Source: a virus
DNA: 64,000 nt
Direction: 5' to 3' (one strand)
IMG/VR virus record: IMGVR_UViG_3300045988_140174
Coordinates: 34,574 to 98,573 of that record
In this document: in pieces, positions 1 to 64,000 of the stretch
Numbering within the stretch: position 1 is the stretch's first letter
Layout of the letters: every line of letters starts with the position of its first letter
The notes under the pieces: model-generated
Database searches by the model: none
What the model was told of the DNA's origin: nothing
What the model saw: the letters and a program-made list of their open reading frames with translations, nothing else
Made by a program: the position numbers and the translations under genes

Positions 1-980
1 TCTTTATCTGTTTCTTCTACCCACCCAGAAGTTTTTAATTTTGTATATAAACGATGTATTAAAGCTGGTTTATCCTTTAATATAATATCATTTTTTAAAG
101 CTATAATTAAATTTGTTAATTCTGTTGTTTTTAATTTTCCGCCAATTCGTCTTCTTTGCTTAGAAGAATTCTTTAAAATCTAACCAGTCTTTAACTAAAT
201 ATTAAATAATTGTCCCTAATATTTTATAATAATATCACCACCAGTAATCCATGATATATGATTTAATGAATCAGCTAATAGTTTAAAAATATTATCTTTT
301 TCTTCATTCCATACTGACTAAGCAAATAAATTCTATTGTTCTGCTGGTATACTTCCTGCTAAAATCTATACATGTAAATGGGCCATATGATTCATAAAAG
401 CATCAGCTGCATTGCCTTGCCACACAGGATTGTTACCATAAATAATATTTTTATAAGTCCAATTGTGGGTATTCCATCTAGCTTCAGAAGCATTATGTTT
501 TATATCATGATATTTACTTTTAAAAATATCTCGAATTAATTCAATATCTGAAATGGTTTTTGTGGAAATATCAGTTATAAATTCTGATAAATGTTCATTA
601 ATTTGTTCTTGTATTGATTCTTGATAAGTTACTTTCATTAAATTTGAAATATGAGTTAATTTTCCTCTATCATTTAAAATATCATATTCTTTAGTAGCGT
701 GTTTAAATTGGTAATCTTTATTTTCACTATTAATATTTTCAATAAACAATAAAGATACAGCATAATCTTTATTCTATAAAATATTGCGCTATAAACTTTC
801 CCATTCTTTATAAGCCTCTTTTATCTACCCTCTTTTAATAAATTTCAATATAGAATTAAGTCTTAAATTTAAATTATGTAACAATCTTTCATCTAAAATT
901 GGGTCTATAAAATCTTTAAATTCCGTTTCAGATAAAATATCATTATTTGCTAAAATACCTTCTTTTAAAACTAAAGCCAT
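1..980 (-). CDS. hypothetical virion/late protein, 3' end outside window; contains many in-frame TAG
   Basis: RBS (aggagag) + ATG near 980 on minus strand; reading frame runs through track ORF 366..749 and to position 1 only if TAG is sense. Confidence 0.45.
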
Positions 981-992
981 TTTATCTCTCCT

Positions 993-1032
993 AAAATAAA
1001 AAAAATGGGAAGAGGAATAAATCCTCTCCCCA
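993..1032 (-). terminator. rho-independent terminator after 1050..2126
   Basis: hairpin GGGAAGAGGA-ATAA-TCCTCTCCCC followed (minus strand) by T-run. Confidence 0.7.
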
Positions 1033-1049
1033 TAAAATTTTTAATTAAA

Positions 1050-2126
1050 TTACCAATTATAACTATCGTGAGATTTCTGGTGAACTGTACTATGACGATG
1101 TAAATCATCATTATCCAGATACTCAATTACTTGGATTGCAGCTAGAACTTTCTTACTATGATCGAAACGAGTATAATCAGGGAATGCATCTAAGGTGAAA
1201 GTAAATGTACTTGGGTCACCAGAAGAAGCCATAGTAAAGGTGAAGTTAGACTGAATCTTGCAGTTAGGAATAATGAACTCAGCAGGCATGTCTACACCAT
1301 TAGTATCACGGAATAGAGTAGAAGCTTCAAGATAATAGTTACCACCAAACTTATCAGCAGTAATTTCCATCTGAGTAGCGCCAGACTTACGCTCTGTGTA
1401 GTAATCAACTAATACAGAATCGAACTTTAAACGATCTGGTAGAGTAACTACATCATAAGCAGTATCGCCGCTTTCACTTTCATATTTATGTCCTTTATTC
1501 TGCTCATCCTCATAGGAAGCTAAACCAATATACATTTTATGATCCATAACAGCTACACGATAATAAGTTTTACCATCTACATCAGTTACAGTCTCAGGCA
1601 TAGCCTCACTATCAATAGCAGTATCATCACCTTCATGAACAGGAATGTAAGGTTCAGTAGTGATTTCACCATTCTTCATAAACATTACATAAGCGAAGTT
1701 ATCACCAGCATTAGCAGGTAAATAAGGTTTATTTTCAGTATAAACAGCAAATTTAAATCCAGTAGCATCAAATTTGAAACGTAAAGAATCGCTTGCATCA
1801 ACAGTCTCAGTTACATGTTGATAAATTGGCTTATCCTTATTAGCAGCAATTAAACCGGCACCAGAAAGAATCATAAATCCTTCAGGAGAAATTAAAGCAT
1901 CCTCCATAGTAAAGGTTAAAGTTCTTTCACCTTCCCATGCTACTAAACGAGAGTTACCACGACCACCTTGTGCATATACAGTGGTAGCAGCGCCTTCTAA
2001 GCTAGAAGTTTTTAGGGTGTCAAAATAAATAACAGGTTCACCAGCATAGAATACCTTATTACCGATTTTCTGTGCTGACTTAGCCTTTAGTACAACATCA
2101 CAAATTTCGCGGACACCGAATTTCAT
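1050..2126 (-). CDS. major structural protein (capsid or major tail candidate), 358 aa
   Basis: complete ORF in standard code, strong RBS AAGGAGGAAATAAC, own terminator; sits in structural module. Confidence 0.6.
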   Translation of the reverse strand: MKFGVREICDVVLKAKSAQKIGNKVFYAGEPVIYFDTLKTSSLEGAATTVYAQGGRGNSRLVAWEGERTLTFTMEDALISPEGFMILSGAGLIAANKDKPIYQHVTETVDASDSLRFKFDATGFKFAVYTENKPYLPANAGDNFAYVMFMKNGEITTEPYIPVHEGDDTAIDSEAMPETVTDVDGKTYYRVAVMDHKMYIGLASYEDEQNKGHKYESESGDTAYDVVTLPDRLKFDSVLVDYYTERKSGATQMEITADKFGGNYYLEASTLFRDTNGVDMPAEFIIPNCKIQSNFTFTMASSGDPSTFTFTLDAFPDYTRFDHSKKVLAAIQVIEYLDNDDLHRHSTVHQKSHDSYNW

Positions 2127-2153
2127 AGTGTTATTTCCTCCTTGTATTTTTAA

Positions 2154-2678
2154 TTAATGAATGTTTTTCATCCAATTATCCGGGGTCCCTTCAGGTTTAC
2201 CGCCAGCTAAACGCTAGCGCACATCCAGGTCCCAAGCAGTATATAGCGTATATCTCTCCATTAAATCATATAATTGGAACATTGTCAGATTTGTCAAATC
2301 CTATAATGACATTGAACCTAATCCAATAGTCAAGATTGACATATACTAACTAAAAACACTTACATTCGAATTACCGTTTTGCGCGGCAACTCGCTGTCTC
2401 CCTCGCATTAGCTTTTGAGCAATCTCACGAGCCTTGTCGTTGGCAGGATTGAAAGCCTACTAATCCATCGGGCCATTGTGCATACAAAAGATTAAACGCA
2501 ACACTTCTTGTAATGCTTCAAAATTATTCCCATCTACAGTAATAGGAGGAACACCTTCCTTTATAAATAATAATGAGTTTGGTGTCACATTTATTTTATA
2601 TGATGGAAATAATAAATTTAAAACATTTAAAATGTTAGCTTTTTTATCCTTTGTTTCATCCTATAACATTATCGTCAT
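2154..2678 (-). CDS. hypothetical protein, 174 aa with 7 in-frame TAG (one TAG-TAG doublet)
   Basis: ATG 2678 to TAA 2154 is open only if TAG is sense; fills the gap between flanking genes. Confidence 0.5.
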
Positions 2679-2881
2679 AAATATCTAAAAATTATTGATA
2701 CTGTCTAGAATAGTTTTGTCCTCTATAAACATTGTTTTATGTAAACAGAGGGTCTATGCTCCAATAAAAAAATCAGATTCCCCAATAAATGAAATTTCTT
2801 TTATCCTTGGTTGATGAGCGACTAAATTACATTCAGGAATCAACATATCAGTTCCACAAATTAAATTTAAGCGGTAATCCA

Positions 2882-3484
2882 TTATTTACTAATGTAATCC
2901 TTGAATTCTTTAATAAATTGTTCCTCTTTAATTTTGCCGCTATTTTTATCAGGATAAGTTGGCATATATTTTTCATCTTCACCGCCATGAACAGTGCGAT
3001 ACATCAAACATAACCCAGCAAATTCATCAGTCAAAACAATCTAAGTAGCCCCCACAAATTCTAAATAACCAATACCAGTTAATTTTTTCAAATTGAACAT
3101 TGAATCAATCTCTCCAGCAATTTTATATGGGCGCAATGCATAATCTCTTAAATTCCATTGATCAAAATGACATACAATATCAAATTGAATAGTATTATCT
3201 CTAAACTCTGGATTTTCACTGGGAATAAAATTATCGAAATTAATTAATATATAATTTAAAACAGAACCATCAACATATAATTTAGGTACTATTTTAATAT
3301 TAGTTCCTAGTAAACTTAAAGACTAATCTTCAGTAAGATTAGGTTTTTCCATAGCATCACTAGTAGTATAATATAATAATTTTTTTAAACGATTATTTTT
3401 TAATATTTCATTAACAATAATCCCAGTATCTTTTTCCATAGATAGAAAACTTGATTTTGGAATATGATATCCGTCTATTCTCAT
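2882..3484 (-). CDS. hypothetical protein, 200 aa with 2 in-frame TAG
   Basis: RBS AAAGGAGATTGG + ATG 3484; ends TAA 2882; hand translation. Confidence 0.55.
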
Positions 3485-3506
3485 GTTTCCAATCTCCTTT
3501 TACTCA

Positions 3507-4661
3507 TTAGAACAATGATTCTACTACTATAGTTTTTCGACTAGTTCCATATACTAAATCAAACTAGCCACTATAAGTAGAGTCCCACTTAAGTTTAATT
3601 GTTGAAAATCCTTTATCATTAATTCCTTCACTAATAATTCGGACAGGGACATCATTACCTTCAATTTTCCAAGTTCCTCGAACATTTTTAATATTTAAAT
3701 TAAAATCATATTCTTTCTTAGGTTTAATAAAGGTTTCACCAACTATATTTAAAATTTTATTATTATCTTTATTATCGTCTATAATTTTACGTTTTAATAT
3801 TGGATCTGGTATTTTAAATACATCAGCTAATCCTGCGTCTCGATCATCTGTAAATTCATTAGCATAATATTCAACAGCATTCACTTCAATAACGCCAGTC
3901 ATACTAATATTATTTACAGCTTCAACTCTCCAACAGGTATCATAAACTGAACCATCTTCCGGCCAAATATAAAACTTCTAATAACGTTTAAAAAATTTTA
4001 AAGTTTTTTCATTTTTAGGGATTAATAAATTTAAAGAATAATTTGGATTGTCTACACTAGTAGTATGTTTTTGAATATAATCAATTTTAGTTTCTACTGG
4101 ACCTCGATTAGCCACATAAACTACATTTAATTCATCATCCATCATAAATGGAATTTGATAAGTACATCTACGAACGTCCCCACGGAAATAAGCTAATTCA
4201 TCTAAATCCTATAAATAAATTAACCAATAAGTTCCAGTATTACACCATTCAAATACATCTCCACAATTAAATTTATGTTCAAATCCAATTGAAATAACTT
4301 TATCATCATAATCCTATTTTAATTTATTAGGATTCATTAATGCTCGAACAGGAGGTAAAATATTTTTTTCTTTTTTAGTTTCTACCTCTGTGGCCGCACA
4401 TTTACGCACCCAAGCCGCCTAATAAGAATATTTAGTAGCTTGGTCTAACGAATGTCGTTTATCTTTGATCATTCGCTACTGTTGGGCAAAACCACCCGCA
4501 CTCATTAATCTTTTAGCCATATCTAAACTACCATCAACTGAATCTGGCTAAGGAATTTTTATACTTGTATCACCTAAACGAGCCCCTACAAGATTTACAC
4601 TTTTATTAGTATTTAAACCATAAGGCAATAATTTTTCCATCTTTTCTGGACGTTTTGGCAT
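3507..4661 (-). CDS. hypothetical virion protein, 384 aa with about 7 in-frame TAG
   Basis: RBS AGGAGATTAAAAAAGTA-ATG at 4661; includes track ORF 3564..3902 in frame (253 codons upstream of its Met). Confidence 0.55.
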
Positions 4662-4949
4662 TACTTTTTAATCTCCTATAATAAACTAATACATTCAAAT
4701 ACAGTTTTTCTATAAATTGAGAACTCAATATCATTTAAAACATTTAGCCCTTCTAATTTACTAAGCAACTATAAAAATCGCGGGTCCTAAATAAAAATTT
4801 CATTTAAGCCCGCAATTTCAATAATAACTGTATTTAATTGTTTATCCCAATCTTCTTCATTTTCTCTCATAGGGATTAATTTCCACAGTTGATTAGTTAA
4901 TCTTACTATATTTTTCTCCATGACTTCATCAGAAATATCTGTATGATAT

Positions 4950-5537
4950 TTAGTTATCATAAGGATAATTCTTATAATGAAATACGCCCCAATTGGATTC
5001 GTATTTCCCTTCTACTAATTTACGACGTTTATATAAACGTTGCATATGGAATGATTGTCTCTAACATTCATTTAATAAAGACATCAATTTTTGTAAATGA
5101 TTAGCCTATGAAGTCATTTTAAAATCTGAACCACTATATTTCATACGAGTGTGTTCAATAGAAGTGACTTGGCGTTGTACCCAGTTCACCATCATCAATA
5201 TAGCTAAAATATTAATTTCCTCCGGTGTTAATTCAACTCCAAAAGATGAATGCTCTACCATTACACGAGGAGGGCGGATTTCTGATTCTTCATCTGTTTC
5301 ATCTTCCCACAAAAGACCAATTACAAAATCATCTTCTAATATTTCATCTTCATATTTAATTTCCTAATCAATAGTATAATCATAAATATCAAATCTAGGA
5401 AATTCAAATTCCGGCAAAATATTTAAAAGTATCGCACGCAAATCTTTAATTGTGTCTTCTGGAGTTAATTCAATATAAAGATCATCAGTAATTTTCCCAA
5501 GGAAGCGATTATAAATATCAGTGAATTTAGTTCCCAT
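4950..5537 (-). CDS. hypothetical protein, 195 aa with 3 in-frame TAG
   Basis: RBS AGGAGGCGTATC-ATG at 5537; contains track ORF 5106..5312 in frame; ends TAA 4950. Confidence 0.55.
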
Positions 5538-5558
5538 GATACGCCTCCTATTTATTTA

Positions 5559-6146
5559 TTATTCAGCAGATTTAGTTTCAGTTTGCTTTACTACTTTGTA
5601 AGCATTCCCAGATGTACGACGTCCTGCGGGAGCAGATTCTGTAACACGTCTTTCAGCTGGCTTATCTGCGATAGTTTCCTTTTTATCATCTTCTTTACTA
5701 GCGCGGTCATTTTCAATAGCCTTATCTACGTCAAAACCAGTTTTAGCTTTTAGAGCTTCACGCTTAGCCATATCAGTAATAGGTAATTGAACAGACATAG
5801 TTTTAATCAAATCAATAACTCCAATAGGAGCAAAATCAAGAGCATCTAAAAATGCATCAATAGAACCACTAAGAATTAAATCACGCACTTGCTCTTCTGA
5901 CATATTATATTCAGGCTCACGATGGACATTTAAATCATCAGTAACTTCATTTTCCATAATTTGTAAAAAATTAGCAATTAACTCACGACCGCCAGGTTGA
6001 TAAGTTAATTTTTCTAATTCACTAAATGGAATACGCTTTACTTCACCGGGTGCCCACTCACGTCTCAGATTACTCTCAGGAATTCTATATACAACAACAC
6101 TAGTACTTCTATTTTTTACATTAAACATATCTTCAGAATGAATCAT
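5559..6146 (-). CDS. hypothetical structural-module protein, 195 aa
   Basis: complete standard-code ORF with RBS. Confidence 0.7.
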   Translation of the reverse strand: MIHSEDMFNVKNRSTSVVVYRIPESNLRREWAPGEVKRIPFSELEKLTYQPGGRELIANFLQIMENEVTDDLNVHREPEYNMSEEQVRDLILSGSIDAFLDALDFAPIGVIDLIKTMSVQLPITDMAKREALKAKTGFDVDKAIENDRASKEDDKKETIADKPAERRVTESAPAGRRTSGNAYKVVKQTETKSAE

Positions 6147-6171
6147 TTTATTATCTCCTTTTTCTCTAAAA

Positions 6172-6212
6172 AAAATAAGGGGAGAGGGAGTAAATCCCTT
6201 CTCCCCTTAAAC
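6172..6212 (-). terminator. rho-independent terminator after 6235..7341
   Basis: hairpin AAGGGGAGAGGGAG-TAAA-TCCCTTCTCCCCTT plus T-run on minus strand. Confidence 0.7.
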
Positions 6213-6234
6213 AATAGTTATATTAAGGTTTTAA

Positions 6235-7341
6235 TCAAATAGTACCACTCTTACGGCCATCATAGGTAACAACCTTACCAGTAATGCCATCATAATTCCA
6301 AGTATACATTTGACCCATTAAGGAAGTGTCAACATAAGAGCAAATGTTGTTAGCCAACATACAACCAACGCCGACCTTCTTATAAACCTGAATCTCACGA
6401 GAACGATCGTAATTGCTGAATTCATCAACAATAGTTCCACCCTCGAAAGCAATCTTTACAGGCTTGCCATCAACACCAGTAGGAATAATCCAAGCGTAGC
6501 CAGGATCAATAACCTTACGAGTATTACTTTCATCTTCGAAGCCCTGCTCTAAAATAACAACCTTGGTTCCCTTATAGGTAGCCAAACGGCCAGTATTCCA
6601 CAGCTCAGTCTTCATAGCTTCAGTATAACGCCAAGCTTCATTAGGAATCATACGAACAGCAAATTCATAAGTACAATAAATAGTAGGAGTACCATAAGCA
6701 GAAGCAATAGTAATCAAACGATCCATAGCACCCTCATCAAAACCTGCTGCAGCAACGCGGTTAGCAGGAGGTAGCTGATTGATAGAAGACTTCAAAGCCA
6801 AAGCAACTTCCTTATAAATCAGTTCATCCATACCATCCATAATAATCTTGGTAACTTCAGCAAAATCAACACGACCATCTAAGAACTCTTCGAAGCCGAT
6901 TTGAGCAGCTCCACCGATAGCAGAGGTACGAACCTCAAAGCTCTCGTTCTCAGCAGGTCCCAGCTTGAAGACTTCATAGATACCAGCCAGTCCAACACGA
7001 GTCACAAACTGCTTAGCACGTGCGCGTGTGTTTAGAGGACGACGGAAAATGGGCTTATCACCCTGAGCAAACTGCTTAACTTCAGCAAACTGCTCATAAG
7101 ACTGAGAAACCTTCTTAGGAAGAACTTCATCCAAAGTCTCCTCAATCATTGAGAAAATTAGATTTTTATTTTCACGATATAGAGCATTGGTACCAGCCAG
7201 CTCATTCATCTCATTACGTAAAGTATCGTTCAGAGCCTCATAAGAAAGGTTCTGACCATTATAACTGTAAGCCACAGGAGAAGAAGGATCAGCCTTAGCA
7301 ACAGTCTTCATTAAAGCAACTAAATTGTTTCTATCTAACAT
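6235..7341 (-). CDS. putative major capsid protein, 368 aa
   Basis: size and position downstream of scaffold-like gene, strong RBS, followed by terminator; no recognisable motif. Confidence 0.5.
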   Translation of the reverse strand: MLDRNNLVALMKTVAKADPSSPVAYSYNGQNLSYEALNDTLRNEMNELAGTNALYRENKNLIFSMIEETLDEVLPKKVSQSYEQFAEVKQFAQGDKPIFRRPLNTRARAKQFVTRVGLAGIYEVFKLGPAENESFEVRTSAIGGAAQIGFEEFLDGRVDFAEVTKIIMDGMDELIYKEVALALKSSINQLPPANRVAAAGFDEGAMDRLITIASAYGTPTIYCTYEFAVRMIPNEAWRYTEAMKTELWNTGRLATYKGTKVVILEQGFEDESNTRKVIDPGYAWIIPTGVDGKPVKIAFEGGTIVDEFSNYDRSREIQVYKKVGVGCMLANNICSYVDTSLMGQMYTWNYDGITGKVVTYDGRKSGTI

Positions 7342-7358
7342 TATTCTTCTCTCCTTTC

Positions 7359-8294
7359 TTACGCAATACGTAGAATTTTAGCGCCACGTTGTCCATCAGG
7401 CATAGTATATACCTTAACAACCTGCCACTTCATATCCTGACTCTCATCTTTTACAAGAATTCCGTCAGCAGCTGCTGGAGCTAAAATATCACCAACAGAA
7501 ACACTATCTTCATTAATCATATTAGTAGTATAATGATCGCCAACATTAGTCTTGAAGACACGAGGAACCATTGCAGTACCTGGAGTCATGCGCTTCTCAT
7601 GATAAACACCAAGCTTCTTATATGGATCATTAGTCCAAGTCAGCTCTTCGTAAATGTCAGCGACATCAGTTAGAACCTTATCATAAGCATACTTTACAGG
7701 CACAGGAGTCTTAGTCTGATTGGTCTTAGGATCAATCTCATACTCTACACCATTATAAGTAAACTTATTGTCCTTAACATCATAAACTTCGCCAGCGATG
7801 GTAACAGTCTTTAGACCCTGGTCTAAAGCAACAGTGTGCTCAAGCACCTTGTGATCAGCACCAGTTTCATCAACACCATTCCAGAAACGTCCACCATATT
7901 CAACCTCGGTATGCTCCCAATCATATGGAGAATAAATACGAGCCTGATAGTCGTCCTTTAGCATAGCAAATTCGCAATCCCACTGCTTAGTTCCATCAGG
8001 ATGATCGCGATATAACTTAATCTCATTATAAACTAGCATCCACTCGCCCTTGCCAGTAAAATTCACTTCACCAATACCATTGGCATTAGCAGCGTAATCA
8101 TACTTGACAAACTGGCCGTTTTCAAGAATATTAATATTCTTGTTAGCAGGCAACTGAGCATAAATTTGAGCGGTTCTTTGTGCAGACAGGTGATTTGGCT
8201 CAACCTGACCATAACCAAACTCAACATACTTAGCCTGTGACTTAGGTGGATTTTTACCAACGCCTAAACGAGAATTTAAAAAATCCTTAAACAT
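7359..8294 (-). CDS. hypothetical head-module protein, 311 aa
   Basis: complete ORF between scaffold-like gene and capsid candidate. Confidence 0.65.
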   Translation of the reverse strand: MFKDFLNSRLGVGKNPPKSQAKYVEFGYGQVEPNHLSAQRTAQIYAQLPANKNINILENGQFVKYDYAANANGIGEVNFTGKGEWMLVYNEIKLYRDHPDGTKQWDCEFAMLKDDYQARIYSPYDWEHTEVEYGGRFWNGVDETGADHKVLEHTVALDQGLKTVTIAGEVYDVKDNKFTYNGVEYEIDPKTNQTKTPVPVKYAYDKVLTDVADIYEELTWTNDPYKKLGVYHEKRMTPGTAMVPRVFKTNVGDHYTTNMINEDSVSVGDILAPAAADGILVKDESQDMKWQVVKVYTMPDGQRGAKILRIA

Positions 8295-8312
8295 TTAAGT
8301 ATGTCCTCCTTA

Positions 8313-9902
8313 TTAGTTTTTATTGGCTGATTCTAGAACAGCCTTGACCCAAGCTGGCATTCCAGCATCTCTGTCATCATCTAAATTGCTTAAATTATAG
8401 GTAGTTGGGCCTTTATCATTATTATCATCATCAAGGTTAAAATTAACCTTGTTGCGAACACAAATAACAGAAAGTTTTGCTTCAATATCATCAACAGAAT
8501 ACTTATCAATGTTATCAATAACATCTTTCTTATCATCATCAGACAGCATATAGAATGATTGAATCATAGCTTCTTTATCCTTGCGTTCAATACTATTTTT
8601 AAACTCAGTTAAAGAAGTATTAGTTTCACTTAGAGTTTTATTTTCAGCCTCTAATAAACTAAATTTATTTTGTAATTCTTCATATTCTGCCTTTAAGCTA
8701 ACATATTCTTCAATTTCATCCAAGGAATACTTTTTCTTTTTCTTTTTATCCTCATCATCTTCTGAAGGATCGTCATCTTCATTTTCTGACTTTTGACCAT
8801 TATTTTTAGAAGAACCATCATCTTTTTTGTTCTCAGGGTCGCCAGAATTATTGCCCTTATCATCGTTTGCCTTTTTATTTTCTTCTTCTTCTTGCTTTTT
8901 CTTAAATTCGGCTTCATAAGCTTCAACCGCATCTAAAGCAAACTGAGGCTCTGCTACTGGAGTATAAGATTTAGTTACTTCAATTAAACCTTCACCAGGA
9001 ACAAGACCATCAGAATCACTCAAAGAAAAGTTTAAACGATAATATTTCATATCTCCGCGGTCTTGAAGAATAGCAAATTTCTGACTATTATCTTCAAAAA
9101 CGCCATCAATACGATATTTAGAGCAATAATTGTTAGAGCCATCAGGGAAAGCCTTATTTACATATTCCCATAAAGCACTCCATAGAGAATCTCCGATTTC
9201 TACGGCATATCTATTAAACACTTTTGCTCCTCCTTCTTTTAATAATTCTTTTAGTTCATTCATCATTGAGTATAGTTCATTTTTAAAACTATCATCAAAT
9301 GAAAAAGAAAACTTTGTAATAGAGGAGCCTTCGAAGCAAGGTTCACACTCTTCTCCTAAAATACAAAGTTTAGAAATAATTGCTTCATTAATAATGAAAA
9401 ACTACGGCTTTCCATTATTATCTTTCGTCCAAGTTCCATCTAAAGTACCTTCATCGAGCTCCATAGAATGATTATTACCTTGCTCGATGATGCGCTTACA
9501 TTCTGGATATTGGCCGGTCCATAAATATCCTTCAGTCATAAGATATTCATGTTCATTAACGCCATCATCTAAAAATTTCTAAAACCAAACCTTGGCACCT
9601 AAATCTACAAAACCATAAGGTTTAGTAGTGTCTTTCATTTCAAACTTTCCGTTTGAAATATCAATAATTCTATTGTGTTCCTCAAAATCTCCATTAGATT
9701 CATTATAAAAACCAACAATAGGACTGCCAGGGAGACTATTAGCCATCTCCCTCGCAGTTTCTTTAGAAATAATGCTTCGATTGCGATTTGGCTCATCCCC
9801 AACGTAGCAAACTTTAATTTGGCATTTAGAAATCAAAGGATTAATAGGAGTTACATTAATAAATTCACAAGGCGTTTCAAGTTTAATACTTTGATGCTTC
9901 AT
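8313..9902 (-). CDS. scaffold-like protein with acidic K/E/D-rich coiled-coil C-terminus, about 529 aa, 2 in-frame TAG
   Basis: track ORFs 9579..9902 and 8313..9266 are in the same frame and joined by TAG read-through; C-terminal low-complexity KKKQEEEENKK.../DDDPSEDDEDKKKKKK. Confidence 0.5.
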
Positions 9903-9913
9903 GATTTACCTCC

Positions 9914-11575
9914 TTAATTCATTGACTCTTTATTTTTTATGGTTTTTTCACTTTTCTAATCATCAGCCTTTTCAGGTCGCCCAGACTATTTTGTTTCAGT
10001 AGTCTGTTTTGTAGTAGTCTATTGATTACTACTTCCTGAATTATTTTGTGTTTTATTCTAATTGTTTGAACCTTTATTACCCAAAACATCTTGACTACTC
10101 ATAGTAGAAGACATTAATGGTGGGATCATAATTTCAGTTAATTTCAACACATCATTTTCAAATACCGCAGTATTTAAAATAAAACTCTAAGAGTGACCAA
10201 GAGCAATTTGAGGTAGCATCTTAGAATAACCAAGTTGCGTTTGTTCTTTATATAATTTTGACATTTCTTTATAATTATATTGTGTAGTTTCAAGCATATA
10301 AAATTTAAAACTATATTTCTTATTATTCGCAACTTTCATCTTTACTATTCTATCAAAAAAAATGTTAAATTGCAACAACAAGTTTCTAACAGTTGATTCA
10401 TCATTAAGGATAGACTTCTCTAATGATAAATTACCATCAGTATTAAATAGATTTTGAGAAATACCTAAATTATTATAAACAGTACGCTCAACTTTTGCTA
10501 AATCATCTGTAGTAGTTGTAGTATTTTTATCTGATAAATCAATAGATTGAACATCAGTAAATGTTGTTAAAACATCAACACCAATAGCTCTTGATAACAT
10601 AGCAACAGCATTATTATGTATATCACGAGATTCATCAATATCAAATATTAAATCACCATTTTTATCCATGGGAAGTTTTTGAACAATAATTTTTAGCAAC
10701 TTCTACATTTGTTTTCTGCGGTCTAAATCTTGAGCAGCATCTAAATCCATAAGAGCAGGAATAGAATTAATAAATGGTGGAGTATCGCTACCATTAAAAT
10801 TAAATTTCACACTTAATTCTGGAGATAGTAAATACCAACTTCCACTATAATCTCCCTTAATATCAGGAAGTAATTTTCCTTTCTTATATAAAACATATCC
10901 GCGCTAAAATTCTTCGGGGAATAATTTTAATACGCGCATACGATAATTAGGATCTGGAAACTAATCAAAAAACCGCATATCAAACTCAATTGCTGGCATA
11001 CCAGCCACAAAGTATCTAGAACGGCAATAGCTAGCAGGCAATTCTTGTAGCATTAAACTATTTGCAGATTGCACTATATATCCATAATAGCAACCATTTT
11101 TCATAATACTTTGAGCAATATCACCGCAGATTTTTTTAATATAAGTATTATCTAAGTAATTTAATAACTTTGAAAAATCTTTTAAAACTTTTTCATCTTT
11201 TACCGTATCATCTAAAATTTCTGGAGCGACATACCAATCATATCTATACAAATAAGCAAAATAATTACATACTCGCTCATAAATGCCGCTAATATCATAA
11301 AATAAATTAGAAATTCTACGCATTTCAACAATATCACGATTTATCATAGCTCGTAATACATCATTTTTAGTGACCATGCGACATGGTCCACGACGATTAG
11401 GATATAGTCGAGCGAATGACCCTAAATCTAATACAGCATCATCTAATGTTTGAACCCCAACTTTTATCTTACGATATTCTGTTGGATCAGCAGTTCGATA
11501 ATCACTTGTTCCATTGCTGATATTAAATCCTTTGGAGTGGATGATTTCCTAACGTGATAATTCTTTAGTATCCAA
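9914..11575 (-). CDS. portal-protein candidate, about 553 aa, 3 in-frame TAG
   Basis: RBS AAGGAGGTGG + TTG start at 11575; includes track ORFs 10961..11377 and 10187..10699 in frame; located right after terminase; size typical of portal. Confidence 0.5.
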
Positions 11576-11587
11576 AATTCCACCTCC

Positions 11588-11944
11588 TTAATATCCAGCT
11601 AATTGCATTATATAATCATATGTAATAAGATTTTCATCTGTATAAGGAATCTCTATTAATTTAAAATCATGTAAAGCGCAAAAACGTCGTTTTTGATTAT
11701 CATTATATTGTTGTTGATATAAACCTTTTTTACCACCAAATTTCGCGCTAGGCTCATAGTGCTATTTACCCTAATATTCAATAATAAAATCAATTCTACC
11801 ATCATCATCAAAAACGACAAAATCGAAACGTAAGGGTCTACCACTTGGTGCCTTCAAATCTGGAAAAATATATTCCATCTTAAATGGTAATTCAGCTTGT
11901 CGCAAAATTTCTTCAATTTTAATTTCGCCTCTAGACGCTCTCAT
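11588..11944 (-). CDS. small PD-(D/E)xK-like endonuclease (homing-endonuclease-like), 118 aa, 2 in-frame TAG
   Basis: motif RFDFVVFDDDGRIDFIIEY*GK*HY...IEIPY, paralogous to the C-terminus of 40812..41741; lies between terminase and portal genes. Confidence 0.55.
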
Positions 11945-11954
11945 AATTACCTCC

Positions 11955-13688
11955 TCAATTCAAGAAACACCAATCTTTAGCATTAAACTTTTTACGTTTC
12001 TTCTTTTTATCTTCTTCTAATTTTAAATAATATAGTCCATATTCAAAAGCAGAAAATTTATCTTTTCGGATACTTTTATTTGCTTGCTTCAGGATAATAT
12101 TTACTCCTTCAGTTTCTTCACGTAAATTCATCATTTCTTCTTTTAATATGGAAGTTAATGTAAATGGTTTTAATTCTTCTGCCCTCTATTCTGGAGTCAT
12201 AGTTTGACCTTTCTTTTTAGCAAGAAGTTTATTTTTTGCTACGCGCTCATCAATTAAAAATTTCACTTTTCCAGAAGCAAGTTGTGATTTAGCAATCGCG
12301 TGGGCCTCTGTGTTGAGTGGCGCATTAGCTTTTATAATATACATAGCATCTAATACTGTATTAGATGTTTTATATTTTTTATAAAATAAATCATCGTCAT
12401 TAACAACACCAAAATCAGGGAAAATTTCATTGGTTTCAGGGTCAATCTACGTCTTAACCATATAATCAATTAAACCAATTCCTAAACCATTACCATCAAT
12501 TACAATTCTATCAGCATTATATTTATAATATAATTTTTTTAATTTAATAGTTTGGTCTTCAAAATGTTCATCAGATAATGTATATATATTTACTAAACTT
12601 TTAATTGAACCACCTTGTGATTGTGGAGTTACTTTAAATACACAAATAACTGAATCGCATCCTTTACGACCAACATCGACAGCAAGTACATAAGATGCTA
12701 ATTTTGAATTACGCCCGGATGCTTCATATTCAGGCTAATTTAATATTCTATTTCTATCAAATATTTCAGCATTAAAAAATGCATCTTCTACTGTGCCAGA
12801 CCATTTACTTTCATACTCTCGGTCAAATGAACTTTCATTGAACGTTCCGTCCATTTTTAAGTCTTTAATAAAATTCGCATCTAACAATTTCATTAAAACA
12901 GGAATACGATAAGTACCACCCATAATAATAGATTGCTAAGGTTTAACAATCTCCCAAACTAATAATTGGATTAATTTATCATAGGGGAAAGTATTTTTAT
13001 ATCCAGCAGTAGTAATATAAATTTGAGATTTATTAAGAGTTTCATCAGGTTGAGTAGTACCATCCATACACATACGAGAAATATTCATTGTAGGAATAAT
13101 AACTTGTGATAAAATATCGCCATCAACGCCAACACACTCTTCAATTAAACCACCATGGCGACGTTTACCACGAGAAGACTCTCTCGCGGCAATATTATCA
13201 AAATATGAACCATTTTTAAATACATATTTAACATAATCCTTACCTTCAAGTGTCTAACCACGGCGCCAATCTATTTCTTTCTAAAATGCAGGAATAAGAG
13301 TACAAATTTCTTGAACTTTTTCTTTTACAATTCCAGCCGCTTGTTCTTTACCACCAGAAGTAATAAATAATTTACATCTGGGGTATAAAATCGCACGACA
13401 CATTAAGACCATCATTGACAAAAAAGATTTTGAATAAGCACGAGGGAATACAGCATAAATATATTTATGACGCATCGCAGCGCGCAAAAAGATTCTCTAA
13501 TAAAAATAGAGTTTAAAATGTTGAGGGCCGCCATCAGGTCCTGCCATAAAGTCGATAAACATATCTGGATATTCTCTCCAAAAGGCTATGTACTGTCTTG
13601 CTTCTGGTATAATCGCACGAAGACGGTCCTCTGAAATTCCAATCTTTTTACGCTTCTAAGATAAATCAAGTAAATCCTATAAAGCCAT
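11955..13688 (-). CDS. terL: terminase large subunit, 577 aa, about 10 in-frame TAG
   Basis: N-terminal ATPase region (CKLFITSGGKEQAAGIV) and RNaseH-like nuclease region (LAVDVGRKGCDSVICVFKV...VIDGNGLGIGLIDYM); track ORFs 13281..13487 and 12735..12923 share the frame; ends TGA. Confidence 0.85.
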
Positions 13689-13689
13689 A

Positions 13690-14886
13690 TTATCCTTCTA
13701 AATTCCTTAAAGTCTGAGCGTCTATTTCAGACTCTTCCTCAAGGAAATCATTATATTCAATTAAATCTTCATCTTTAAGATGATCGATTTCCTCCATCGT
13801 TAAATCTTCTTCAATATCTTGGTCTTCTTCTTTATTTTCTTCTTCTTGCATTTTCTTAATAGCCCCTTCAATGAGATTACCTAAATTCATCTCTTCGGTG
13901 ACTAATGTGTGTGTATAGTTCTTTAAATCTTGTAAAGTTTCATCAACTTTATCTTTTGGACCTTCTGTATAATAACGAGGAATAAATCCTTCAGTTTCAC
14001 ACATGGCCACTAATTCTCCAATAGAATCAAATGCTTCTCCTGTATCTGCTTTGTTTTGAGCGGCGGTGAAATTACCTGATTTCATTAGACTATCATAAAC
14101 CTTGCTCATCTTTTGGAAACCTTCGATATCACCAATATCGATCAACTAGTTTGCTTTTAAGGATGTCTTACAAATTAATTTTAATGTATCAATATGACCA
14201 GCGCCACGGATATCATAAGAACTCATCATTTCTTCATAGAGTTGCTCTAGTTTAACCCATTCTTCGGGTTTATATGCTTTACCCCACTTCATACGAAGAT
14301 ATAAAATATCTTCTTCTGTTAAATCGAGGTCATCTGCTGGGTCATGTTCAATACCATTCTATTGATCAAAATAATCATCACCATCTCTAAAACGTTCTGG
14401 TAATTCAGGAGTGTAAGGTTTTAATTCTTCTTCTGGAATAGCGACAGTAGATTTAGCAATAGCTGTTGCTATTTGCTGGGCATCATAGCCTTGTCGTTTC
14501 ATAGTTTGTTCTAATTTATTATTAGCCACTTCCTATAAAAACTCAGAATCTTTCCATCGATAATCTCTATATTGTTTAAGTTTCATTTTGGACAAATATC
14601 TACCTAAAATACTCATACCAGTTAATTTAGATTTATCTTGTCCATATTTTACCATTAATTTACTCCACTCATCTGGAACATAAGGTACATCAATTTCTTG
14701 TAGAATCCACATATAAGTTTCTGGATTCCAATTATCTACAAGCATTGTAATACATTTTTTACATTGAGGGAGTTTTCCATCATTTGGATATTTTTCTAAA
14801 TTATTAGATGTATAAAACTGGTCAGCGCCCATAGTTCTATTACATCGTTCGCAATAATATACTTTTTTATCATTATCTACAGTCAT
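13690..14886 (-). CDS. zinc-ribbon protein with acidic C-terminus, terminase small subunit candidate, 398 aa, 2 in-frame TAG
   Basis: immediately upstream of terL; N-terminal CERC...CKKC; track ORFs 14533..14886 and 13690..14145 joined in frame. Confidence 0.4.
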
Positions 14887-14928
14887 AATTTTCCTCCTTA
14901 TATCTATCCAATAACAGGCATCTCAAAA

Positions 14929-15993
14929 TTATAACTGTTTGCCCTTGTTTTTAGCATTACGGCATTTTTTACAAATACTATAATAACCATCTTTGCTAGT
15001 TTTATTTTTGCTAAAATATTTATTATGTGCTAATTTAATTTGCCCACAGCGACTACATTTTTTATATTTACCTTTTGCTTTATGTAAATAATAATCATAT
15101 AGGTATTGGTCTTCAGCCGCAGAGGCGATTAATTTTGGAATTTTATTGCGCCATAAACTAGAAATATATTCTAAACTATGAGTAATATTAAATTCCTCTT
15201 GAATTTTCTTTTGAATGTCTATATTCTATAATCCATCAATTTTATATTCAACTATTCTATCATATAAGGGATAATCTTTAAGAGCAATGGTACATAAATT
15301 ATCGAAATCTTCCATAATATACCATAAATCTCTTTCAAAATCTCCCCAACTATCTTGCTTTAAACGAGAATAATTACATAAAATTGCAGAACATACTCTA
15401 GGGTCTAAGAGTGAAACGCCATCCGGAATTGGATAACCATCATCATCAAAAATACAAGTCGTGTCCTCTAATGGAATAAAATTTCTTGAACGAGTAATTT
15501 TAGTCATAACAATTGGACGACGAACTGCATTTTTAATAACATACTAATCTTTACGCATTTCAATAATAGCACGTTTAATTATAAATGCCTCGCGTCCTTC
15601 GCTAACTCGTAATTTGGCTTCCCAAGTAGTAATGGCGTCTCTTAACTATTTTAAATGAGGTATTTCTTCTATATCTTTTTTAGTAATTGTAATTTTAGGC
15701 TAAAATATTGTATTTTTATTTTCAGTAATTAAATTATAAATTCCATCTTCGCCATTCTCAAATTGGGAAACAAGACCTTCAAAAGATGTTTCACGTTTAT
15801 TAACTGTTGCCATACGATTATCAGTTAATAATTTACGCTCCTTTTTCTCTTGTTTCTCCATACAAAGAATGATATAGTCCCCTAATATTTCTAAATATCG
15901 AGGAGAGGGGTCTGGGGTTTCCTCTAATATTTTCTTGACTAATTCATTTCTTTCTTCTGGAGTTTGTAAGGAATAATCTAATTTTATCATCAT
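14929..15993 (-). CDS. hypothetical protein with C-terminal zinc ribbon (CSRCGQ...CKKC), 354 aa, 3 in-frame TAG
   Basis: track ORFs 15700..15993 and 15226..15507 in same frame, continued through TAGs to TAA at 14929. Confidence 0.5.
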
Positions 15994-16018
15994 TACCTCC
16001 AGATTTTTTTACGTCTTC

Positions 16019-16047
16019 ATTATACAAAAAATTTTTCCAGGTGTCAA
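16019..16047 (-). promoter_or_regulatory. sigma70-type promoter for the minus-strand late operon
   Basis: TTGACA-17-TGTATAAT on the minus strand. Confidence 0.6.
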
Positions 16048-16102
16048 ATTTTAATAAATGCATTTAAAAAATTTTTAAACGATACTATTAATTGGAAAAA
16101 AT

Positions 16103-16131
16103 TTGACAATAAAAAAAATTTTTTGTATTAT
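16103..16131 (+). promoter_or_regulatory. sigma70-type promoter, divergent from 16019..16047
   Basis: TTGACA-17-TATTAT with TG extension. Confidence 0.55.
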
Positions 16132-16161
16132 TATTATAATAAAAAATAAAAGGAGAAGTTT

Positions 16162-16560
16162 ATGGTAATTGCTATTATTATATTAAGTATATTATTAATA
16201 TTATCTATTATATATAATATATTGTTTACAAAAGGAGTCGCTAAACTTCTTGACCCTGAAAACATTGAACAAAAATATAATTTAATAGCAGATTATTATG
16301 GAGATGCAAATAATATTGAAGAAAGTTTTCCTTGTTGTTTACTATTACATCTCCAATTTAATGCGAAAAAGTCCGCGAAAATTACAGACTTCTCTAATTA
16401 TGAAAATTCTAATATAATCGCTTATTCAGTTTTGTCCAAGGGCCCGCCACCGCCTGGATACGCCAATCAACTGGAAGAAGACGGCTCTATAAGAATATTA
16501 GTCCGCAATGTTCGAGTAAATAAATATAAGGATGGTGAATATTTTTGGGAGCCTATGTAA
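16162..16560 (+). CDS. membrane-anchored hypothetical protein, 132 aa
   Basis: RBS AAAAGGAGAAG; N-terminal transmembrane helix. Confidence 0.6.
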   Translation: MVIAIIILSILLILSIIYNILFTKGVAKLLDPENIEQKYNLIADYYGDANNIEESFPCCLLLHLQFNAKKSAKITDFSNYENSNIIAYSVLSKGPPPPGYANQLEEDGSIRILVRNVRVNKYKDGEYFWEPM

Positions 16561-16751
16561 TTGTTATCTTTTGGATAATCATTTCAGCATTAGTAATGTT
16601 TGAATATATTGATGCAATTCAAAGCGCCGGTGAAAATAAATTAATTGTTTGTCTAATATTTTTTATTGGTGGCCCAATATTTGCTGCGAGTGATTTATTA
16701 CAAAGAATTTTAGATATATTTTTACCGGAAGGGTGGAATGGTGATGACTGA
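16545..16751 (+). CDS. small membrane protein, 68 aa
   Basis: two hydrophobic helices; overlaps the upstream stop. Confidence 0.5.
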   Translation: MGAYVIVIFWIIISALVMFEYIDAIQSAGENKLIVCLIFFIGGPIFAASDLLQRILDIFLPEGWNGDD

Positions 16752-16770
16752 AAAATAGATTAAATATATT

Positions 16771-17070
16771 TTGAAAAATTTTAAACGAGGCACTACTATT
16801 CTATTTATGGGTGTATCATTTAATCAATATATTAATCTTGAACAATTAACTGAAGCAGGATATACTTGTATCTTATTGGGTGAAGGTCAAGATTATTGGC
16901 CATATATTCAAGATAATATGATTATTTATGTAGATAATATTGATATTAAAATTATGCGATTAAATTGTTATCCGTTACATTGCCCTATTTTTGTATATGA
17001 TAAAAATCGAGTAATGAATGCAGAAGATAGAGACGTGCGCGTTTGGGCAGAAGTGTTAAACGAGGAGTAA
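16771..17070 (+). CDS. hypothetical protein, 99 aa
   Basis: ORF with RBS. Confidence 0.55.
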   Translation: MKNFKRGTTILFMGVSFNQYINLEQLTEAGYTCILLGEGQDYWPYIQDNMIIYVDNIDIKIMRLNCYPLHCPIFVYDKNRVMNAEDRDVRVWAEVLNEE

Positions 17071-17071
17071 T

Positions 17072-17365
17072 ATGAAGATTTATAAATATTTAATTGAAAC
17101 TCCAGGGTCAACTCATATTATGGATCATCTGACTGATATTGTATCTACTGGATTAGATGTAAATAATAATCCATGCGTATGGGCAGTTTATGATGAAAAA
17201 GCACCCAAAAAATATTTCCAGATTAATGCTGTTGGCACAGGTTGGGAATTGGATAAATATGTAAATAATAATGATAAGTATTTAGGAGTTATTAATGATG
17301 GCGAGTATATTTGGCATATCATTAAGTCTTCTGGAGAAAAATGTCATATAATGGAGGAGAAGTGA
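17072..17365 (+). CDS. hypothetical protein, 97 aa
   Basis: RBS AACGAGGAG; overlapping start/stop. Confidence 0.55.
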   Translation: MKIYKYLIETPGSTHIMDHLTDIVSTGLDVNNNPCVWAVYDEKAPKKYFQINAVGTGWELDKYVNNNDKYLGVINDGEYIWHIIKSSGEKCHIMEEK

Positions 17366-17369
17366 TTTT

Positions 17370-17687
17370 ATGGAAGATGGAAAAAATTATTTTGATATTG
17401 TAATGCGAGAAGGTCAAGCAATAGTTCATAATGAAGGTTCTATTCATTAGGTTGATAGTTTAGGCCGTCTTGTTTTTCCTAAAAATTTAAGACAAAAATA
17501 TGGTATTACTCCTGGCGACCGTATGGAATTTTATACTATTGAATATAATGGTGAAGTTTATGTTGGAGTGCGAGTGAGTAAACGATATGGTAGTAGAATA
17601 GAGTATTTACGCGCTAAAGAAGTATTAGATGATTTGGGAATTGAAATTCCTCAAAAATTAACCGATGCTATTAATGGAGTAATGTAA
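17370..17687 (+). CDS. AbrB/MazE/SpoVT-family DNA-binding protein, 105 aa, 1 in-frame TAG
   Basis: swapped-hairpin motif VDSLGRLVFPKNLRQKYGITPGDRMEF; RBS GGAGGAGAAG. Confidence 0.7.
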
Positions 17688-17688
17688 T

Positions 17689-17832
17689 ATGCCTAAATAT
17701 AAAAGTTTTGGAAATGCCCTTGCTGCTAAAATGCAGAAAAAGGCTAATTATTATGCTACTAAAGCAGTTCATCAAATTGTATGGGGTGAAAACCCTAAAC
17801 GTGGTCGTCCTAAGAAGGAGAATAAGAAATGA
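17689..17832 (+). CDS. small basic protein, 47 aa
   Basis: ATG overlapping the upstream stop; K/R-rich C-terminus. Confidence 0.4.
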   Translation: MPKYKSFGNALAAKMQKKANYYATKAVHQIVWGENPKRGRPKKENKK

Positions 17833-17912
17833 TTCTTGAAGCATTGGCATTAATAGGATTAATTCTATTTTTTCCTATCTGGTTTTTTGGTAGAAATAAA
17901 ATTAAAAAGTAA
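17829..17912 (+). CDS. 27-aa hydrophobic peptide
   Basis: overlapping start (ATGA); single transmembrane-like segment. Confidence 0.3.
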   Translation: MILEALALIGLILFFPIWFFGRNKIKK

Positions 17913-18206
17913 TTCTTTTTACCGTTATCTGAATTGAAAAAAGTTTTGGTGAGAGTTTGTACCAGCCAAACAAAAAAATAAAAAGCAAAAAAAATTTTTT
18001 CCCGAAACCCACCCCCCGGTCGGTTTTTATCTGAGAAAAAATCTGAACACTATCGAGACCTTCTTGGGCTTGGCGCACGCGGAAAGGCTAGACCATCCCC
18101 AATACAGCCCCTCAACTCGCAGGACCGCGAATGGCTGTCGCGGTCCTCATTCGCAATAAATACAAACTCCACAAAAAATCTCTCGCAAATTTGTGTATTC
18201 TGCTAA

Positions 18207-18235
18207 TAGACACGCATCCTGAAACGTGGTATAAT
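18207..18235 (+). promoter_or_regulatory. promoter (TAGACA-17-TGGTATAAT)
   Basis: extended -10 and spacing; 26 nt upstream of RBS AAAGGAGG. Confidence 0.55.
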
Positions 18236-18260
18236 AGCACTATCAAAGGAGGAATAGTCT

Positions 18261-18356
18261 ATGTCTATCATCTACAAAGTCGTGCGCTTCATCACCGCGG
18301 TCGCTGTTGTCGCGGGCACTGGCATCTTGATGTGCCTCATCTGCCTCCCTCACTGA
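18261..18356 (+). CDS. 31-aa hydrophobic peptide (MSIIYKVVRFITAVAVVAGTGILMCLICLPH)
   Basis: own promoter, perfect RBS AAAGGAGG, own terminator overlapping the stop codon. Confidence 0.6.
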   Translation: MSIIYKVVRFITAVAVVAGTGILMCLICLPH

Positions 18357-18368
18357 GGGAGGTTTTTT
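18344..18368 (+). terminator. intrinsic terminator
   Basis: CCTCCCTCACTGAGGGAGG + TTTTTT. Confidence 0.75.
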
Positions 18369-18380
18369 GTTGCCCTAAGA

Positions 18381-19170
18381 TTGTTAAAAATTTAACGATG
18401 TAGCAAGATTGTTAAAAGATTAACAATGTAGTGAGATTGTTAAAAATTTAACAATCACTCAACCAAGAGAGGACAAGGACACGCACGGCACAGTGGACAA
18501 GGCAGAGCGAGCCAATGAGCGAGCGACCAACAGACAAAGAGAACAACACACAACACAACACAATGATAGATACATTGTTAATGTATTAACAATGTAGTAT
18601 AGTAGTATGGTATGGTAGTAGGTGGGGTAGGGGTGGGCTATGGGTAGTGGGTGGTGGAGGAGAGTAGACCAACAATAAGAGAATAGAACGCGCTTCCCAC
18701 CGGTCGGCTCACCAGGAACCGCGCACAACAAATCTAATGTAAGTATTCTATTTCTCTTTTGGGTTCATCATCGTTAACGGCCCTAATCGCCCAAGAATAA
18801 GCCCTCGCACAATTGCCAAACAACACAGCGGGGCAGGCGCTGAACCGCGCGCATCCCGCAACGCACAACTCTCACAGAGGAGCGAGCAAGATTGTTAAAA
18901 GTTTAACAATGTGAGAGCCAAGAGCAAGAGAGTAAAGAGTGCGCTTGCACAGGTAGCAAGGAGGATACACACGGCACAGTTGATACATTCGCTGACCGAG
19001 CAAGATTGTTAAAAAATTCACAATGTGTGGATGTGGTGAAGTCGCTGTTTAATTGTTAAAAATTTCACATTCGCTGTTGGATGCCGAACACGGTCGCAAC
19101 GCCCCAGACTTCACCACAGTAAAGTGGTAAAGAAAAAAAATTGCAAATGCGATTGTTAAAATAATCACAA
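18381..19170. repeat. array of 8 copies of the 18-bp palindrome TTGTTAAAA-N-TTTAACAA (ninth copy at 20313..20330)
   Basis: sites at about 18381, 18409, 18438, 18576, 18893, 19007, 19053 and 19154; dyad symmetry suggests binding sites for a dimeric protein. Confidence 0.7.
18459..18668. other. strand-asymmetric low-complexity region: T-depleted stretch, (CA)n-like run, C-free G-rich stretch with G-quadruplex potential
   Basis: 18459..18563 has only 2 T; 18594..18668 is composed of G/T/A; GGTGGGGTAGGGGTGGGCTATGGGTAGTGGGTGGTGG. Confidence 0.6.
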
Positions 19171-19212
19171 TCTCTGTCCCGAAAATAAATAGGTTATTTT
19201 TGAAAAAACCTC

Positions 19213-19241
19213 TTGACAAATTGCCCTATGTGTGCTACAAT
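19213..19241 (+). promoter_or_regulatory. promoter TTGACA-17-TGCTACAAT
   Basis: consensus -35, TG-extended -10. Confidence 0.6.
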
Positions 19242-19271
19242 GATTACAGTAAAACAAAGGAGGACGATACA

Positions 19272-19508
19272 ATGTCTAACATCTATGGAGTCTGCTACAC
19301 CACCAAAGAGCCTGTTGTCTACAACAGAGGGACACAGTGGGAGAAAACCTGTTCCGATTTCCTGTTCGTTCAGGCAAACAAGGACAATGGCACAGAGCTG
19401 GTGGACAAACTGAACGCTATGCTCGCCGAGGGTGTGGAAAAGTACGAACTGCTGGACATGACCAAGATTGACCATTTCTATCTTGACAAGTCCGAGGAAA
19501 TGTATTAA
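19272..19508 (+). CDS. hypothetical protein, 78 aa
   Basis: RBS AAGGAGGACGATACA-ATG; track ORF 19200 starts upstream of the promoter, so the internal Met is used. Confidence 0.6.
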   Translation: MSNIYGVCYTTKEPVVYNRGTQWEKTCSDFLFVQANKDNGTELVDKLNAMLAEGVEKYELLDMTKIDHFYLDKSEEMY

Positions 19509-19521
19509 GGAGGAACTGACA

Positions 19522-19710
19522 ATGACACGCACTATCGCTAATACCTACATCTGTATCAACAACGAGGGACAGACGCTCTCCATCATCGCCCGCACGGGCA
19601 ACGAAGCCCACAACATCGCAATAGGGTTTTTGCGGAAAGCCAACATCGTGAGCGTTCGTCGTGTATTCAAGTCCGGCAAGCTGGGCAAGGAAATTCTGAA
19701 AATTAAATAA
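19522..19710 (+). CDS. hypothetical protein, 62 aa
   Basis: RBS AAGGAGGAACTGACA-ATG. Confidence 0.6.
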   Translation: MTRTIANTYICINNEGQTLSIIARTGNEAHNIAIGFLRKANIVSVRRVFKSGKLGKEILKIK

Positions 19711-19716
19711 AATAAA

Positions 19717-19740
19717 CAGGGCGCAAGCCCTGTTTTTTTT
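19717..19740 (+). terminator. intrinsic terminator (GCAA tetraloop)
   Basis: CAGGGCGCAAGCCCTG + T8; identical hairpin repeated at 19992. Confidence 0.8.
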
Positions 19741-19750
19741 GAAAAAACTA

Positions 19751-19779
19751 TTGACAAATCCCGAAATAGGTGTTATACT
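19751..19779 (+). promoter_or_regulatory. promoter TTGACA-17-TATACT
   Basis: consensus spacing. Confidence 0.6.
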
Positions 19780-19811
19780 AAATACAGAAATTAAGAAATG
19801 AGGTAAACACC

Positions 19812-19991
19812 ATGAACACTAATTCTAATCTTTCCAACACCGCTTTCCAGTCCCTGCTCCGCACAATCCGCAACTATCGCGAAACATCTCGCCCGTTCTC
19901 CGCAATCACTACTTACAATGAGTTTTTTGACCGCATGAGCCAGGAACAGCGGGAAGAAGCGTATGAAGCACTCACCGGTAAATTGAATTAA
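19812..19991 (+). CDS. hypothetical protein, 59 aa
   Basis: RBS GAAATGAGGTAAACACC-ATG; below the ORF-track size cutoff. Confidence 0.5.
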   Translation: MNTNSNLSNTAFQSLLRTIRNYRETSRPFSAITTYNEFFDRMSQEQREEAYEALTGKLN

Positions 19992-20018
19992 CAGGGCGCA
20001 AGCCCTGTTATTTTTTTT
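19992..20018 (+). terminator. intrinsic terminator
   Basis: CAGGGCGCAAGCCCTG + T-run. Confidence 0.8.
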
Positions 20019-20038
20019 ATAAAATGCGAAAAAAACTA

Positions 20039-20067
20039 TTGACAAACACAAATAAGCGTGTTATAAT
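20039..20067 (+). promoter_or_regulatory. promoter TTGACA-17-TATAAT
   Basis: perfect consensus hexamers. Confidence 0.65.
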
Positions 20068-20099
20068 GAATACAGAAATTAAGAAATGAGGTACACAAA

Positions 20100-20288
20100 A
20101 TGAAGAACATCTATGAAATCGAGAACATCATCGACGAAATCCCCGCTGATGACTGGGCTGGCATTTGTAATTTGATGGACTACTACTATCAGTCGAATTT
20201 CTCCGCTGACGCTGAACAGAGACTGGCAAGGGCAATCGCTCCTTACGGCTTGACCGCAGAGGAAATCCTGACCTGGGACGCTGAATAA
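20100..20288 (+). CDS. hypothetical protein, 62 aa
   Basis: RBS GAAATGAGGT; same leader (AATACAGAAATTAAGAAATGAGGT) as gene 19812. Confidence 0.6.
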   Translation: MKNIYEIENIIDEIPADDWAGICNLMDYYYQSNFSADAEQRLARAIAPYGLTAEEILTWDAE

Positions 20289-20325
20289 GCGTCCTATTTT
20301 TTTGCTGTTGGATTGTTAAAATTTT

Positions 20326-20398
20326 AATGAGCATCGTCGCGCTCATCAGGCACGTGGCGCCCCGAAATATTATACCACAGCAGTCCACCAGTTGTCAA
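20326..20398 (-). promoter_or_regulatory. antisense-oriented promoter (TTGACA-18-TGGTATAAT on minus strand) firing toward a hairpin + T-run (20326..20345)
   Basis: rc of 20369..20398 gives a consensus promoter; ATGAGC-N8-GCTCAT + TAAAATTTT downstream on the minus strand. Confidence 0.5.
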
Positions 20399-20456
20399 GA
20401 GAAAAATGCGAAAATTTCGCACAAAATTTGCTATCCCGATTTGTATAGTTTGCCAA

Positions 20457-20485
20457 TAGACAAAATAAAATAAGCGTGTTATAAT
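20457..20485 (+). promoter_or_regulatory. promoter TAGACA-17-TGTTATAAT
   Basis: extended -10. Confidence 0.5.
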
Positions 20486-20518
20486 GAATACAACAAAACA
20501 ACAAAGGAGATACACAAC

Positions 20519-20827
20519 ATGATTAACATTCGTTCTATCCGCAAGCTGGGCAACAATGACGGGCTGACCCTCAAAATGGGCAAAAAGGTAAACTATAAAT
20601 CCGGCTGGCAGGTTGCCACAGAGGGCATCGAGTGCAAGACCGCACAGGAAGCCATTGACGCGGTGAGAGACTACGGCGGAAATTGTGGCGTGTGGTTCAG
20701 CGAGGGCATTTACTACATCGACAAGAGCAAGCGCGTGGCGACAAAGTGTGAAGCTATGGAAATCGGCAAAGCGTGCAATCAAATTTCCGTGCTGAAATGG
20801 GCGACTATGACGCTTGCCTACTGTTAA
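20519..20827 (+). CDS. hypothetical protein, 102 aa
   Basis: RBS AAAGGAGATACACAAC-ATG. Confidence 0.65.
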   Translation: MINIRSIRKLGNNDGLTLKMGKKVNYKSGWQVATEGIECKTAQEAIDAVRDYGGNCGVWFSEGIYYIDKSKRVATKCEAMEIGKACNQISVLKWATMTLAYC

Positions 20828-20832
20828 AATAA

Positions 20833-20858
20833 TAGGGCGAAAGCCCTATTTTTTTTTT
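20833..20858 (+). terminator. intrinsic terminator (GAAA tetraloop)
   Basis: TAGGGCGAAAGCCCTA + T10. Confidence 0.8.
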
Positions 20859-20879
20859 GAAAAAATTTTGAAAAAGGTA

Positions 20880-20908
20880 TTGACAAATCCCGAAATAGGT
20901 GCTATAAT
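20880..20908 (+). promoter_or_regulatory. promoter TTGACA-17-TATAAT
   Basis: consensus. Confidence 0.65.
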
Positions 20909-20939
20909 TAAACCATCAAATGAAGGAGGTCGCAAGACT

Positions 20940-21104
20940 ATGATGACTACTGTAAAGACTCCTGACGGCGTGCCCCCTGTTAAGCCTCTGTCCTATGTGC
21001 TGGGCGATGACTGGACGTACCTTTACAGCGATAGCTGGAAAGGCGTTGAATTCGACGTTCACGCGTGTATGAACGGCGAGGTTGTCGCAGTAGTCGAGGG
21101 TTAA
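20940..21104 (+). CDS. hypothetical protein, 54 aa
   Basis: RBS AAGGAGGTCGCAAGACT-ATG; the track ORF N-terminus would include the promoter. Confidence 0.55.
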   Translation: MMTTVKTPDGVPPVKPLSYVLGDDWTYLYSDSWKGVEFDVHACMNGEVVAVVEG

Positions 21105-21132
21105 TCCCTCGGTTATTTTTTTTATTTTTTTT
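21095..21132 (+). terminator. intrinsic terminator overlapping the stop codon
   Basis: CGAGGGTTAATCCCTCG + T-rich run. Confidence 0.6.
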
Positions 21133-21142
21133 GAAAAAACTA

Positions 21143-21171
21143 TTGACAAAATGCGCCTACGGTGCTATAAT
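21143..21171 (+). promoter_or_regulatory. promoter TTGACA-17-TATAAT
   Basis: consensus. Confidence 0.65.
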
Positions 21172-21201
21172 TAAACCATCAAAAGAGAGGAGCTAAACGC
21201 T

Positions 21202-21393
21202 ATGACAAATTTTGAACAGTATCTCGAAAACCTGATGGGTATGAAGAAAGCGGAAATCATCAACGAGGGCATCACCTGGGGCATCTGGGCGAACACCGAG
21301 GGCAACAAAGCCGAGCTGATGAAATGGAAAAAAGTGCTGCTGGCGCGTTCCCTTGCCGATAGGCTGGAAAGACTGGAAAGGCGGGGCTACTAA
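21202..21393 (+). CDS. hypothetical protein, 63 aa
   Basis: RBS AGAGAGGAGC. Confidence 0.6.
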   Translation: MTNFEQYLENLMGMKKAEIINEGITWGIWANTEGNKAELMKWKKVLLARSLADRLERLERRGY

Positions 21394-21395
21394 GA

Positions 21396-21420
21396 CAAGG
21401 GCGAAAGCCCTTGTTTTTTT
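21396..21420 (+). terminator. intrinsic terminator
   Basis: CAAGGGCGAAAGCCCTTG + T7. Confidence 0.8.
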
Positions 21421-21472
21421 ATATATGGCATTATGCCCATAATTCGGTTGAAAATTTTGGTGATTTTGCCTA

Positions 21473-21567
21473 TTGACATTCTGCCCCATTTGTGTTATAC
21501 TCGGTCGCGCGCCCACGGCCCTGATGCGCGGAAATTCCATTATACCACAGCCCAGCCAATTTGTCAA
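21473..21567. promoter_or_regulatory. composite element: plus promoter (TTGACA 21473-17-TATACT 21496), GC hairpin (21502..21531), face-to-face minus promoter (TTGACA-17-TGGTATAAT, 21539..21567 rc)
   Basis: both promoters have consensus hexamers and 17-bp spacers; they converge on a 30-nt GC stem-loop. Confidence 0.6.
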
Positions 21568-21626
21568 GCATTTTGTGTTCGGTATTTTCAACAATTTTTT
21601 GTCCCGAAATTTGTGCAATTTGACGG

Positions 21627-21655
21627 TTGACAACGCCCAGTAGGTATGCTATACT
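21627..21655 (+). promoter_or_regulatory. proximal promoter TTGACA-17-TGCTATACT
   Basis: extended -10. Confidence 0.6.
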
Positions 21656-21685
21656 TATACCATCAATTAAAGGAGGTCATTCACA

Positions 21686-21861
21686 ATGGCTACTATCGCA
21701 ATCCTCGCAATCCTCGCCCTCGCTGGCTTCGCTGGCGTTCAGTGTGTCGGCGGGGATATGGTTTATCGTCAGACGCACGACTGGCACTTCCTCGTTGGCT
21801 CTATCCTATATGGCGTTGCCTGTATCGGTCTGATGCGCTTCGTGTTCAATATGGGGTGGTA
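21686..21861 (+). CDS. small membrane protein, 58 aa, 2 transmembrane helices
   Basis: RBS AAAGGAGGTCATTCACA-ATG. Confidence 0.6.
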
Positions 21862-21863
21862 AT

Positions 21864-22187
21864 ATGGAAAACTACACTATGTCGAACCATCTGACAGAGG
21901 AGCGGGCTAACCGGCTCGCCCTCTTACAGGAATACCTCGGATATTCCGACCGCGTGATGATTGAGGTCATCGACCAACGCCAAACCGCCCGTCTGCGTTT
22001 GCTCTCGACTGGCATTATCTTGGTGCTGGACTTATATGAGAATTTCATCATCACCGCATACCCCGCAACCTTTGAACGGGCTGTCGCTATATACAAGAGT
22101 GCAGGCAAAAACCGCTTACCTCAACAGTTGGTCAAGCGCATCCGCAAGAATGAGGAACGCCACCCCGAATTTTATGTAGTAAAGTAG
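21864..22187 (+). CDS. hypothetical protein, 107 aa
   Basis: start overlaps the upstream stop (TAATATG). Confidence 0.6.
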   Translation: MENYTMSNHLTEERANRLALLQEYLGYSDRVMIEVIDQRQTARLRLLSTGIILVLDLYENFIITAYPATFERAVAIYKSAGKNRLPQQLVKRIRKNEERHPEFYVVK

Positions 22188-22193
22188 AAAATT

Positions 22194-22227
22194 GGGGCTT
22201 GACAACAAGCCCCATTTCTGCTATAAT
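22194..22227 (+). promoter_or_regulatory. promoter whose -35 (TTGACA 22199) sits in the loop of hairpin GGGGCTTG-ACAA-CAAGCCCC; -10 TATAAT 22222
   Basis: hairpin immediately 3' of the upstream gene; -10 follows after an 18-nt spacer. Confidence 0.55.
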
Positions 22228-22258
22228 GAGTATAACAAAACAAGGGAGGACGAAAAAA

Positions 22259-22588
22259 ATGTCTGATGTAATTATCGCTGGTTTGCTTATGGCTGGTCTG
22301 GTGGGTCTGCCTATTGGCTTGCTTTTTGCCATAGGGAGTGATACATGGTGGGGCAAGGTGCTGTCGTTCGTTATCTTTTGTTCCATCTTCTTCGGCTTCG
22401 GTGCTATGATAGGACAAGACCACGTCAACGATTGCAACACTTTCAACAATGGCGTGTGCGTTCAGTGTGGCGGTGAATACCGCATGAGTGGCGCAACTCG
22501 CACCCGTATGGGAAGCGAAACATTTTACTACACCTGTGAAAACTGCGGTTGGACTATTGAGACTAACGGTCTGATGAACAAACACTAA
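22259..22588 (+). CDS. membrane protein with C-terminal zinc ribbon, 109 aa
   Basis: RBS AAGGGAGGACG; two transmembrane helices, then CVQCGG...CENCG. Confidence 0.6.
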   Translation: MSDVIIAGLLMAGLVGLPIGLLFAIGSDTWWGKVLSFVIFCSIFFGFGAMIGQDHVNDCNTFNNGVCVQCGGEYRMSGATRTRMGSETFYYTCENCGWTIETNGLMNKH

Positions 22589-22601
22589 GGAGGGAAACAA
22601 A

Positions 22602-22829
22602 ATGGAAATTATTAAAGCCCCTATCTATGTCAAAATGACAGAGGAGGAACGGAAAACCCTGCGTGACGCCTATGACATTCTGAATGAATTGTATGACATT
22701 ATCCACGATAATGACTGCGAGTATGTGAGCGATACTTGCGGAAATGGCTATGACAGAGTGGACGTCGCGCTTACGGCTAATGTGCTTCAAATGCTTGCCC
22801 CCACTGAAAAAGTGGAAATCGGCAAATGA
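22602..22829 (+). CDS. hypothetical protein, 75 aa (paralog of 22845..23075)
   Basis: RBS AAGGAGGGAAACAAA-ATG. Confidence 0.6.
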   Translation: MEIIKAPIYVKMTEEERKTLRDAYDILNELYDIIHDNDCEYVSDTCGNGYDRVDVALTANVLQMLAPTEKVEIGK

Positions 22830-22844
22830 AAGGAGGTAAAACAA

Positions 22845-23075
22845 ATGAACATCATTACCTCAAATGTTCAGGTTCAACTCACCCAAGAGGAAAAGGACAA
22901 ACTTCAAGACGCCCGCGAGGTCATTTCTCACCTGTTTGATTTGATGTATGACTACGAACAAGAATACGCTATTTCCAACATCGGCGAAGAGTATTCTATG
23001 AGCCAAGTCCGTGATACCTCAAACCTGCTGGCCGCGCTTATCGGGTCTGATAAAATGCGGTTAGAAAATAAATAA
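22845..23075 (+). CDS. hypothetical protein, 76 aa (paralog of 22602..22829)
   Basis: RBS AAAGGAGGTAAAACAA-ATG; shared pattern ..T.EE...L.DA.....L..L.D.D.EY. Confidence 0.6.
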   Translation: MNIITSNVQVQLTQEEKDKLQDAREVISHLFDLMYDYEQEYAISNIGEEYSMSQVRDTSNLLAALIGSDKMRLENK

Positions 23076-23080
23076 AAAAA

Positions 23081-23105
23081 TGTGGGAGAAATCCCACATT
23101 TTTTA
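23081..23105 (+). terminator. intrinsic terminator
   Basis: TGTGGGAGAAATCCCACA + T6, abutting the next -35. Confidence 0.75.
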
Positions 23106-23134
23106 TTGACAACAACCAAGAGGTGTGGTATAAT
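23106..23134 (+). promoter_or_regulatory. promoter TTGACA-17-TGGTATAAT
   Basis: consensus. Confidence 0.65.
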
Positions 23135-23164
23135 AAATACATCAAATAAAGGAGGATACCCCGA

Positions 23165-23371
23165 ATGACTATTTTTGAAATCAGAACTGAACTGGCCGAC
23201 CGTTATTGCGTAAAGCCTGACAAGGTAAGATGTTCCAACTGTGAATATTGGGGTTATAACCGCGGTAAGGTAATGAACAGTATGGGCGAGAGTAAATGTA
23301 TGAAGCGAAAGAACGAGCGCACCTGGTGTCGTCAATTCTGCCGGGGTTTCGTTCCAAAATCGGGAAAGTAA
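23165..23371 (+). CDS. Cys-rich small protein, 68 aa
   Basis: RBS AAAGGAGGATACCCCGA-ATG; CSNCEYW...CMKRK..WCRQFC. Confidence 0.6.
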   Translation: MTIFEIRTELADRYCVKPDKVRCSNCEYWGYNRGKVMNSMGESKCMKRKNERTWCRQFCRGFVPKSGK

Positions 23372-23376
23372 ATCAT

Positions 23377-23412
23377 TTGGGCTGGATGAACAAAAATCCA
23401 GCCCAATTTTTG
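23377..23412 (+). terminator. intrinsic terminator
   Basis: TTGGGCTGGATGAACAAAAATCCAGCCCAA + T-run. Confidence 0.75.
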
Positions 23413-23425
23413 TATAATTTTCCAC

Positions 23426-23479
23426 TTGACATTTTCGGCCGCGCGCTCACGATTGTGGCGCCCGGCATTTTTGTCAATA
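23426..23479. promoter_or_regulatory. degenerate copy of the promoter/hairpin/antisense-promoter element (TTGACA 23426; hairpin about 23436..23466; inverted TTGACA 23471..23479 without a good -10)
   Basis: hairpin loop TCACGATTGTG is shared with the copy at 31537..31561. Confidence 0.45.
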
Positions 23480-23525
23480 GGCATACTTCACAAATTTTTC
23501 GCCGCAATTTTGTGCATTTTGACGA

Positions 23526-23554
23526 TTGACTTCTATCCCGTAATACGGTATAAT
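23526..23554 (+). promoter_or_regulatory. proximal promoter TTGACT-17-TATAAT
   Basis: leader GGTATAATGGCTATACTGAAACAAGGAGGTAAG is shared with the 27195 gene. Confidence 0.6.
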
Positions 23555-23583
23555 GGCTATACTGAAACAAGGAGGTAAGAACA

Positions 23584-23802
23584 ATGGAGTTGAAGAAAGC
23601 GTATCAGATGGTGTTCAGCGACCTGCGCGAATGCCCTATGTTCCAAGGGCGTTATGATGCCATCAACGGCAATCCCTATTATATGTCCGGCATTGAGACG
23701 GTTATGGAAGTCATCGCCAATCGCGCCTATAATGATGATTTCGCCGAGCGGTTCTCCAATGAATTTACCGACAATATGTTAAGGAGTAGAAAAAATGTCT
23801 GA
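23584..23802 (+). CDS. hypothetical protein, 72 aa
   Basis: RBS AAGGAGGTAAGAACA-ATG. Confidence 0.65.
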   Translation: MELKKAYQMVFSDLRECPMFQGRYDAINGNPYYMSGIETVMEVIANRAYNDDFAERFSNEFTDNMLRSRKNV

Positions 23803-24166
23803 TTTTCAGAAGCAAACCCTCAAAAGGTATGGGCACAATTTCCTCATTGTGTGCGGTTTCGGTTTGCTGGTGTATGGTATGATAAAGTCCACACTGGTGC
23901 TATACGCAACAGTTGCGATTATGGTACTAACTATCGTAGGCGCGTGTATATGGTCTATGGTAGACTCTGTTCGCTGGGACTGGCGGTTGCGCGGTAAGCT
24001 AACAGAGAGCGAGTATAAGGCATACCAGTCCTGTGAAAGAGTTTTCGGCTGGCGTGATGATAAATACCTGCCGACTGAGGAACAAATTTACGCTATGGCG
24101 ATGGAAACATCTATTGACAAAGATGTGCTATGGAGTATGTATAACAAACTGACGGAGGGGCATTAA
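23795..24166 (+). CDS. membrane protein, 123 aa
   Basis: overlaps the upstream gene by 8 nt; two transmembrane helices. Confidence 0.6.
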   Translation: MSDFQKQTLKRYGHNFLIVCGFGLLVYGMIKSTLVLYATVAIMVLTIVGACIWSMVDSVRWDWRLRGKLTESEYKAYQSCERVFGWRDDKYLPTEEQIYAMAMETSIDKDVLWSMYNKLTEGH

Positions 24167-24252
24167 CGCCCCTCTTGTTGGGTTTAGTTCTGACTAACTA
24201 CACGGAACAAAAAATTAGTCCTGTGAGAATTTAACTACAACAAAAATTTTTC

Positions 24253-24281
24253 TTGACATTTTCAATTAAATGTGTTATTAT
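24253..24281 (+). promoter_or_regulatory. promoter TTGACA-17-TATTAT
   Basis: consensus -35. Confidence 0.5.
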
Positions 24282-24312
24282 TATAATAGAAATTAAGAAA
24301 GGAATTGATACT

Positions 24313-24513
24313 ATGAACATCCCCTCTAAGCTGAAACAAGTTGCTAATGAGTTGGAGCAACTGTCAATCGAAATCGCCGCAGAAAAGAAAAACCTGTCCA
24401 ACAGTGAGGACAAGCAAGCCGCTCAAAATTTGAGCGATGATTTGTTTGAAATCCAGTCCCATTTACGTACATCTATGTACTGGGTGGCGGAAGCTATGTT
24501 TGGGGAGGAGTGA
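24313..24513 (+). CDS. hypothetical protein, 66 aa
   Basis: RBS GAAAGGAATTGATACT-ATG; this leader sequence recurs at 29013 and 30202. Confidence 0.6.
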   Translation: MNIPSKLKQVANELEQLSIEIAAEKKNLSNSEDKQAAQNLSDDLFEIQSHLRTSMYWVAEAMFGEE

Positions 24514-24989
24514 TGACTATGAATGCTATTATTCTATTCATTGTTTGCACCGCTGTGAATGTGGTGCTGTCCACCATCAAATCCATTTTGACTGTCAAAG
24601 GCAATAAATGGGTTGCCGCTGGTATCAATGCGCTGACTTATGGCTTCTATTCCTATGTCATTATCCTGACCAACATTGACGGCGTTTCTACGCTGGCAAA
24701 GATGGGCATTACCGCCGCCTGTAATTTCGTTGGTGTGCTGGCGGTCAAATGGGTTGAGGAGCTGGCGCGCAAAGAAAAACTGTGGAAGATTGAAATGACT
24801 GTTCCCACTAAATACCGAGCCGCTGTGGATTTTGACCTGCGAGACATTCCACATTCATACATTGAGATTAGCAACAAACACACGCTATTCAATTTCTATT
24901 GTGCCACGCAAGCCGAGAGCAAAAAGGTCAAGGACATTGTGGCGCAGTATGGCGCAAAATATTTCGTAGCAGAAAGCAAAAATTTATAA
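24510..24989 (+). CDS. membrane protein, 159 aa (N-terminal 3 transmembrane helices)
   Basis: RBS GGGGAGGAG; overlapping start. Confidence 0.6.
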   Translation: MMTMNAIILFIVCTAVNVVLSTIKSILTVKGNKWVAAGINALTYGFYSYVIILTNIDGVSTLAKMGITAACNFVGVLAVKWVEELARKEKLWKIEMTVPTKYRAAVDFDLRDIPHSYIEISNKHTLFNFYCATQAESKKVKDIVAQYGAKYFVAESKNL

Positions 24990-24997
24990 AATAGGGG

Positions 24998-25026
24998 TTG
25001 ACAAATCAGTCCCTCTGTGTTAGAAT
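24998..25026 (+). promoter_or_regulatory. promoter TTGACA-17-TGTTAGAAT
   Basis: extended -10. Confidence 0.55.
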
Positions 25027-25056
25027 GGTATCATCAAATAAGGGAGGACAACAAAA

Positions 25057-25206
25057 ATGGAAATGATTAAAGTTTTCAATGACCACACCGGCGAAATCCT
25101 CGAAAAGACGTTCGTAGACCCCGCAGACGCGGACGACTTCGAGTTCATTCTCGACTTCCTTGAAGCGAGATACGAACGCTACCACAACGGCGAACAAATC
25201 TATTAA
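25057..25206 (+). CDS. acidic small protein, 49 aa
   Basis: RBS AAGGGAGGACAACAAAA-ATG. Confidence 0.55.
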   Translation: MEMIKVFNDHTGEILEKTFVDPADADDFEFILDFLEARYERYHNGEQIY

Positions 25207-25219
25207 GGAGGTTGCGACA

Positions 25220-25417
25220 ATGGAGACCAAAGATGTGTACTACAACGTTGAGTGGTGGGGCATAACTACTTGGGGCGAACGCTTCACTAATAGCGAGTAG
25301 TTCAAGAACGAAAACGAAACACTGTCGTTCATCGCAAATGACCTGGCAAATGACCCGCTTGTTCGCGGAGCGACCTTCACCACACACAAAACCATCGTAT
25401 TTAAGAGAGGAGAATAA
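25220..25417 (+). CDS. hypothetical protein, 65 aa if the in-frame TAG at 25298..25300 is read through (26 aa if it is a stop)
   Basis: RBS AAGGAGGTTGCGACA-ATG; the frame stays open after the TAG and ends at TAA overlapping the next RBS. Confidence 0.4.
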
Positions 25418-25418
25418 A

Positions 25419-25625
25419 ATGATTACTATTCTGATAACGGTTATTGCCCTCGGCATTTCGTTCCTGTTTACTGCTGGGCTGGTCTGGCTTCTCTGCTGGC
25501 TTCTCCCTGCTATCGGCATCGCGTCCATCGGCTCTATCGCCATCGTGTTTTCGTGGAAACTGGCGTTGGTGATTTGGCTCATTATCGCGCTCCTGCGCTC
25601 CATCTTCGTTAGCGTTAAGAGTTAA
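25419..25625 (+). CDS. small membrane protein, 68 aa
   Basis: RBS AAGAGAGGAGAATAAA-ATG; entirely hydrophobic. Confidence 0.6.
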   Translation: MITILITVIALGISFLFTAGLVWLLCWLLPAIGIASIGSIAIVFSWKLALVIWLIIALLRSIFVSVKS

Positions 25626-25673
25626 TTGAAAAATCTCCCAAATTTGGGAAATTTTTTTTGTCTATTTTACCTA

Positions 25674-25769
25674 TTGACAAACACCCCCCATTTGTGGTAT
25701 ACTCGGCCGAGCGCCCACGGCCCTGGCGCTCGAAATTTCTATTATACACCCTGCCAGCAATTTTGTCAA
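25674..25769. promoter_or_regulatory. composite element: plus promoter (TTGACA 25674-17-TATACT 25698), hairpin (25706..25732), face-to-face minus promoter (25741..25769 rc, TTGACA-17-TATAAT)
   Basis: consensus hexamers on both strands; minus-promoter spacer identical to the copy at 28167..28195. Confidence 0.6.
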
Positions 25770-25849
25770 TAGATAAATTGAACAAATTTACCCAAGCGCG
25801 CATCCCGAAAGTTTGTGCAAAATGACCAAGAGCAAAACCGAAAAAACTG

Positions 25850-25878
25850 TTGACAAATTGCGTTTTATCCTGTATAAT
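25850..25878 (+). promoter_or_regulatory. proximal promoter TTGACA-17-TATAAT
   Basis: consensus. Confidence 0.65.
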
Positions 25879-25909
25879 AGCATTACAATCAAGAAAGGAA
25901 GTTGATACA

Positions 25910-26356
25910 ATGACTATTTATCTGGACATGGACGGCACTATCGCGGGGATTTACAACGACCCTAACTGGTTGGCAAAGCTGGAAGCCTCTGACGTGAGTG
26001 TATATGCGGACGCCTGCCCGCTTGTTCACTTCTCCACCCTCGCCCGCTATCTGAACCGCTTACAGGCGCGGGGCTACCGCATCGGCATCATTAGCTGGCT
26101 GTCCAAGAGCGGAACGGATAAGTTCAACGCCGAGGTTGCCGAGGTCAAGCGCGAATGGCTGGCAAAGCATCTCCACAGCGTTCAGTGGGACGAAATTCAT
26201 ATTGTCCCCTATGGCGTTCCCAAGTCCAACTGCGCGACCTGCCCCAACGCGATTTTGTTCGATGACGAACAGCGCAACCTCAACGAGTGGATGGCAAACA
26301 CCCATAATATGGCGTACAATGCTGACCTCCTGATGGAAATTTTGCGAAACCTGTAA
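25910..26356 (+). CDS. HAD-superfamily phosphatase, probable 5'(3')-deoxyribonucleotidase-like, 148 aa
   Basis: motif I YLDMDGTIA (DxDGT) and C-terminal ILFDDE; RBS AGAAAGGAAGTTGATACA-ATG. Confidence 0.65.
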   Translation: MTIYLDMDGTIAGIYNDPNWLAKLEASDVSVYADACPLVHFSTLARYLNRLQARGYRIGIISWLSKSGTDKFNAEVAEVKREWLAKHLHSVQWDEIHIVPYGVPKSNCATCPNAILFDDEQRNLNEWMANTHNMAYNADLLMEILRNL

Positions 26357-26362
26357 AAAAAA

Positions 26363-26404
26363 TAGCAGACAGGGGTTGACAACCTCGCCCCTGTCTGCTA
26401 TAAT
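26363..26404 (+). promoter_or_regulatory. promoter with the -35 inside a hairpin loop (AGCAGACAGGGG-TTGACAACCTCG-CCCCTGTCTGCT) then TATAAT
   Basis: 12-bp stem; TTGACA 26376; TATAAT 26399. Confidence 0.6.
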
Positions 26405-26416
26405 ATGTAATGTAAT

Positions 26417-26462
26417 TAAGGTATGGGAAACGATGGTAAGCCCAACCAAGAGAAAAGGAGAA
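26417..26462 (+). promoter_or_regulatory. conserved 5' leader motif (copy 1)
   Basis: AAGGTATGGGAAACGATGGTAAGCCCAACCAAGAGAAAAGGAGAAA; near-identical copy at 27470..27520; contains a short upstream ORF. Confidence 0.5.
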
Positions 26463-26469
26463 ATGAACA

Positions 26470-27126
26470 ATGAAAAATATCTACTGCACGCTGGACACTG
26501 AAACGGTAGGCGGCGCGGCTCACCCCACGGGAATGTATAATGTGGGTGCGATTATCCACGACCGCAAGGGCGAAATCCTCGCCACCACGTCCCTGCTGGT
26601 GATGGAGCATTATGACGAAATCGCCCTCGATGGCTACGCCAAGAAGAATTTTCCGGTATATGCCGAACGGCTCAAAACTGGCGAAATCTCCGCTATCGCC
26701 ACGGAGCGCGAAGCCTATGAGGTAGTCAAAAACCTGTGCGACCATTACGGTGTCCGCTATGTGATGGCATACAATTCCGGTTTTGACTTCTGCAAGACCT
26801 GTTTCCGCGCCCTGCTGGATAATTTCGAGTTCATCGACCTGTATCTGATGGCACTGGAAACTATCACCCACAAAAAGTCCTATGCAGAATACTGCCGAGA
26901 GCATGGCAAGCGTTCCAAGAATGGCAAGACCTGTGCAACCTCTGTCGAAGCGGTGTATGGTTATCTCCACGATAACCCCGACTTTTCCGAAGAACACACC
27001 GCCCTGTCTGACGCTATGCAGGAAATGGAAATTTTCCTTGCCTGTCAGAAGATGCACAAGCGATACACCAAGAACGTCCACGCATGGGATGCGCCCTTTG
27101 AGGTAAAATGTTTTCCCAAGTTTTGA
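26470..27126 (+). CDS. DEDDh 3'-5' exonuclease (DnaQ/RNase T-like), 218 aa
   Basis: Exo I CTLDTETVG, Exo II YVMAYNSGFDFCKT, Exo III YGYLHDNPDFSEEHTALSDAMQ. Confidence 0.75.
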   Translation: MKNIYCTLDTETVGGAAHPTGMYNVGAIIHDRKGEILATTSLLVMEHYDEIALDGYAKKNFPVYAERLKTGEISAIATEREAYEVVKNLCDHYGVRYVMAYNSGFDFCKTCFRALLDNFEFIDLYLMALETITHKKSYAEYCREHGKRSKNGKTCATSVEAVYGYLHDNPDFSEEHTALSDAMQEMEIFLACQKMHKRYTKNVHAWDAPFEVKCFPKF

Positions 27127-27130
27127 GAAT

Positions 27131-27164
27131 GGGGCTTGACAGCCCCTTTCTCATGTGGTATAAT
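27131..27164 (+). promoter_or_regulatory. promoter with the -35 in a hairpin loop (GGGGC-TTGACA-GCCCC) then TGGTATAAT
   Basis: TTGACA 27136, TATAAT 27159. Confidence 0.6.
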
Positions 27165-27194
27165 GACTATACTGAAACAAGGAGGTAAGCGCAA

Positions 27195-27407
27195 ATGCCT
27201 AAGCAGGTTCTTTTCAAGAGCGACCATTCAGATGGCGTTCAGGCAGGCATTCAGGAAGATAACGGAAATATTATCTGTGCCTGTTGCGGTGGAGTGTTTG
27301 AAGCCGAGGAAGCTACCATTCTCCATGAGTTCGACTATTGGGTTGACTTTTCGGAATGGATTGGCGACCCTGACCTGACTGAGTATCGCAAGCACGATAC
27401 CCCGTAA
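27195..27407 (+). CDS. hypothetical protein, 70 aa
   Basis: RBS CAAGGAGGTAAGCGCAA-ATG; CACCGG motif. Confidence 0.6.
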   Translation: MPKQVLFKSDHSDGVQAGIQEDNGNIICACCGGVFEAEEATILHEFDYWVDFSEWIGDPDLTEYRKHDTP

Positions 27408-27416
27408 AAAAAGTTT

Positions 27417-27455
27417 GGAATGGGGGTTGACAACGCCCCCATTCCATGCTATAAT
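27417..27455 (+). promoter_or_regulatory. promoter with the -35 in a hairpin loop (GGAATGGGGG-TTGACAAC-GCCCCCATTCC) then TATAAT
   Basis: TTGACA 27427, TATAAT 27450. Confidence 0.6.
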
Positions 27456-27469
27456 AACATTACAAATTC

Positions 27470-27520
27470 AAGGTAGGGGAAACGATGGTAAGCCCCACCA
27501 ATAGAAAAGGAGAAAAAAAA
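27470..27520 (+). promoter_or_regulatory. conserved 5' leader motif (copy 2)
   Basis: AAGGTAGGGGAAACGATGGTAAGCCCCACCAATAGAAAAGGAGAAAAAAAA. Confidence 0.5.
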
Positions 27521-27522
27521 CT

Positions 27523-28053
27523 ATGAAAGCTCGCTATGCTAACCTGACTAACTTCAATCGCACTGTCAAGACCTACAAGTGGCTGGTAGACCTGTTCGGA
27601 AGTAAGGAGTTCTCCTCTGAGGACTTCAAACAGGCAAAGCGCAAGTATCGGTGGTACACCTACAATTCCCTTGCGTTTCTGCGGGACGAGGGTATCATCA
27701 AGGTAGTTCGCACCGAACAGACCACCAAGGAAATTAATCTGCGTCCGTGGGAAGCGGACATTTGGATGATTGACAAGGATGGCAACGCCCTGATGACCGA
27801 GTATGACTGGGTGCGTTTGCCGGACGTGGCGCAGAACGCTCTGCGGACTATAAATGGACAGAATTTCCGCACGGAGCGCAAGGACACCAAGACCGTGGAA
27901 GTGGAAAAGTCCATTTACACAGTCAATCCTGATGGTATGCTGGCATGGCGCAAGAGGTATGGGCGTCTGTTGGCTGAAAGGGCTGACGCGCTGGCGGGCG
28001 AAATCGCAAACCTGAACGAAAAGCGGGACGCATTTCTCGCTTGTCAGCTCTAA
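27523..28053 (+). CDS. hypothetical protein, 176 aa
   Basis: ORF with RBS in the conserved leader. Confidence 0.65.
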   Translation: MKARYANLTNFNRTVKTYKWLVDLFGSKEFSSEDFKQAKRKYRWYTYNSLAFLRDEGIIKVVRTEQTTKEINLRPWEADIWMIDKDGNALMTEYDWVRLPDVAQNALRTINGQNFRTERKDTKTVEVEKSIYTVNPDGMLAWRKRYGRLLAERADALAGEIANLNEKRDAFLACQL

Positions 28054-28058
28054 CAAAA

Positions 28059-28086
28059 ATGAGGGGAAAATTCCCCTCATTTTTTG
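28059..28086 (+). terminator. intrinsic terminator
   Basis: ATGAGGGGAAAATTCCCCTCAT + T6. Confidence 0.8.
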
Positions 28087-28100
28087 TATAATTTTCCCTA

Positions 28101-28195
28101 TTGACAAACGCGCCTGGGCATGGTATAATGGCCGGCCGATTTCGCGCGTCTCGGCCGGAATTCACCATTATACACCCTGCCAGCAATTTTGTCAA
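28101..28195. promoter_or_regulatory. composite element: plus promoter (TTGACA 28101-17-TATAAT 28124), hairpin GGCCGGCCGA-N11-TCGGCCGG (28130..28158), face-to-face minus promoter (28167..28195 rc)
   Basis: consensus hexamers with 17-bp spacers on both strands. Confidence 0.6.
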
Positions 28196-28253
28196 GAGTT
28201 TTTTTGCACAAATTTTTTTATTTATTTTTCCCGAAACTTGTATAGTTTGCCTA

Positions 28254-28960
28254 TTGTAATCTATACTTACCTATGCTATACTACATAATGTCAAGAGGGA
28301 GTGAGACCCCGTGGGCTGGGCTAATGGTAGGTAATGTCCCAAGTGTAAGTGAGAGCGCGCCGTACTGAAAAAAAAGACCAAAATTCCCTCTTGACAAACT
28401 CCATCAAAGGTGCTATAATGGGTGTGTCAGGAGGCGGCTCAATGATGGGTCGCTCCCATCAGGATTAAACCGAAAAAAATTTCAAAGAAATTTGAAATTC
28501 CCTCTTGACAAACCCAAGCCCCTGTGCTATAATGGATAATGTCAAGAGGGGAACGGCACGGCAGATGCGTCTAATGTGTCGCTTGTGTAGACAGGTTTCA
28601 GAAATTTGGAAAAATTTCAAAAAACCTCTTGACAATCCCCAGCACCTGTGCTATAATTGATAATGTCAAGAGGGGAACAGCCCCACCCAAGAAATCCGCG
28701 GGTCGCGAACCGTGCGAGAGTAAAGGAAGTAAGCCCTATACCAGCGCAGTAAACCCAAACGATGAACGAAAAGTGAGTGGATTGGTCAGTTCGTCCATGC
28801 GCATGGAAACGTTGAACCAACAGCAACACCTTATTCGTCAGGCGAGGTTGTAAGTCGGCTGTGAATACTTGTGGAGCGTTCCCCTGTTGACACTATCAAA
28901 AAAAATCAAGAATTTTGGAAAAAACTCTTGACAATCCCAGCGCAAGCTGTTATAATAGAT
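28254..28960 (+). other. tandem array of 5 promoter-leader modules (TTGACA-17-TATAAT then transcript starting (G/A)ATAATGTCAAGAGGG...) with tiny ORFs
   Basis: promoters at about 28254, 28391, 28505, 28629 and 28928; tiny ORFs 28288..28368 (26 aa), 28442..28468 (8 aa, with AGGAGG RBS), 28539..28574 (11 aa), 28663..28752 (29 aa); a 175-nt spacer of unknown function at 28753..28927. Confidence 0.5.
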
Positions 28961-29012
28961 AATGTCAGGAGGGCAAAGCCCTCAAAACCAAATGGAGAAA
29001 GGAATTGATACT

Positions 29013-29393
29013 ATGGCTAACACTAACACCACCACCCGCAAGCCCACCAAGCGCGATAATTTCACCGCCCTGCTGAAACTGTCCGAGGTCAAGGCTGACC
29101 CCAAGCTGGTGGAGTTCATCACCCACGAAATCGACCTGCTCGACCGCAAGAACACCGTGGACAAGAAGCCCACCAAGACCCAGCAGGAGAATGAGGTCAT
29201 CAAGACCACTGTCCTGTCCGCTATGGAGAGCAACCGGCTGTATTCTATCAGCGAGATGCTCAAAGAGTTCCCCGTCTGCAAGGACATGAGCAATCAGAAG
29301 CTGTCCTCCCTCGTCCGGCAGATGGTGCTGGATAAGCAGGTGGAGCGCGTGGAGGACAAGCGCAAGGCGTTCTTCCGCAAGGTGAGCGCGTAA
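29013..29393 (+). CDS. family-A protein, 126 aa (paralogs at 30202..30621 and 55655..56062)
   Basis: RBS GGAGAAAGGAATTGATACT-ATG; shared TKRDnFTAlL and LDRKNTVDKKPT motifs. Confidence 0.7.
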   Translation: MANTNTTTRKPTKRDNFTALLKLSEVKADPKLVEFITHEIDLLDRKNTVDKKPTKTQQENEVIKTTVLSAMESNRLYSISEMLKEFPVCKDMSNQKLSSLVRQMVLDKQVERVEDKRKAFFRKVSA

Positions 29394-29444
29394 ACCTCAA
29401 AGGGTGGGGAGCAATCCCCACCCTAACCCTGAAAGGAGTATCGC

Positions 29445-29801
29445 ATGACTGACCGAGTTGCCGACCTCATGCGAAAGCTGGATTGCACCGAAGCCGAAGC
29501 CAAGGACATTATCGTTCAAGATGCTATCATCGACAAAGGCGGCAATCCGTTTCCGCTGACCGAGGAGCAGGAAAAGGCAAGCAAGAAAGCGCGGGGAGTA
29601 GGACGCCAGCCGACCGCATACAAGTTCGCGCCAAGAGAAAAAAAGGCTAATCCCACAAAGCAGACTATCATCACTCTGCTGACCGAGACACTGACCACAT
29701 ACGGCGCGACTGACCTGAACGTGAGCAACGCGGAGCGCGAATTTTTATTCACGCTTGATGGAACAAAATACAAGGTTGTGCTGTCGTGCCCGCGCAAGTG
29801 A
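29445..29801 (+). CDS. family-B protein, 118 aa (paralog at 30683..31081)
   Basis: RBS TGAAAGGAGTATCGC-ATG; shared PTAYKF..RE.KANPTK motif. Confidence 0.7.
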   Translation: MTDRVADLMRKLDCTEAEAKDIIVQDAIIDKGGNPFPLTEEQEKASKKARGVGRQPTAYKFAPREKKANPTKQTIITLLTETLTTYGATDLNVSNAEREFLFTLDGTKYKVVLSCPRK

Positions 29802-29827
29802 GGGAGAGAAATCTCCCTCATTTTTTT
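29799..29827 (+). terminator. intrinsic terminator overlapping the stop
   Basis: TGAGGGAGAGAAATCTCCCTCA + T7. Confidence 0.8.
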
Positions 29828-29841
29828 GTGCATTTTGACTA

Positions 29842-29936
29842 TTGACAAACGCGCTCAAATGTGTTAAAATGGGTCGGGCGCTCACGGCTGTGGCGCCCGA
29901 AATTTCCATTATACCACGTGGCACAAATTTTGTCAA
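29842..29936. promoter_or_regulatory. composite element: plus promoter (TTGACA 29842-17-TAAAAT 29865), hairpin CGGGCGC-TCACGGCTGTG-GCGCCCG (29875..29899), face-to-face minus promoter (29908..29936 rc, TTGACA-17-TGGTATAAT)
   Basis: same architecture as 21473, 25674 and 28101. Confidence 0.6.
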
Positions 29937-30104
29937 GTGTTTTTTTGCACAAATTTTGGATGTTGAAAATCCCATTTTTTGTGAGTATTGACTATTGCAA
30001 TCTGCCCAAGGGTGTGGTAATATATAATTGTTCCAAGGGAGAGGGTAAGACCTCCCGGCGGGGCGTGTACCTCGAAAAAAATTCCACAAATCCGAAAAAA
30101 AGTC

Positions 30105-30133
30105 TTGACAAGGCTTCGGGTGTGTGTTATAAT
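30105..30133 (+). promoter_or_regulatory. promoter TTGACA-17-TATAAT
   Basis: consensus; leader ATAGATGTTCCAAGAGG has a 13-codon upstream ORF. Confidence 0.6.
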
Positions 30134-30201
30134 ATAGATGTTCCAAGAGGAAAACAACAATATGGTGGGCGACACCTAAAAACGCAGAAAGGGTTGATAC
30201 T

Positions 30202-30621
30202 ATGACTAACACTACTTCCACTGTGCGCCTGACCAAGCGCGACTACTTCACCGCCATTCTGTCCAAGGTGGATATGGACGCTACCTATGACATCCCCAAG
30301 GGTGATGCCATTGTCAAGGTTTCCGGTGCTGATGTGGCGGGCTTCCTGAACCACGAGCTGGACCTGCTCGACCGCAAGAACACCGTGGACAAGAAGCCGA
30401 CCGCCACGCAGGTGGCAAACGAGGGTATCAAGGCTGACATCAAGGCGTTCCTGGACGCCCACAAGGGCGAGAAGTACACCGTGTCCGCTCTGATGAAGTC
30501 TGTCCCCGCTATCGCCGATGCGTCCAATCAGAAGGTTTCTTCTCTGGTGCGTCAGATGGTGCTGGACGGTCAGGCAGACCGTATCGAGGATAAGCGCAAG
30601 GCGTATTTCACCGCCAAGTAA
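30202..30621 (+). CDS. family-A protein, 139 aa
   Basis: RBS GAAAGGGTTGATACT-ATG. Confidence 0.7.
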   Translation: MTNTTSTVRLTKRDYFTAILSKVDMDATYDIPKGDAIVKVSGADVAGFLNHELDLLDRKNTVDKKPTATQVANEGIKADIKAFLDAHKGEKYTVSALMKSVPAIADASNQKVSSLVRQMVLDGQADRIEDKRKAYFTAK

Positions 30622-30682
30622 GACATGAGGGGGGGAGACATTCTCCCCCCCTATCCTCTAAAATCTGAAAAGGCGGTGTTTT

Positions 30683-31081
30683 ATGGCTGAAATCTCCAAA
30701 ACTGAATGGCTGAAAAACGCTATGGCGAAAATGGGCTGGACGGCTGATGAAGCGGAAGCCGTGTGGAACTCTGACCGAGAAATCGACAAGGGCAAGAAGC
30801 AGGATTTTGACCTGTCGAAAGAACAGCTCAAAATCGCCCAAAAATTCGCCAAGACTGGCACACGCAAGACCCCCACCGCATACAAATTCACCACAAGGGA
30901 ACGCAAGGCAAATCCCACAAAAGCATCCATTATCGCTGAACTCGCAACATTTTTGACCGAAAACAGCGAAAATGCCTGCGAAAATGTGGAAATAACTAAC
31001 AAAGAGAGACAGATTGCATTTTCGGTTGGTGAAAATTCCTATGAACTGACCCTTGTGCAGAAGCGCAAGCCGAAAAGTTGA
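30683..31081 (+). CDS. family-B protein, 132 aa
   Basis: ORF; paralog of 29445..29801. Confidence 0.7.
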   Translation: MAEISKTEWLKNAMAKMGWTADEAEAVWNSDREIDKGKKQDFDLSKEQLKIAQKFAKTGTRKTPTAYKFTTRERKANPTKASIIAELATFLTENSENACENVEITNKERQIAFSVGENSYELTLVQKRKPKS

Positions 31082-31131
31082 GAAAATGGGGGAGAAATCC
31101 CCCATTTTCCCCGAAAAATGAGGAAAAAAGT

Positions 31132-31476
31132 GTGAAAAACAAGGAATTTTTGTATGTAGGGCACTATTATGATGAAAATGGCGTATACATTCTGAAAATA
31201 GGCACTACTAACAATTTAAAGCGCAGACAGCGGGAACATACCCACAACTACAAAGAGTCTCCGGTTTACCGTTTACCGAAAAATGGTAAGTTTATTTACG
31301 ATTTTTCGATACCGCTCTCTAAATACAACACTTTGCGATACGAGGACAAAAATCGTGAGCATTGGCAGAAAATGGGATACGGCGTGTTTGTGAGAAATGA
31401 CAGATTTGCCTGTCCTGTGAAGCCGAAGTCTGTTGAAATTACCATTCGTCGAACTTACCAAATCGCTCTCGATTGA
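31132..31476 (+). CDS. GIY-YIG nuclease-domain protein, about 114 aa (start codon uncertain: GTG 31132 or TTG 31078)
   Basis: motif GVYILKIGTTNNLKRRQREH; no dedicated promoter; follows hairpin 31086..31105. Confidence 0.55.
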   Translation: MKNKEFLYVGHYYDENGVYILKIGTTNNLKRRQREHTHNYKESPVYRLPKNGKFIYDFSIPLSKYNTLRYEDKNREHWQKMGYGVFVRNDRFACPVKPKSVEITIRRTYQIALD

Positions 31477-31503
31477 GGGCGATTTTTTTATTCAATTTGA
31501 CTA

Positions 31504-31561
31504 TTGACAACGCCCTCTGACTGTGGTATAATGGGTCGGGCGCTCACGATTGTGGCGCCCG
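31504..31561. promoter_or_regulatory. promoter (TTGACA 31504-17-TATAAT 31527) + hairpin CGGGCGC-TCACGATTGTG-GCGCCCG (31537..31561) + inverted TTGACA remnant
   Basis: degenerate copy of the composite element. Confidence 0.5.
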
Positions 31562-31622
31562 GCATTTTTGTCAATACACATTTTCAACAATTTTTCCGGC
31601 GAAAGTTTGTATAAATTGACTA

Positions 31623-31651
31623 TTGCATTTTGTCCCGAAATGCGCTATACT
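31623..31651 (+). promoter_or_regulatory. proximal promoter TTGCAT-17-TATACT
   Basis: spacing and hexamers. Confidence 0.5.
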
Positions 31652-31699
31652 ATAAACAATCTGAGGGAACTGGAACCCACCAACAGCAAGGAGGCATCT

Positions 31700-32311
31700 A
31701 TGAATAAGAGCCAGTTTTTTGACCACGAAATCGAGTTCATTCAGTCCGAGGATTTGCGCTCATTCGTGCGCTATTACTTCGACTGTATCGTTCCCGATTA
31801 TTTCTGGACTATCGGCGCGAGTTCTTCCGGCAAGTTCCATCCGGCTATGAGCCAAGGCGAGGGCGGTTTGGTGCGCCACACTAAGGCGGTGGCGTGGTTT
31901 TGTGAGGAATTGCTCCGCATGAGCCAGTGGGCGTATCTCACTGACGAGCGCAAGGACTATGCACGAGTTGCCTGTCTGCTCCACGATACAGCCAAGTATG
32001 GCTTACACGAGTTCGACAAGGAACAGTATGCCCAGCACGGCGCGATTGCCGCTGACCAAGTTTGCCGGACGTGGATGGTGTTTTTCAATGAGGACTGCCC
32101 CTACGAGCTGACGCAAGCCATCAAGTCCCACATGGGTCAGTGGACTACCAACAAGGCGGATAGACCTTTCACTCCTATCGACAGACTGGTACACATGGCT
32201 GACTATGTGGCAAGCCGTCCGTTTATCGACATTCCGGCAATCAACGCTGACTATAACGACAAGGCGGAACTGGACGAAATCTCGCCTGGACTGCCGTGGG
32301 AGGAGGAATAA
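31700..32311 (+). CDS. HD-domain phosphohydrolase (5'-deoxynucleotidase-like candidate), 203 aa
   Basis: H..(GKFHP), HD (LLHDTAKY), D (HMADYVAS) motif set; RBS CAAGGAGGCATCT-ATG. Confidence 0.65.
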   Translation: MNKSQFFDHEIEFIQSEDLRSFVRYYFDCIVPDYFWTIGASSSGKFHPAMSQGEGGLVRHTKAVAWFCEELLRMSQWAYLTDERKDYARVACLLHDTAKYGLHEFDKEQYAQHGAIAADQVCRTWMVFFNEDCPYELTQAIKSHMGQWTTNKADRPFTPIDRLVHMADYVASRPFIDIPAINADYNDKAELDEISPGLPWEEE

Positions 32312-32313
32312 TC

Positions 32314-32505
32314 GTGACCCTTAAATTTTACTTCAACGCTGACGAGAATATGTGTGCGAGCGAGCACTGGGTCATCCAGTATCTCCACATACAAAATCCC
32401 GACATAGACGAGGATGAAATCGAGGACGAACTCCGCTCCCGCCGGGAATATTTTGGCTGGTATGAGTGCCAAGTGTCCGATGACATTGAAGAAAAATTCT
32501 TTTGA
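32314..32505 (+). CDS. acidic small protein, 63 aa (GTG start)
   Basis: RBS GGAGGAGGAATAATC-GTG overlapping the upstream stop. Confidence 0.5.
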   Translation: MTLKFYFNADENMCASEHWVIQYLHIQNPDIDEDEIEDELRSRREYFGWYECQVSDDIEEKFF

Positions 32506-32507
32506 GA

Positions 32508-32538
32508 TTAAGGGTGGAGAAATCCACCCTTAATTTTT
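32508..32538 (+). terminator. intrinsic terminator
   Basis: TTAAGGGTGGAGAAATCCACCCTTAA + T6. Confidence 0.8.
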
Positions 32539-32552
32539 GTTTATTTTGCCTA

Positions 32553-32640
32553 TTGACAACGTGGGCCCGGTGTGGTATAATAAAAGGGGAGGGTACAACG
32601 GGCCGAGCGCGGGCGCTGCGGTCCGAAATTCCGATCTGTA
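32553..32640. promoter_or_regulatory. promoter (TTGACA 32553-17-TATAAT 32576) + GC-rich hairpin region; the antisense promoter is absent in this copy
   Basis: GGGCCGAGCGCGGGCGCTGCGGTCCGAAATTCC resembles the hairpin + GAAATTYC of the other copies. Confidence 0.45.
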
Positions 32641-32730
32641 CCCCCATATGGAAAATTTTTCGTGATTCTAGCGACCCTCATATGCGCGCCAAAAATCCCA
32701 AAAAGCCGAGCCCCGCTCGGTACCCATATG
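32638..32730. repeat. three CATATG motifs in about 90 bp, two embedded in GTACCC(CC)ATATG direct repeats
   Basis: CATATG at 32645, 32679 and 32725; GTACCC at 32638 and 32720. Confidence 0.5.
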
Positions 32731-32739
32731 CCGCCCGGT

Positions 32740-32825
32740 TTGACATAAAAAAAAATTTATGTTATAATGATAAAAAAAACCATTTTTTTTCTCACTTGAC
32801 TTTTAAAAAAATTTTTTGTATAATA
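32740..32825 (+). promoter_or_regulatory. two tandem promoters (TTGACA 32740-17-TATAAT 32763; TTGACT 32797-17-TGTATAAT 32820)
   Basis: consensus hexamers and spacing. Confidence 0.55.
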
Positions 32826-32856
32826 TATGTATACAAAATGAAAAGAGGTTATTTAT

Positions 32857-33231
32857 ATGAATAAGAACGATATTCTGACGCGCTTAATGAATGGCGAGAG
32901 CGCTGAGGATATTGCTAAGGAAATGACTGCGATGCTGAATGACGCCACCAAGGCATATGCTGACCAGAAGAAGGACAAGGAAAAGATGGCCCGAGCGGAA
33001 GCGGTTGCCGATGCTATCAACGACTATGCGGCCTACGTCGGCTATAAGGGCGCAGAGTTGAAGGGCGAGGACGTCATTAAGGTTATGGACAGTTTCCTTA
33101 AATTCTACAAGGACCCAGGTAATTTCAAGATTGAACTCCCCGGATTCCGTTTTGAAACAAACTCTAAGGGTGCGATTAAGAAGGGCAAAACCGTTGATGA
33201 AATTCTCAACGACTGGATTTCTCGCATTTAA
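32857..33231 (+). CDS. hypothetical protein, 124 aa
   Basis: RBS AAAAGAGGTTATTTAT-ATG. Confidence 0.65.
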   Translation: MNKNDILTRLMNGESAEDIAKEMTAMLNDATKAYADQKKDKEKMARAEAVADAINDYAAYVGYKGAELKGEDVIKVMDSFLKFYKDPGNFKIELPGFRFETNSKGAIKKGKTVDEILNDWISRI

Positions 33232-33244
33232 TTTCGATTAACGT

Positions 33245-33307
33245 GTCGGCCCAGGTATTTTTCATTTGGGAAATTGGCGATTAGAATACCTGGGCTCGAC
33301 GTTTTTT
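33245..33307 (+). terminator. strong intrinsic terminator closing the GC-rich block
   Basis: about 15-bp stem GTCGGCCCAGGTATT...AATACCTGGGCTCGAC + TTTTTT. Confidence 0.8.
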
Positions 33308-33612
33308 GGAAAGGGTATCTTGAAAAATTCAGAGGATGACGATAACGATGAAATTGAGTGATGAGTTGGTACCGAGCGGGGGCACCAAACTTCCATCATT
33401 TTTCAATTTTTCTATTATTATCATCATTCTACCATAATCATTTTGTTATTAAGAGAAAACATTATAAGTTCCATTATTCGTTGTTTACAATTATATTCAT
33501 CAACCCCGCTAATAGGTTTATTTAATTATGATTTAGTTTTTGTGGAGGTAAAACAATTAATCAAACCTCAGACTCAAAAAAACGTCATAAGTCAAAAAAA
33601 ACATCATTGGTT

Positions 33613-33652
33613 AAAAAAAAATGGAGTGGCGATAAACCACTCCATTTTTTTA
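33613..33652. terminator. bidirectional terminator
   Basis: A8-ATGGAGTGG-CGATAAA-CCACTCCAT-T7. Confidence 0.7.
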
Positions 33653-34030
33653 TTCTTTATACATCAAATCACTTAAAATGTCATTATACGCTGATTCCAG
33701 GAGAGAATCAACAAGCGTCATATCAACATCAAGGTTAATCTCCGGCTTCACATCATTCTCCATAACCGGTCCAGAAGAAGAGATATCAGAAACCGGGCGT
33801 TCTAGCTTTTTCCAAGGTGATTCCCATTTACGATTCATATTACCATCTTCATCGACAGTCGCAATCCAATAGCCATCAACAATAAGGGCATTATTATAAT
33901 CATATAGAATATATACATTATCGCCCAAATCATCATACTTAGAGCGCACAATTACACCTCTGCCTTTATAATTACCAACTCTCTTACCATATTTATTTTT
34001 TAATACATCATAACTGAATTCATTTTTCAT
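33650..34030 (-). CDS. hypothetical protein, 126 aa
   Basis: complete ORF followed by the terminator. Confidence 0.65.
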   Translation of the reverse strand: MKNEFSYDVLKNKYGKRVGNYKGRGVIVRSKYDDLGDNVYILYDYNNALIVDGYWIATVDEDGNMNRKWESPWKKLERPVSDISSSGPVMENDVKPEINLDVDMTLVDSLLESAYNDILSDLMYKE

Positions 34031-34172
34031 TTTTTCATTTCACTTTCTAAAACGTTCCTTGATGTTTTGAGATAGTGCCCTAATTTTTCATTTCATATCC
34101 CTAATTGGGACTCCTACCCCTATTTCATTTTCTAAATATATTATATAATAATTTTATATATAAATCAACTTA

Positions 34173-34634
34173 CTTAATATAAAGTTGGTCAAATAACTTA
34201 CTTAATGCGTCTCCTGCGTCTTCTGCGCTACACCCCATAGCATTTACTTGTTTACTCAAATCCAATAGAGAATCAAATATAGAGACATAACTATTACTAT
34301 TATCGTAAATATTATTAGGCTAAGCATAGTCTGTTGTATCACTAATATTTACGTAATCATCATTCTGATGATATCCAGTAGAACGAAAATCTACATTTAA
34401 CTTTTGATTGCCCTTTCCGCCATAAACATCATTATCAAATGCAATCTTTACAGGTTTATAATTACTAGGCAATACAAAATAGATTGTATCATCTTTTAAA
34501 TATGTTTCTACTTTAATTGCCTCTTCGGGTACTTCTTCTTTACAACATCTTTTAAAACGTGCTGTATGTCTATTATTTACTTTCACAGGAATATTACTAC
34601 TATATTCACCATTTAATCCACTATGATAACCCAT
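34173..34634 (-). CDS. hypothetical protein, about 153 aa, 1 in-frame TAG
   Basis: track ORF 34320..34634 continued through TAG to TAA. Confidence 0.5.
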
Positions 34635-34655
34635 TATTATTTCTCCTTTTATTTT

Positions 34656-34829
34656 TTATTTACCCCAATTGATATCTACATCAATTTTACCACTATCTAT
34701 ATCTTTTATTACCTATTTATAGTTTTTCTAATTAAACTCAAATAATGTTCCATCTTTTAATTTAATTACATAAACTATTTTATCGTTTACTATCTTTACA
34801 CCATAATTTAACTATTCACTAATTTTCAT
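34656..34829 (-). CDS. small protein, 57 aa, 3 in-frame TAG
   Basis: RBS AAGGTGG + ATG; ends TAA. Confidence 0.35.
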
Positions 34830-34859
34830 TATTGCCACCTTTCAAGCGCCACAACGTGC

Positions 34860-35538
34860 GGTTGTATTTATACAACCACACCATTATTTATATTTATATT
34901 TATATTTATATTTATATTGCGGTTGTAATGGTTGTAATGGTTGTATTTAAATGTTTTTGGTTGTAAATTTTAATTCAAAATGGTTGTAATGGTTGTATTT
35001 GGATAAAAATGGTTGTTAAATTGGTTGTAAAAATCATAGATTTTTATTTAGTTTTAACAACCATTTTACAACCTCTTTACAACCATTTTACAACCAAATT
35101 GTGTGAAACAACCATTTTTGGTTGTGAAACAACCATTTTAGTTGTATTTATATAATTTTGGTTGTAATACAACCATTTTCATAAGGATACAACCATTTTC
35201 ATTCAAAATAGTTGTACTACAACCAATTTAGTTGTATACAACCATTTTTATTACCTTACAACCATTTTCATAAGAATACAACCAAAATGGTTGTTAAATT
35301 TTCATTTTTAGTTGTATACAACCATTTTTATTACCTTACAACCATTTTCATAAGAATACAACCAAAATGGTTGTTAAATTTTCATTTTTAGTTGTATACA
35401 ACCATTTTAAAAATCATACTTTATTTTTTTCTACTTTACAACCAAATTGGTTGTTAAATTTTCATTTTTGGTTGTATCCTATTGATTTGGTTGTAATACA
35501 ACCTTTTTGGTTGTATTTTCAGATAATTTTGGTTGTAA
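34860..35538. repeat. iteron array: more than 30 copies of GGTTGTA / TACAACC in both orientations (many as palindromic pairs) plus a (TATTTA)x5 tract at 34885..34918; putative replication origin
   Basis: dense 7-mer repeats with 10-11 bp phasing (e.g. GGTTGTAATGGTTGTAATGGTTGTA); palindromes ACAACCATTTTTGGTTGT and GGTTGTAATACAACC; AT-rich unwinding-element-like tract. Confidence 0.65.
35231..35408. repeat. 80-bp unit tandemly duplicated (2.2 copies) inside the iteron array
   Basis: GTTGTATACAACCATTTTTATTACCTTACAACCATTTTCATAAGAATACAACCAAAATGGTTGTTAAATTTTCATTTTTA repeated exactly at 35231 and 35311. Confidence 0.8.
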
Positions 35539-35970
35539 ATTTTTCGGCGCTGCCGATTCTTTTAACCACTCCGGATGCTTCTCTCGAATGATAAGCATAC
35601 GCTTTGCAATAGTCTGTTGAGAAACTCCAAACTTCGCGCCAATATCCTTCTATGTCATTCCAGAGTTTACCATTGTTGCAATTTCTTTAAGTTTTAAGGC
35701 TTCTACCTATCTCTCTTCCTTAGACTCTCTATGATTTGCCTTTTTATCAATAGTACTTTTCATTACATAGCCAATGTTCTATAACAATGCCTGAACCATA
35801 AAATCATCACTACTAATCTATCCAGTTAATGATAACTCAATGGCTGAAACCGCTAATTCTTTCGCCAATTCTTCTTCTCCATTATTATATAACATTTTAA
35901 TCTATTCAAACAATGATTGATATACAATTCCAGTTTTTTCCATAGGGCACTCTTTGAATTCTTTAATCAT
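35407..35970 (-). CDS. helix-turn-helix DNA-binding protein, about 187 aa with several in-frame TAG; C-terminus overlaps the iterons (possible origin-binding/initiator or regulator)
   Basis: RBS GGAGGGCGAGAAGA-ATG; HTH segment MTQKDIGAKFGVSQQTIAKRM; 3' end uncertain. Confidence 0.4.
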
Positions 35971-36162
35971 TCTTCTCGCCCTCCTTTAAGATACGATCAA
36001 ACGCATCTAATAATTCAGGCGTTGCCTCATAAACCCAACAACTAAAATGTGAGTTCTATGGATTCTTCATTTCAGTTAACGCACGAAAACCTCTTTGCTA
36101 TAACTAAATATGAATCTTTAATGAATAAATAATTTTAAAATTTGACACTTCAATATTGCTCC

Positions 36163-36312
36163 TTATCTTGACATTTTATTCATATACTCTTTCAATGCCT
36201 TGCGTATAACCTGAGACATTGTTAAATCCTGCGCTTGGGCAAAATTTTGTAATTCTAATTTCTCAGTTTGTGTCAGTCTAAGACTAATTATAACGACATC
36301 ATTATTTGCCAA
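36163..36312 (-). CDS. ribbon-helix-helix (CopG/Arc-like) protein, 49 aa (TTG start)
   Basis: VVIISLRLTQTEKLELQNFAQAQDLTMSQVIRKALKEY; RBS GGTGAGAGGTGATAAAAA-TTG. Confidence 0.45.
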   Translation of the reverse strand: MANNDVVIISLRLTQTEKLELQNFAQAQDLTMSQVIRKALKEYMNKMSR

Positions 36313-36458
36313 TTTTTATCACCTCTCACCATATAATAAAAATTTTTTGTATTACATTGTTCTACGTTGTCCTACGTAATATTACAAACCCATTCACTCA
36401 TTAAAAAAATCTATGCGTCTAAAATTTTAACACATTTTTTTAACAAAAATATTAAAAA

Positions 36459-36487
36459 TTGATTTTTAATAAAAATTTTTATATAAT
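36459..36487 (+). promoter_or_regulatory. promoter TTGATT-17-TATAAT (first copy of the conserved cassette promoter)
   Basis: same hexamers and spacing as the nine downstream copies. Confidence 0.55.
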
Positions 36488-36553
36488 ATATATATAAACA
36501 ATAAGAAATGAATTAACAACAGTTCAACTACAACTAATCAGGAGGTAATAAAT

Positions 36554-37066
36554 ATGAATGCTGCCGGCTTTTATCGTTTCGACGTTCATTTCTTCGATGG
36601 CGCTGAACAGAATGCTCACGGTTTCGTATATGCCGAGAATTATGCCAATGCGGTTGAAAAAGTTTGTGATATGGTTGATGATGAAGACATCGCAGATATC
36701 AAGATTGAGGGTATGGAGCCCGGTGAAGTCCTCCTAATGCCCGACTGGATTGCTGATAGAATTACCAAGTATGACTATTTCAGCAGCGGCGATTACGCGC
36801 GCGAGGACAAAAATGTTCAATTTAAGAATGTTAATTCTTTGCCGACCGCCGAAGAACTTTCTAAATGTATTCACACCTATGATACTAAGCCTACTCCGCC
36901 GTTTAAGAATGACGAAGTTATGAAGGAGATTGAGAAGCATCTGACCAGCGGCAACTATGGCCCCTCTGACAAACTCCCTCTGTCTCAGCAGTCTATCGAA
37001 TATATCAACGAGTGCGTTAAGAACGGTCTCCCTATCGAGATGCCGGACCATCGTGGTGAAACCTAA
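36554..37066 (+). CDS. hypothetical protein, 170 aa
   Basis: RBS AGGAGGTAATAAAT-ATG. Confidence 0.7.
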   Translation: MNAAGFYRFDVHFFDGAEQNAHGFVYAENYANAVEKVCDMVDDEDIADIKIEGMEPGEVLLMPDWIADRITKYDYFSSGDYAREDKNVQFKNVNSLPTAEELSKCIHTYDTKPTPPFKNDEVMKEIEKHLTSGNYGPSDKLPLSQQSIEYINECVKNGLPIEMPDHRGET

Positions 37067-37515
37067 TGTGGCAACGAACCTGTAAAGAGTGCGCTTATTT
37101 CGATGATATGCGCTGTAAAATTAGCGGACAACCGGCTATCTCTCACAATATTGCTTGTGCCTCATTCAGTAGCAAACGCTACGAGTGCGAGATTTGCCAC
37201 CGTCAAATTCACCATACTGAGGTAATCTATGATAGCAAAAGTAATAAGATTGTTTGTTCAGATTGCTGTAATCGTCTGTCTACGTGTAATAATTGCCATA
37301 ATGGGAATATTTGCCTTTTTGAAACAGACCCATCACCACTTCCGAAACAAATACAAAAACAAATCCGTCAGGGAAATATGATAGGACAGACGATTGTAAA
37401 AAACCCCGACAGAATCCTCATTACGTGTAAGAAAGGTTGTCCTTGTTGGGACGCTGAAACAGAAAGTTGTAATAAACAACTTCGATACTGTGCTAACATT
37501 CAGGAGGTTATATGA
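37066..37515 (+). CDS. Cys-rich zinc-binding protein, 149 aa
   Basis: multiple CxxC pairs (CKEC, CEIC, CSDCC, CNNC). Confidence 0.65.
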   Translation: MWQRTCKECAYFDDMRCKISGQPAISHNIACASFSSKRYECEICHRQIHHTEVIYDSKSNKIVCSDCCNRLSTCNNCHNGNICLFETDPSPLPKQIQKQIRQGNMIGQTIVKNPDRILITCKKGCPCWDAETESCNKQLRYCANIQEVI

Positions 37516-37754
37516 CATTTGCTGTAATACACAATGGTTCCACCCATTTCATCATTGATGATATCAAGGAAATTATCGGCGTCGCCAAAATTTACCTTAG
37601 TGGTATCGGGCCTAGTACAGTAATACTTCTCAAAAATGGCGGACATTATGAGTTCTCATTTCCTATGACTGACGAACAATTCAGTAAGATCCGAGATAGT
37701 TGGCTTCTCGCAAAAATAAAAAGAGACGGTCTTGATGTAATCGTTGAAGTATGA
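37512..37754 (+). CDS. hypothetical protein, 80 aa
   Basis: overlapping start. Confidence 0.6.
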   Translation: MTFAVIHNGSTHFIIDDIKEIIGVAKIYLSGIGPSTVILLKNGGHYEFSFPMTDEQFSKIRDSWLLAKIKRDGLDVIVEV

Positions 37755-38002
37755 GCACGTTGGGCAAAATTCTTAAATTTAACAAAACTGACCAGGAGGA
37801 GCGTATGAAACGTAAAGGCTACGACATCTACATCGGCAAACGTGGTGCGATTTATTACCTCGAAACTATCGAGGAAACTAATCCACTCGTCGCAGATACC
37901 TATGCCTATGATAAGGCACTCGACAAGTTTGGCGATATTCCAGAAGTAGTATGGAAAGCAATCCCGGCAGTAATTTGGGTACCGGAGGATGGAAGAGAAT
38001 GA
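37751..38002 (+). CDS. hypothetical protein, 83 aa
   Basis: overlapping start. Confidence 0.6.
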   Translation: MSTLGKILKFNKTDQEERMKRKGYDIYIGKRGAIYYLETIEETNPLVADTYAYDKALDKFGDIPEVVWKAIPAVIWVPEDGRE

Positions 38003-38217
38003 CACTATTTAGAATTAACCTTGAAGACTGTGGCTGTTTCTGTATCGACCTCGACACCATCAGTTCATTCTATATCGGCTTCGGCAATAAACTGAAAATT
38101 CTCCCTATCGGAGGTTCTGAGTATATCGCCCCTATCACGATTTGCCCGCAGGATGCTAAGCGTCTCGTTGAGGCCTGGGAGAGTCGAGACGGAGGAGAGC
38201 GCATTAATGCTGTATAA
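37999..38217 (+). CDS. hypothetical protein, 72 aa
   Basis: internal Met of track ORF 37951; start overlaps upstream stop (GAATGA). Confidence 0.5.
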   Translation: MTLFRINLEDCGCFCIDLDTISSFYIGFGNKLKILPIGGSEYIAPITICPQDAKRLVEAWESRDGGERINAV

Positions 38218-38557
38218 TATTTACTATTATAATGTTTTCTCGCCAGACCGAGAAACGCCTTGTATTCAAGAAAAATCAAAAGAGTTTGAAAATTTCCGCG
38301 AGGCCACTCTCTATGCAGCCACTCGATGTATCGACAGTCAATTTGAGTGGGAGCATCAGATTGGTCGAGTTGAAGATTATATCGACCTGGCGCACCGGAA
38401 TCCTTATCTTATTGAAAAAGGTATCGACTCTAAATTAATGGATGCTATCGGGCGTAAACAATACTGTATGAATACTACCGTAGATATGTGGTTTTATGCC
38501 GTTCCAGTAGAAGATGATAATCTAATTAAAGAGGCATTTGAAAATGGAACTCTATAA
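38207..38557 (+). CDS. hypothetical protein, 116 aa
   Basis: internal Met of track ORF 38153 at the previous stop. Confidence 0.55.
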   Translation: MLYNIYYYNVFSPDRETPCIQEKSKEFENFREATLYAATRCIDSQFEWEHQIGRVEDYIDLAHRNPYLIEKGIDSKLMDAIGRKQYCMNTTVDMWFYAVPVEDDNLIKEAFENGTL

Positions 38558-38906
38558 TCTCTATTCCTACATCGAAACTGTCGATGAACCTGACATATTT
38601 CTATATCTGTTCTCGGCCCGTTTCGACAATGATGAAGATGCCGAGGCTAGCGCATACAATGAAACTTGCTTACGTTATGAAGAGTGTGAAAATGAATATC
38701 GTCTACCCAGTCTCGACGATATAATTGTCGAACTGGAAGAAAACGCACGCAAAAATGGTAAATCAGCAGCATTAACCAAAGAAATGTATAGAGACGCAAT
38801 TGAAATGTCCATTGATGTGCGTAATGAATATATTGACTCTTACGCGATTCGAGCGATAGACGACGACCGCGACTATGAAGATATATTTGATTATGATAAT
38901 GCGTAA
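38538..38906 (+). CDS. acidic hypothetical protein, 122 aa
   Basis: ORF. Confidence 0.6.
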   Translation: MKMELYNLYSYIETVDEPDIFLYLFSARFDNDEDAEASAYNETCLRYEECENEYRLPSLDDIIVELEENARKNGKSAALTKEMYRDAIEMSIDVRNEYIDSYAIRAIDDDRDYEDIFDYDNA

Positions 38907-38994
38907 TTAAATTCGTCAAGATTTTCACCACCTTATATTTCTATTATCATTATACCAAATAATTTTGGAAAAATCAATACAAGGAGAATTGAAA

Positions 38995-39276
38995 ATGGCT
39001 GTTAAAATCCGCAAAGCATTTACTATTATGCCCGATTCCCTCTATGATGACCAGCGCTATATTTTCCACGGCATCGACCGCGCAGAGGCCGAAGAGATTT
39101 GTCTCGCATTTGTCGAGGAACTCCTGGATGATGATATTCAGATGTGCCAGCGCGCTGAACATTATCCTGAGATTACATACTGCCCTGATTGGTGGAAGGA
39201 TATTGAGCCTGACCTCCGTCTCTGTCAGTATGATTCGTTTGTATATGAAACCTCAATTTACGATTTTGGACACTAA
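38995..39276 (+). CDS. hypothetical protein, 93 aa
   Basis: RBS ACAAGGAGAATTGAAA-ATG. Confidence 0.6.
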   Translation: MAVKIRKAFTIMPDSLYDDQRYIFHGIDRAEAEEICLAFVEELLDDDIQMCQRAEHYPEITYCPDWWKDIEPDLRLCQYDSFVYETSIYDFGH

Positions 39277-39281
39277 TATAT

Positions 39282-39341
39282 AAGAGTATTTGGCGATGCC
39301 AAATACTCTTATTTGATTTTTTTATAAATTTATAATATAAT
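39282..39341 (+). promoter_or_regulatory. conserved cassette: terminator hairpin (39282..39310) + T-run + promoter TTGATT 39313-17-TATAAT 39336 + ATATATAAG + RBS GAAAGGA
   Basis: one of 10 near-identical cassettes; the others have TATAAT at about 43807, 44844, 47724, 49992, 51232, 53764, 55587, 57087 and 36482. Confidence 0.65.
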
Positions 39342-39363
39342 ATATATAAGATAAAGAAAGGAA

Positions 39364-39618
39364 ATGATACTTATGGATTACGATTATGCCTGTATAATGA
39401 ATACTGAGAACGGCTCCGTTGTTAAGCTTACGATGAACGATTTGCGGCTTGCTTATCGTGAGTATCGTTTCCTTACCAAGCGCGAATATATTCTTGAAAA
39501 CTATCCTGAGTCTGAGGCTTGTGTAGATGAAATTGCTAAGCGAGCCATTGAACTGGAAGACAGTTATCATTATCGGGAAGACGATGCAATCGAACAAGCG
39601 TTCGATGAGATTATGTGA
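39364..39618 (+). CDS. hypothetical protein, about 84 aa (alternative start 39373)
   Basis: first gene after cassette L1. Confidence 0.6.
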   Translation: MILMDYDYACIMNTENGSVVKLTMNDLRLAYREYRFLTKREYILENYPESEACVDEIAKRAIELEDSYHYREDDAIEQAFDEIM

Positions 39619-39630
39619 GGAGGATACGCT

Positions 39631-39861
39631 ATGAAGTGGCATTTGATTTCTGAGAAGCGGCCTGAACTTGGCACTGATGTTCTCGTATGTTTCGAGCCTG
39701 GCAATCCTTTCTCCTGTGATGTATGTAGTCTCGAAGATGAAGGCGAAGGCCACTATGTTTGGTGGCGCCTTGAAAAAAGTTATCCTATTGATGATACTGA
39801 TTATTGGGCTGAGATTCCGATGCCTCAGCCGAGAATTCCCGCTTATAAGGAGGAGGATTAA
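39631..39861 (+). CDS. DUF551-like phage protein, 76 aa
   Basis: MKW..SEKRPE.G..VLV.....W......W...MPQP pattern typical of DUF551. Confidence 0.5.
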   Translation: MKWHLISEKRPELGTDVLVCFEPGNPFSCDVCSLEDEGEGHYVWWRLEKSYPIDDTDYWAEIPMPQPRIPAYKEED

Positions 39862-39863
39862 CT

Positions 39864-40616
39864 ATGATTGAAGGTCTCTACCCGCCGTTTCAGCATTGGG
39901 GCGCGTCTGGTACGACGTGGATTATTTCCGATACGCATTTCAATGACCCCGACCTCATTCATGTATATGCTGACCGTCCCTCCGCAGAAGAGCAGGTGAA
40001 GCGCATCAATGCTAAGTGCGGTCGCGCTGATACGTTGATTATCCTTGGTGATGTTGGCGATATCTCCTATGTGCGTCAGTTGCGCGCTAAGTATAAGATT
40101 CTCGTGATGGGCAACCACGATTCTGGTGCCTCCAATTATCAGCGTCAGATTTTCAGACAGAAGTTTGATAAGGGTCTGTTCCAGAAGCATGAGGCATTGG
40201 ATGAGATGAAGCGTCTCTATCCTGATTGTGCCTATTCCATTACCGATAGTTATGATTATCTCGATAATTTCCCTTGTTGGGAGGTTCGCGCTGATAATAA
40301 ATTATTTGATTTGGTGTTTACGGGGCCGGTTATGATTTCTGAGAAGCTGATGCTCTCTCACGAGCCTATCAATATGATTCCTTGGGCGTTTAATATCCAT
40401 GGTCATGTTCACGACCGTCGCGCTAAGAACAACGGCAACCATTTCAATGTGTGCGCTGATGTGATTGGCTACGAGCCTATCAACTTTAACAAGTGGATGA
40501 AGGAAGGCCATCTCGCAAACATCGTATCCATTCACCGTGATACAATCGATAGAGCCACATCTAACGCTCGTAAACGAGGTTATAGATTAGGTCGAAAAAT
40601 GTCCGGACAAAAATAA
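39864..40616 (+). CDS. calcineurin-like metallophosphoesterase, 250 aa
   Basis: ISDTHFN (DxH), ILGDVGD (GDxxD), MGNHD (GNHD), HGHVH motifs. Confidence 0.8.
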   Translation: MIEGLYPPFQHWGASGTTWIISDTHFNDPDLIHVYADRPSAEEQVKRINAKCGRADTLIILGDVGDISYVRQLRAKYKILVMGNHDSGASNYQRQIFRQKFDKGLFQKHEALDEMKRLYPDCAYSITDSYDYLDNFPCWEVRADNKLFDLVFTGPVMISEKLMLSHEPINMIPWAFNIHGHVHDRRAKNNGNHFNVCADVIGYEPINFNKWMKEGHLANIVSIHRDTIDRATSNARKRGYRLGRKMSGQK

Positions 40617-40660
40617 ATAAATTTATAAAAATGTTTTTTATAATAATCAGAGGTGATTTT

Positions 40661-40810
40661 ATGAAAAACAATAGAGATAGTCGATTAGAAATTCGATTAC
40701 CAGAGGATATAAAAATAGAATTTCAAGAATACGCTAAAAAGTATAAAACAACTATGAGTTCTATTTTATTGGCTTATATTTTATATTTAATCCAAGAGGA
40801 GGAGAAATAG
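40661..40810 (+). CDS. ribbon-helix-helix protein, 49 aa (ends at TAG 40808; if TAG is sense it runs 4 more codons to TAA)
   Basis: SRLEIRLPEDIKIEFQEYAKKYKTTMSSIL, Arc/CopG-like; RBS AGAGGTGATTTT-ATG. Confidence 0.5.
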   Translation: MKNNRDSRLEIRLPEDIKIEFQEYAKKYKTTMSSILLAYILYLIQEEEK

Positions 40811-40811
40811 A

Positions 40812-41741
40812 ATGGGATTTAAAGTTGATTTAACAGATTAGCGATTCGGACGATGGACAGTATTAGGCTTCGACTGTAATAAAAATAAAAAAAATTATTG
40901 GAAATGTAAATGTGATTGTGGAACTGAACGTAGTGTCGTAGGTAGTCATCTAGTTAACCAAAATTCAAAGTCTTGTGGGTGCTTATCAAGAGAAATAACC
41001 GCACAGCGTTCACGTAAAGATATTACAGGTTAGAAATTTGGGCGATTAATAGCTTTATATTCAACTAATACAAAAACTAATAATGGAAAATATATTTGGC
41101 ATTGTTAGTGTGATTGTGGTAATGTGGTAGATGTACCTATTGATGCCTTAACCACAGGAAATAAAAAATCTTGCGGGTGTTTATCTCGTGAAAAAGCTAG
41201 TGAAAGATTTGGTATTGATGAAACAGGAAATGTTTATGGCAAATCGACTGTAATTAAACGGGATACGTCTTAGGTTTATAATCATATTCACTGGTTATGT
41301 CAATGCTCTTGTGGCAATCCTGAATTAGAATCTATTAGTGGTGTTTCATTAAGGTTAGGAAAAAGAATAGCCTGTTCTAAATGTCGACCTCGTTCCAAGG
41401 GAGAAGAATAGATTCGTGATATTTTAATAGCGAATAATATTAATTTTATCCAAGAAAAATCATTTGATGATTGTCGTTTTCCAGATACTAATCGGCTAGC
41501 TAGATTTGATTTTTATGTCAATAATAGTTATATAATTGAATTTGATAGCAAATAGCATTCAGAAGAAACGTCTGGTAAATATAGTAATTGGCAATCATTG
41601 GATTACGTACAAGCTCACGATGAAATTAAAAATAATTATTGCTTAAAAAATAATATTCCAATGATTCGAATACCTTATCATAAATTAAACAATATTCAAT
41701 TAGAAGATTTATTAATAGAAACTTCAAAATATAAATTCTAA
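40812..41741 (+). CDS. homing-endonuclease-like protein, 309 aa: 3 Cys-rich zinc-finger repeats + C-terminal PD-(D/E)xK-like domain; 6 in-frame TAG
   Basis: repeats ..*RFGRW..CKCDCG....SCGCLSRE x3 with TAG at the same repeat position; C-terminus RFDFYVNNSYIIEFDSK*HSEE...IRIPY is paralogous to 11588..11944. Confidence 0.6.
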
Positions 41742-41762
41742 CTTAGGAGGGAGGAAACCGCA

Positions 41763-41921
41763 ATGATTGTTATTTTCATACTTGGCATTGTAGCAATAGT
41801 TAATTTGCTTTTGGCTCTCTATGGATTTAGAGGTAATTTCTCTCCGTTTATTAGTCTATCTCTTATGATTTCTGGAATGGCCAACGCAATTACTACCGCA
41901 GTAATTCTATTAGGAGTTTAA
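41763..41921 (+). CDS. tiny membrane protein 1, 52 aa
   Basis: RBS TTAGGAGGGAGGAAACCGCA-ATG; one or two transmembrane helices. Confidence 0.55.
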   Translation: MIVIFILGIVAIVNLLLALYGFRGNFSPFISLSLMISGMANAITTAVILLGV

Positions 41922-41922
41922 T

Positions 41923-42111
41923 ATGAATAAAATACTGTTTGCTCTCGTTCTCACAAGTATCAGCTTTTTCTTTTTTAATACGTTTCTCCACGAAAAGAGT
42001 GAGAGTAAATTATTCGATATTATGACAGCATTTATGTGTATCCTTGTCGCAGTTGCTCTCATTACTATGTGGATTGTCCTCATTGTTCAATTGATTGGAG
42101 GAACGCTATGA
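41923..42111 (+). CDS. tiny membrane protein 2, 62 aa
   Basis: two transmembrane helices; tightly packed with neighbours. Confidence 0.55.
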   Translation: MNKILFALVLTSISFFFFNTFLHEKSESKLFDIMTAFMCILVAVALITMWIVLIVQLIGGTL

Positions 42112-42281
42112 TATTCCGCCTTATCCTCCTTATGGTTCTTGGAGCCTCTATTTGTATAGGCATTGAGACAATGTGGCACGCTTTCAAAAATGGGAAATGG
42201 CCTCTTGGAATAGTAGTAATTTTTGAGGTTATAGGATTTATTCTTATGACTATATTCTTTATCAAGGAGCAAGTACTATAA
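42108..42281 (+). CDS. tiny membrane protein 3, 57 aa
   Basis: two transmembrane helices; ATGA overlap. Confidence 0.55.
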   Translation: MIFRLILLMVLGASICIGIETMWHAFKNGKWPLGIVVIFEVIGFILMTIFFIKEQVL

Positions 42282-42457
42282 TGTTTTTCAATATTTTGAA
42301 CCAACTCCTTTTGTTTATTTTCGGTCTTATGTTGTTAGCCATTACTATTAACAACATCGAAGAGCCTTATCTCAATCATAAATGGGGTATCATTCTCCCA
42401 TTTATTGGGGCTATGTCTTGCGCGGCCTGTATTATTCATAATTTGTTTCAGGGGTGA
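42281..42457 (+). CDS. tiny membrane protein 4, 58 aa
   Basis: two transmembrane helices; TAATG overlap. Confidence 0.55.
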   Translation: MFFNILNQLLLFIFGLMLLAITINNIEEPYLNHKWGIILPFIGAMSCAACIIHNLFQG

Positions 42458-42657
42458 TTACTATGTCTATTTTTGGTATTATTACATTTGCCCTTTGTAT
42501 GGTTATTATTTTTGCTTATATGTATAAATCTTATCATATACTTAAATATTACCGTGAGCAGGGCAAATGGTTCATTTGGGCAGTTTTGAATATTCTGTCT
42601 ATCACAATTATCGTGGAGACCACTGAAATTATCGTGGAGGTTGCTCATCTATGCTAA
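42454..42657 (+). CDS. tiny membrane protein 5, 67 aa
   Basis: two transmembrane helices. Confidence 0.55.
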   Translation: MITMSIFGIITFALCMVIIFAYMYKSYHILKYYREQGKWFIWAVLNILSITIIVETTEIIVEVAHLC

Positions 42658-43055
42658 TTACTATTTTGTTCATTATAGTATTCATTATCAGCGCCTATCT
42701 GTGCCATAAATTTGAAAACCGTGATATTTCTATGGCTTTTCTCCTGATTGCAGTTTGCTGTGCGATTGGTCTTATTGTGTGCGGGGCTATGTGCGCTTGT
42801 ACGCCATATGACTCTGACCTTCGCACACAAGATGCGATGGATAAGGAGCGCACGCTTCTTGAACTGCGTATTAACGATGATTATTGGCGCAAAGATGCTC
42901 GCCTGACCGCGGAACTCGTCCACGATGTAGATGAATATAATGAATTGGTCATCTCAATGCGCAAGACCTATAATAGTGAATGGACTTCTTGGTTTGGTCG
43001 CTCTTGGATGGCTGACCTAACTACCGTAGAATTTCCAGAAGGAGGATGGAAATGA
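42651..43055 (+). CDS. membrane-anchored protein 6, 134 aa
   Basis: two N-terminal transmembrane helices + soluble domain. Confidence 0.6.
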   Translation: MLITILFIIVFIISAYLCHKFENRDISMAFLLIAVCCAIGLIVCGAMCACTPYDSDLRTQDAMDKERTLLELRINDDYWRKDARLTAELVHDVDEYNELVISMRKTYNSEWTSWFGRSWMADLTTVEFPEGGWK

Positions 43056-43444
43056 TTCTCTTATTGCTACCTCTCGTAGTATTTGTAATTTGTAGCATTC
43101 TATTTCATAAGATTCGAGATGTTGATACAAATGAATGTATTAGTGTCATCGGAGGAGTCGCTCTTTGTGCTTTCCTCGCATTGGGCATCGTTTGTTTCTT
43201 TATACGCCTTTGCGATTATGATAAGTTTCAGATTGATGCGGAGCGCGCAAATATCGTTCGATACATTGAACGGTATGGTGATGATGCAGAGACTAATGAA
43301 GCTACCTACAATACTATTTATAATAAGGTTTACGATTTTAATTATCGAGTATATAGATGTCAGAGGACTCGGTCAAATCCTCTCATCAGTTGGTTTAGAG
43401 CCGGATGGTGGATGGAGATTGAACCGATAGATTGGGCGCCGTAA
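43046..43444 (+). CDS. membrane-anchored protein 7, 132 aa
   Basis: two N-terminal transmembrane helices + soluble domain; similar layout to protein 6. Confidence 0.6.
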   Translation: MEMILLLLPLVVFVICSILFHKIRDVDTNECISVIGGVALCAFLALGIVCFFIRLCDYDKFQIDAERANIVRYIERYGDDAETNEATYNTIYNKVYDFNYRVYRCQRTRSNPLISWFRAGWWMEIEPIDWAP

Positions 43445-43455
43445 GGAGGTATAAT

Positions 43456-43740
43456 ATGGATTCTTTGTTTGATTTGATGTTCGGCATTATGAATAACGAT
43501 TATTCGAAGGCCGATAAGGTGGGTCGTGATATTATTGGCGATTATACCATTGACACTTGCGACACCGTGGACCAGGGCTATGAAACCGCTATGTGGAAGG
43601 GCGATGGCGATATTATCATCGTTCAGCGGTATCCTGATAGGGCGAGAGCCGAAGAGGGTCATCAGAAGTGGGTTGGTTTTGCTGAGACGAAGCCTAAGGA
43701 TGTGTATAGCGTTCAGGTAGACGCGCACGTCAATTTCTAA
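43456..43740 (+). CDS. hypothetical protein, 94 aa
   Basis: RBS AAGGAGGTATAAT-ATG. Confidence 0.6.
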   Translation: MDSLFDLMFGIMNNDYSKADKVGRDIIGDYTIDTCDTVDQGYETAMWKGDGDIIIVQRYPDRARAEEGHQKWVGFAETKPKDVYSVQVDAHVNF

Positions 43741-43749
43741 TAATTAGGT

Positions 43750-43812
43750 CAATGGAGGGTTTTACCAAACGTAAAATCCTCCATTGATTTTTTTTAAAAA
43801 TTATTATATAAT
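43750..43812 (+). promoter_or_regulatory. cassette L2: terminator hairpin 43750..43786 (its stem end supplies TTGATT 43784) - TATAAT 43807
   Basis: CAATGGAGGGTTTTACCAAACGTAAAATCCTCCATTG + T8. Confidence 0.65.
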
Positions 43813-43846
43813 ATATATAAGGTAAAAGAGAAAGGAATTGATATTT

Positions 43847-44527
43847 ATGATGATTTTTCCCACCTTGCATATTGAGTTTGAAAAGTGGAAATTTAATAAG
43901 GAGTATGGAGTTTGGGTTTCCAACTTCGGCAACTTCAAGGACATTCATAAGCGTCCTATTCCTAAGAAAATCTTCCAGCAGAATGGTTATGTGAGCGTAA
44001 AGACCAAGCACGGCAATCGTATGGCGCATCGTTTGGTTATGTATACATGGTGCCCCATTGAAGACCGCGAGGCGTTCACTGTTGACCATATTGACCACAA
44101 CAAGCGCAATAACCGCGTTGATAATCTGGAATGGGTTAGTCAGGCTGAGAATATTATGCGCGCTAACGATGATATTGTAATGAATCCTGCTCCTATTATT
44201 AACAATGCGGGCGCCGAACCCACCGACCGGGACACTGGGAAAATTCTGGAAGAGTGCGACAATACTCTGGCTAAGTGGCTTGCCACTACTACTGACACCA
44301 CTTGCCGTTCCTTCATTGTTCAGGAGGGTATCACTCTTGATACTGTTTTTACCAACACTGATGGTTTCAAGGGCACGGCGATGGAGGCTATTGATTGGCT
44401 CCAAAAGCATAACTCTAAGGTCAGCACTACCGAAGAGAAGTTTTTCTTCAAACTGTGTAATAGCATCCGTATGGATGGTTTTATGTATTCTCGTAAGTGG
44501 AATTTTTTGAAAGGAGTAAAAGCGTGA
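43847..44527 (+). CDS. HNH homing endonuclease, 226 aa
   Basis: HRLVMYTWCP...TVDHIDHNKRNNRVDNLEWVSQAEN; no TAG. Confidence 0.75.
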   Translation: MMIFPTLHIEFEKWKFNKEYGVWVSNFGNFKDIHKRPIPKKIFQQNGYVSVKTKHGNRMAHRLVMYTWCPIEDREAFTVDHIDHNKRNNRVDNLEWVSQAENIMRANDDIVMNPAPIINNAGAEPTDRDTGKILEECDNTLAKWLATTTDTTCRSFIVQEGITLDTVFTNTDGFKGTAMEAIDWLQKHNSKVSTTEEKFFFKLCNSIRMDGFMYSRKWNFLKGVKA

Positions 44528-44820
44528 GAGTAGCAATTTACGCAACTGAGCCCTATTATGGCGGGCTCCACGGTTATTTCAACTGCGGCATCTACCACAT
44601 TAATACTATAAGTGAGGCTGATGAAATCGGTCGGTATCTGTGTGATGAACTGATTGATAGTTATACTACACTGACCGACCTCTACGAAGACGGCGAGCGC
44701 GAGTATGATTATGCTATCTATGAAATCCCTAATGCGTTCGATGATATCGACGATGACCGGCTTGACGCCGACCTTTATGACTACGGTTTGAGCGATTTTA
44801 TCAAGAAATATTCTCTCTAA
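44524..44820 (+). CDS. hypothetical acidic protein, 98 aa (GTG start)
   Basis: RBS AAAGGAGTAAAAGC-GTG. Confidence 0.5.
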   Translation: MRVAIYATEPYYGGLHGYFNCGIYHINTISEADEIGRYLCDELIDSYTTLTDLYEDGEREYDYAIYEIPNAFDDIDDDRLDADLYDYGLSDFIKKYSL

Positions 44821-44883
44821 TTGATTTTTTTAAAAATTTATAATATAATATATATATAAGATAAAGGAAGGGGAAATCAAACA

Positions 44884-45072
44884 ATGTATCGTACTATTGA
44901 AGTTTGGGACGACGATGATGTTGTTGAGAATGATTTTGATACCTATAAGGAAGCGTTTGACATTTATGTTGACAAATTCCATTATGGCATTCTCCCTATG
45001 GAAGATTTCCTCATTGTAGATATGAGCACTGGCGAAGTGGTGTTTCAGGCATCCACTGTTAAAATGATTTAA
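44884..45072 (+). CDS. hypothetical protein, 62 aa
   Basis: after cassette L3 (TATAAT 44844). Confidence 0.6.
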   Translation: MYRTIEVWDDDDVVENDFDTYKEAFDIYVDKFHYGILPMEDFLIVDMSTGEVVFQASTVKMI

Positions 45073-45082
45073 GGAGGAACTT

Positions 45083-45280
45083 ATGGCTCGTCGAGAATTT
45101 AACCGTCTTGCTAAATATTGTAAGGAGACTTATGGTTCTCTTTATAATCGTGATGAGGCCTGGTTTATTTGTCCTGAGTGTTGGGAACCTATCTATTTCG
45201 ATGACTGGACTGAGGAAGAGACGCACGACTGGGCATATTGCCCTATCTGTGAAACTAATCTGTATGAGGATGTGGAATAA
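45083..45280 (+). CDS. zinc-ribbon protein, 65 aa
   Basis: CPECW...CPICE; RBS AAGGAGGAACTT-ATG. Confidence 0.6.
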   Translation: MARREFNRLAKYCKETYGSLYNRDEAWFICPECWEPIYFDDWTEEETHDWAYCPICETNLYEDVE

Positions 45281-45456
45281 TGAAAGTTTGGTATGAGCGC
45301 ACTGTTCGCAATTTCATCAATGTCCCCTGTGATTGGCCGGAATCGAAAATCTATAAGTATCTCCGTGAGAATACCTGTGGCCCATATGATGATTTGGCTT
45401 GGTGGTATGACAAGGAGATTGTCGAGGGTGATGAAGATGAAGATGAAATTATCTGA
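45280..45456 (+). CDS. hypothetical protein, 58 aa
   Basis: TAATG overlap. Confidence 0.5.
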   Translation: MKVWYERTVRNFINVPCDWPESKIYKYLRENTCGPYDDLAWWYDKEIVEGDEDEDEII

Positions 45457-45643
45457 TGAATTTAATACGCGCACTTACATCGACAAACTGATGAATCTGG
45501 ATATGGCGTTGGAGCGTCTGGACGGTCTGTTTGATGCGATTAGCGTAGCGATGCACGAAAAGGAAATTGAGGAAGCTGAGTATGACATTCAGCGCATCTA
45601 CGAGTTCCGCAATTATATCGACAAAATGATGGAGGGCGAATAA
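45437..45643 (+). CDS. hypothetical protein, about 68 aa (start ambiguous, 45431-45443)
   Basis: MKMKMKL start region overlapping the upstream gene. Confidence 0.45.
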   Translation: MKMKLSDEFNTRTYIDKLMNLDMALERLDGLFDAISVAMHEKEIEEAEYDIQRIYEFRNYIDKMMEGE

Positions 45644-45816
45644 TGAATATTCCTACTACTGTTAATAAGGTCGAAGCCAATGCCTGTCTGATGAACATTC
45701 GGACTGAGATTGATGCTCTGGTCAAACACGGCGAACTGGATAACGACGAGGGTTGTTATATGGCTCATTGTTTGAATATCATTGATACCTACATCAATAG
45801 GGGTGATGCGGAATGA
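45643..45816 (+). CDS. hypothetical protein, 57 aa
   Basis: TAATG overlap. Confidence 0.5.
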   Translation: MNIPTTVNKVEANACLMNIRTEIDALVKHGELDNDEGCYMAHCLNIIDTYINRGDAE

Positions 45817-46097
45817 CTAAATATTTCCACATTACCATCACTACCGCGCTTAGGGACAAGGACGAGTTTTATGTCTATTTCAGAGGTAATACTGAGGACG
45901 AAATCTATTATACGCTTCACGACTTTATTGAAGATAACTTGGACGAGATTGCGACTAAGTATTTTGATAGCGATGAAATCGTTAAGCGTGGTATGACTGA
46001 AGATTATTACTTTCACGAGTCCGAGGCCGACTATGATGAAATCACCGAAACTGAATACCGCGAAGCAATGAATCAAATTTTTGGCAATCTCGATTAA
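45813..46097 (+). CDS. hypothetical acidic protein, 94 aa
   Basis: ATGA overlap. Confidence 0.6.
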   Translation: MTKYFHITITTALRDKDEFYVYFRGNTEDEIYYTLHDFIEDNLDEIATKYFDSDEIVKRGMTEDYYFHESEADYDEITETEYREAMNQIFGNLD

Positions 46098-46109
46098 GGA
46101 GGTAGTCAA

Positions 46110-46472
46110 ATGAAGAAAATAGATTTAGACCGTTTTATGATTTGGGTCTGTCTGATATTACTCTTGGGTATGATGATTTGGGTAGTAGTTAAGACGGTCC
46201 ATAAGGCGGAGCAAGGTCGTGTAAACGGCCCAGCAAACAAAATGGAAGAACTACAAGACGGAAGTTTTTTCCCCGTTGATAGTGAGCGATTCCTGAAAAT
46301 AGACAGTGGTGAGGTATGCGGGCATACAGCCACAGTGTATGCCGATTCTATTACTGGCATTATGTATATTTTCGTCGGTGGATATGGCAGTTTTTGTCCG
46401 CTATATAATGAGGATGGGTCATTGATGATATATGACCCAAGCGAGGAAATGGTTGATGTTGGACTCGATTAA
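46110..46472 (+). CDS. membrane-anchored protein, 120 aa (paralog of 46456..46749)
   Basis: RBS AAGGAGGTAGTCAA-ATG; N-terminal transmembrane helix. Confidence 0.6.
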   Translation: MKKIDLDRFMIWVCLILLLGMMIWVVVKTVHKAEQGRVNGPANKMEELQDGSFFPVDSERFLKIDSGEVCGHTATVYADSITGIMYIFVGGYGSFCPLYNEDGSLMIYDPSEEMVDVGLD

Positions 46473-46749
46473 GAAATATTTTGGAACAGCGTGCCTGACT
46501 GCGGCGATTTTGTTGGTGGCGATTATGTTTATTAGCATTTTCTCGTCATTTAAGCCTAATACCGTCGATGATGGCATTGTATTTCCAGAAGATAGAGAAC
46601 TATTTATCCCAGTTGATAAGGGCGAGGTGCTAGGTGGAGACGCATACGCGGTCGCTGACCGAAATACTGGCGTCGTATATATTTATACAAATGGAGCACT
46701 CTCGCCCTTATATGATAAGGAAGGAAATTTAATTATTTATGAGCATTGA
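46456..46749 (+). CDS. membrane-anchored protein, about 97 aa (paralog of 46110..46472)
   Basis: shared F.P.D.E.F..ID.GEV.G....YA...TG..YI...G...PLY...G.L.IY pattern. Confidence 0.55.
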   Translation: MLDSIKKYFGTACLTAAILLVAIMFISIFSSFKPNTVDDGIVFPEDRELFIPVDKGEVLGGDAYAVADRNTGVVYIYTNGALSPLYDKEGNLIIYEH

Positions 46750-46999
46750 AATTAAAAGTGGTTGGGTAAATGCCCTTGATAGCGTGCCCAGTGATTATCC
46801 GTCTCTCAAAGATAAGGGTAAGGCCTATGTCGTTCATACTGCGCCTGTTTATCGGGGTCGCCCTGATATGACCGAAGAGAGTTATTCAGTAAGTTATTGG
46901 GATTATGATAACCAAGTTTGGGGCAATATCTGTGAAGGTGATATTGTTCTTCATTGGATGCCATTTATAAAATGGTTTATGGAGGGTCCTAATGCATAA
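46739..46999 (+). CDS. hypothetical protein, 86 aa
   Basis: ORF. Confidence 0.55.
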   Translation: MSIEIKSGWVNALDSVPSDYPSLKDKGKAYVVHTAPVYRGRPDMTEESYSVSYWDYDNQVWGNICEGDIVLHWMPFIKWFMEGPNA

Positions 47000-47678
47000 G
47001 TTTCTGTGTATGTTGATGGCGGTTTTGATTATTCTGATGTGCGCTGGCTGTGCAGGCGGACCGAAGGGCGAGACTCTCGGCGCTGATAAGCCAGAAGACG
47101 AAGCAGTAAAAATCACTTTCAATGCTGATTTTTACGATAACGCCGGCGACCTGTGGCTGAGTGCGATCGGCTCTACTTTCAATATTGAGCCGAACAAGGT
47201 GAAGGAATATACTTATAGCACCGAAGGATATTGGGAATATAATTGGGCAATGTCTTCTGTAATGTCTGTATATATCGACGGTAAGCAGATTGATTCATGC
47301 GGTTCTACTATTATTTTCGCTGATAACCGCCTTGAAATTCTGAATATGAATATTCCTGAGGTTATTAATACTCACGCCCGCACTAATGACGCTTATATTG
47401 ATGCTAATGAACCTTGGTATAGTATGAATTGGACTGACTATTGGACTGTTCAGTGGTGGTGTATTAACGAGCAGTCTCACGGGCGTACGGTGAAGCCTCG
47501 TGTTGTTGTGATTCAGTCTCAGACGGGCGAGCCTATCCGAATGTATAGCGGGTCTGATGTTAGTTGGGAACTTTGTAAGAATTTGCCCAAGACCACGCAT
47601 ATCACAATTGATGGTATGGATTTGTATGTTCATAGGGCTAATTTTTCAATCATTGATACAAGTATTTTGAAGGGATGA
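46992..47678 (+). CDS. putative lipoprotein, 228 aa
   Basis: signal peptide + lipobox MHKFLCMLMAVLIILMCAGCAGG. Confidence 0.65.
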   Translation: MHKFLCMLMAVLIILMCAGCAGGPKGETLGADKPEDEAVKITFNADFYDNAGDLWLSAIGSTFNIEPNKVKEYTYSTEGYWEYNWAMSSVMSVYIDGKQIDSCGSTIIFADNRLEILNMNIPEVINTHARTNDAYIDANEPWYSMNWTDYWTVQWWCINEQSHGRTVKPRVVVIQSQTGEPIRMYSGSDVSWELCKNLPKTTHITIDGMDLYVHRANFSIIDTSILKG

Positions 47679-47729
47679 GGTCTAGCGCCTCATCCCTTTT
47701 TTGATTTTTATTAAAAAATATTATATAAT
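47671..47729 (+). promoter_or_regulatory. cassette L4: terminator GGGATGAGG-N8-CCTCATCCC + T - TTGATT 47701 - TATAAT 47724
   Basis: conserved cassette. Confidence 0.65.
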
Positions 47730-47762
47730 ATATATATAAGATGAATGAAGGGAATGATACAA

Positions 47763-48479
47763 ATGGTAGCGAAGTCTTTCCAGTCCTACGCCATTGTGAG
47801 CGAGGTATATATGGTTAATGGACGTCAGTATGTGAAGGTCCAGAACCCCAAGAACGGTAGCACTAGACAAGTGCGGTGGTATACCGAGGATGAATACAAT
47901 AAGATGTATGGCGTTGCTGAGCCTCAGAGCATTCCCTTTAAAACTCAGAAAATCGTTCTGGGTTTTGTAAATGATTATATCACCATTTTTAAAAATGGTG
48001 GAATGGACGAAAACAATGAGTATTTTAAGTATTCTCCTGCCCGGTATTGCCGACTGTGGGGCTGGTATTTCCCTTCTGATATCGACCTTCCTGAGGACTT
48101 GCCTACTGACTGTAATCCTATGAAGTTGGAGTGGGCGCTGGTTGGTAATAATGATGAGAAGTTGAAGACTGACGCCGAAATTCACGAGAACATTGATGCT
48201 CTGTTATGGCCGGAACATCCCAGTCAGTATCAGGGCGCCGTTGGTGAGCGCATTGACCGCAGTATCGTGGTTATTCGCAACTATAAACTGGAAACTAATT
48301 ATGGTCATTCCAATATGATGACTTTCGAGGACGAGTCTGGCAATATTTATCTCTGGACTACTACCGCGAAGGATTGGCCCGAGGGCACTAAGCATCGTAT
48401 TCGCGGGACTATAAAAGGTTATAACCTCTATCACAACATTCATCAGACTATACTGACTCGCGTCGCGGAGGTAAGATAA
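47763..48479 (+). CDS. hypothetical protein, 238 aa (alternative start 47745)
   Basis: ORF after cassette. Confidence 0.6.
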   Translation: MVAKSFQSYAIVSEVYMVNGRQYVKVQNPKNGSTRQVRWYTEDEYNKMYGVAEPQSIPFKTQKIVLGFVNDYITIFKNGGMDENNEYFKYSPARYCRLWGWYFPSDIDLPEDLPTDCNPMKLEWALVGNNDEKLKTDAEIHENIDALLWPEHPSQYQGAVGERIDRSIVVIRNYKLETNYGHSNMMTFEDESGNIYLWTTTAKDWPEGTKHRIRGTIKGYNLYHNIHQTILTRVAEVR

Positions 48480-48480
48480 T

Positions 48481-48750
48481 ATGAAAATGTATATTTACTA
48501 CGCCAATCAGGGTATGGAGTTCACCAAGCAGGTAATCATCGCTGAGAACGACACACAAGCCAAAGCGTATGTTGATAACCTGATTTGTAAGGCACTCGCC
48601 AATGGAGAGTCCACGAAGTTTACCGGTCCGATGGAGTTTAATGCGGCGTTTATGATGGATTGTCTCGCTCCTAAAAACATTAGCAATAAGCCGTATCGTC
48701 TGGCAAAGTTTGAATGTGAAATCGAAGAAAGACCTTGGGGGGAAATGTAA
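48481..48750 (+). CDS. hypothetical protein, 89 aa
   Basis: ORF. Confidence 0.6.
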   Translation: MKMYIYYANQGMEFTKQVIIAENDTQAKAYVDNLICKALANGESTKFTGPMEFNAAFMMDCLAPKNISNKPYRLAKFECEIEERPWGEM

Positions 48751-49151
48751 TGTGCGATTATTGTAATCCTAAGATGTATGACCACGAAGTTTATTACAAT
48801 CCCACTGATGATGCTTGGTATTTCGATATTGAGACCAGTGAGTGGAGTGATTATGATGATGATTTTATTCATATTCAGCGTCAGATAAACTATTGTCCGT
48901 ATTGTGGTCGGCGTCTGCGGTGTAAAAATGAGAAAAATGAAATTCATCTTGACAATTATGATACAGATACTCCCTTCGTTCCCAATCCCACAAATTGTGA
49001 TATGAGTTATTTGAATTATAATAGTTGGACTGGCGATGAAATGACTATGTGTCGTGAGACTCTTAATCATTGTCCAGTAGCAGAGAGAAATGAAAAGTGC
49101 CCAATTATTCCAACTTATGAGGAGACAGTTGCTTATGAAAATCCTTGTTGA
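48750..49151 (+). CDS. Cys-rich hypothetical protein, 133 aa
   Basis: TAATG overlap; CDYC, CPYCG, CPVAE...C motifs. Confidence 0.55.
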   Translation: MCDYCNPKMYDHEVYYNPTDDAWYFDIETSEWSDYDDDFIHIQRQINYCPYCGRRLRCKNEKNEIHLDNYDTDTPFVPNPTNCDMSYLNYNSWTGDEMTMCRETLNHCPVAERNEKCPIIPTYEETVAYENPC

Positions 49152-49425
49152 TGAAATGCCTACTAAGGCTGAAAATTGCCCTTGGTCTTATCCTACTGAA
49201 ATGCCTTGGAATGATCGCACCATTTGGTTTTGTCAGTGGGCTTTGAGTAATGGCGAGACTTGTCCAATGGCAAAAGGCGGTGAGTGCCCCTATTTCACTA
49301 CTATGTCTCGGCAGAGCGACCTTGATTGTATCATTGATGCTTTCAATGCTATTCCTGAGACTTATCCCATTCGCACCCAAGAGGCGAAAGAAATTATTAT
49401 CCGTAATCCCAATAGAAAGGATTGA
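49135..49425 (+). CDS. Cys-rich hypothetical protein, 96 aa
   Basis: internal Met of track ORF 49090. Confidence 0.5.
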   Translation: MKILVDEMPTKAENCPWSYPTEMPWNDRTIWFCQWALSNGETCPMAKGGECPYFTTMSRQSDLDCIIDAFNAIPETYPIRTQEAKEIIIRNPNRKD

Positions 49426-49742
49426 TTGATATGAATATCTATACGTGGCACGTCATTCGATTCAGTGATGCCTATGAACTGTGTAAATATTCCATTAAGA
49501 ATTACGATATTAATTATTTGGATATGTGGGATATGCTCATAACTCAGTGTGAACTATATAGTGAAGACCTCGTTCGCATTGATTTCGTGGAAGATGGTTT
49601 CCTCTCTATGGACGAGAATTTGGATAAGGAAGAGTTCGATTATAATTGTCAGTTCAATTTGATTATCGGCACTATTCGTAAGGAGTGTCTGGCTATGGAT
49701 AATTGGACGGGCAATAAAGTATATGTGGAGATGAACTGGTGA
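49422..49742 (+). CDS. hypothetical protein, about 103 aa
   Basis: track ORF; start ambiguous. Confidence 0.55.
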   Translation: MIDMNIYTWHVIRFSDAYELCKYSIKNYDINYLDMWDMLITQCELYSEDLVRIDFVEDGFLSMDENLDKEEFDYNCQFNLIIGTIRKECLAMDNWTGNKVYVEMNW

Positions 49743-49757
49743 TGAAGAGGTAAAAGA

Positions 49758-49925
49758 ATGATTTATTGTGCGTTTGACCCGTTGAATATCCCCAAGGACC
49801 CGAATACCAATGAGGATATTCACGTTTGTAAGAACTATGGTTCGTTTTTGTGTGCGGAATGTCCAAGTCGATACGACGGCGACCGCATTAAGGAATATAT
49901 GGAGTCTCACCCTCGTGAGCATTGA
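49758..49925 (+). CDS. small Cys-containing protein, 55 aa
   Basis: RBS AGAGGTAAAAGA-ATG; below the ORF-track cutoff. Confidence 0.45.
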   Translation: MIYCAFDPLNIPKDPNTNEDIHVCKNYGSFLCAECPSRYDGDRIKEYMESHPREH

Positions 49926-49934
49926 TACAAAAAT

Positions 49935-49997
49935 AAGGATAGTATTATACTATCCTTATTTTTTTTTATTGATTTTTATTAAAAATTATTATATAAT
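49935..49997 (+). promoter_or_regulatory. cassette L5: terminator AAGGATAGTAT-T-ATACTATCCTT + T9 - TTGATT 49969 - TATAAT 49992
   Basis: conserved cassette. Confidence 0.65.
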
Positions 49998-50029
49998 ATA
50001 TATATAAGGTAAAGGAAGGAAATGGGCTT

Positions 50030-50296
50030 ATGATGTATAAGATTGAGTATGGTCTATATAATATAATTCATGAAGGCCTATGTAAAGGTCGTATATTTAT
50101 TAATGCTTCTAATGTGAAACAGGCTCAATTCCGAGCGACACAGATAGCCCATAGTTTATTTTTTCGTAAAGCGAATGAAAACCGCACTCGGTTTCTTAGC
50201 CAAAAGAAAGTTTATGAAAAAGTAATAAAAGATTTACATTTACCTAATACTTGGGATAAATGGGATACTACATGGGATTATGTTAATAATTTATAG
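50030..50296 (+). CDS. hypothetical protein, 88 aa
   Basis: ORF after cassette. Confidence 0.6.
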   Translation: MMYKIEYGLYNIIHEGLCKGRIFINASNVKQAQFRATQIAHSLFFRKANENRTRFLSQKKVYEKVIKDLHLPNTWDKWDTTWDYVNNL

Positions 50297-50394
50297 TGGT
50301 CAATGATTGATGACTATGTTTGGTATAAAGTAGAAGAAGCCCCTGACATAGCGCCTTCGTTAATACCGACAGTAGAAGAGTGGGAGGAGTTTTA

Positions 50395-50751
50395 ATGTTT
50401 CATAAATATTTGCTTACCTACGGCTGTTATGATGTGGGCGATATAATAACTATGACTCGTTATAGCGAAAGTCTTGAAGAGGCTCTTGAAGATGCTCAAT
50501 GTATTGCCCGTAATCATTTTGAGTATTTGGTTCGTGGAAAGAAAATCAGATGGAATCATTCTATTGGCGAGTTTGTTGAAGAGTATCGAGATAAAGTAAA
50601 ATATTTGACTGGCAAACGTCCGGTGGGTCCGGAATATGAAGGTCAGTCATTCTGGACTCTTGGAGTTAATAAATACAGTGATATGCTTGAAGACCATATT
50701 TGGTATCAGGCAGAGCTGATTGACATTAAAGACCCATTTGAGGAGTTGTAA
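50395..50751 (+). CDS. hypothetical protein, 118 aa
   Basis: RBS GGGAGGAGTTTTA-ATG. Confidence 0.6.
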   Translation: MFHKYLLTYGCYDVGDIITMTRYSESLEEALEDAQCIARNHFEYLVRGKKIRWNHSIGEFVEEYRDKVKYLTGKRPVGPEYEGQSFWTLGVNKYSDMLEDHIWYQAELIDIKDPFEEL

Positions 50752-50753
50752 TT

Positions 50754-51062
50754 ATGAATTATCGTTATCATATAAAATATGGTTTGAGGTCTGATGACCG
50801 AGCCCGTTCCGCATTTATTGTTTGCGATCCCGGCGTGGTCAATATGCGCGCTCAGACTATCGTAGATGCTTTCTATGATAATTTGGTTGAGCAGGGTGTT
50901 ATCTTTGATAATACTATTGACTATTATGTCGAGCAAGTTCGTGATGAACTGGCCAAAGAACATATCCAGTGGGCTGAGGAGGCTATTTGGGTAGATGCGT
51001 ATACGCGCTATTATACTCATCGTTCTCTCGCTACTTGGTATCAGGTTGAGGAGGCATATTAA
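50754..51062 (+). CDS. hypothetical protein, 102 aa
   Basis: ORF. Confidence 0.6.
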   Translation: MNYRYHIKYGLRSDDRARSAFIVCDPGVVNMRAQTIVDAFYDNLVEQGVIFDNTIDYYVEQVRDELAKEHIQWAEEAIWVDAYTRYYTHRSLATWYQVEEAY

Positions 51063-51211
51063 TGGATTACACAGATGTGTTTGCTAGCATTATCAAAGAG
51101 GCTGTTAACGCCGATTTGGTTGACTGGTATGTAGATACTTATTTCTGTGGTAATTGGCATATGTTCGAAGACGCATACCGCAGAGAGTTTGGCAAAAATC
51201 TATTCGATTGA
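51062..51211 (+). CDS. small protein, 49 aa
   Basis: TAATG overlap; below the track cutoff. Confidence 0.4.
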   Translation: MDYTDVFASIIKEAVNADLVDWYVDTYFCGNWHMFEDAYRREFGKNLFD

Positions 51212-51237
51212 TTTTTTAAAAAAAAATATAATATAAT
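51208..51237 (+). promoter_or_regulatory. cassette L6 promoter TTGATT-18-TATAAT; here ATATATAAG abuts the ATG with no spacer or RBS
   Basis: conserved cassette sequence. Confidence 0.55.
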
Positions 51238-51248
51238 ATATATATAAG

Positions 51249-51416
51249 ATGAAAGAAGAAATTAAAAAAGCACTTGAATGTTGTGCTGAATTTATATGTG
51301 ATGAATGTCCATATAAAAAATATGATACAGATATGGAAACATATCCTCTGAAATGTTCTCATAGATTGATTATGGATTTATATAATGAACTGAAAGGAAT
51401 TGATGAATATGATTAA
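51249..51416 (+). CDS. small Cys-rich protein, 55 aa
   Basis: ORF begins inside the cassette motif; CCAEFICDECP...C. Confidence 0.4.
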   Translation: MKEEIKKALECCAEFICDECPYKKYDTDMETYPLKCSHRLIMDLYNELKGIDEYD

Positions 51417-51717
51417 GGCTTTGGTTCTGGACGATGGCTATCACGATAAGGACGTTGTAATGTTCTATGAGGATAAGAGTCTGTTGAAGGTTAGCCTGGC
51501 GTATTTCATTAATATCCATCTGTGTGTTCCTCATCACGAGGACTATCAGGTTAGGACTGTTCATTATGAGGGTATTGAGGACAATGATTTGATTGATATG
51601 TTTGATGAACTCAATCGTATGAAGTCTGTTGCCCGTATTGACGATGAAGATTTGGTCTGGTATTTTCAGAAGTTGTATGATTCTGATGAAGTTGTAGATG
51701 GGTGTGATATTTACTAA
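51409..51717 (+). CDS. hypothetical protein, 102 aa
   Basis: track ORF (internal Met). Confidence 0.6.
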   Translation: MIKALVLDDGYHDKDVVMFYEDKSLLKVSLAYFINIHLCVPHHEDYQVRTVHYEGIEDNDLIDMFDELNRMKSVARIDDEDLVWYFQKLYDSDEVVDGCDIY

Positions 51718-51956
51718 TGACTATCTATAAGATTAAATATATTCTCGACATAGAAGAAGATTATTACCTGTTCCTTGCTGATGCCATTGACGCCGGCAAT
51801 CACTATATTGATAGAATTGCCGAAGAAGAGGGTGATTGGGACGATATGATGATTACCTATGCTAAGAATTGTTTGAAGAACAATCTTGAATTCAAAGACG
51901 TAGTAAAGATTGATGAGATTGAGGCGCGCGCTTCACGAAATTCTGTTAATTGGTAA
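51717..51956 (+). CDS. hypothetical protein, 79 aa
   Basis: TAATG overlap. Confidence 0.6.
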   Translation: MTIYKIKYILDIEEDYYLFLADAIDAGNHYIDRIAEEEGDWDDMMITYAKNCLKNNLEFKDVVKIDEIEARASRNSVNW

Positions 51957-51994
51957 TAGAATGTCCGAAATTTCGATAACGCAGGTGATAAATT

Positions 51995-52168
51995 ATGTTT
52001 AATATGAATGACCCGTTTTGGCCCTATGCGAAGCACACCCAAGAGGTAGAAGATATTATTGACGCGCTGGTTCATGCGGACGCGGGCAATTATACTATTG
52101 ACGTCGATGATGACCTGTCGCAGTCTGACCTCGACTATATTAAGTCCGAAGTAATGCGACGTAGGTAG
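51995..52168 (+). CDS. small acidic protein, 57 aa; terminates at TAG 52166
   Basis: RBS GCAGGTGATAAATT-ATG; the TAG stop is embedded in the next gene's RBS (TAGGAGGAAG). Confidence 0.45.
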   Translation: MFNMNDPFWPYAKHTQEVEDIIDALVHADAGNYTIDVDDDLSQSDLDYIKSEVMRRR

Positions 52169-52178
52169 GAGGAAGATA

Positions 52179-53669
52179 ATGGCAACAATTAAGAGTCCCA
52201 CTCTGTATGTTAAATGCTCTCAGTTTGCGTTTGATGAACTGTTTGAGAAGTTTAATAAGGCAGTCAAGCAAAAGCAATATAAGAAGTTTGATTACGATGC
52301 TTGGTGTAAGATTCGTAAGACAATTAAGGAACATTGTTCCAAAGTTGATAAGAAAATCATTCCAACATCTATTCATTTTGACGTTGATACAAAAAAAGTA
52401 TTCGTTGAAAATGTTCCAAACTTTTATTTTGATGATAAATCCTTCGGTCAGTTCCTTGTCAATGAGTTGACCCCTCAATTTATTATCAAAGTATTGATGT
52501 GCGGCATTGAGGTAAAAGAAGCCACTGAGTATGTCATTTCTACAAAGCCTACCACAGCAGAATTGAATTGGAAGAGAGAAATGACTACTAACGATAAATA
52601 TTATTACAAGAATATCATTAAGCAGTATAAGGAAACCAATAACTATTACAACGATGTATATGAAAAAATTTACACCGATGCTGATAAGTATTCATCTGCT
52701 TATGCAACCGCTCAGCCCTCTAATTTGAGTTGGGATGGTATTACAAGTGGCCCTATCGCGGATAATACTGCGACTAAGGCAACTACCAATACTGAGAAGC
52801 TGGATGGTTTTACTATTGATTGGAATGCGCCTACCAGCACTACTAAGCCTATTACCAATGCTATAAAGCCGGATAGTCTCACTCTTGATTGGTTTGCGAC
52901 TACAAGTAGCACTAAACCTATTAGTGCGGACGATTTGGTTTCTGTTGCCAAACTTAATACCAGGGCTGATGTTATCAAGCCTTGCGCTGACCAGGTAAGC
53001 ATTTGCTGTGATGACCTGTGTAAAAACTGTAAGAATTACGAAAAAAAGGATAATGAAGAAAAGGAGAATAAAATGAAGGGTTTCAATTTTGATTTCGGTA
53101 AGATTACCAACGATTCCATCCGTATGTCTATGTATGGTATGGCTGTTAAGAATGCTTCTGGTGTCTGGACTGCCTATGATAAGGGCACTGGCGACCTGAT
53201 GGATGTTGACGTGTTCAATTTCGATGGTTCCAATTTCCTGTTCAAGATGCCTGTGGCTATCAAGGACATTGCGGTGAGCGATGTCGTTATCCACGCACGC
53301 AAGCCTATGTTCGTTATCAGCAAGACTGAGGCCGGCGATCTGATTGCCATTGACCCCGTGGCTGGTGAGAAGAAGACTATTATGCCTTCCAAGAATATGT
53401 TTGGCTTCAATTTCGCTACTAAGGTTGTGTCTCTGTTCGACAACCTGATGGGCCAGACTCCCACTTCTGAGAACCCCTTTGGCAATATGTGGATGCTGAT
53501 GCTGATGGATGGCAAGTCCGATATGAAGGATATGCTGATTCCTATGATGCTGATGAGCCAGGCCAATGGTTCTACCAATGCGTTTAACCCTATGATGCTG
53601 ATGCTGATGAATGATGGCGATATGAAGGACATGGCTATCCCTCTGATGCTGATGAATCAGGTTAAGTAA
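52179..53669 (+). CDS. large hypothetical protein, 496 aa, with C-terminal Met-rich repeats
   Basis: repeats NPFGNMWMLMLMDGKSDMKDMLIPMMLMSQ / NPMMLMLMNDGDMKDMAIPLMLMNQ. Confidence 0.7.
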   Translation: MATIKSPTLYVKCSQFAFDELFEKFNKAVKQKQYKKFDYDAWCKIRKTIKEHCSKVDKKIIPTSIHFDVDTKKVFVENVPNFYFDDKSFGQFLVNELTPQFIIKVLMCGIEVKEATEYVISTKPTTAELNWKREMTTNDKYYYKNIIKQYKETNNYYNDVYEKIYTDADKYSSAYATAQPSNLSWDGITSGPIADNTATKATTNTEKLDGFTIDWNAPTSTTKPITNAIKPDSLTLDWFATTSSTKPISADDLVSVAKLNTRADVIKPCADQVSICCDDLCKNCKNYEKKDNEEKENKMKGFNFDFGKITNDSIRMSMYGMAVKNASGVWTAYDKGTGDLMDVDVFNFDGSNFLFKMPVAIKDIAVSDVVIHARKPMFVISKTEAGDLIAIDPVAGEKKTIMPSKNMFGFNFATKVVSLFDNLMGQTPTSENPFGNMWMLMLMDGKSDMKDMLIPMMLMSQANGSTNAFNPMMLMLMNDGDMKDMAIPLMLMNQVK

Positions 53670-53707
53670 TATATCCCCCCAGTTTGTTGATTTCATCCCC
53701 CAAAAAT

Positions 53708-53769
53708 AAGGGTCTTACCTCTCGGCGGTAAGACCCTTATTTGATTTTTTTATAAATTTATAATATAAT
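53708..53769 (+). promoter_or_regulatory. cassette L7: terminator AAGGGTCTTACC-N7-GGTAAGACCCTT + T - TTGATT 53741 - TATAAT 53764
   Basis: conserved cassette. Confidence 0.7.
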
Positions 53770-53803
53770 ATATATATAAGATGAAGAAAGGAAATGATAC
53801 AAA

Positions 53804-55543
53804 ATGAATCTGTATGACGCCCTGACTACGGAAGATATTGACCTGATTCGTGCTTACATTGAGGCATATGGCGGCAAGAATGATGAATATGATGCGACTG
53901 GTTGTTGTGTTCAGTCTATGCCGAATACGATGGCGCCGTGGGCAGAGGCTAAGGAGCGTCTCTATACGATGTTCGGTGAGCAGCTTATTCTGAGGAAGTC
54001 CTTTAACTTCTCTAAGGGCGTCGATGAGTTGGCCGATGAAATCAATGATGCTCGTTATCGCAGAGATGGCAATGGTATCTCTGAGATGGACAATTTGATT
54101 CGTGAAAATTTCTGGCCTCGGAATATTTATTCCGCTTTGGGTCTGGATGATGACCAGGCGGATAATATTTGTCGGCTGATTGATTCCTATATGCTGGCTA
54201 ATAACTCTTGGAGCCGCACTGAGTTCACTGTGAATGGCGTTCGTGTGAATACTGGTGCTAAGGCTGTGAAGATTCTGGGCAAGATTCTCGCCACTTTTGA
54301 GAACCCTGAGTGGAACGAAATCTTTGAGCAGTTCCGCCTGGAACATTCTCGTATTCTCAATCAGAAGAAGCTGACTGGCGAACTGTGCCTGTCTATTCAT
54401 CCTCTGGATTATATGACTATGAGTGATAACAACGAGGGTTGGGACAGTTGTATGAGCTGGCAGGCTTGCGGTGATTATCGTCAGGGCACCGTAGAGATGA
54501 TGAACTCTCCTTGTGTCGTGGTGGCATATCTGCGAAATCCCGGCTATGAGATGGACATTCCCGATGGTCATTGGAACAGCAAGAAGTGGCGTTGCCTGTT
54601 TGTTGTCGACCGCGATGTTATTGTTAATATCCGCGAGTATCCCTATTGTAATGATGAACTGGTAGGCGAGTGCCTGAATTGGTTGAAGAGCCTGGCCGAG
54701 AAGAACCTTCATTATCAGTATCGTGATACTACTTGTCGGTATCGCGCAGATTGCGAGAATAGTGTTCAGGTTGGCGAGAAGAAAATTCCTGTGAATTTTT
54801 CTACTGGTCATATGTATAGCGATTTCCGTTTTGAGCATCTGATGTATCTGAATGCCGCTCTGCCGGATAATATTAACATTTATTACTCTGGTGTGAGTGA
54901 GTGCCTGGGTTGCGGTAAGACTTCTAGCGGCTATGATGAAAGTCTCCTGAGTTCCAACGATTTGATTTGTCATAGCTGTAATGGCGATGGCGAATGCGAA
55001 GAGTGTGGTCGTTATTGCGATGCTGAGGAATTGTATGAGGTTGAGGGCCGTTTGATTTGTCAGAATTGCTATGATAACGAGACTGCTGAGTGTCCTGTTT
55101 GTCAGCGTGAGGTTGACCTCCACAATGAAAAGTGTGAAGATTGGCGCGACCAATTGCCTGACCCTGAACGCCATTTCATCCGTAGCGATAATACATTTGA
55201 AATCGCGTTCAATGGCTATATCACTCATCTTCACTTTGATACTCTGTGTGAGTGTTGTGCTAAGAAAATTCGTTCTGGCGAAATCAAGGATTATGGCCCC
55301 GTTGAGCAGTTTGTTGATAAGTGGAGCATTTCCCATACCTATCTGGATTTGGAGAAGATGACTGAGGACGCTGTTCAGGATGTTATTCCTTGGAACGGTA
55401 AGGGCTGGATGGAGCATCGCAGAGATAATCCTAACCGCAGTTGGGTAAGTCTCAAAACAGGATATTGCGATTTTGATAAGGGTTATTTCATTGATGAAGA
55501 CGGGAACGAAATCGAAAATCCTCGCAAAATCTTCTTCTCCTAA
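53804..55543 (+). CDS. large Cys-rich protein, 579 aa (paralog of 58165..59628); family unknown
   Basis: shared core LSIHPLDY...W.SC...Y..G......Y.......WNSKKWRCL...YPY; C-terminal zinc-ribbon cluster. Confidence 0.75.
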   Translation: MNLYDALTTEDIDLIRAYIEAYGGKNDEYDATGCCVQSMPNTMAPWAEAKERLYTMFGEQLILRKSFNFSKGVDELADEINDARYRRDGNGISEMDNLIRENFWPRNIYSALGLDDDQADNICRLIDSYMLANNSWSRTEFTVNGVRVNTGAKAVKILGKILATFENPEWNEIFEQFRLEHSRILNQKKLTGELCLSIHPLDYMTMSDNNEGWDSCMSWQACGDYRQGTVEMMNSPCVVVAYLRNPGYEMDIPDGHWNSKKWRCLFVVDRDVIVNIREYPYCNDELVGECLNWLKSLAEKNLHYQYRDTTCRYRADCENSVQVGEKKIPVNFSTGHMYSDFRFEHLMYLNAALPDNINIYYSGVSECLGCGKTSSGYDESLLSSNDLICHSCNGDGECEECGRYCDAEELYEVEGRLICQNCYDNETAECPVCQREVDLHNEKCEDWRDQLPDPERHFIRSDNTFEIAFNGYITHLHFDTLCECCAKKIRSGEIKDYGPVEQFVDKWSISHTYLDLEKMTEDAVQDVIPWNGKGWMEHRRDNPNRSWVSLKTGYCDFDKGYFIDEDGNEIENPRKIFFS

Positions 55544-55564
55544 CTGGTTCAATATAAAGTATTT

Positions 55565-55592
55565 TGATTTTTTTAAAAAAAAATTATATAAT
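55565..55592 (+). promoter_or_regulatory. cassette L8 promoter TTGATT-16-TATAAT
   Basis: conserved cassette. Confidence 0.55.
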
Positions 55593-55654
55593 ATATATGT
55601 AAGGTAAAGGAAGACCTTACAACAAAAATAAATTTTTGAAAGAGGTATACAAAT

Positions 55655-56062
55655 ATGAAGACTACCGATCGCACCACTAAGCGTGATTTTTATGAGGCTA
55701 TTATCAAGGCTATGGAGACTGGCGAGACTGACGTCGAGCCCACCAAGATTATCGAGTTCTGTGAGAACGAGATTGCCCTGCTGGATAAGAAGGCCGACAA
55801 GGCTAAGGAGCGCGCCGCTGCTAAGAAGGCTGAGGCTGACGAGTTGATGGATAAGGTGTATGCCGTCCTGAGCGATACCGAGTTTATGACTCGTAATGCT
55901 GTGATGGAGGCCCTGGGTGATATGCCCGAGGACGTGACCATCAGCAAGGTCGGCGCAAGATTGACCAAGCTGGTCGGCGCTGAGAAGGTCGAGAAGGCTG
56001 AGCAGACCGTGGCTAATGCCGAGGGCAAGAAGAGCAAAGTGATGGGGTATAGAAAAATCTAA
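55655..56062 (+). CDS. family-A protein (third paralog), 135 aa
   Basis: TKRDFYEAII...ALLDKKADKAK aligns with 29013 and 30202 family-A genes. Confidence 0.7.
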   Translation: MKTTDRTTKRDFYEAIIKAMETGETDVEPTKIIEFCENEIALLDKKADKAKERAAAKKAEADELMDKVYAVLSDTEFMTRNAVMEALGDMPEDVTISKVGARLTKLVGAEKVEKAEQTVANAEGKKSKVMGYRKI

Positions 56063-56085
56063 TCGGGACACACCGATTCTTGAAT

Positions 56086-56117
56086 GAGGTTAGGATTTAA
56101 TTCCTAACCTCATTTTT
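56086..56117 (+). terminator. intrinsic terminator
   Basis: GAGGTTAGGATTTAATTCCTAACCTC + T5. Confidence 0.75.
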
Positions 56118-56201
56118 CTATGGGTCTGCTCCGGGCGAGGTCGGGGGTAAAGACCGAAAACCCAAATTAAAATATGGCTTACTAATTTTTTAACCAATTT
56201 A

Positions 56202-56230
56202 TTGACATATATTAAAAAATATGCTATAAT
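56202..56230 (+). promoter_or_regulatory. promoter TTGACA-17-TGCTATAAT
   Basis: consensus. Confidence 0.6.
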
Positions 56231-56254
56231 AAAAACAAAAAAGGATTTATTATA

Positions 56255-57067
56255 ATGAGATATTGTTTGAAATATATAAAAAATCAATATATCCAAGAGG
56301 CTGATGAAATTCTATTCGCAGATAATCATGGTGATGATATGATTGACGCAATAGAACAATATCCTCACGCGGATTTTATTTATGAGGTCGTTGATGAGCC
56401 TGATTGGGATTATTTAAAAATGATTAATAGCAAACTAAATGAAACTGATCGACGATTAATCATTTCTACATTATATACTAAAATTGCCCAAGAGGCAAAA
56501 GAAAATGGATTGGCATTTTATTTTTCATTTGCTATTAATAATTTCGCGGATTTACAAGCCGTGTGTGAATTAAGGGCTTGTTATGCGCTTATTACGGCTC
56601 CAATCTTTTTTGAGCAGGATAAATTGGAAAAATTTTCCATTCCACTTCGCTATCGTGCCAATGTTGCATATAGTGGTATTTTGACTACAAAGCGCGTAAA
56701 TGCGAATGCGGCATTTATTCGTCCTGAGGATGTAGACCTTTATGATTATGATACAACAACCATTGAGTTTGGCGCAACCCATACTGAACAAGAAGAGGTT
56801 TTATACCGTCTATATAAATATAATAAGCGTTGGCCGGGCGATTTAAATATGGTAATTACAACTCTTAATGTCGTGCCTGCGCCAATGAATCGAATGATTG
56901 GCCCAGACTTCGGCAAGCATAGATTGAACTGCGGTCAACGATGCGTAGAAGGCGATACTCTTCAATGTCATTTATGCCATAATCAGATGGCATTAGCAAA
57001 TCCGTCAAAAATTAAGGATTATATAGATAATGTAATTTTACCAGTTAGACAAGAAAAGATAAATTGA
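56255..57067 (+). CDS. hypothetical protein, 270 aa (AT-rich, no TAG)
   Basis: RBS AAAAAGGATTTATTATA-ATG. Confidence 0.65.
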   Translation: MRYCLKYIKNQYIQEADEILFADNHGDDMIDAIEQYPHADFIYEVVDEPDWDYLKMINSKLNETDRRLIISTLYTKIAQEAKENGLAFYFSFAINNFADLQAVCELRACYALITAPIFFEQDKLEKFSIPLRYRANVAYSGILTTKRVNANAAFIRPEDVDLYDYDTTTIEFGATHTEQEEVLYRLYKYNKRWPGDLNMVITTLNVVPAPMNRMIGPDFGKHRLNCGQRCVEGDTLQCHLCHNQMALANPSKIKDYIDNVILPVRQEKIN

Positions 57068-57092
57068 CAATTTTATTTAAATATTATATAAT
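57064..57092 (+). promoter_or_regulatory. cassette L9 promoter TTGACA-17-TATAAT
   Basis: variant of the cassette. Confidence 0.55.
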
Positions 57093-57124
57093 ATTTATAT
57101 AAAATAAGAAAGGAAGATTGATAG

Positions 57125-58165
57125 ATGCGAGTGATGAAAGATTCTGAGTATCTAGCATTTAAGCAGTTAGCCAAGCTCACTCAAGATCAAATGATTAGGG
57201 CTATGCGTGCGGTGTTAGAGGCTCGTTATACCGATATTATCGCAACAAAGGAATATATTGTAGCCAAGGGAGATATTCCTATCGGATTGGTTGCCCATAT
57301 GGATACAGTGTTCCCGCTTCCTCCTACTGAAATTTATTATGATACTACACAAAATGTTGTGTGGAGTCCGCAGGGTCTTGGAGCTGATGACCGCGCCGGT
57401 ATATTTGCGATTCTTCAAATTCTGAAGACTACAAAATTGCGTCCGCATATTATTTTGACAACTGATGAAGAGAAGGGCGGATGGGGCGCATACGCCCTTG
57501 TTGAACAGCATCCAGATTTTCCGTTTGATGATTTGAAATATCTGATTCAGTTGGACCGCCAGGGCGCGAATGATTGTGTGTTTTATGATGGTATCAATGA
57601 AGATTTTATCCGTTATGTATCTTCTTTTGGTTTCGTAGAGCATATTGGTTCATTCAGCGATATTAGTATTCTGTGTCCATTCTGGGATGTGTGCGGTGTC
57701 AATCTTTCTGTCGGTTATAAAAATGAGCATAGTCTCATTGAAACATTAAATATTAGCCATTTGTTCGATACCATCCAAAAGGTGAAGAGAATGTTAATGG
57801 TGAAGGAAATTCCTGACTTTGAGTGGAAGGAAAAATACTATCCTTATTTCACTAATGGGTATCCTCTGGATGATGACATTGATGAGTATAGCGCGGCTTA
57901 TGGTTATAATTGGGTAAATGATAAACGCTCTGTTGATGCTTATACAGTAATTTGTCATAATTGTAAGAAGCCATTTTATAATTATGAAACATTCCCCACT
58001 AAGAAAATTGATGGTGGAACTATGTTCTTGTGCCCCGATTGTGTGGGCGACCATGCTAATTGGTGCGATTGTTGTGGCGAAGCATTTGAGCGTACACCGG
58101 AAAATGCCGGGGCTACTCTTTGCCCTGACTGTGCGAAAATTGAGAAGATTAAGGTTAAAGGTTAA
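57125..58165 (+). CDS. M20/M42-family metallopeptidase-like protein with C-terminal zinc-ribbon domain, 346 aa
   Basis: GLVAHMDTV, GADDRAG, TTDEEKGGWGA, GYKNEHS metal/catalytic motifs; C-terminal CHNC...CPDC...CDCC...CPDC. Confidence 0.65.
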   Translation: MRVMKDSEYLAFKQLAKLTQDQMIRAMRAVLEARYTDIIATKEYIVAKGDIPIGLVAHMDTVFPLPPTEIYYDTTQNVVWSPQGLGADDRAGIFAILQILKTTKLRPHIILTTDEEKGGWGAYALVEQHPDFPFDDLKYLIQLDRQGANDCVFYDGINEDFIRYVSSFGFVEHIGSFSDISILCPFWDVCGVNLSVGYKNEHSLIETLNISHLFDTIQKVKRMLMVKEIPDFEWKEKYYPYFTNGYPLDDDIDEYSAAYGYNWVNDKRSVDAYTVICHNCKKPFYNYETFPTKKIDGGTMFLCPDCVGDHANWCDCCGEAFERTPENAGATLCPDCAKIEKIKVKG

Positions 58166-59628
58166 TGAAGAGTTATAATTTAGATGAACTAAAACAGCAA
58201 GTCAAACACGTATTAGAGTATAGTCAGGGTATTTATGATGTGAGTGAGGACGCTCTTGATAATATGATGAGTGAATGGGAGCGTAATAAAGCACGATTCA
58301 TTAATGATTTTATGGGCGGCAAACTCATTGTGGAGTTGCCAGGCAAACGCTCCTTTCATTTGGGAGAAAAGGCAAAACTCAAGAAATACAATGATTTTTT
58401 GGATTATGTTGTTCTGCGAATGAATAATTATGAGTTATGCCGATTTATTGAAGCGCAGGGCGAAGAAGGATTTTATGAGAACACCGTAAAAACTGGTTGG
58501 GACCATACTAAGAGTGATACATTTATTTCGCCGGGATCTAAACTAATACGAGCATTTAAATATTTCATTGAAGATAAGGATTTGCTGGAAACTGTTCAGA
58601 ATGAGGCCAGTCGTATTATTCAAGGAGACTGTATCGAAGGCATTCTTTGTATATCAGTCCATCCTCTTGATTACCTCAGTTTAAGTGAAACTACATATAA
58701 CTGGCGTTCTTGCCATGCTCTTGATGGCGAATATCGCGCTGGTGATTTGAGTTATTTGATGGATGGTAGCACATTTATCTGTTATCTGAGAGGCGATGAT
58801 AAACAAAACCTCCCTTCATTTCCCGATGATTTGCTCTGGAATAGTAAGAAGTGGCGTTGTTTGGGCTTCTTGGCTGATGATGAAAATGGTATCATTATGG
58901 GCCGTCCTTATCCCTATGAGGCCGCAGATATTATTAATGAACTTCGTTGGGAAGTGTTTAATAGAGAATGGAATTTGGGCCTTGGTAGTTGGCGCGCAGA
59001 CGCCATTCGTTCGGTTCAAGACCGCTTAACTAACTGGGATGAAGATTTGAATCGTACTTATATCCCTTGGAATGGCCGTCTTGTAGAACTTGATAAAACT
59101 GTTCATGATTGTCCAAGTCCTACTCATTATAATGATATTCTTTTATCCAGTTGTTATTTGCCTATTTATGCTCGTGGTAAAGGATATTTTGGCAAAAATG
59201 ATTGGAAGAAGGTTCAGTATCATATTGGACACTCAGTAATGTGTATCCATTGTAATTCTGAGTATGTGTCTCCTGGTGATGGCACGATGATGTGCCATTC
59301 TTGTGAGATTAGATATGGCAATTCTGACAGTGATGATATTGTTTATTGTGAGAATTGCGGTTGTCGTTTATGGTATGAAGACGCAATTGTTGTTGGAGAC
59401 AATGGAAATTATCTTTGTGATGAATGCGCTAGTAGAATCACTAAAACTTGTAGAGATTGCGGTAATCCATATTACATTGATGATTTAACATACCATAAAG
59501 ATGATGAAGATGAAAACGGCGGATATTATTTGTGCGGATGGTGCGAGCAAGATAGACAGGACACGGAAGAAATCGCAGAAGATGAATCTTCTACTACTAC
59601 TATCAACTTTGATGAGTTTGATCTGTAG
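58165..59628 (+). CDS. large Cys-rich protein, 487 aa (paralog of 53804..55543)
   Basis: shared HPLDY/WNSKKWRCL/YPY core and zinc ribbons. Confidence 0.75.
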   Translation: MKSYNLDELKQQVKHVLEYSQGIYDVSEDALDNMMSEWERNKARFINDFMGGKLIVELPGKRSFHLGEKAKLKKYNDFLDYVVLRMNNYELCRFIEAQGEEGFYENTVKTGWDHTKSDTFISPGSKLIRAFKYFIEDKDLLETVQNEASRIIQGDCIEGILCISVHPLDYLSLSETTYNWRSCHALDGEYRAGDLSYLMDGSTFICYLRGDDKQNLPSFPDDLLWNSKKWRCLGFLADDENGIIMGRPYPYEAADIINELRWEVFNREWNLGLGSWRADAIRSVQDRLTNWDEDLNRTYIPWNGRLVELDKTVHDCPSPTHYNDILLSSCYLPIYARGKGYFGKNDWKKVQYHIGHSVMCIHCNSEYVSPGDGTMMCHSCEIRYGNSDSDDIVYCENCGCRLWYEDAIVVGDNGNYLCDECASRITKTCRDCGNPYYIDDLTYHKDDEDENGGYYLCGWCEQDRQDTEEIAEDESSTTTINFDEFDL

Positions 59629-59747
59629 TCATTAAATACAAGACCTATATATTATATACACGATGAAAATGGCGAATGGATACCTATTACGCGAGTGCGT
59701 CAAATACCTCCGCCAGAACGTGAATAATTATTTAAATATTTAAGGAG

Positions 59748-60046
59748 TGATTATTATAGCACGCGGAAGTATTGCTAAGGAAAATGTCGCTAAAGTGCTT
59801 GCTGAATCATTTGGCAAGGACTGGATTGGCGAGTCTGATAAGAAATATTATGTTTGGGCTAATGATGGCGGTGAGCGCGTTCAAATCGCTATTAGTTTGA
59901 CCTGTCCAAAGAATCCAGTAGGAGCCGCAATATCTCCTACAAGTAATGAAATCAATTTTGAGGCCGAGCCTGAGAGACCTGTAATGGAGATTACTCCTGA
60001 TGAACAGGAAATGATTGACAGACTTAAGGCTGAATTGAATCTTTAA
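59748..60046 (+). CDS. hypothetical protein, 99 aa (GTG start)
   Basis: RBS TAAGGAG-GTG. Confidence 0.55.
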
Positions 60047-60050
60047 TATA

Positions 60051-60085
60051 ATGAGATAAGTCATTTGACTTATCTCATTTTTTTT
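60051..60085 (+). terminator. intrinsic terminator
   Basis: ATGAGATAAGTCA-TT-TGACTTATCTCAT + T7. Confidence 0.8.
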
Positions 60086-60125
60086 GTTATAATTTAAATA
60101 GAATTAGATTATAAGGAGATTTAAA

Positions 60126-60827
60126 ATGTATAATCAAATTATTGAAGAATTAGAAGTTCTTAAATAGAATTTTGATAGTGAAGATATTGTATCATATCAA
60201 TTACTTTTAATTAAAATTAAGAAAATTATTGATTTGATTAATGATAAACAACTTGAGGAAGCAGATAAAAGCAAATTATCTAATTATATTCGAGATTATT
60301 TAGCAAGTTTGCATTTAAATAGAATTTTCACAATTTCTGATTTGAATGAATTATTTATTCCAGAAGTGAAAGATTTAGATATTGGTAATAAAAATATTTA
60401 TATTACAATTTTTAATTTATTCGTGGAAGAATTATCTGATGTAGATAATATTTTTTCTCAAAAACTTAAATACTGTATTACAAATATGATTTCTAGAATT
60501 GCTGCTTCTGTAGATGAAACAATGGTTACAGAAGATAAAACTCAAGAAACTGTAATTAATGAACCTGTTCAAATTATTCCAACTATAAATACAGTAAATA
60601 CTAATTCATTCGATTTGGATATTGATATTACTAATAAAAATTATTTGAAAGAATATATTATGCGTAAAAATTTAAAACCTTATAGATGTGATATTTGTGG
60701 ATTAAGTTCCTGGCAAAACAATCCTCTTATGCTATATTTATACAGTAAAAATCATATTTATTCAAATAAAAATTTAGAAAATTTGATGTTTTTATGCCCT
60801 AATTGCTATTCTCAGATTGGAGAGTAA
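60126..60827 (+). CDS. HNH-like endonuclease-domain protein, 233 aa, 1 in-frame TAG
   Basis: C-terminus YRCDICGLSSWQNN...LYSKNHIYSNKNLENLMFLCPNCY; RBS TAAGGAGATTTAAA-ATG. Confidence 0.5.
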
Positions 60828-60830
60828 TTT

Positions 60831-62018
60831 ATGTATTATAATTCTTATAATTAGAATTATTTTAATGAATTAAATAAAATATTCAATAAATTTGATACTA
60901 ATAATATTAATGATTATTATAATTTATTTAAATTAATATATGATATATATTTTAATGAAAATGTATTTATAATTGTTAATGATGATATAAAATATCAATT
61001 AGAATCAAATTTAAAATTACTTATTAAAAAAAATAATTGGTTTATAGATTTTGAACAAACTGAAAAAAATATATTAATTTCATTATTTATTATAATTACT
61101 TAGAAAATTAATTTTGGAAATTATTATCAAATTAATAATACATTAAAACAATAGATTGAATCATTATTATTAGATAAAAATTTAATTAATGAAAAAATGA
61201 TTCATGATAGTAAAAATGTTTTTCATTTAGTTGATAGTTTTCCTGAAAATGAAAGTATGATTAAATTTTTTAAGCAATATAATATTGATATTATGAATTA
61301 GGAATTTTTAACTATTGGTAATACGAAAATTCCTAATTTTTATTTAAAACAAAAAAATAAAATGATAGATCATTATTATGAATTTTGCCATTTATTATTT
61401 AAAATTTATAGTCCAATCTTATATTATGGTGTTTCATTTGAAGAAGGATATGAATATAAAATAACTAATAAAGATATTGTATTTGATTGTGGCGGAAATA
61501 TGGGACTATTCGCGCTATACTGTGCTTCAAAAGGCGCGCAAGTATATTGTTTTGAGCCTATGTCTTATATTAGAGATTTTTTATATGAGAGTCAAAAATT
61601 ATATCCTGATTTAATCCATATTATTCCTTGTGGAGTGTTTAATAGAAATTAGGAACAATATTTTTCTCAAACCTATAATCCAGGAGCTGGATCGAATTCA
61701 ATATTTCATGAATTAGAATATACATCTGATAGATTATATAAAGAAAAATGTAAGTTAATTACATTAGATTCATTTAGTTAGAATAATCATATTATTCCTA
61801 CATTTATTAAAGCAGATATTGAAGGGTCTGAAGCACAAATGCTTGAAGGCGCTTCACAAATTTTACAAACATATAAACCAACTATGAATATTTGTTTAAA
61901 TCATCGGACGGAAGACCAATATAATATTCCTACCCTTATTTATAATATCAATTCTAATTATTCATTTTATTATTTTATTGAAGGAGAAATACATTCTAAA
62001 TTTGTATTGTGTAAATAA
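60831..62018 (+). CDS. FkbM-family SAM-dependent methyltransferase with a 177-aa N/I/K/Y-rich N-terminal extension, 395 aa, 6 in-frame TAG
   Basis: DCGGNMGLFALY...FEP and IKADIEGSE motifs; single frame from ATG 60831 through track ORF 61362..61652 to TAA 62016. Confidence 0.55.
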
Positions 62019-62020
62019 AT

Positions 62021-62974
62021 ATGCCAAATATTATTTTAACAGAATATTGTAATCTTCAATGCCCTTACTGTTTTGCTAGTAAAATGATTGAAGAAAAAAC
62101 AGATGATACTAAAAATATTTCTCTTGAATAGTTAGATATGATTTTAAAATGGTTATTACCTTCAGCAACAAATTTAGATCGGATTGGATTAATTGGAGGA
62201 GAACCTACTTTACATCCTTAGTTTAGAGAGATATTAGGTAGAATAAATTCATTTAATGAATTTACAAATACTTCTTCAATAGTATTTACGAATGGAATTA
62301 ATTTAAGTGAATTTTTATCTGCTATTGGACCAAATATGTCAATTTTAATTAATGTAAATAAATTGACTGGTAAATCATTAAATAAACTTAATAGTGTATT
62401 AGATGAAATTAATTATTTAAGTTGGTTTAAAATTGATAAAGTTATTTTAGGATGTAATTTATATCAAAATGAAAATGATTATTCTTATTTTTGGAATGTA
62501 GTTGATAAATATCCAGATATTTTAAGAATAAGAATGTCTATTACTGCACCCAATAGCAAAGAATTAAGAGTAAATAAAAAATTGTATTATACTATTATGA
62601 AACCTATATTATTACAATTTTTAGAAGAAACTAAAAAACGTGATATAAAAATTTCATATGATTGTAATTAGATTCCGTTATGTTTATTAAACAATGAAGA
62701 ATAGAATTTAATAAATCAATTAGGGGAATTAAATAGTTTTTGTGAGCCCGTTATAGATATTACTCCAGATTTTAAAGCTACTTGCTGTTTTGGTGTTTAT
62801 GATAATCCCATTCAATGTAATGATTTTAATAATATCGAAGAATTAACTAGATATTTTAAAAATCAAATAGTAATAAAAACTATAAATAATAACACTTCCA
62901 TGTGCAAAGATTGTAAAAAATTACAACTTGCTCAATGTCAAGGAGGATGTTTATCATTTTCTAATGTTGGGTAA
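62021..62974 (+). CDS. radical SAM enzyme with C-terminal SPASM/twitch domain, 317 aa, 4 in-frame TAG
   Basis: CNLQCPYC (Cx3Cx2C), GGEPTLHP; C-terminal CCFGVY...C...CKDCKKLQLAQCQGGC. Confidence 0.7.
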
Positions 62975-63032
62975 GTATAAGTAATAAAGTTTTATAATTT
63001 TTTAATTCTAAAAAAGAAGGAGGAATTTTTTT

Positions 63033-63470
63033 ATGGCAAATATTACTTATGAATTAATTTTTAAATTTGCTTCTGGTAAAGAGGTAAATTTTATCGATGA
63101 AGAACATACATTTTCTATTGTAGAAGATTATCGTTCTCCAGTTCTTTTAACCCCTCAAATGTTTGGTATTGATGATTTACGTGAGTATTATGCATTATTA
63201 TTAATTGATGGTAAGCCTATGGAGGATTATGCATCAAATTATTGTAATTTTAAAAATTTTGGTAATTCTATTGTTGATTTGCTTAATAATAAAGATACTA
63301 TTTCAGAAATTATTTTAAAAGATATTGATACTAAAGGAGAATATTTTCATATAAATTCTGATCAATTAGTAGGTATTGAAGCTGGCGGAGGAACTGATAG
63401 AGGCTTTGATAATATAATGGTATACCGCATACAAATTTATTATAAAAAAGTTGGAAAAATAGGTGAGTAA
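63033..63470 (+). CDS. hypothetical protein, 145 aa
   Basis: RBS AAGAAGGAGGAATTTTTTT-ATG. Confidence 0.65.
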   Translation: MANITYELIFKFASGKEVNFIDEEHTFSIVEDYRSPVLLTPQMFGIDDLREYYALLLIDGKPMEDYASNYCNFKNFGNSIVDLLNNKDTISEIILKDIDTKGEYFHINSDQLVGIEAGGGTDRGFDNIMVYRIQIYYKKVGKIGE

Positions 63471-63472
63471 TA

Positions 63473-64000
63473 ATGGGAGCTAATGCTACATCTGCGGGTA
63501 ATTTAGTTAAACTATCTGATTTAGATGCGCTATATTTACGTTTATATAATTTAAAAGTAGCTCATATTAATGATGCAGATTAGATTAATAAACCTGCTCT
63601 AACAGTTCCACCCAAAAGTAGTGGATTAACCCAAGGTAATAAAGTAGAAGTTTCAACCGCTAAAATTGCTACATTAAAATCTGAACTAGCAAATTTAGCT
63701 CAATCAAAATGGTATTAGTCTAATACGGAGAATACTATAGTAACAATGACAGATTTTAGTACAAATATTAAAGTACCTAATGTAGGAGATTTATTAAAAA
63801 GCGTAGATTTTAATTTAATTGAAACTGCTATTACCTCTGCTGAAACTATTATACCTACTTATTCAAATAAATATAATACTCGTTATAGTTTTTGTTATAG
63901 TGGTCATTATAGTTCTGATTATAGTGCCTGTTATGATAGTCGTTATGGTACTTGTTATAGTAATTGTTATGGAGGCCGTTATAGTACTCGATATGGTACT
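63473..64000 (+). CDS. partial (5' end only) protein with Tyr-every-4th-residue Cys-rich repeat, more than 175 aa, 2 in-frame TAG
   Basis: RBS AGGTGAGTAATA-ATG; RYSF CYSG HYSS DYSA CYDS RYGT CYSN CYGG RYST RYGT at the window edge. Confidence 0.55.

What the first reader, a model, noticed from the sequence alone, without database searches (positions are those of the whole stretch)
34860..35970. Iteron/AT-tract array (putative origin) overlapped by an HTH-protein gene and followed by an RHH gene
More than 30 copies of GGTTGTA/TACAACC occur in both orientations, many as exact palindromes (GGTTGTAATACAACC, ACAACCATTTTTGGTTGT). The array also holds a (TATTTA)x5 unwinding-element-like tract and an exactly duplicated 80-bp unit. 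A minus-strand gene for an HTH protein ends inside the array and an Arc/CopG-like RHH gene follows. This is the classic layout of an iteron-type replication origin with its binding protein, though a pac/packaging or transcription-factor array cannot be excluded.
Basis: partly seen in the sequence, partly recalled or inferred. Interest (0 to 1): 0.7.

Follow-up and report, generated by a model that had tools for sequence, protein, structure and literature searches.

The report
Probable replication origin of gut phage
A dense array of 7-base repeats in a ~197-kb gut phage that reads the TAG stop codon as glutamine is one part of a three-part DNA element that always sits next to the gene of its own DNA-binding protein in about twenty related phages, and it is most likely a previously undescribed kind of replication origin, though that function is inferred and not shown.

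Summary
The window has 31 exact GGTTGTA (5.7 expected), 29 of them in 34860-35537, and 43 GTTGT cores phased at about 10 bp. It also has an exact 80-bp duplication and a (TATTTA)5 tract.

The "HTH gene ending in the array" exists only if TAG is read as Gln. The phage is TAG-recoded and this gene has 7 in-frame TAGs.

Comparison with about 20 loci from gut phages (19 to about 200 kb) shows a conserved module:
- the genes RHH, a DUF5659-like small protein, and DUF6291+LuxR-type HTH;
- iterons, from 4 to about 45 copies, whose sequence differs by lineage and tracks the HTH recognition helix but not the RHH;
- a 6-bp-period microsatellite, consensus AATGWT, similar across iteron classes;
- a GC-clamped hairpin carrying inverted iterons.

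The iterons next to the hexamers are always direct and in one orientation. The array often encodes the protein's own disordered tail, which ends in a conserved F-x-F tip.

An unrelated phage carries the same HTH/GGTTGTA pairing on a primase/helicase-type ATPase.

Best reading: a new initiator/origin family (confidence about 0.5). Packaging, regulatory and centromere roles are not excluded. No known initiator homology was found, and GC skew is only weakly supportive.

The parts
36313..36553 (.). AT-rich divergent promoter region. It holds inverted TTGTA(A/T)TAC motifs flanking two GTAGnACAA direct repeats. This is the likely operator region of the RHH-HTH operon.
   Evidence: Read directly from the sequence. 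A sigma-70-like site for the + strand genes is at 36459-36487. The operator role is an inference.
36163..36312 (-). Ribbon-helix-helix (Arc/CopG-like) gene, 49 aa, with no TAG. It is the first gene of the operon.
   Evidence: ORF. Pfam DUF6290 scores 28.5 bits against a cut-off of 27, with weaker RHH_1 and RHH_9 hits; PHROG hits are CopG/Arc-like repressors. An RHH gene is upstream of the HTH gene in L077, L081, L083, L085, L087, L093, L095, L097 and L101.
35963..36148 (-). DUF5659-like small gene (61 aa, GTG start, 3 in-frame TAG). Its end overlaps the HTH start codon.
   Evidence: Translation. Homologues of 55-63 aa occupy the same position in relatives. The L101 and L102 copies carry Pfam PF18903 DUF5659. 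The window copy itself has no Pfam hit.
35407..35970 (-). Gene of the putative array-binding protein (187 aa, 7 in-frame TAG read as Gln). Its parts are: a DUF6291-type helical N-domain (aa 1 to about 90); a LuxR/GerE-type (sigma-70 region 4-like) HTH (aa 94-131, nt 35691-35578); a disordered tail encoded by the array (aa about 140-187); and a C-terminal tip ...KIKYDF.
34851..35540 (.). Iteron array of 43 GTTGT cores (29 exact GGTTGTA) in both orientations, 76% A+T, with spacings clustered at 7-13 and 18-23 bp.
   Evidence: The best period is 10.0 bp, with resultant length R=0.57 for the 40 cores that one search counted from 35580 down to the hexamer tract.
35227..35466 (.). Three tandem 80-bp units (8 helical turns each). 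Two are identical and the third is 78% identical. The diverged part of the third unit (35407-35436) encodes the protein's C-terminal tip and stop codon.
   Evidence: Other assemblies of the phage lack exactly one unit, and many short contigs break here.
34921..35030 (+). Proximal block of 8 direct iterons, all in one orientation (they read TACAACC on the strand of the HTH gene). Spacing is 9 bp within triplets. The last core centre is about 6 nt from the hexamer tract.
   Evidence: The same orientation rule holds in the 11 loci analysed. The minimal arrays of L083, L085 and L101 consist only of this block, with 4-6 repeats 9 bp apart.
34885..34918 (.). Microsatellite of 6-bp period, (TATTTA)5.6, which reads (AATATA)n on the gene strand. 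It is the proposed unwinding or single-strand capture element.
   Evidence: A tract of 6-bp period (3.5-10 units, mostly AATGAT/AATGTA/AATGTT) holds this position in all loci. It shows up as (N/D)x dipeptide runs in 52 of 106 long family proteins.
34856..34881 (.). Palindrome GTGCGGTTGTA-TTTA-TACAACCACAC, made of two inverted iterons with G+C-rich outer ends. It is an 11-bp-stem hairpin whose single mismatch is a G-U/G-T wobble only on the gene strand.
   Evidence: An equivalent hairpin lies 0-36 nt after the hexamers in all loci. The gene-strand fold is the more stable in 11 of 14 loci, and loops are often TTCG.
34656..34829 (-). 57-aa ORF (3 TAG) that starts directly after the hairpin, preceded by an RBS.
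   Evidence: A homologue holds the same place in L091. No family hit.
34170..34634 (-). 154-aa ORF (1 TAG) of unknown function.
   Evidence: A homologue is present in L091.
33650..34030 (-). 126-aa ORF with its own promoter-like site (34168-34140) and upstream GAAATGAAA repeats. It is the last gene of the minus-strand islet.
   Evidence: Public contigs carry the identical protein.
33615..33651 (.). Bidirectional terminator-like hairpin that closes the islet against the converging + strand block.
   Evidence: 15-bp stem with T-runs on both sides.

Best explanation
The array is the double-strand recognition part of a three-part replication origin, and the gene it overlaps encodes the origin's initiator.

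Proposed mechanism:
1. The protein's LuxR-type HTH reads the 7-bp iterons. This step is inferred from adjacency and co-variation.
2. Molecules bound to the direct, helically phased iterons next to the hexamer tract oligomerise through the conserved N-terminal DUF6291 domain. They bend or wrap the A-tract-rich DNA.
3. This opens the adjoining 6-bp microsatellite. The hexamer sequence is similar across lineages with different iterons. It is therefore probably held, as single strand, by the conserved domain or by a conserved host factor.
4. The gene-strand hairpin, which rebuilds one duplex iteron on a G+C clamp, fixes the edge of the bubble or serves as a loading or priming site.
5. The disordered tail with its F-x-F carboxy terminus recruits a replisome component.
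6. The large distal array of mixed orientation adds binding capacity, for control or titration.
7. Transcription from the RHH-controlled operon runs through the element.

Shown here: the anatomy, its conservation and the co-variation. Inferred: every biochemical step and the origin function itself.
For: (1) The array is real and strongly non-random.

(2) The same order recurs in every locus examined: HTH gene, then iterons, then a 6-bp microsatellite, then a G+C-clamped iteron hairpin. These loci are the window, L073, L077, L081, L083-L088, L091, L093-L101.

(3) The iteron core changes with the HTH recognition helix:
- GGTTGTA goes with SQQT[IV][AS]KR;
- TACAAA goes with [ST]QQxxSYR;
- ATCTAAA goes with NEKTVSYR.
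The RHH strand does not track it: L081 and L077 have nearly identical RHH strands but different iterons.

(4) The iterons beside the hexamers are always direct and in one orientation, ending about 6 nt from the tract. Minimal versions are 4-6 repeats 9 bp apart. Phasing in the window is 10.0 bp. Oriented duplex sites abutting short tandem repeats is the logic of the bacterial DnaA-box/DnaA-trio unwinding system (PMC8287927). Rep proteins binding repeated DUE motifs as ssDNA is known for RK2 and F (PMC4081077).

(5) The hexamer tract is the least stable 24-mer within 600 bp on either side in the window and in L073. It is in about the least stable 7% in most other loci.

(6) An origin placed immediately 3' of the initiator gene or inside it is a recurrent layout. 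SaPI ori lies just downstream of rep, with 5-6-nt iterons around an AT-rich core (PMC9371898). From my own knowledge, ori-lambda lies inside gene O as iterons, then an AT-rich region, then a palindrome, and pAMbeta1 ori lies just after repE.

(7) Independent association in L027. A protein with an AAA_25 ATPase domain (Pfam E=1.8e-22; PHROG primase/helicase-type) carries a C-terminal HTH with the same recognition-helix start, FGVSQQAVSK. Directly downstream of it lie a G+C-clamped iteron hairpin and six GGTTGTA within 230 bp.

(8) In the small temperate phages L085 and L101 the module follows the integrase and divergent early genes; in L083 and L085 it lies about 1.2 kb before TerS/TerL. This is where siphophage replication modules sit, and in L101 no other candidate is visible.

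(9) Coding-strand GC skew is higher in the flank transcribed away from the module than in the flank transcribed towards it, in 7 of 7 loci. Within the window the pattern -0.2 / about 0 / +0.15 fits forks leaving about 35 kb better than forks leaving 16 kb.

(10) Foldseek finds weak fold similarity of the N-domain to viral DUF6291 proteins and to one protein named 'replisome organizer' (probability 0.8).
Against: - No sequence or fold relationship to any known initiator. Only a generic LuxR/sigma-r4 HTH is recognised, and the N-domain has no informative PDB match.
- No replication genes (polymerase, helicase, primase) were found next to the module in the window or in large relatives.
- The cumulative GC-skew minimum of the window is at about 16 kb. 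The skew rises gradually rather than stepping at the module. The flanks compared are homologous across loci, so the 7 of 7 result is not seven independent tests.
- The HTH gene has 7 TAG codons. The protein can therefore only be made once TAG is suppressed, which in recoded phages is thought to mark late genes (bioRxiv 10.1101/2021.08.26.457843). That is odd for a primary early origin.
- In L086, L087 and L091 the hexamer tract is not especially easy to melt.
- L085 also encodes an HTH_36 protein that could be its initiator.
- Forty-three sites is far more than known origins need.
Confidence: 0.5

Rival explanations
1. Packaging recognition site (pac- or cos-like). The HTH protein marks the DNA through the repeats. 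The hexamer/hairpin region is where terminase is recruited or cuts. The F-x-F tail tip binds terminase.
For: - In the small phages L083 and L085 the module lies only about 1.2 kb upstream of TerS/TerL.
- The architecture of a DNA-binding domain, a flexible tail and a terminal contact peptide resembles TerS.
- Several metagenomic contigs end within 0.6-3 kb of the module.
- The TAG-coded gene fits late expression.
Against: - L083 and L085 have a separate TerS-like gene next to TerL.
- In the window the terminase is 22 kb away on the other strand.
- The one contig that ends inside the array ends inside the exact 80-bp repeat, and short contigs break there too. This is the signature of an assembly break. 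The other full-length contig has the array in its interior.
- The L027 pairing is with a helicase-type ATPase, not a terminase.
Confidence: 0.12
2. Transcriptional control element. The repeats are operator or enhancer sites for a LuxR-type regulator. This regulator switches the downstream genes (or a late programme) on or off, or acts as a roadblock or attenuator together with the hairpin.
For: - The binding domain belongs to a fold typical of transcription factors and sigma region 4.
- The iterons TTTACA/TTGTAA resemble -35 hexamers, and the hexamers GATAAT/TATAAA resemble -10 hexamers (read from the sequences; one search lists such chance sites).
- The hairpin behaves as a gene-strand single-strand structure with UUCG-type loops, as RNA hairpins do.
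- In the window an RBS and gene follow directly.
- The position just before the late or packaging genes in small phages is where late activators sit (own knowledge: RinA, Alt).
Against: - In L073, L077, L081 and L100 the hairpin is followed at once by a terminator, and in L077, L081 and L100 by a fresh promoter. A promoter inside the element would then fire into a stop.
- Up to 45 sites in both orientations, and tandem copies of the supposed -10, are not how known activator-dependent promoters look.
- Promoter-like sites are not enriched (19 found against 22 expected).
- Only two GGTTGTA occur elsewhere in 64 kb, so there is no regulon.
- The hexamer sequence is similar across lineages while the protein's specificity changes.
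Confidence: 0.15
3. Centromere-like or genome-tethering site. The protein coats the phased repeats into a higher-order complex, like ParR-parC, omega heptads or TubR-tubC. The tail tip engages a motor or scaffold.
For: - Short repeats in both orientations at about one-turn spacing, copy-number variation and A-tract phasing are typical of centromeres.
- An RHH gene is in the operon.
- Weak HTH hits to ParB, KorB and RepB partition proteins.
- A small DNA binder with a disordered tail and a terminal contact peptide is the design of ParR (own knowledge).
Against: - No ParA, ParM or TubZ-type NTPase gene lies in the islet or beside the module in any locus.
- The small relatives carry integrases, so they are not plasmid prophages.
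- The conserved hexamer tract and hairpin have no counterpart in known centromeres.
- The RHH does not co-vary with the repeats.
Confidence: 0.08

Closest known systems
Phage lambda O protein and ori-lambda (and lambdoid/SPP1-type 'replisome organizer with internal origin')
   Same: - The origin-like element lies in or at the end of the gene of its own binding protein.
- The order is iterons, then an easily melted tract, then a palindrome.
- Iteron sequence and the DNA-binding part of the protein change together between relatives.
- The repeat DNA encodes a flexible linker of the protein.
- In small temperate relatives the module sits just after the lysogeny switch.
The lambda facts are from my own knowledge; the facts on this module are.
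   Different: - No homology: a LuxR-type HTH in the middle of the protein, not an N-terminal O-type domain.
- 7-bp cores at 9-10 bp spacing instead of four 19-bp iterons, and up to 45 copies.
- The melted tract is a sequence-conserved 6-bp microsatellite.
- No P-like, helicase or loader gene follows.
SaPI Rep/ori of Staphylococcus aureus pathogenicity islands
   Same: - Very short (5-6 nt) iterons in both orientations immediately downstream of the initiator gene, arranged around an AT-rich core.
- Specificity resides in a small C-terminal DNA-binding domain (PMC9371898).
- The L027 protein (AAA_25 ATPase plus HTH, with iterons downstream) is built this way.
   Different: - The window protein has no ATPase or helicase domain.
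- The iterons lie on one side of the hexamer tract, with only the hairpin iterons on the other.
- A conserved hexamer repeat takes the place of a plain AT-rich core.
Bacterial basal unwinding system (DnaA-boxes + DnaA-trios)
   Same: Oriented duplex binding sites directly abut a run of short tandem repeats. The initiator oligomer is thought to extend onto these as single strand (PMC8287927). The fixed orientation and the roughly 6-nt gap are seen here in all the loci analysed for orientation.
   Different: - There is no DnaA-box enrichment: one 1-mismatch box in the array, and 22 found against 21.7 expected in the window.
- The repeat unit is 6 nt, not 3.
- The protein is not AAA+.
- The hexamers fit NAN-NAN only in the AATGAT variant.
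Iteron plasmids (RK2 TrfA, F RepE) and pAMbeta1 RepE
   Same: - Iterons plus a DUE with repeated motifs that the Rep protein binds as ssDNA (PMC4081077, PMC10602881).
- A small repressor gene precedes the rep gene.
- For pAMbeta1 (own knowledge), ori lies just after rep and is transcribed from the rep promoter.
   Different: - The protein is not a winged-helix Rep.
- The iterons are 7 bp rather than 17-22 bp.
- No evidence for handcuffing or copy control was obtained.
Heptad/short-repeat centromeres (pSM19035 omega, R1 ParR-parC, TubR-tubC)
   Same: Arrays of about 7-12-bp repeats in direct and inverted orientation, cooperative coating implied by the phasing, and an RHH gene in the operon (own knowledge for those systems; for this one).
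   Different: - No partner NTPase.
- The likely binder is the HTH, not the RHH.
- The extra hexamer and hairpin parts have no counterpart.

Membership tests
Iteron-type replication origin with adjacent initiator gene | Cluster of at least 3 short repeated sequences beyond chance | tested here: met
   31 GGTTGTA against 5.7 expected, and 43 cores in 690 bp. Arrays are present in all of about 20 related loci.
Iteron-type replication origin with adjacent initiator gene | The repeats are the specific binding sites of the neighbouring gene's product | tested here: inconclusive
   Binding cannot be measured here. The indirect evidence is invariable adjacency, co-variation of recognition helix with core, and the same helix/core pair in L027.
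Iteron-type replication origin with adjacent initiator gene | Adjacent easily unwound element | tested here: met
   The window tract 34885-34918 is 100% A+T and is the least stable 24-mer within 600 bp on either side. The tract is in about the least stable 7% in most relatives, but not in L086, L087 or L091.
Iteron-type replication origin with adjacent initiator gene | Initiator related to a known initiator family (Rep_3/RepA winged helix, lambda O, replisome organizer, DnaD, DnaA, HUH Rep, helicase-type Rep) | tested here: not met
Iteron-type replication origin with adjacent initiator gene | Replication starts here, or the element confers autonomous replication | not testable with these tools
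   This needs read-depth profiles, 2D gels or origin-rescue assays.
Iteron-type replication origin with adjacent initiator gene | Strand compositional asymmetry switches at the site | tested here: inconclusive
   Flank skew differs in the expected sense in 7 of 7 loci. However, the flanks are homologous, the window's cumulative minimum is at about 16 kb, and the change is gradual.
DnaA-box/DnaA-trio basal unwinding system | DnaA boxes next to NAN trinucleotide repeats | tested here: not met
   TTATCCACA with up to 1 mismatch: 22 found against 21.7 expected, with one in the array. The repeat period is 6, not 3. The resemblance is in logic only.
Partition centromere with centromere-binding protein | Partner NTPase (ParA, ParM or TubZ) encoded alongside | tested here: not met
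   None in the islet or in the flanks of any locus.
pac/cos site with small terminase | The binding protein is the small terminase, and the site adjoins the terminase genes | tested here: not met
   The window terminase is at 11955-13688, 22 kb away. L083 and L085 have a separate TerS-like gene. Only sub-threshold TerS-like HTH hits were found.
Pfam DUF6291 (PF19808) | N-terminal domain matches the family model | tested here: met
   The window protein itself falls below the reporting limit. Its homologues pass or approach the cut-off: P0008 scores 29.1 against 27.2, and 27 of 69 long members match at E<=0.001. The 98%-identical P0001 matches the family-derived profile at E=2.5e-21.
LuxR/GerE-type (sigma-70 region 4-like) HTH | Helical HTH fold of this class | tested here: met

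The most novel reading that the evidence does not exclude
A new class of phage origin is read by a two-headed initiator. A swappable HTH reads lineage-specific 7-bp iterons as duplex. The conserved DUF6291 domain (or a conserved host partner) captures the sequence-conserved AATGWT microsatellite as single strand, analogous to the DnaA-box/DnaA-trio system but with a non-AAA+ protein and a 6-nt step. The same repeat DNA doubles as the coding sequence for the initiator's own disordered tether, which ends in an F-x-F tip that recruits the replisome. In TAG-recoded phages, the in-frame TAGs in the initiator gene tie firing of this origin to the genetic-code switch.
Probability: 0.22. Interest if true: 0.82.

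Novelty: new variant of a known kind. Interest (0 to 1): 0.62.

Why it matters
- Origins and initiators of the large, uncultured, stop-codon-recoded gut phages are essentially unknown. A published survey could place origins only by GC skew, and for several clades not at all.
- This module gives a concrete, sequence-defined candidate present in phages from 19 to about 200 kb.
- It has clear specificity classes, which suit swap experiments.
- It has a conserved second repeat that points to a strand-capture step.
- It has a peptide tip that can be used as bait for the partner.
- It assigns a testable role to two domains of unknown function, DUF6291 and DUF5659.
- If the initiator really depends on TAG suppression, it links replication control to code switching.
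- Even if the function proves to be packaging or segregation, the element is a well-delimited protein-DNA recognition system, useful for tracking and engineering these phages.

Tried and rejected
Searches that found nothing:
- Megablast of 12 kb and 16 kb of the window against GenBank phages: nothing useful.
- tblastn of the family against GenBank phages and PLSDB plasmids: no match.
- A single-protein scan of IMG/VR found nothing. Only the alignment-based scan worked.
- ARAGORN found no tRNA or suppressor tRNA in the window.
- Rfam found no family at gathering score and only noise at E<=1.
- Literature search for DUF6291: no paper.

Ideas tested and dropped:
- DnaA boxes are not enriched.
- Sigma-70-like promoter sites are not enriched in the region.
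- RHH as the repeat binder: rejected, because its beta-strand does not follow the iteron class.
- A contig end inside the array as a genome terminus: rejected, because the break is inside the exact 80-bp repeat and short contigs break there too.
- A late promoter inside the element: disfavoured, because terminators follow the hairpin in four loci.
- Conserved downstream partner gene: none is shared between small and large phages.
- Most of the 52 IMG/VR hits to GGTTGTAATACAACC were single chance matches. Only L027 and L041 showed clusters.
Full report
**1. The observation**

The sequence at 34860-35540 is as described. GGTTGTA occurs 31 times in the 64-kb window. Shuffles give a mean of 5.7 and a maximum of 12. 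Of these, 29 lie in 34860-35537. Counting the core GTTGT/ACAAC gives 43 sites between 34851 and 35536, with the extended consensus aaaaTGGTTGTAw.

Centre-to-centre spacings cluster at 7-13 and 18-23 bp. A periodogram of the positions peaks at 10.0 bp (R=0.57, n=40), so the sites lie on one face of the helix, between A-tracts.

The exact palindromes, the (TATTTA)5.6 tract (34885-34918) and the exact 80-bp duplication (35227-35306 = 35307-35386, with a third copy at 78%) are all present.

**2. Genetic code and genome context**

Under the standard code there is no minus-strand ORF at 35407-35970. Reading TAG as sense gives a 187-aa ORF with 7 TAGs. These TAGs align with Gln in homologues, for example FEqIK with FEQIK and TGqISSDD with TGQISSDD. 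Public gene calls on contigs of the same phage list the same 187-aa product.

The window is part of a tailed phage of about 197.5 kb, seen in human-gut metagenomes as contigs of 197,551 and 197,687 bp. It is a compositional mosaic:
- 1-16 kb is a minus-strand late block holding a sigma factor gene, the large terminase and the portal. It is about 30% G+C and full of in-frame TAGs.
- 17-33 kb and 36.5-60 kb are plus-strand blocks of small genes, 40-50% G+C, with essentially no TAG.
- 60-64 kb is a 21-25% G+C, TAG-coded stretch.

The array sits in a 2.7-kb low-G+C, TAG-coded islet (33650-36312) that is transcribed against both flanking blocks. Stop-codon recoding of this kind in gut phages is documented. 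The window holds no suppressor tRNA.

**3. Local anatomy on the minus strand**

In the direction of transcription the islet contains:
- a divergent AT-rich promoter region (36553-36313);
- an RHH gene (36312-36163; DUF6290/RHH hits);
- a 61-aa DUF5659-like gene (36148-35963);
- the HTH gene (35970-35407);
- the array, whose first ~130 bp are the 3' end of that gene;
- a proximal block of 8 direct iterons (35030-34921);
- the hexamer tract (34918-34885);
- a palindrome of two inverted iterons with G+C-rich ends (34881-34856);
- an RBS followed by ORFs of 57, 154 and 126 aa with no family hits;
- a bidirectional terminator (33651-33615).

**4. Relatives**

There are no close relatives in GenBank phages or in plasmids. 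Homologues of the HTH protein at 35-47% identity exist in metagenomes, IMG/VR and three MAG contigs.

In every locus read, the gene is followed or overlapped by the same three-part element. These loci are L073, L077, L081, L083, L084, L085, L086, L087/92, L088-90, L091, L093/94, L095, L096, L097, L098, L099, L100 and L101.

*Part 1, iterons.* There are 4 to about 45 copies. The core differs by lineage:
- GGTTGTA in the window and L081;
- TTTGTA/TACAAA in most loci;
- TACAAAC plus TACCAAAA in L084, L091, L098 and L100;
- TACCAA in L086;
- ATCTAAA in L087.

*Part 2, a 6-bp-period microsatellite* of 3.5-10 units:
- mostly AATGAT/AATGTA/AATGTT;
- AATATA in the window and L073;
- AATTCT in L081;
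- ACTGAT in L086;
- AnTGTG in L091.

*Part 3, a hairpin* 0-36 nt further on. Its outer arms repeat the local iteron in inverted orientation and, in nearly all relatives, its centre is G+C-rich (the window copy instead has G+C-rich outer ends).

The iterons next to the hexamers are always direct and in the same orientation, ending about 6 nt before the tract. The minimal versions (L083, L085, L101) consist of only 4-6 such repeats, 9 bp apart.

The gene-strand version of the hairpin is the more stable in 11 of 14 loci, with G-U/G-T pairs 9 against 2. Loops are often TTCG. The palindrome therefore probably acts as a single-stranded hairpin of the gene strand, either as RNA or as displaced DNA.

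**5. Which protein reads the repeats**

The recognition helix of the HTH changes with the core:
- GGTTGTA with SQQT[IV][AS]KR;
- TACAAA with [ST]QQxxSYR;
- ATCTAAA with NEKTVSYR.

The RHH strand does not follow the core. L081 (GGTTGTA) and L077 (TACAAAA) have almost the same strand, while the window differs from L081.

A chance find strengthens this. The IMG/VR contig L027 was pulled out only by the palindrome GGTTGTAATACAACC. It has six GGTTGTA within 230 bp and a G+C-clamped iteron hairpin. These lie directly downstream of a 320-aa protein made of an AAA_25 ATPase domain (Pfam E=1.8e-22; PHROG primase/helicase-type) and a C-terminal HTH. That HTH is 35% identical to the window HTH over 37 aa and has the same helix start, FGVSQQAVSK.

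**6. The protein**

The family has 211 clusters at E<=0.001 among 1.84 billion representatives. All are from metagenomes. Its parts are:
- a conserved helical N-domain (Pfam DUF6291; no literature);
- in the long forms, a disordered tail.

In some members the HTH is replaced by other HTH types or by a DUF2726 nuclease-like domain.

The tail is encoded by the repeat DNA itself. It shows iteron-derived peptide repeats. In 52 of 106 long proteins it shows runs of (N/D)x dipeptides, which are the translated AATGWT hexamers.

Of the 106 long proteins, 55 end in [FYW]-x-[FYW]-COOH, against a background of 0.0034 per position, and 67 end in Phe. The window protein ends ...KIKYDF. That tip and the stop codon are encoded by the diverged part of the third 80-bp unit.

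So the gene ending in the array is not an accident. The array doubles as coding sequence for a tether with a conserved terminal contact motif. In many small-phage members the whole three-part element lies inside the ORF.

**7. Interpretation**

The layout matches known origins that sit in or just after the gene of their initiator:
- ori-lambda in gene O, as iterons, then an AT-rich region, then a palindrome (own knowledge);
- SaPI ori just after rep, with 5-6-nt iterons around an AT-rich core (PMC9371898);
- pAMbeta1 ori just after repE (own knowledge).

Oriented duplex sites abutting a short tandem repeat recalls the DnaA-box/DnaA-trio unwinding system (PMC8287927). It also recalls Rep binding to repeated DUE motifs as ssDNA (PMC4081077).

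The hexamers are similar across iteron classes. This suggests they are read by something conserved, either the N-domain or a host factor.

The hexamer tract is the least stable 24-mer locally in the window and L073, and is among the least stable in most loci.

In the small temperate phages L085 and L101 the module follows the integrase and early divergent genes; in L083 and L085 it precedes TerS/TerL by about 1.2 kb. This is the usual place of the replication module.

Coding-strand GC skew is higher in the flank transcribed away from the module than in the flank transcribed towards it, in 7 of 7 loci. The window's pattern (late block -0.2, left early block about 0, right block +0.15) fits forks leaving about 35 kb.

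**8. Caveats**

- No homology to any initiator was found, and no replication genes lie nearby.
- The skew evidence is weak. The flanks are homologous, the change is gradual, and the window's cumulative minimum is at 16 kb.
- The gene needs TAG suppression.
- The hexamers of L086, L087 and L091 are not easy to melt.
- L085 has an HTH_36 protein that could be an initiator.
- Forty-three sites exceed any known origin's needs.

Packaging, transcriptional and centromere readings remain possible and are weighed in the rival explanations. The late-promoter reading is weakened by terminators that follow the hairpin directly in L073, L077, L081 and L100. The packaging reading is weakened by separate TerS genes and by the L027 helicase link. 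The centromere reading is weakened by the lack of any NTPase partner.

**9. Verdict**

What is new is a conserved, previously undescribed module:
- the genes RHH, DUF5659-like, and DUF6291-HTH with an F-x-F-tipped tail;
- the cis elements iterons, AATGWT microsatellite and iteron hairpin.

It is shared by recoded and standard-code gut phages from 19 to about 200 kb.

Noticed in passing
window 1-64000 (blocks 1-16000, 17000-33000, 33650-36312, 36500-60000, 60000-64000): TAG is read as an amino acid (Gln by alignment) in some blocks only. TAG-containing genes are in 21-32% G+C blocks, and TAG-free genes are in 40-50% G+C blocks. No suppressor tRNA lies in the window.
   Followed up: partly
L027:1230-2700 (IMGVR_UViG_3300025164_000081): An AAA_25 primase/helicase-type ATPase is fused to an HTH with the same recognition-helix start as the window protein. 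It is followed by a G+C-clamped iteron hairpin and six GGTTGTA. This looks like a helicase-type initiator using the same DNA code.
   Followed up: partly
window 35407-35436; family proteins P0001-P0274: The C-terminal motif [FYW]-x-[FYW]-COOH is present in 55 of 106 long family members. In a subset it is preceded by a small conserved domain (ISLxELNxMG...TGxxMK..YDF). The partner is unknown.
   Followed up: partly
window 35227-35466 compared with L053, L054, L063, L068: Other assemblies of the same phage have exactly one 80-bp unit fewer. This is either a real copy-number polymorphism or assembler collapse. Contig BRIT16-1 scaffold_17 and several short contigs break inside the repeat.
   Followed up: partly
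window 34020-34130; also L088:6990-7090, L098:1590-1700, L099:11380-11520: A second repeat family (GAAATGAAA / AAATGAAAAA) lies upstream of, or in L099 inside, the gene homologous to the 126-aa ORF. Its function is unknown.
   Followed up: no
L041:7700-8080 (IMGVR_UViG_3300028800_000084): An unrelated high-G+C phage has an array of TGTAATACA / TGTATTACA repeats over the 3' end of a gene and the following spacer. This may be an analogous element.
   Followed up: no
window 40812-41741 (+): An HNH/intron-type endonuclease gene with 6 in-frame TAGs is inserted in an otherwise TAG-free block. Its C-terminal nuclease part resembles the domain that replaces the HTH in P0012-P0014.
   Followed up: no
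window 60831-62974 (+): Methyltransferase and radical-SAM genes in a 21-25% G+C, TAG-coded stretch, the most AT-rich part of the window.
   Followed up: no
window 53804-55543 and 58165-59727 (+): Two paralogous Cys-rich (multiple CxxC) proteins of PHROG 18912 flank a peptidase-like gene. Their function is unknown.
   Followed up: no
window 36340-36385: The promoter region of the RHH-HTH operon holds inverted TTGTA(A/T)TAC motifs, which contain the iteron core TTGTA, around two GTAGnACAA direct repeats. This may be an autoregulatory operator.
   Followed up: no
L073:9290-9430: A further cluster of TAGAATG / GATTAGA repeats lies downstream of the module's terminator in one relative.
   Followed up: no

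What the first reader, a model, noticed from the sequence alone, without database searches (positions are those of the whole stretch)
40630..41750. AT-rich homing-endonuclease insertion with TAG codons at conserved repeat positions, and a paralogous mini-endonuclease between terL and portal
A 1.1-kb, approximately 30% GC cassette (RHH gene + 309-aa endonuclease) interrupts a 42% GC operon. The endonuclease has three zinc-finger repeats, each with TAG at the same position (TD*RFGRW, TG*KFGRL, TS*VYNH). Its C-terminal PD-(D/E)xK-like domain (FDFYVNNSYIIEFDSK*HS) is paralogous to the 118-aa protein at 11588..11944 (FDFVVFDDDGRIDFIIEY*GK*HY), again with TAG at the equivalent position. Positional conservation of TAG across paralogs and repeats is strong internal evidence that TAG encodes an amino acid, and these sites could reveal which one. 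The window also has an HNH homing endonuclease (43847), an HNH-like gene (60126) and a GIY-YIG protein (31132), which is a high load of selfish nucleases.
Basis: partly seen in the sequence, partly recalled or inferred. Interest (0 to 1): 0.65.

Follow-up and report, generated by a model that had tools for sequence, protein, structure and literature searches.

The report
Amber-recoded homing endonuclease cassette in phage
A 1.16-kb selfish DNA-cutting gene cassette has inserted behind a phosphoesterase gene of a gut phage that reads the stop codon TAG as glutamine; each element of this has been described before, so it is a clean example, not a new kind of system.

The parts
40589..41747 (+). 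Inserted cassette (RHH gene plus homing endonuclease gene), 1,159 bp, 29.8% GC
   Evidence: Window-only gap in the global alignment with L011, which is otherwise collinear at 90-98% nt identity. Also absent from L010. 99% identical to L001 while the flanks are 62-90% identical.
39864..40616 (+). Calcineurin-like metallophosphoesterase gene, the insertion target. Its last codons (MSGQK*) are supplied by the cassette.
   Evidence: Pfam Metallophos E=2.7e-9. C-terminus is ...RLGRKPQ* in empty alleles and ...RLGRKMSGQK* in filled alleles.
40600..40609 (.). Perfect 10-bp palindrome TGTCCGGACA at the left end of the cassette. Candidate RHH operator (inferred).
   Evidence: Unique in the window. Conserved at the left end of every cassette copy despite 60-70% protein divergence: window, L001-L005, L115. 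Absent from the other fetched loci.
40661..40822 (+). RHH-like gene, 53 aa when TAG at 40808-40810 is read as Gln. Overlaps the endonuclease start by 11 nt.
   Evidence: PHROG Arc-like repressor E=4.6e-4; Pfam RHH_5 E=0.011, below cut-off. AF2 model pLDDT 86; all top Foldseek hits are RHH proteins such as AmrZ, CopG and Arc. Relatives encode sense residues across the TAG and carry internal TAGs at Gln positions.
40812..41741 (+). Free-standing homing endonuclease gene, 309 aa. Six TAG(Gln) codons at 40839, 41031, 41106, 41271, 41409 and 41553.
   Evidence: 1,872 homologues, best 98%. PHROG 374/559/7140/9084 at E=1e-45 to 1e-21. TAG coordinates.
40824..41390 (+). Three tandem Cys-rich beta-beta-beta-alpha modules (aa ~5-67, 69-133, 135-193), the presumed DNA-binding region
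   Evidence: Invariant Cys pattern WxCxCxCG...SCGC. AF2 secondary structure, pLDDT ~90. PHROG 374 matched in three stretches.
41391..41741 (+). Vsr-like (PD-(D/E)xK superfamily) nuclease domain with invariant D233, E243, D245, H249, D270 and K273
41747..41765 (+). Right junction. The native ribosome-binding site and start (GGGAGGAAACCGCAATG) of the downstream gene is re-created after the cassette.
   Evidence: Same sequence as in the empty site of L011 (GGGAGGAAGCCGCAATGA) and at the right junction of L001.
11588..11944 (-). Paralogous 118-aa Vsr-like mini-nuclease between terL and portal. TAG codons at 11771-11773 and 11762-11764.
   Evidence: 33% identity, E=4e-15 to the endonuclease C-terminal domain. 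PHROG 9084 E=4.6e-27. Found in the same terL-portal position in standard-code Enterococcus phage VRE9_4 (terL-mini-portal annotated). Directly downstream of terL in H1, EF1, MT836163 and phAss-1 by hit coordinates. IEVNGEQHYEP versus IEY*GK*HYEP.

Best explanation
The window comes from a large gut phage that decodes TAG as glutamine (genetic code 15). Its terL is 52% identical to Enterococcus phages VRE9_4/H1/EF1 and 44% to phAss-1.

At 40589-41747 it carries a free-standing homing endonuclease cassette inserted at the very 3' end of a metallophosphoesterase gene. The cassette has three elements:
- a conserved palindrome, TGTCCGGACA;
- a 53-aa RHH protein;
- an overlapping 309-aa endonuclease, made of three Cys-rich (probably Zn-binding) DNA-recognition modules and a Vsr-like catalytic domain.

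Inferred mechanism. In a mixed infection the enzyme cuts the cassette-free allele of a related phage near the phosphoesterase 3' end. Recombinational repair then copies the cassette, plus some tens of bases of flank, into the recipient. The cassette supplies substitute final codons for the phosphoesterase and restores the ribosome-binding site and ATG of the next gene, so the insertion is nearly neutral.

The endonuclease has an amber codon at codon 10 and five more downstream, in a neighbourhood that is otherwise almost TAG-free. It can therefore be made only once amber suppression is active. Its production is thus probably timed with the late genes. The RHH protein most likely autoregulates the cassette through the palindrome.

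Shown: gene structure, TAG = Gln, fold, insertion polymorphism, mosaic identity, TAG usage. Inferred: cleavage target, timing, RHH role.
For: TAG = Gln:
- terL aa 64 (FY*R) and aa 145 are Gln in three standard-code phages. Several portal TAG columns are also Gln.
- Repeat motif: Bacillus phage PBC6 has DITGQRFGKLVA twice.
- Nuclease motif: EYDGKQHYEP in the Staphylococcus phage PSU4 intron protein.
- TAG and CAA/CAG interchange among recoded homologues at aa 10, 74, 99, 200 and 248.
- Q is the majority residue at columns 10, 74 and 248.

Insertion and mobility:
- Empty sites in L011 and L010.
- Cassette 99% identical to L001 while flanks are 62-90% identical.
- Same site occupied in L002-L005 and L115. 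There the endonuclease is 65-70% identical while the phosphoesterase is only 50-55%.
- Relatives with 59-71% phosphoesterase identity lack the cassette.

Free-standing: no Rfam intron.

TAG gating:
- 6 of 13 Gln codons are TAG, against 2 of 144 in neighbouring plus-strand ORFs (Fisher p=2.3e-6). Late genes have 54 of 188 (p=0.21).
- The same logic was proposed for a TGA-recoded intron endonuclease in Agate phages (bioRxiv 10.1101/2021.08.26.457843).

Code-15 relatives with suppressor tRNAs: phAss-1 (PMC10607447). A tRNA-CUA is present in L022.
Against: - No suppressor tRNA lies in the 64-kb window, so the decoding agent and its timing are unobserved.
- 'Early' and 'late' are inferred only from strand, gene content and TAG distribution. 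Most plus-strand genes have unknown function.
- The cleavage site is unknown.
- High TAG content could simply be inherited from AT-rich, late-type donor composition and need not be selected as a timer.
- The window's allele differs from L001 at five residues. These include G246S at a position invariant in 49/49 homologues and L145S at one conserved in 48/49. This particular copy may be impaired or inactive.
- RHH assignment rests on sub-threshold sequence hits and a single-sequence model.
Confidence: 0.8

Rival explanations
1. The RHH-plus-nuclease pair is a toxin-antitoxin-like or defence/exclusion module. The RHH would be the antitoxin or repressor and the nuclease the toxin. The pair would be kept for addiction or for attacking competing phages, and would not spread by homing.
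For: The gene order fits a type II TA operon: a small RHH gene first, overlapping the nuclease gene by 11 nt. Many of the RHH model's structural neighbours are antitoxins such as AtaR, VapB, TacA, MazE and ParD.
Against: - No PADLOC or NCBIfam hit for either protein.
- The nuclease carries three sequence-recognition modules and belongs to families whose members sit in group I introns.
- The element is polymorphic at one precise site, with mosaic identity.
- 80 other family members lack the RHH partner.
Confidence: 0.07
2. The endonuclease ORF is a decaying pseudogene and its TAGs are genuine stops.
For: Six TAGs, the first at codon 10. The window's copy has substitutions at invariant residues (G246S, L145S).
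Against: - There is no TAA or TGA in 309 codons of 30% GC sequence. None of 20,000 shuffles stayed open.
- TAGs fall on Gln columns.
- Homologues at 65-71% identity keep intact ORFs with TAGs at partly different positions.
- Essential terL and portal genes carry nine TAGs each.
Confidence: 0.03
3. The cassette is an old vertically inherited resident that was deleted in L010 and L011, not a recently mobile element.
For: It occupies the same gene end in distant relatives. The locus downstream is a general hot spot of small-gene gain and loss.
Against: - The cassette is 99% identical between the window and L001 while adjacent sequence drops to 62-70%.
- The endonuclease is more conserved (65-70%) than the flanking phosphoesterase (50-55%) in distant carriers.
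- Junction points differ between lineages. L002 retains the native 3' end of the gene downstream, flanked by a 17-nt direct repeat.
Confidence: 0.08

Closest known systems
I-Bth0305I and the 'EDxHD' / Vsr-like homing endonucleases (PDB 3R3P; PMC3239194)
   Different: I-Bth0305I is intron-encoded and uses two NUMOD2/HTH-like motifs. This protein is free-standing (no intron) and uses three Cys-rich beta-sheet modules. Sequence similarity to any PDB chain is undetectable.
Recoded group I intron endonuclease in an early gene of Agate phages (Borges et al., bioRxiv 10.1101/2021.08.26.457843)
   Same: A homing endonuclease located among non-recoded (early) genes is itself strongly recoded. The authors proposed that the in-frame stops delay its production until late infection.
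   Different: The Agate case uses TGA as Trp and is intron-borne. Here the recoding is TAG as Gln, and the element is free-standing with an RHH partner gene that is also recoded.
phAss-1 / 'Caudoviricetes code 15 clade' (OQ749652; PMC10607447)
   Same: Gut siphovirus-type phages with TAG as Gln in terL, portal and other late genes. They are related to Enterococcus phage EF1. A homologue of the mini-nuclease lies between terL and portal.
   Different: Only 44% terL identity, and no nucleotide-level match in the phage collection. The closest relatives of the window are contigs of 128-198 kb. phAss-1 carries three tRNA-Sup(CTA) genes, whereas none lies in this window.
Phage homing endonucleases with repeated Zn-finger DNA-binding modules (CapR/DUF723/DUF4397-type; Barth et al., PMC10055350)
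   Same: A 'beads on a string' array of small Cys-containing DNA-binding modules fused to a nuclease domain. Modules are shuffled between nuclease types; the same repeat is fused to other C-terminal domains in Bacillus phage PBC6 and Rhizobium phage RHph_N3_2. These nucleases sit at boundaries of genetic exchange.
   Different: Those cases are mainly T5orf172 or HNH nucleases. The repeats here hit no Pfam model, and the nuclease is Vsr-like.

Membership tests
Homing endonuclease gene (operational definition) | Presence/absence polymorphism at one precise site among related genomes | tested here: met
   L011 and L010 lack window 40589-41747. L001-L005 and L115 carry it at the 3' end of the same gene.
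Homing endonuclease gene (operational definition) | The element is more similar between genomes than its flanks are (horizontal spread, co-conversion) | tested here: met
   99-100% identity over about 40520-41760 versus 62-90% in the flanks, window against L001.
Homing endonuclease gene (operational definition) | Site-specific cleavage of the element-free allele | not testable with these tools
   Requires enzyme assays on the L011-type junction.
Vsr-like / EDxHD homing endonucleases (I-Bth0305I) | Vsr-like catalytic fold | tested here: met
Vsr-like / EDxHD homing endonucleases (I-Bth0305I) | Composite E-D-x-H-D catalytic residues | tested here: inconclusive
   Invariant D233, E243, D245, H249 and D270 exist. 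Residue-by-residue superposition on I-Bth0305I D196/N208/H213/D222 was not done.
Vsr-like / EDxHD homing endonucleases (I-Bth0305I) | N-terminal NUMOD/HTH DNA-binding motifs; location in a group I intron or intein | tested here: not met
   The N-terminus consists of three Cys-rich beta-beta-beta-alpha modules. No intron was found by Rfam at E<=1. Distant homologues are intron-borne.
Code 15 (TAG as Gln) phages | In-frame TAG in essential genes at columns where standard-code homologues have Gln | tested here: met
   terL aa 64 and aa 145 are Gln in 3 of 3 standard-code phages. Portal aa 205, 463 and 540 are Gln in one or two of the three.
Code 15 (TAG as Gln) phages | Phage-encoded suppressor tRNA(CUA) | tested here: inconclusive
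   None in the window, which is only part of the genome. tRNA-CUA is present in distant relative L022, and phAss-1 has three.
Code 15 (TAG as Gln) phages | TAG concentrated in structural/late genes and avoided in early genes | tested here: met
   54 of 188 Gln codons are TAG in the minus-strand structural block, against 2 of 144 in plus-strand ORFs from 37 to 59.7 kb.
Ribbon-helix-helix (Arc/MetJ/CopG) superfamily | Beta-alpha-alpha fold and significant sequence match | tested here: inconclusive
   Pfam RHH_5 E=0.011, below cut-off; PHROG Arc-like E=4.6e-4. The model has two helices after an extended N-terminus. All top Foldseek hits are RHH proteins (TM 0.66-0.78), but with E>0.1.
Type II toxin-antitoxin / anti-phage defence systems | Match to known toxin, antitoxin or defence profiles | tested here: not met
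   No PADLOC or NCBIfam hits.

The most novel reading that the evidence does not exclude
The cassette may be a 'code-locked' selfish element. This homing endonuclease lineage (with its RHH partner) would be able to function only in phages that suppress amber codons. Its TAG codons would then act both as a late-infection timer and as a barrier confining its spread to the network of code-15 phages.

All eight carrier contigs fetched at 42% identity or more (L001-L008) need TAG read-through. The conserved palindrome plus RHH may form a self-contained regulatory switch. Such a switch has not been described for free-standing homing endonucleases.
Probability: 0.25. Interest if true: 0.5.

Novelty: new member of a known kind. 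Interest (0 to 1): 0.3.

Why it matters
The window gives compact internal proof that this phage reads TAG as Gln. It also shows, with filled and empty alleles in hand, that a selfish endonuclease cassette circulates among amber-recoded gut phages and uses the recoded codon itself. This supports the published idea that recoding gates the expression of dangerous or late-acting genes. It also offers a tractable test system: a known empty target sequence and a 309-aa enzyme. Practically, standard-code annotation would shatter this gene, terL and portal, so the contig must be annotated with table 15. None of the elements is new in kind.

Tried and rejected
- Megablast of 36-46 kb against 50,697 phage records found no match. 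Relatives had to be found through proteins.
- Pfam found nothing for the endonuclease. A profile search against PDB sequences gave only a spurious MutT hit.
- Promoter/terminator and repeat scans around the cassette found no more than chance, and no terminal repeats in the window.
- Rfam found no group I intron and no RNA at all in the window. The intron-encoded reading is rejected.
- tRNA scans found no suppressor in the window or in close relatives' flanks.
- The IMG/VR scan with the family alignment used a pattern containing 'QH'. Its Gln count at column 248 is therefore circular and was not used as evidence. It shows only that the family has both TAG-free and TAG-bearing members.
- Positional conservation of TAG as a signal in its own right is rejected. 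With about 45% TAG among Gln codons, shared TAGs at conserved Gln columns are expected.
- Low GC as proof of foreign origin is rejected, because the late genes have the same composition.
- The RHH gene as a general partner of this nuclease family is rejected. It is absent next to 80 other family members.
Full report
**What is in the sequence.**

Reading 40300-42100 and translating in the correct frames gives the following layout:
- A metallophosphoesterase gene at 39864-40616 (Pfam Metallophos E=2.7e-9).
- An AT-rich spacer containing a perfect palindrome, TGTCCGGACA (40600-40609).
- A small ORF starting at 40661.
- A 309-codon ORF at 40812-41741 ending in TAA.

The long ORF has no TAA or TGA but six in-frame TAGs, at aa 10, 74, 99, 154, 200 and 248. 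None of 20,000 shuffles of its own sequence stays free of TAA/TGA, so the frame is maintained.

The small ORF 'ends' in TAG at 40808-40810. Relatives encode sense residues through that point (window K*NGI*, L003 NENGI*, L002 DKNGILD*). They also carry their own internal TAGs at positions where the window has CAA-Gln. The gene is therefore 53 aa (40661-40822) and overlaps the endonuclease start by 11 nt.

However, the whole TAG-using structural block (1050-15993, minus strand) has 32.9% GC. The small membrane-protein genes just downstream (41763-42657) have 34% GC. Low GC alone is therefore not a mark of foreign origin here.

**TAG is glutamine.**

The window has a minus-strand structural block in which terL (11955-13688) and portal (9914-11575) carry nine TAGs each. 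terL is 52% identical to cultured, standard-code Enterococcus phages (VRE9_4, H1, EF1). It is 49% identical to Geobacillus virus E3 and 48% to Alicyclobacillus phage KKP_3916. In alignments with these:
- terL aa 64 (FY*RIFLR) is Gln in all three phages, and aa 145 likewise.
- terL aa 318 and aa 501 are Gln in VRE9_4.
- Portal aa 205, 463 and 540 are Gln in one or two of the three.

For the endonuclease itself:
- The motif interrupted by TAG in repeats 1 and 2 (LTD*RFGRW, ITG*KFGRL) reads DITGQRFGKLVA, twice, in standard-code Bacillus phage PBC6.
- The SK*HS motif reads EYDGKQHYEP in the intron-encoded homologue of Staphylococcus phage PSU4.
- In a 49-sequence alignment, Gln occupies 33, 36 and 48 of 49 rows at columns 10, 74 and 248. 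Columns 99, 154 and 200 are variable (K/Q/R/E).

The database homologues were themselves called under code 15. All four look-ups returned 'does not translate to the query' under table 11. At DNA level they exchange TAG with CAA/CAG at the same columns. For example, aa 74 is TAG in the window, L001 and L003, and CAR in L002 and L006.

Repeat 3 has ETGNVYGKSTV, with Asn there. L003 does have TAG exactly there (DLTG*TFGKLTV).

Shared TAG positions need no special explanation. With about 45% of Gln codons being TAG in these genes, conserved Gln columns will often share TAG.

The phenomenon is known for this phage group. phAss-1 (44% terL identity) is filed by NCBI under 'Caudoviricetes code 15 clade'. 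It was described with TAG-Gln in 41 ORFs and three tRNA-Sup(CTA) genes (PMC10607447). No tRNA or any Rfam RNA lies in this window. A tRNA-CUA is present in a distant relative, L022.

**It is an insertion, and a mobile one.**

Relatives were found through the phosphoesterase and through exact look-ups of endonuclease homologues.

*Empty sites.* L011 is a locus from a 197.6-kb IMG/VR contig. It is collinear with the window at 90-98% nt identity from 39.5 to 44.9 kb, except for two window-only segments:
- 40589-41747 (1,159 bp: palindrome, RHH gene, endonuclease gene);
- 41763-41922 (a 52-aa membrane ORF).

L010 also lacks the cassette. In the empty site the phosphoesterase stop overlaps the next gene's ATG (GGGAGGAAGCCGCAATGA). 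In filled alleles the same GGGAGGAA(A/G)CCG(C/T)AATG re-appears immediately after the endonuclease stop. The phosphoesterase also acquires a cassette-encoded C-terminus...GRKMSGQK* instead of ...GRKPQ*.

*Mosaic identity.* L001 (a 2.5-kb Logan contig) carries the same cassette at 99-100% identity from about 40520 to 41760. The adjacent phosphoesterase drops to 62-70% identity and the downstream gene to 73-78%. This is the mosaic expected of recent horizontal transfer with a short co-conversion tract.

*Distribution.* More distant phages (L002, L003-L005, L115; contigs up to 198 kb) carry RHH plus endonuclease at the same gene end. In them the endonuclease is 65-70% identical while the phosphoesterase is only 50-55%. 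Intermediate relatives (59-71% phosphoesterase identity) have no cassette.

*Junctions.* Junction details differ between lineages. In L002 the native 3' end of the phosphoesterase is retained downstream of the cassette, bracketed by a 17-nt direct repeat (ATCATTGACACCGCTAC).

A patchy distribution, one target gene and an element younger than its flanks together are the classical signature of a homing endonuclease gene. No group I intron is detectable, so the element is free-standing.

**What the proteins are.**

The endonuclease has no Pfam, NCBIfam or PADLOC hit. It matches PHROGs 374, 559, 7140 and 9084 ('HNH/intron-encoded/homing endonuclease') at E=1e-45 to 1e-21, and has 1,872 database homologues.

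An AlphaFold model built from 49 homologues, with the 98%-identical P0001 as target, has pLDDT 90. It shows three beta-beta-beta-alpha modules, each with five invariant Cys (WxCxCxCG...SCGC), followed by an alpha/beta domain.

I-Bth0305I is the prototype of the 'EDxHD' homing endonucleases. It is intron-borne and uses NUMOD/HTH motifs for DNA binding (PMC3239194). The present protein differs in both respects. Arrays of small Zn-finger modules on phage homing endonucleases, shuffled between nuclease types, are known (PMC10055350). Here the same repeat is fused to other C-terminal domains in phages PBC6 and RHph_N3_2. Distant standard-code homologues sit in group I introns of Herelleviridae terL genes.

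The upstream protein is RHH-like:
- Sequence hits are sub-threshold (Arc-like PHROG E=4.6e-4; RHH_5 E=0.011).
- A single-sequence model (pLDDT 86) has an extended N-terminus and two helices.
- Its best structural neighbours are all RHH proteins (AmrZ, CopG, Arc, several antitoxins), though with non-significant E-values.

The RHH gene accompanies only this sub-lineage of the nuclease; 80 other family members lack it. The palindrome TGTCCGGACA is unique in the window. It is conserved at the left end of every cassette copy despite 30-40% protein divergence. It lies 51 bp upstream of the RHH start, so I infer it is the RHH operator. This is not tested.

**The paralogue.**

ORF 11588-11944(-), 118 aa, is 33% identical (E=4e-15) to the nuclease domain. 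It matches the same PHROGs and Pfam DUF2726 weakly. Its second TAG (GK*HY) is at the conserved Gln. Its first (EY*GK) aligns with Asn in VRE9_4 and Asp in the large family.

Unlike the cassette, it is syntenically conserved:
- In standard-code Enterococcus phage VRE9_4 a 50%-identical gene is annotated between terL and portal.
- In H1, EF1 and the fecal contig MT836163, and in phAss-1, the homologue lies directly downstream of terL by hit coordinates.
- It is absent in Geobacillus E3 and Alicyclobacillus KKP_3916.

Its divergence tracks that of terL, so it looks like an old resident. It may have been co-opted by the packaging module, but that is speculation. It is not a currently mobile element.

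**How it most likely works.**

The endonuclease's TAG share of Gln codons is 6 of 13. Thirty-seven neighbouring plus-strand ORFs (37-59.7 kb) have 2 of 144 (Fisher p=2.3e-6). The structural block has 54 of 188 (p=0.21). The endonuclease also shares the late genes' preference for CAA over CAG.

With an amber at codon 10, present in all four cassette lineages examined, no functional protein can be made without suppression. I therefore infer that translation is tied to the availability of the suppressor tRNA, that is, to the phase in which the TAG-rich structural genes are translated.

Borges et al. proposed the same logic for a TGA-recoded intron endonuclease sitting in an early gene of Agate phages. 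It is also functionally analogous to the delayed translation of T4 I-TevI. The I-TevI comparison rests on my own knowledge; reviews that mention it were listed but not read.

The temporal classes here are inferred, not measured. Most plus-strand genes are of unknown function. The TAG content could equally be a passive legacy of AT-rich donor composition.

**State of this copy.**

Against L001 the window's endonuclease has three synonymous and five non-synonymous differences. All five depart from the L001 state. At three of these positions L001 carries the residue that dominates the 49-sequence family alignment:
- G246S, in the EFDGKQH motif (Gly in 49/49);
- L145S (Leu in 48/49);
- G9D (Gly in 39/49, never Asp).

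This suggests relaxed constraint or loss of activity in this genome. That is the expected fate of a homing endonuclease once it is fixed, but it could also reflect sequencing error.

**Rivals.**
- Toxin-antitoxin or defence reading. It fits the gene order and the RHH fold. It has no profile support, and it does not explain the site-specific polymorphism or the DNA-recognition modules.
- Pseudogene reading. It is excluded by ORF maintenance, Gln-column placement and intact recoded homologues.
- Old resident with deletions. This is contradicted by the identity mosaic and by the element being more conserved than its flanks.

**Verdict.**

Every component has precedent: code-15 phages, late-biased recoding, a recoded homing endonuclease among early genes, Vsr-like homing nucleases, and Zn-finger repeat arrays. 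It is a well-documented new member of known kinds.

The only mildly new elements are the RHH partner with its conserved palindrome, and the possibility that the lineage is confined to amber-suppressing phages. All eight carrier contigs fetched at 42% identity or more (L001-L008) require TAG read-through.

Noticed in passing
window 41763-41922: A 160-bp window-only insertion encodes a 52-aa hydrophobic protein. It is absent from both L001 (filled) and L011 (empty). It starts at the ATG that begins the next gene in those relatives. L010 lacks further small membrane genes here, so the locus downstream of the phosphoesterase is a gain/loss hot spot.
   Followed up: partly
window 40284-40463: A patch of about 180 bp inside the phosphoesterase gene is only 53-72% identical to L001, L010 and L011. 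Those three are mostly 85-97% identical to one another there (77-78% in the first 60-bp bin). It looks like a gene-conversion tract from a divergent donor, 130-300 bp from the endonuclease cassette.
   Followed up: partly
window 1050-15993 versus 18000-60000: The window is bimodal in composition and codon use. TAG-using structural genes have about 33% GC and prefer CAA (100 CAA, 34 CAG, 54 TAG). The TAG-free plus-strand ORFs from 37 to 59.7 kb prefer CAG (92 CAG, 50 CAA, 2 TAG). GC in the plus-strand block is 41.6% beside the cassette and 46.5% over 18-33 kb. This may reflect adaptation to phage-encoded versus host tRNA pools.
   Followed up: partly
window 6235-7341 and 7359-8294 (-): Two large structural genes, presumably capsid-related (PHROG 4088 and 35301), have zero TAG and 40-41% GC inside the otherwise TAG-rich, 30% GC late block. 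They use CAG. The most highly expressed late genes may avoid the recoded codon.
   Followed up: no
window 60126-63470: An island of very low GC (20-26%) with TAG-bearing genes: a 233-aa protein with an HNH-like C-terminus (PHROG 10822, E=5e-15; no Pfam hit), an FkbM-type methyltransferase (6 TAG), a radical SAM protein (4 TAG) and a 145-aa ORF. It may be a second mobile or modification cassette.
   Followed up: partly
window 14929-15993 (-): A 354-aa protein with 4 TAG matches PHROG 5767 'sigma factor' (E=1.6e-53). It has a Cys-rich C-terminus and sits at the promoter-proximal end of the structural block, next to the divergent junction with the plus-strand block at about 16.0-16.2 kb.
   Followed up: no
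window 11588-11944 (-); L029 1794-2162: The Vsr-like mini-nuclease keeps its place downstream of terL in this clade. It is annotated between terL and portal in VRE9_4 and lies next to terL by hit coordinates in H1, EF1, MT836163 and phAss-1. It is absent in Geobacillus E3 and Alicyclobacillus KKP_3916. This suggests an old, possibly co-opted packaging-associated nuclease.
   Followed up: partly
L002 9250-9372 and 10426-10545: In this relative the cassette is bracketed by a 17-nt direct repeat, ATCATTGACACCGCTAC. The native 3' end of the phosphoesterase gene survives downstream of the cassette, while a cassette-side substitute C-terminus is used. The junction differs from the window's.
   Followed up: partly
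window 53804-55543 and 58165-59727 (+): Two large Cys-rich proteins look paralogous by eye. Shared motifs include S(I/V)HPLDY...W(D/R)SC...NSKKWRCL and multiple CxxC pairs near the C-terminus. The function is unknown; the only hit is a weak match to PHROG 18912.
   Followed up: no
L025 2030-5334; L027; L022 9517-9606: Distant relatives found through the phosphoesterase carry large tRNA arrays next to it. L025 has 27 tRNAs plus a tmRNA, and L027 has 18 tRNAs. L022 has a tRNA with a CUA anticodon. No such array is in the window.
   Followed up: no

What the first reader, a model, noticed from the sequence alone, without database searches (positions are those of the whole stretch)
60831..64000. 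Phage-encoded radical SAM/SPASM enzyme + FkbM methyltransferase next to a protein with a (C/R/H/D)-Y-(S/G)-x tetrapeptide repeat: candidate protein or peptide modification system
The radical SAM gene has Cx3Cx2C, GGEP and a C-terminal SPASM-type Cys cluster, the hallmark of peptide-modifying maturases (sactipeptide, ranthipeptide, anSME). It is directly preceded by an FkbM-type methyltransferase carrying a 177-aa low-complexity N/I/K/Y extension. It is followed by a 145-aa unknown and a protein whose visible C-terminus is a strict Tyr-every-4th-residue, Cys-rich repeat (RYSF CYSG HYSS DYSA CYDS RYGT CYSN CYGG RYST RYGT) running off the window. Cys/Tyr repeats are plausible substrates for radical SAM thioether or C-C crosslinking and O-methylation. 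All these genes use recoded TAG, i.e. they are late. I know of no described phage structural-protein crosslinking system of this composition.
Basis: partly seen in the sequence, partly recalled or inferred. Interest (0 to 1): 0.8.

Follow-up and report, generated by a model that had tools for sequence, protein, structure and literature searches.

The report
Phage enzyme cluster modifying tyrosine-repeat protein
The end of this window is the start of a large late-gene cluster in a gut-type phage in which a radical SAM enzyme, whose relatives nearly always sit next to tyrosine-rich repeat proteins, most likely chemically modifies a floppy tyrosine-every-fourth-residue tail; I found no description of such a phage system.

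Summary
Window 60126-64000 holds five tightly packed + strand genes in a 21-25% GC block that reads TAG as sense: an HNH-like protein, an FkbM methyltransferase, a 317-aa radical SAM enzyme, a 145-aa unknown, and a protein whose tail has Tyr at 12 consecutive 4-residue steps.

A 97%-identical contig completes that protein (206 aa). It also shows seven more genes downstream: two further radical SAM enzymes, a SPASM protein, a small unknown and three GT8-like glycosyltransferases. More distant relatives add YcaO.

The radical SAM model (pLDDT 91) is closest to anSME, SuiB and the cyclophane synthase ChlB. It has eight invariant extra Cys and no leader-binding domain.

The key result is comparative. 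A same-strand Tyr-rich repeat ORF lies close to this enzyme's homologs, usually directly adjacent, in 13 of 19 distinct phage loci, against 1 of 52 control loci. Distant bacterial relatives sit in RiPP-type clusters with Tyr-rich peptides and PqqD.

Tyr (sometimes Phe) is conserved in the tails; Cys is not. Thioether chemistry is therefore unlikely, and aromatic C-C (cyclophane-type) crosslinking is my best guess. A virion role is unproven. This is a new variant of a known kind.

The parts
60050..60093 (+). Terminator-like hairpin (60050-60079) of the upstream standard-code gene. It overlaps the best promoter-like site of the region (60065-60093). This is the likely start of the recoded transcription unit.
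   Evidence: The hairpin has a 13-bp stem plus a T run and is the only terminator-like site in 59600-64000. The promoter-like site matches 11 of 12 positions and has TG before the -10 hexamer. These are consensus matches only.
60126..60827 (+). First gene of the cluster, 233 aa with 1 in-frame TAG in the gene (3 in the wider open frame 60093-60827, two of them upstream of the ATG). The C-terminal 60 aa form an HNH-endonuclease-like zinc ribbon. The N-terminal part is unknown.
   Evidence: PHROG phrog_10822 (HNH endonuclease) E=4.9e-15 over residues 168-231. An ortholog occupies the same position before FkbM in L001, L003, L005 and L007. Whether it belongs functionally to the system is inferred from position alone.
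60831..62018 (+). FkbM-family SAM-dependent methyltransferase, 395 aa with 6 TAG. It carries an N-terminal extension (about residues 1-140 to 215) specific to this clade.
   Evidence: TIGR01444 E=1.6e-18, 67.6 bits against a cut-off of 37.7. PF05050 E=4.8e-8. The extension is 49% identical to the L003 ortholog (E=2e-49) and absent from the 254-262 aa orthologs in L005, L007 and L009.
62021..62974 (+). Radical SAM enzyme, 317 aa with 4 TAG, with a SPASM-like C-terminal domain carrying eight invariant Cys. It has no N-terminal RRE. It is a member of an uncurated family linked to Tyr-rich repeat proteins.
63033..63470 (+). 145-aa protein of unknown function with 0 TAG. Its stop lies 2 nt before the start of the repeat-protein gene.
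   Evidence: No hit in Pfam, NCBIfam or PHROGs. A small ORF of 94-148 aa occupies this slot in L003, L005, L007, L009 and L088. BLASTP finds no similarity between them.
63473..63856 (+). Conserved N-terminal domain (about 128 aa, helical) of the repeat protein.
   Evidence: Alignments A4 and A6. AF2 gives pLDDT 70-88 for residues 10-130, with three long helices. About 45 clusters at 50% identity share this domain.
63857..64000 (+). Tyr-every-4th-residue tail, Y-[S/G]-x-[R/C/H/D], cut by the window end. By comparison with L001 the gene continues for about 93 more bases and ends ...CYSCYGCYGCYRRYSSRYGRYAAKNVQIRC.
   Evidence: The tail is predicted disordered, pLDDT about 30. Repeat number (19-31 Tyr) and composition vary between relatives, while Tyr or Phe periodicity is kept.

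Best explanation
The last 3.9 kb of the window is the head of a late, TAG-recoded operon of at least 12 genes in a large phage. The operon matures one small protein in a RiPP-like manner. That protein has a conserved helical domain of about 128 aa, followed by a hypervariable, intrinsically disordered tail with an aromatic residue (here Tyr) at every fourth position.

The 317-aa radical SAM enzyme is built like anSME. The SAM-cluster motif starts at residue 10. There is no leader-binding RRE. The compact SPASM-like domain has eight conserved Cys, enough to fully ligate two auxiliary [4Fe-4S] clusters.

I propose that the enzyme binds the disordered tail directly. It would reductively cleave SAM and abstract a side-chain hydrogen from a residue next to each Tyr. 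The carbon radical would then add to the aromatic ring. Repeated along the tail, this would give a ladder of small cyclophane-type C-C crosslinks that rigidify and protease-proof it.

The FkbM methyltransferase, the further radical SAM/SPASM proteins and the GT8 glycosyltransferases encoded just beyond the window would decorate the same tail. In relatives YcaO would do so as well.

What is shown: the gene content, the fold class, the recoding, and the conserved linkage between this enzyme family and Tyr-rich repeats. What is inferred: that the tail is the substrate (about 0.75), that the chemistry is aromatic C-C crosslinking (about 0.35), and that the product is a virion or surface component (about 0.45).
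For: 1. Synteny. FkbM, rSAM, small ORF(s), repeat protein, then a rSAM-like protein of about 478 aa, a SPASM protein of about 405 aa and a protein of about 120 aa, are kept in L001, L003/L004 and L005/L006. The set recurs, rearranged and with YcaO, in L007 and L009.

2. Linkage to Tyr-rich repeats. A same-strand Tyr-rich ORF (at least 9 Tyr in 40 aa) lies close to the rSAM homolog, in most cases directly adjacent, in 13 of 19 distinct phage loci. In L018 it lies 1.2 kb upstream, and in the window clade one or two small ORFs intervene. These loci span 25-56% GC and carry unrelated repeat types: YSxx, YSQ/YSN, DTPYRDY, YAYNKTYAN and SYGGYYNSN. Among control loci that hold other radical SAM genes the count is 1 of 52. 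Fisher p = 6e-9. The gene gaps are often 3-38 nt (L002, L008, L014, L015, L017).

3. Bacterial relatives. Relatives at 24-35% identity sit in RiPP-type clusters. Some have an NHLP-like leader followed by (F/Y)YPIR repeats, and those enzymes carry an extra C-terminal stretch of about 120 aa that looks PqqD-like by eye (not tested; L057, L058, L060). Others have small peptides ending SLYYYY or SLYYYH next to a PqqD chaperone (NF033530, E=1e-13) (L062, L065, L108).

5. Substrate pattern. Across about 45 tail-protein clusters the aromatic periodicity is kept, while Tyr can be replaced by Phe and Cys comes and goes. This fits chemistry on the ring or a neighbouring C-H, not on the phenol OH or a thiol.

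6. Disorder. The tail is predicted disordered, as radical SAM peptide substrates are.

7. Timing. The cluster has its own promoter-like and terminator-like boundary. It uses the same recoding as the portal and terminase genes of the window.
Against: - The SPASM domain is not recognised by Pfam, or by a C-terminal profile search of the PDB.
- Six of 19 phage loci lack an adjacent Tyr-rich ORF. L010 and L019 place the enzyme beside lysis, gyrase and sugar-nucleotide genes instead.
- L088, a Phe-type tail cluster, shows no ortholog of this enzyme within 7 kb. The tail family can therefore be served by the other enzymes.
- Several units in the window tail have Gly two residues after Tyr. This is incompatible with a strict Tyr to X3 C-beta cyclophane at those units.
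- No evidence places the protein in virions.
Confidence: 0.55

Rival explanations
1. The product is a diffusible phage-encoded RiPP natural product rather than a modified phage protein. The conserved 128-aa N-domain would be a long leader. The hypervariable tail would be the core, which is modified, cut off and released as a toxin, signal or lysis or host-manipulation factor. The enzymology would be as in the best explanation; only the role differs.
For: - The pattern of a conserved N-region with a hypervariable C-region is the classic precursor signature.
- Bacterial relatives of the enzyme are in genuine leader, core and PqqD clusters.
- YcaO and several radical SAM/SPASM enzymes are typical RiPP tailoring sets.
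- Four tail proteins carry a C-terminal intein/Hint self-cleaving domain, which shows the tail end is processed.
- An M28-like peptidase gene lies three genes upstream in conserved synteny.
Against: - No dedicated leader protease, transporter or immunity gene is seen in the recoded cluster.
- The other partners of this enzyme family in phages are large proteins of 230-680 aa. Some have FN3- or Ig-like domains and lie next to giant fibre-like genes, so they are not peptides.
- The enzyme has no RRE, and the N-domain is far longer than known leaders.
Confidence: 0.25
2. The system is centred on glycosylation. The Tyr-rich tail would be an acceptor for GT8 enzymes, which are glycogenin-type (glycogenin glucosylates a Tyr). 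The radical SAM enzyme and FkbM would tailor the sugar or the nucleotide-sugar donor rather than the peptide.
For: - GT8-like genes co-occur with the enzyme in L001 (three), L003, L008 and L010.
- L010 adds a heptose-nucleotide-type pathway: SIS isomerase, GHMP kinase, HAD phosphatase, nucleotidyltransferase and epimerase.
- L088 has a rSAM::GT2 fusion, of a different radical SAM type.
- From general knowledge, FkbM-family enzymes often O-methylate sugars.
Against: - Tails in which Phe replaces Tyr have no hydroxyl to glycosylate.
- Many rSAM and Tyr-rich pairs have no GT8 within 8 kb (L002, L014-L018).
- Eight conserved Cys fit two auxiliary clusters. From my own recollection, not checked here, that is typical of peptide-modifying SPASM enzymes, whereas twitch sugar enzymes carry one cluster.
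- The bacterial relatives sit with PqqD and short peptides, not with sugar genes.
Confidence: 0.12
3. This is the first reader's chemistry: Cys-to-carbon thioether (sacti- or ranthipeptide-type) crosslinks between the Cys and neighbouring residues of the CYSx units, plus Tyr O-methylation by FkbM.
For: - The window-clade tail is Cys-rich, with 9 Cys in 79 residues.
- PapB, CteB, SkfB and QhpD-like models give weak hits to cluster enzymes.
- A terminal Cys is conserved in this clade.
Against: - Cys is absent from the L005 tail and scarce or absent in many family members, yet the enzyme is kept.
- The other Tyr-rich partners (L008, L014-L017, L022) have almost no Cys.
- All thioether-maturase models score far below their cut-offs, for example PapB 28 bits against 340.
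- Thioethers could still be a clade-specific extra, made by one of the other radical SAM enzymes.
Confidence: 0.06
4. The chemistry is splicease-type. [quoted passage not shown] The small neighbouring protein would play the role of the Y accessory protein.
For: - Spliceases are radical SAM enzymes that act on XYG motifs. They can work on proteins without a leader and may need a small Y protein (PMC11414181).
- The tail has Y-G in 3 of 12 visible units, and Gly is the second commonest residue after Tyr in the family.
- A small ORF lies between the enzyme and its substrate.
Against: - Ser, not Gly, is the main +1 residue. Period-3 tails (YSQ, YSN) and the FN3-type partners lack YG.
- Phe-type tails exist.
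- I could not test sequence similarity to a splicease, because none of the libraries searched returned a splicease model.
- The small ORFs are not conserved in sequence.
Confidence: 0.05

Closest known systems
Anaerobic sulfatase-maturating enzyme (anSME, PDB 4K36)
   Different: Sequence identity is 15%. The TIGR03942 score is 26.6 bits against a cut-off of 349. The Cys spacing differs: C-x5-C, C-x14-C and C-x2-C-x7-C-x3-C, with no trailing Cys. The protein is about 60 aa shorter. The likely substrate is a Tyr repeat, not a C/S-x-P/A-x-R sulfatase motif.
Three-residue cyclophane-forming enzymes and triceptides (e.g. ChlB, PDB 9GM3; MicB)
   Different: There is no RRE and no short leader peptide. 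The YhhB-type model scores 20 bits against a cut-off of 445. The tails hold 19-31 tandem units on a folded domain. The window clade has period 4 and a variable third residue that includes Gly. The host is a phage, and crosslinks are not demonstrated.
SuiB (streptide) and PqqE: radical SAM/SPASM enzymes that join an aliphatic carbon to an aromatic ring
   Different: Both use a PqqD-type RRE, fused or separate, and a single crosslink site. Sequence models are far below their cut-offs, for example PqqE 21 bits against 381.
Tyramine spliceases (PlpX/PlpY, RhaX)
   Same: These are radical SAM enzymes that target Tyr in short motifs. They can modify whole proteins without a leader, and some need a small partner protein.
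   Different: They require X-Y-G, and precursors carry NHLP or Nif11 leaders. Here Ser dominates after Tyr, and Phe can replace Tyr.
Stop-codon-recoded (TAG to Gln) gut phages
   Same: In-frame TAGs are concentrated in low-GC blocks that include the portal, terminase and this cluster. Q is the commonest aligned residue at 3 of 4 TAG sites in the enzyme.
   Different: No suppressor tRNA lies in this window. The link between recoding and late expression is taken from general knowledge and was not tested here.

Membership tests
Radical SAM superfamily | CX3CX2C cluster motif and a Pfam PF04055 match above the gathering score | tested here: met
   C10-x3-C14-x2-C17 is invariant in 63 homologs. PF04055 scores 43.1 bits against a cut-off of 29.5.
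Radical SAM superfamily | GGE-type SAM-binding motif and a partial TIM-barrel fold | tested here: met
SPASM/twitch subfamily | Match to the SPASM sequence models (PF13186, TIGR04085) | tested here: not met
   Pfam gave no PF13186 hit at E<=1. TIGR04085 was not among the 25 NCBIfam hits shown, of 43 in all. The C-terminal profile A5 finds no SPASM chain in the PDB. The distant bacterial relative in L062 does reach TIGR04085 at E=9e-5.
SPASM/twitch subfamily | Seven-Cys motif CX9-15GX4C, gap, CX2CX5CX3C, gap, C | tested here: inconclusive
   The family has a variant: C215-x5-C221, C241-x14-C256(FG), then C295-x2-C298-x7-C306-x3-C310, with no trailing Cys. The eight invariant Cys could fully ligate two clusters. 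The number of clusters is not testable here.
SPASM/twitch subfamily | C-terminal domain fold like that of solved SPASM enzymes | tested here: met
anSME (TIGR03942) | Score above the curated cut-off | tested here: not met
   26.6 bits against 349.45, over the N-terminal 90 residues only.
Triceptide maturases (3-CyFE) | Substrate with aromatic-X-X motifs | tested here: met
   The tails are tandem arrays of Y/F-X-X(-X). This is a resemblance in the presumed substrate, not proof of the reaction.
Triceptide maturases (3-CyFE) | RRE domain, leader peptide recognition, and a match to curated maturase models | tested here: not met
   The core Cys starts at residue 10, so there is no N-terminal domain. 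The YhhB model scores 20 bits against 445. There is no PqqD hit in the window proteins.
Triceptide maturases (3-CyFE) | -2 Da C-C crosslink between the ring and C-beta of the third residue | not testable with these tools
   This needs mass spectrometry or NMR of the co-expressed product.
Sactipeptide/ranthipeptide maturases | Conserved Cys donors in the substrate, and a match to curated models | tested here: not met
   There are 0 Cys in the L005 tail, and Cys is variable or absent elsewhere. PapB scores 28 bits against 340, and CcpM 22 against 500.
Tyramine spliceases | X-Y-G splice motif in the substrate | tested here: inconclusive
   Gly follows Tyr in 3 of 12 visible units. Ser is commoner, and period-3 and FN3-type partners lack YG.
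FkbM methyltransferase family | Score above the TIGR01444 and PF05050 cut-offs | tested here: met
   67.6 bits against 37.7, and 33.8 bits against 22.7.
RiPP-type precursor (leader plus core) | Conserved N-terminal region, hypervariable C-terminal region, and co-located tailoring enzymes | tested here: met
   Alignments A4 and A6 show it. The N-domain motifs are kept down to about 20% identity, while tails differ in period, length and residue type. Clusters are described.
RiPP-type precursor (leader plus core) | Leader protease and/or exporter in the cluster | tested here: not met
   None was recognised among the cluster proteins in Pfam, NCBIfam or PHROGs. Only an M28-like peptidase lies outside the recoded block.
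Phage virion / tail-fibre protein | Homology or fold similarity to known structural proteins | tested here: not met
   The phrog_9648 'tail protein' hit holds for 1 of 40 members. Foldseek against BFVD found nothing at E<=0.001. hhalign against the S74-bearing L025 protein gave probability 0.6%.
TAG-to-Gln recoded phage genes | Multiple in-frame TAGs in otherwise intact conserved genes, with Gln at the aligned positions | tested here: met
   There are 6, 4 and 2 in-frame TAGs in the FkbM, rSAM and repeat genes. Q is the commonest residue at 3 of 4 sites. This is partly circular, because database homologs may have been called with code 15.

The most novel reading that the evidence does not exclude
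Large phages of anaerobic habitats carry a dedicated RiPP-like assembly line: a leaderless radical SAM/SPASM enzyme, further radical SAM enzymes, glycosyltransferases, a methyltransferase and sometimes YcaO. On this reading it turns disordered Tyr/Phe-periodic tails of phage surface proteins into covalently laddered, glycosylated rods. That would be an oxygen-independent counterpart of dityrosine or DOPA hardening, and a previously unknown class of viral structural-protein modification.
Probability: 0.25. Interest if true: 0.9.

Novelty: new variant of a known kind. Interest (0 to 1): 0.78.

Why it matters
If correct, this would extend radical SAM peptide maturation from small leader-tagged bacterial peptides to whole proteins encoded by phages.

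It would define an uncurated enzyme family. At least 443 clusters at 90% identity were found, and none reaches a curated NCBIfam cut-off. The family has a simple, recognisable substrate signature: an aromatic residue every third or fourth position.

The system is directly testable with two or three genes and a mass spectrometer. A leaderless enzyme that installs many crosslinks along a repetitive tail would interest protein engineers.

For phage biology, it points to heavy post-translational chemistry in recoded late gene blocks of gut and rumen-type phages. That chemistry could affect virion stability, adhesion or host range.

Tried and rejected
1. PHROG 'tail protein' identity for the repeat protein. 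The hit was E=0.002 in one sequence and held for only 1 of 40 family members. Rejected as evidence.
2. Fold search of the repeat-protein model against viral structures. Nothing was significant.
3. Homology between the N-domain family and the Cys-rich, Peptidase_S74-bearing neighbour of truncated homologs (L025). hhalign gave probability 0.6%. Rejected.
4. The idea that the 270-aa 'EFPYNFD...DRGWPT' paralogs are U32-type anaerobic hydroxylases that would make DOPA. Pfam and NCBIfam gave no support. Left open and unsupported.
5. Sequence-level proof of SPASM with a C-terminal profile against the PDB. The only hit was a spurious glutaredoxin match.
6. Homology among the small ORFs in the slot of the 145-aa gene. 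BLASTP found none.
7. A suppressor tRNA or any Rfam RNA in the window. None was found.
8. Annotated phage records. Only weak N-terminal radical SAM matches turned up in three phage records (two uncultured 735-kb metagenomic phages and Synechococcus phage S-SCSM2R).
9. Eight literature searches for phage Tyr-rich repeat and radical SAM systems, phage RiPPs and viral cyclophanes. Nothing relevant was found. The library covers open-access papers only.
An 89%-identical database homolog was used instead.
11. The reciprocal test from the substrate side. Two of the three look-ups fell on contigs of 1-2 kb. The third (L088) kept the YcaO/380/475/450 set but showed no ortholog of the 317-aa enzyme within reach.


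Full report
**What is in the sequence**

Window 60001-64000 has 21-25% GC, against about 40% in the preceding 24 kb. Under the standard bacterial code the + strand is broken into short ORFs. With TAG read as sense it becomes five tightly packed genes:
- 60126-60827, 233 aa
- 60831-62018, 395 aa, 6 TAG
- 62021-62974, 317 aa, 4 TAG
- 63033-63470, 145 aa, 0 TAG
- 63473 to beyond 64000, 176 aa visible, 2 TAG

Gene gaps are 2-3 nt except for one of 58 nt.

A 13-bp hairpin with a T run (60050-60079) closes the upstream standard-code gene. It overlaps the best promoter-like site of the region (60065-60093). The block therefore looks like its own transcription unit. These are consensus matches only.

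Reading TAG as Gln is consistent with Q being the commonest residue in homologs at 3 of the 4 TAG sites of the radical SAM gene. No suppressor tRNA lies in the window.

The other low-GC recoded block of the window (1-17.6 kb) holds the portal (phrog_2739, E=8e-82, 9 TAG), a terminase-like protein and a virion structural protein. The cluster thus shares its code with head and packaging genes.

- The FkbM call holds. TIGR01444 scores 67.6 bits against a cut-off of 37.7, and PF05050 hits at E=4.8e-8.
- The FkbM N-terminal extension is rich in N, I, K and Y (47%). It is nevertheless a conserved sequence, 49% identical to the L003 ortholog at E=2e-49. It is absent from the 254-262 aa orthologs of L005, L007 and L009.
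- The radical SAM call holds. PF04055 scores 43.1 bits against 29.5, and CX3CX2C lies at residues 10-17 with GGEP at 59-62.
- The SPASM call is not seen by Pfam, and a C-terminal profile finds no SPASM chain in the PDB.
- However, eight further Cys are invariant in 63 homologs: 215, 221, 241, 256, 295, 298, 306 and 310.
- A full-length profile aligns to anSME over residues 10-311, E=2e-6.
- The enzyme is therefore a SPASM-like variant by fold and Cys count, but not by sequence model. It has no N-terminal RRE.
- All curated NCBIfam maturase, viperin and MoaA models hit only the N-terminal 100 residues and score far below their cut-offs.
It has 12 consecutive Tyr at period 4. The next-longest chain in any frame of the 64 kb is 5, and that is the repeat's own antisense. 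The chance estimate is about 5e-15. TRF finds a 12-nt array.

**Extending beyond the window**

IMG/VR contig UViG_3300045988_141926 (L001, 128 kb) is 96.9% identical over these 4 kb. It completes the repeat protein at 206 aa. The protein ends ...CYSCYGCYGCYRRYSSRYGRYAAKNVQIRC.

The operon continues with these genes:
- a 478-aa radical SAM-like protein (motif CDLKCSYC)
- a 405-aa protein with a SPASM domain (TIGR04085, E=3e-5) that has lost its SAM-cluster Cys
- a 122-aa protein
- a 467-aa radical SAM enzyme
- three GT8-like glycosyltransferases, one of them fused to a 270-aa domain of unknown function

The same order recurs around homologs at 58% identity (L003/L004). There a 599-aa YcaO is inserted just upstream of the cluster, before the HNH-like gene, and the cluster carries two C-terminal radical SAM enzymes. 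It also recurs at 49% identity (L005/L006). L007 and L009 (47% and 43%) keep the set with FkbM, YcaO and the enzyme rearranged.

**The repeat-protein family**

Close homologs (57 clusters) and a profile search of 1.8 billion representatives (171 hits, about 45 with the N-domain) define a family. It has a conserved N-domain of about 128 aa followed by a hypervariable tail.

AF2 predicts the N-domain as helical (pLDDT 70-88) and the tail as disordered (pLDDT about 30).

Tails differ in length (19-31 aromatic residues), period and residue type:
- Y-[S/G]-x-[R/C/Q/K] at period 4
- YSN or YSQ at period 3
- Phe-based units such as NFSS, SFNS and FTSN

Cys is common in the window clade. It is absent from the L005 tail and from many others.

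At least five members carry a C-terminal intein/Hint domain directly after the tail: the L009 protein (PF14890, E=6.6e-12, above the cut-off) and, by eye from their sequences, P0191, P0194, P0200 and P0201.

No evidence places the protein in virions. The single 'tail protein' PHROG hit holds for 1 of 40 members. Foldseek against viral structures found nothing. hhalign against an S74-bearing neighbour protein was negative.

**The decisive comparative result**

I collected loci around homologs of the 317-aa enzyme from IMG/VR, from assemblies and from metagenomes. I scanned them for ORFs with at least 9 Tyr in any 40 residues.

Among 19 distinct phage-branch loci, 13 have such an ORF on the same strand close to the enzyme gene, in most cases directly adjacent. 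It is often only 3-38 nt away; in L018 it is 1.2 kb upstream, and in the window clade one or two small ORFs intervene. These include phages of very different composition (25-56% GC) and tails that are unrelated in sequence:
- the N-domain family
- FN3- or Ig-bearing proteins of 230-680 aa with 17-29% Tyr (L008, L014-L018)
- a 577-aa protein with DTPYRDY repeats lying among tail-fibre-like genes (L002)
- SYGGYYNSN-type repeats (L022, L096)

Among 52 loci picked up by the same scans but carrying unrelated radical SAM genes, one has such an ORF. Fisher p = 6e-9.

Bacterial genomes hold relatives at 24-35% identity. Several of these are in RiPP-type clusters:
- an NHLP-like leader followed by (F/Y)YPIR repeats; the enzymes there carry an extra C-terminal stretch of about 120 aa that looks PqqD-like by eye, which I did not test (L057, L058, L060)
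- tandem enzyme paralogs with a PqqD chaperone (NF033530, E=1e-13) and short peptides ending SLYAGGLYVECSLYYYY or SLYSLYYTSLYYYH (L062, L065, L108)

None reaches a curated family cut-off. The enzyme family as a whole is therefore an uncharacterised maturase lineage for aromatic-rich sequences. Its phage branch has lost the RRE and sits beside Tyr-rich regions of whole proteins.

**Mechanism**

Shown: the fold class, the Cys inventory, the absence of an RRE, the predicted disorder of the tail, and the linkage.

Inferred: the tail is the substrate (about 0.75). The conserved feature is a periodic aromatic ring that may be Tyr or Phe, while Cys and the +1 to +3 residues vary. Chemistry that needs a thiol or the phenol oxygen is therefore unlikely to be the family's core reaction.

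The known SPASM reactions on aromatic residues are C-C crosslinks from a neighbouring side-chain carbon to the ring. Examples are streptide (SuiB) and triceptides (ChlB, MicB; motif aromatic-X-X). PQQ (PqqE), from my own recollection, is another.

My best guess (about 0.35) is iterative formation of small cyclophanes along the tail. Gly at the third position of some units argues against a strict triceptide pattern.

Tyramine splicing (X-Y-G) fits only the minority of Y-G units.

The GT8 genes, the L010 sugar-nucleotide pathway and a rSAM::GT2 fusion in L088 show that glycosylation is part of many of these systems. They support a rival in which the enzyme tailors sugars. Phe-type tails, loci without GT8 and the bacterial PqqD clusters argue against that as the general role.

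**Limits**

- Six of 19 phage loci lack an adjacent Tyr-rich ORF (L010, L019, L020, L021, L024, L025).
- L021 and L025 pair a truncated homolog with a Cys-rich, S74-bearing fibre-like protein.
- L088 shows that the tail family can occur without this enzyme nearby.
- The small ORF between enzyme and substrate is conserved in position only.
- No relevant paper was found in eight full-text searches. That library lacks most subscription journals, so prior description cannot be excluded.

**Verdict**

It is best classed as a new variant of a known kind, namely radical SAM/SPASM maturation. It has an unusual substrate class and an unusual phage host. It is directly testable.

Noticed in passing
window 1-64000: The window is a compositional and coding mosaic. 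Low-GC blocks (1-17.6 kb at about 30%, 34-36 kb at 28%, 60-64 kb at 21-25%) carry many in-frame TAGs. Blocks at 18-33.5 kb (45-50% GC) and 36-60 kb (about 40%) use the standard code. Within the recoded head block, some genes have no TAG at all, for example 6235-7377 and 1050-2153.
   Followed up: partly
window 18000-33500: About 15 kb at 45-50% GC has no ORF longer than 259 aa under any plausible stop-codon set. It has many overlapping 90-250 aa ORFs on both strands. No tRNA and no Rfam family were found. It looks like a dense array of small genes but was not analysed.
   Followed up: partly
L009 13063-14013; proteins P0191, P0194, P0200, P0201: In several relatives the aromatic tail is followed directly by a C-terminal intein/Hint domain (the L009 protein hits PF14890 at E=6.6e-12; the other four were judged by eye). 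There is no C-extein nucleophile: the L009 protein ends ...VVHNAVYKRGVI. This suggests self-cleavage at the end of the tail, and possibly transfer of the tail's C-terminus to another molecule.
   Followed up: partly
L001 12050-12073 (beyond the window end); proteins P0121-P0171: In the window clade the repeat protein ends in a conserved ...K-x-V-Q-I-R-C, with Cys as the very last residue. Other clades end differently (...YRTAFTV, ...YLNRC). The meaning of the terminal Cys is unknown.
   Followed up: no
L062 about 9328-9501, L065 10231-10371, L108 1268-1456; L057 7348-7896, L058, L060: Bacterial relatives of the enzyme lie beside apparently undescribed precursor types. One type is short peptides ending SLYYYY or SLYYYH, with a PqqD chaperone and two tandem enzyme paralogs. 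The other is NHLP-like leaders followed by (F/Y)YPIR repeats, in Acidobacteria and Anaerolineae.
   Followed up: partly
L010 9049-16993: One phage places the enzyme between a Mom-like protein (PF25680) and a GT8-like gene. These are followed by a complete-looking heptose-nucleotide pathway (GHMP kinase, HAD phosphatase, epimerase, nucleotidyltransferase, SIS isomerase), a UPF0489-like protein and another GT8, all next to gyrase genes. No Tyr-rich ORF is nearby.
   Followed up: no
L007 16375-18839; L003 17729-18556; L001 16445-17986: A family of about 270 aa (EFPYNFD...IYLPPF...DRGWPT, with a C-x3-C-x-G-x2-HW motif) is present in three tandem paralogs in L007. In L001 it is fused to a GT8 domain. 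It has no hit in Pfam, NCBIfam or PHROGs.
   Followed up: partly
L088 1504-3456: A 650-aa fusion of a radical SAM domain (of the type of the 467-aa enzyme of L001) with a GT2 glycosyltransferase sits in a cluster built around a Phe-periodic (SFNS) tail protein.
   Followed up: partly
window 53798-55543, 57125-58165, 58165-59628: Just upstream of the cluster, in standard code, lie two apparently similar proteins (582 and 487 aa; similarity judged by eye, not tested) whose C-terminal parts are rich in C-x2-C pairs. An M28-like peptidase homolog lies between them. This trio is kept in synteny in L001, L003 and L005.
   Followed up: no
window 63829-64000 minus strand; L001 11829-12062 minus strand: The Tyr repeat creates a long antisense ORF rich in Y, N and H, because TAT/ATA periodicity reads through on the other strand. 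This would mislead ORF callers and Tyr-richness scans that ignore strand.
   Followed up: yes
L021 6814-9498; L025 8001-10946: Truncated homologs of the enzyme (282 aa, lacking the last Cys cluster) are followed by a 416-aa radical SAM/SPASM enzyme. Next comes a protein with a Cys/Gly-rich tail (CNVCNTSCQNCQSDCD...GGCYCGGCSGC). In L025 that protein ends in a Peptidase_S74 tail-fibre chaperone domain.
   Followed up: partly
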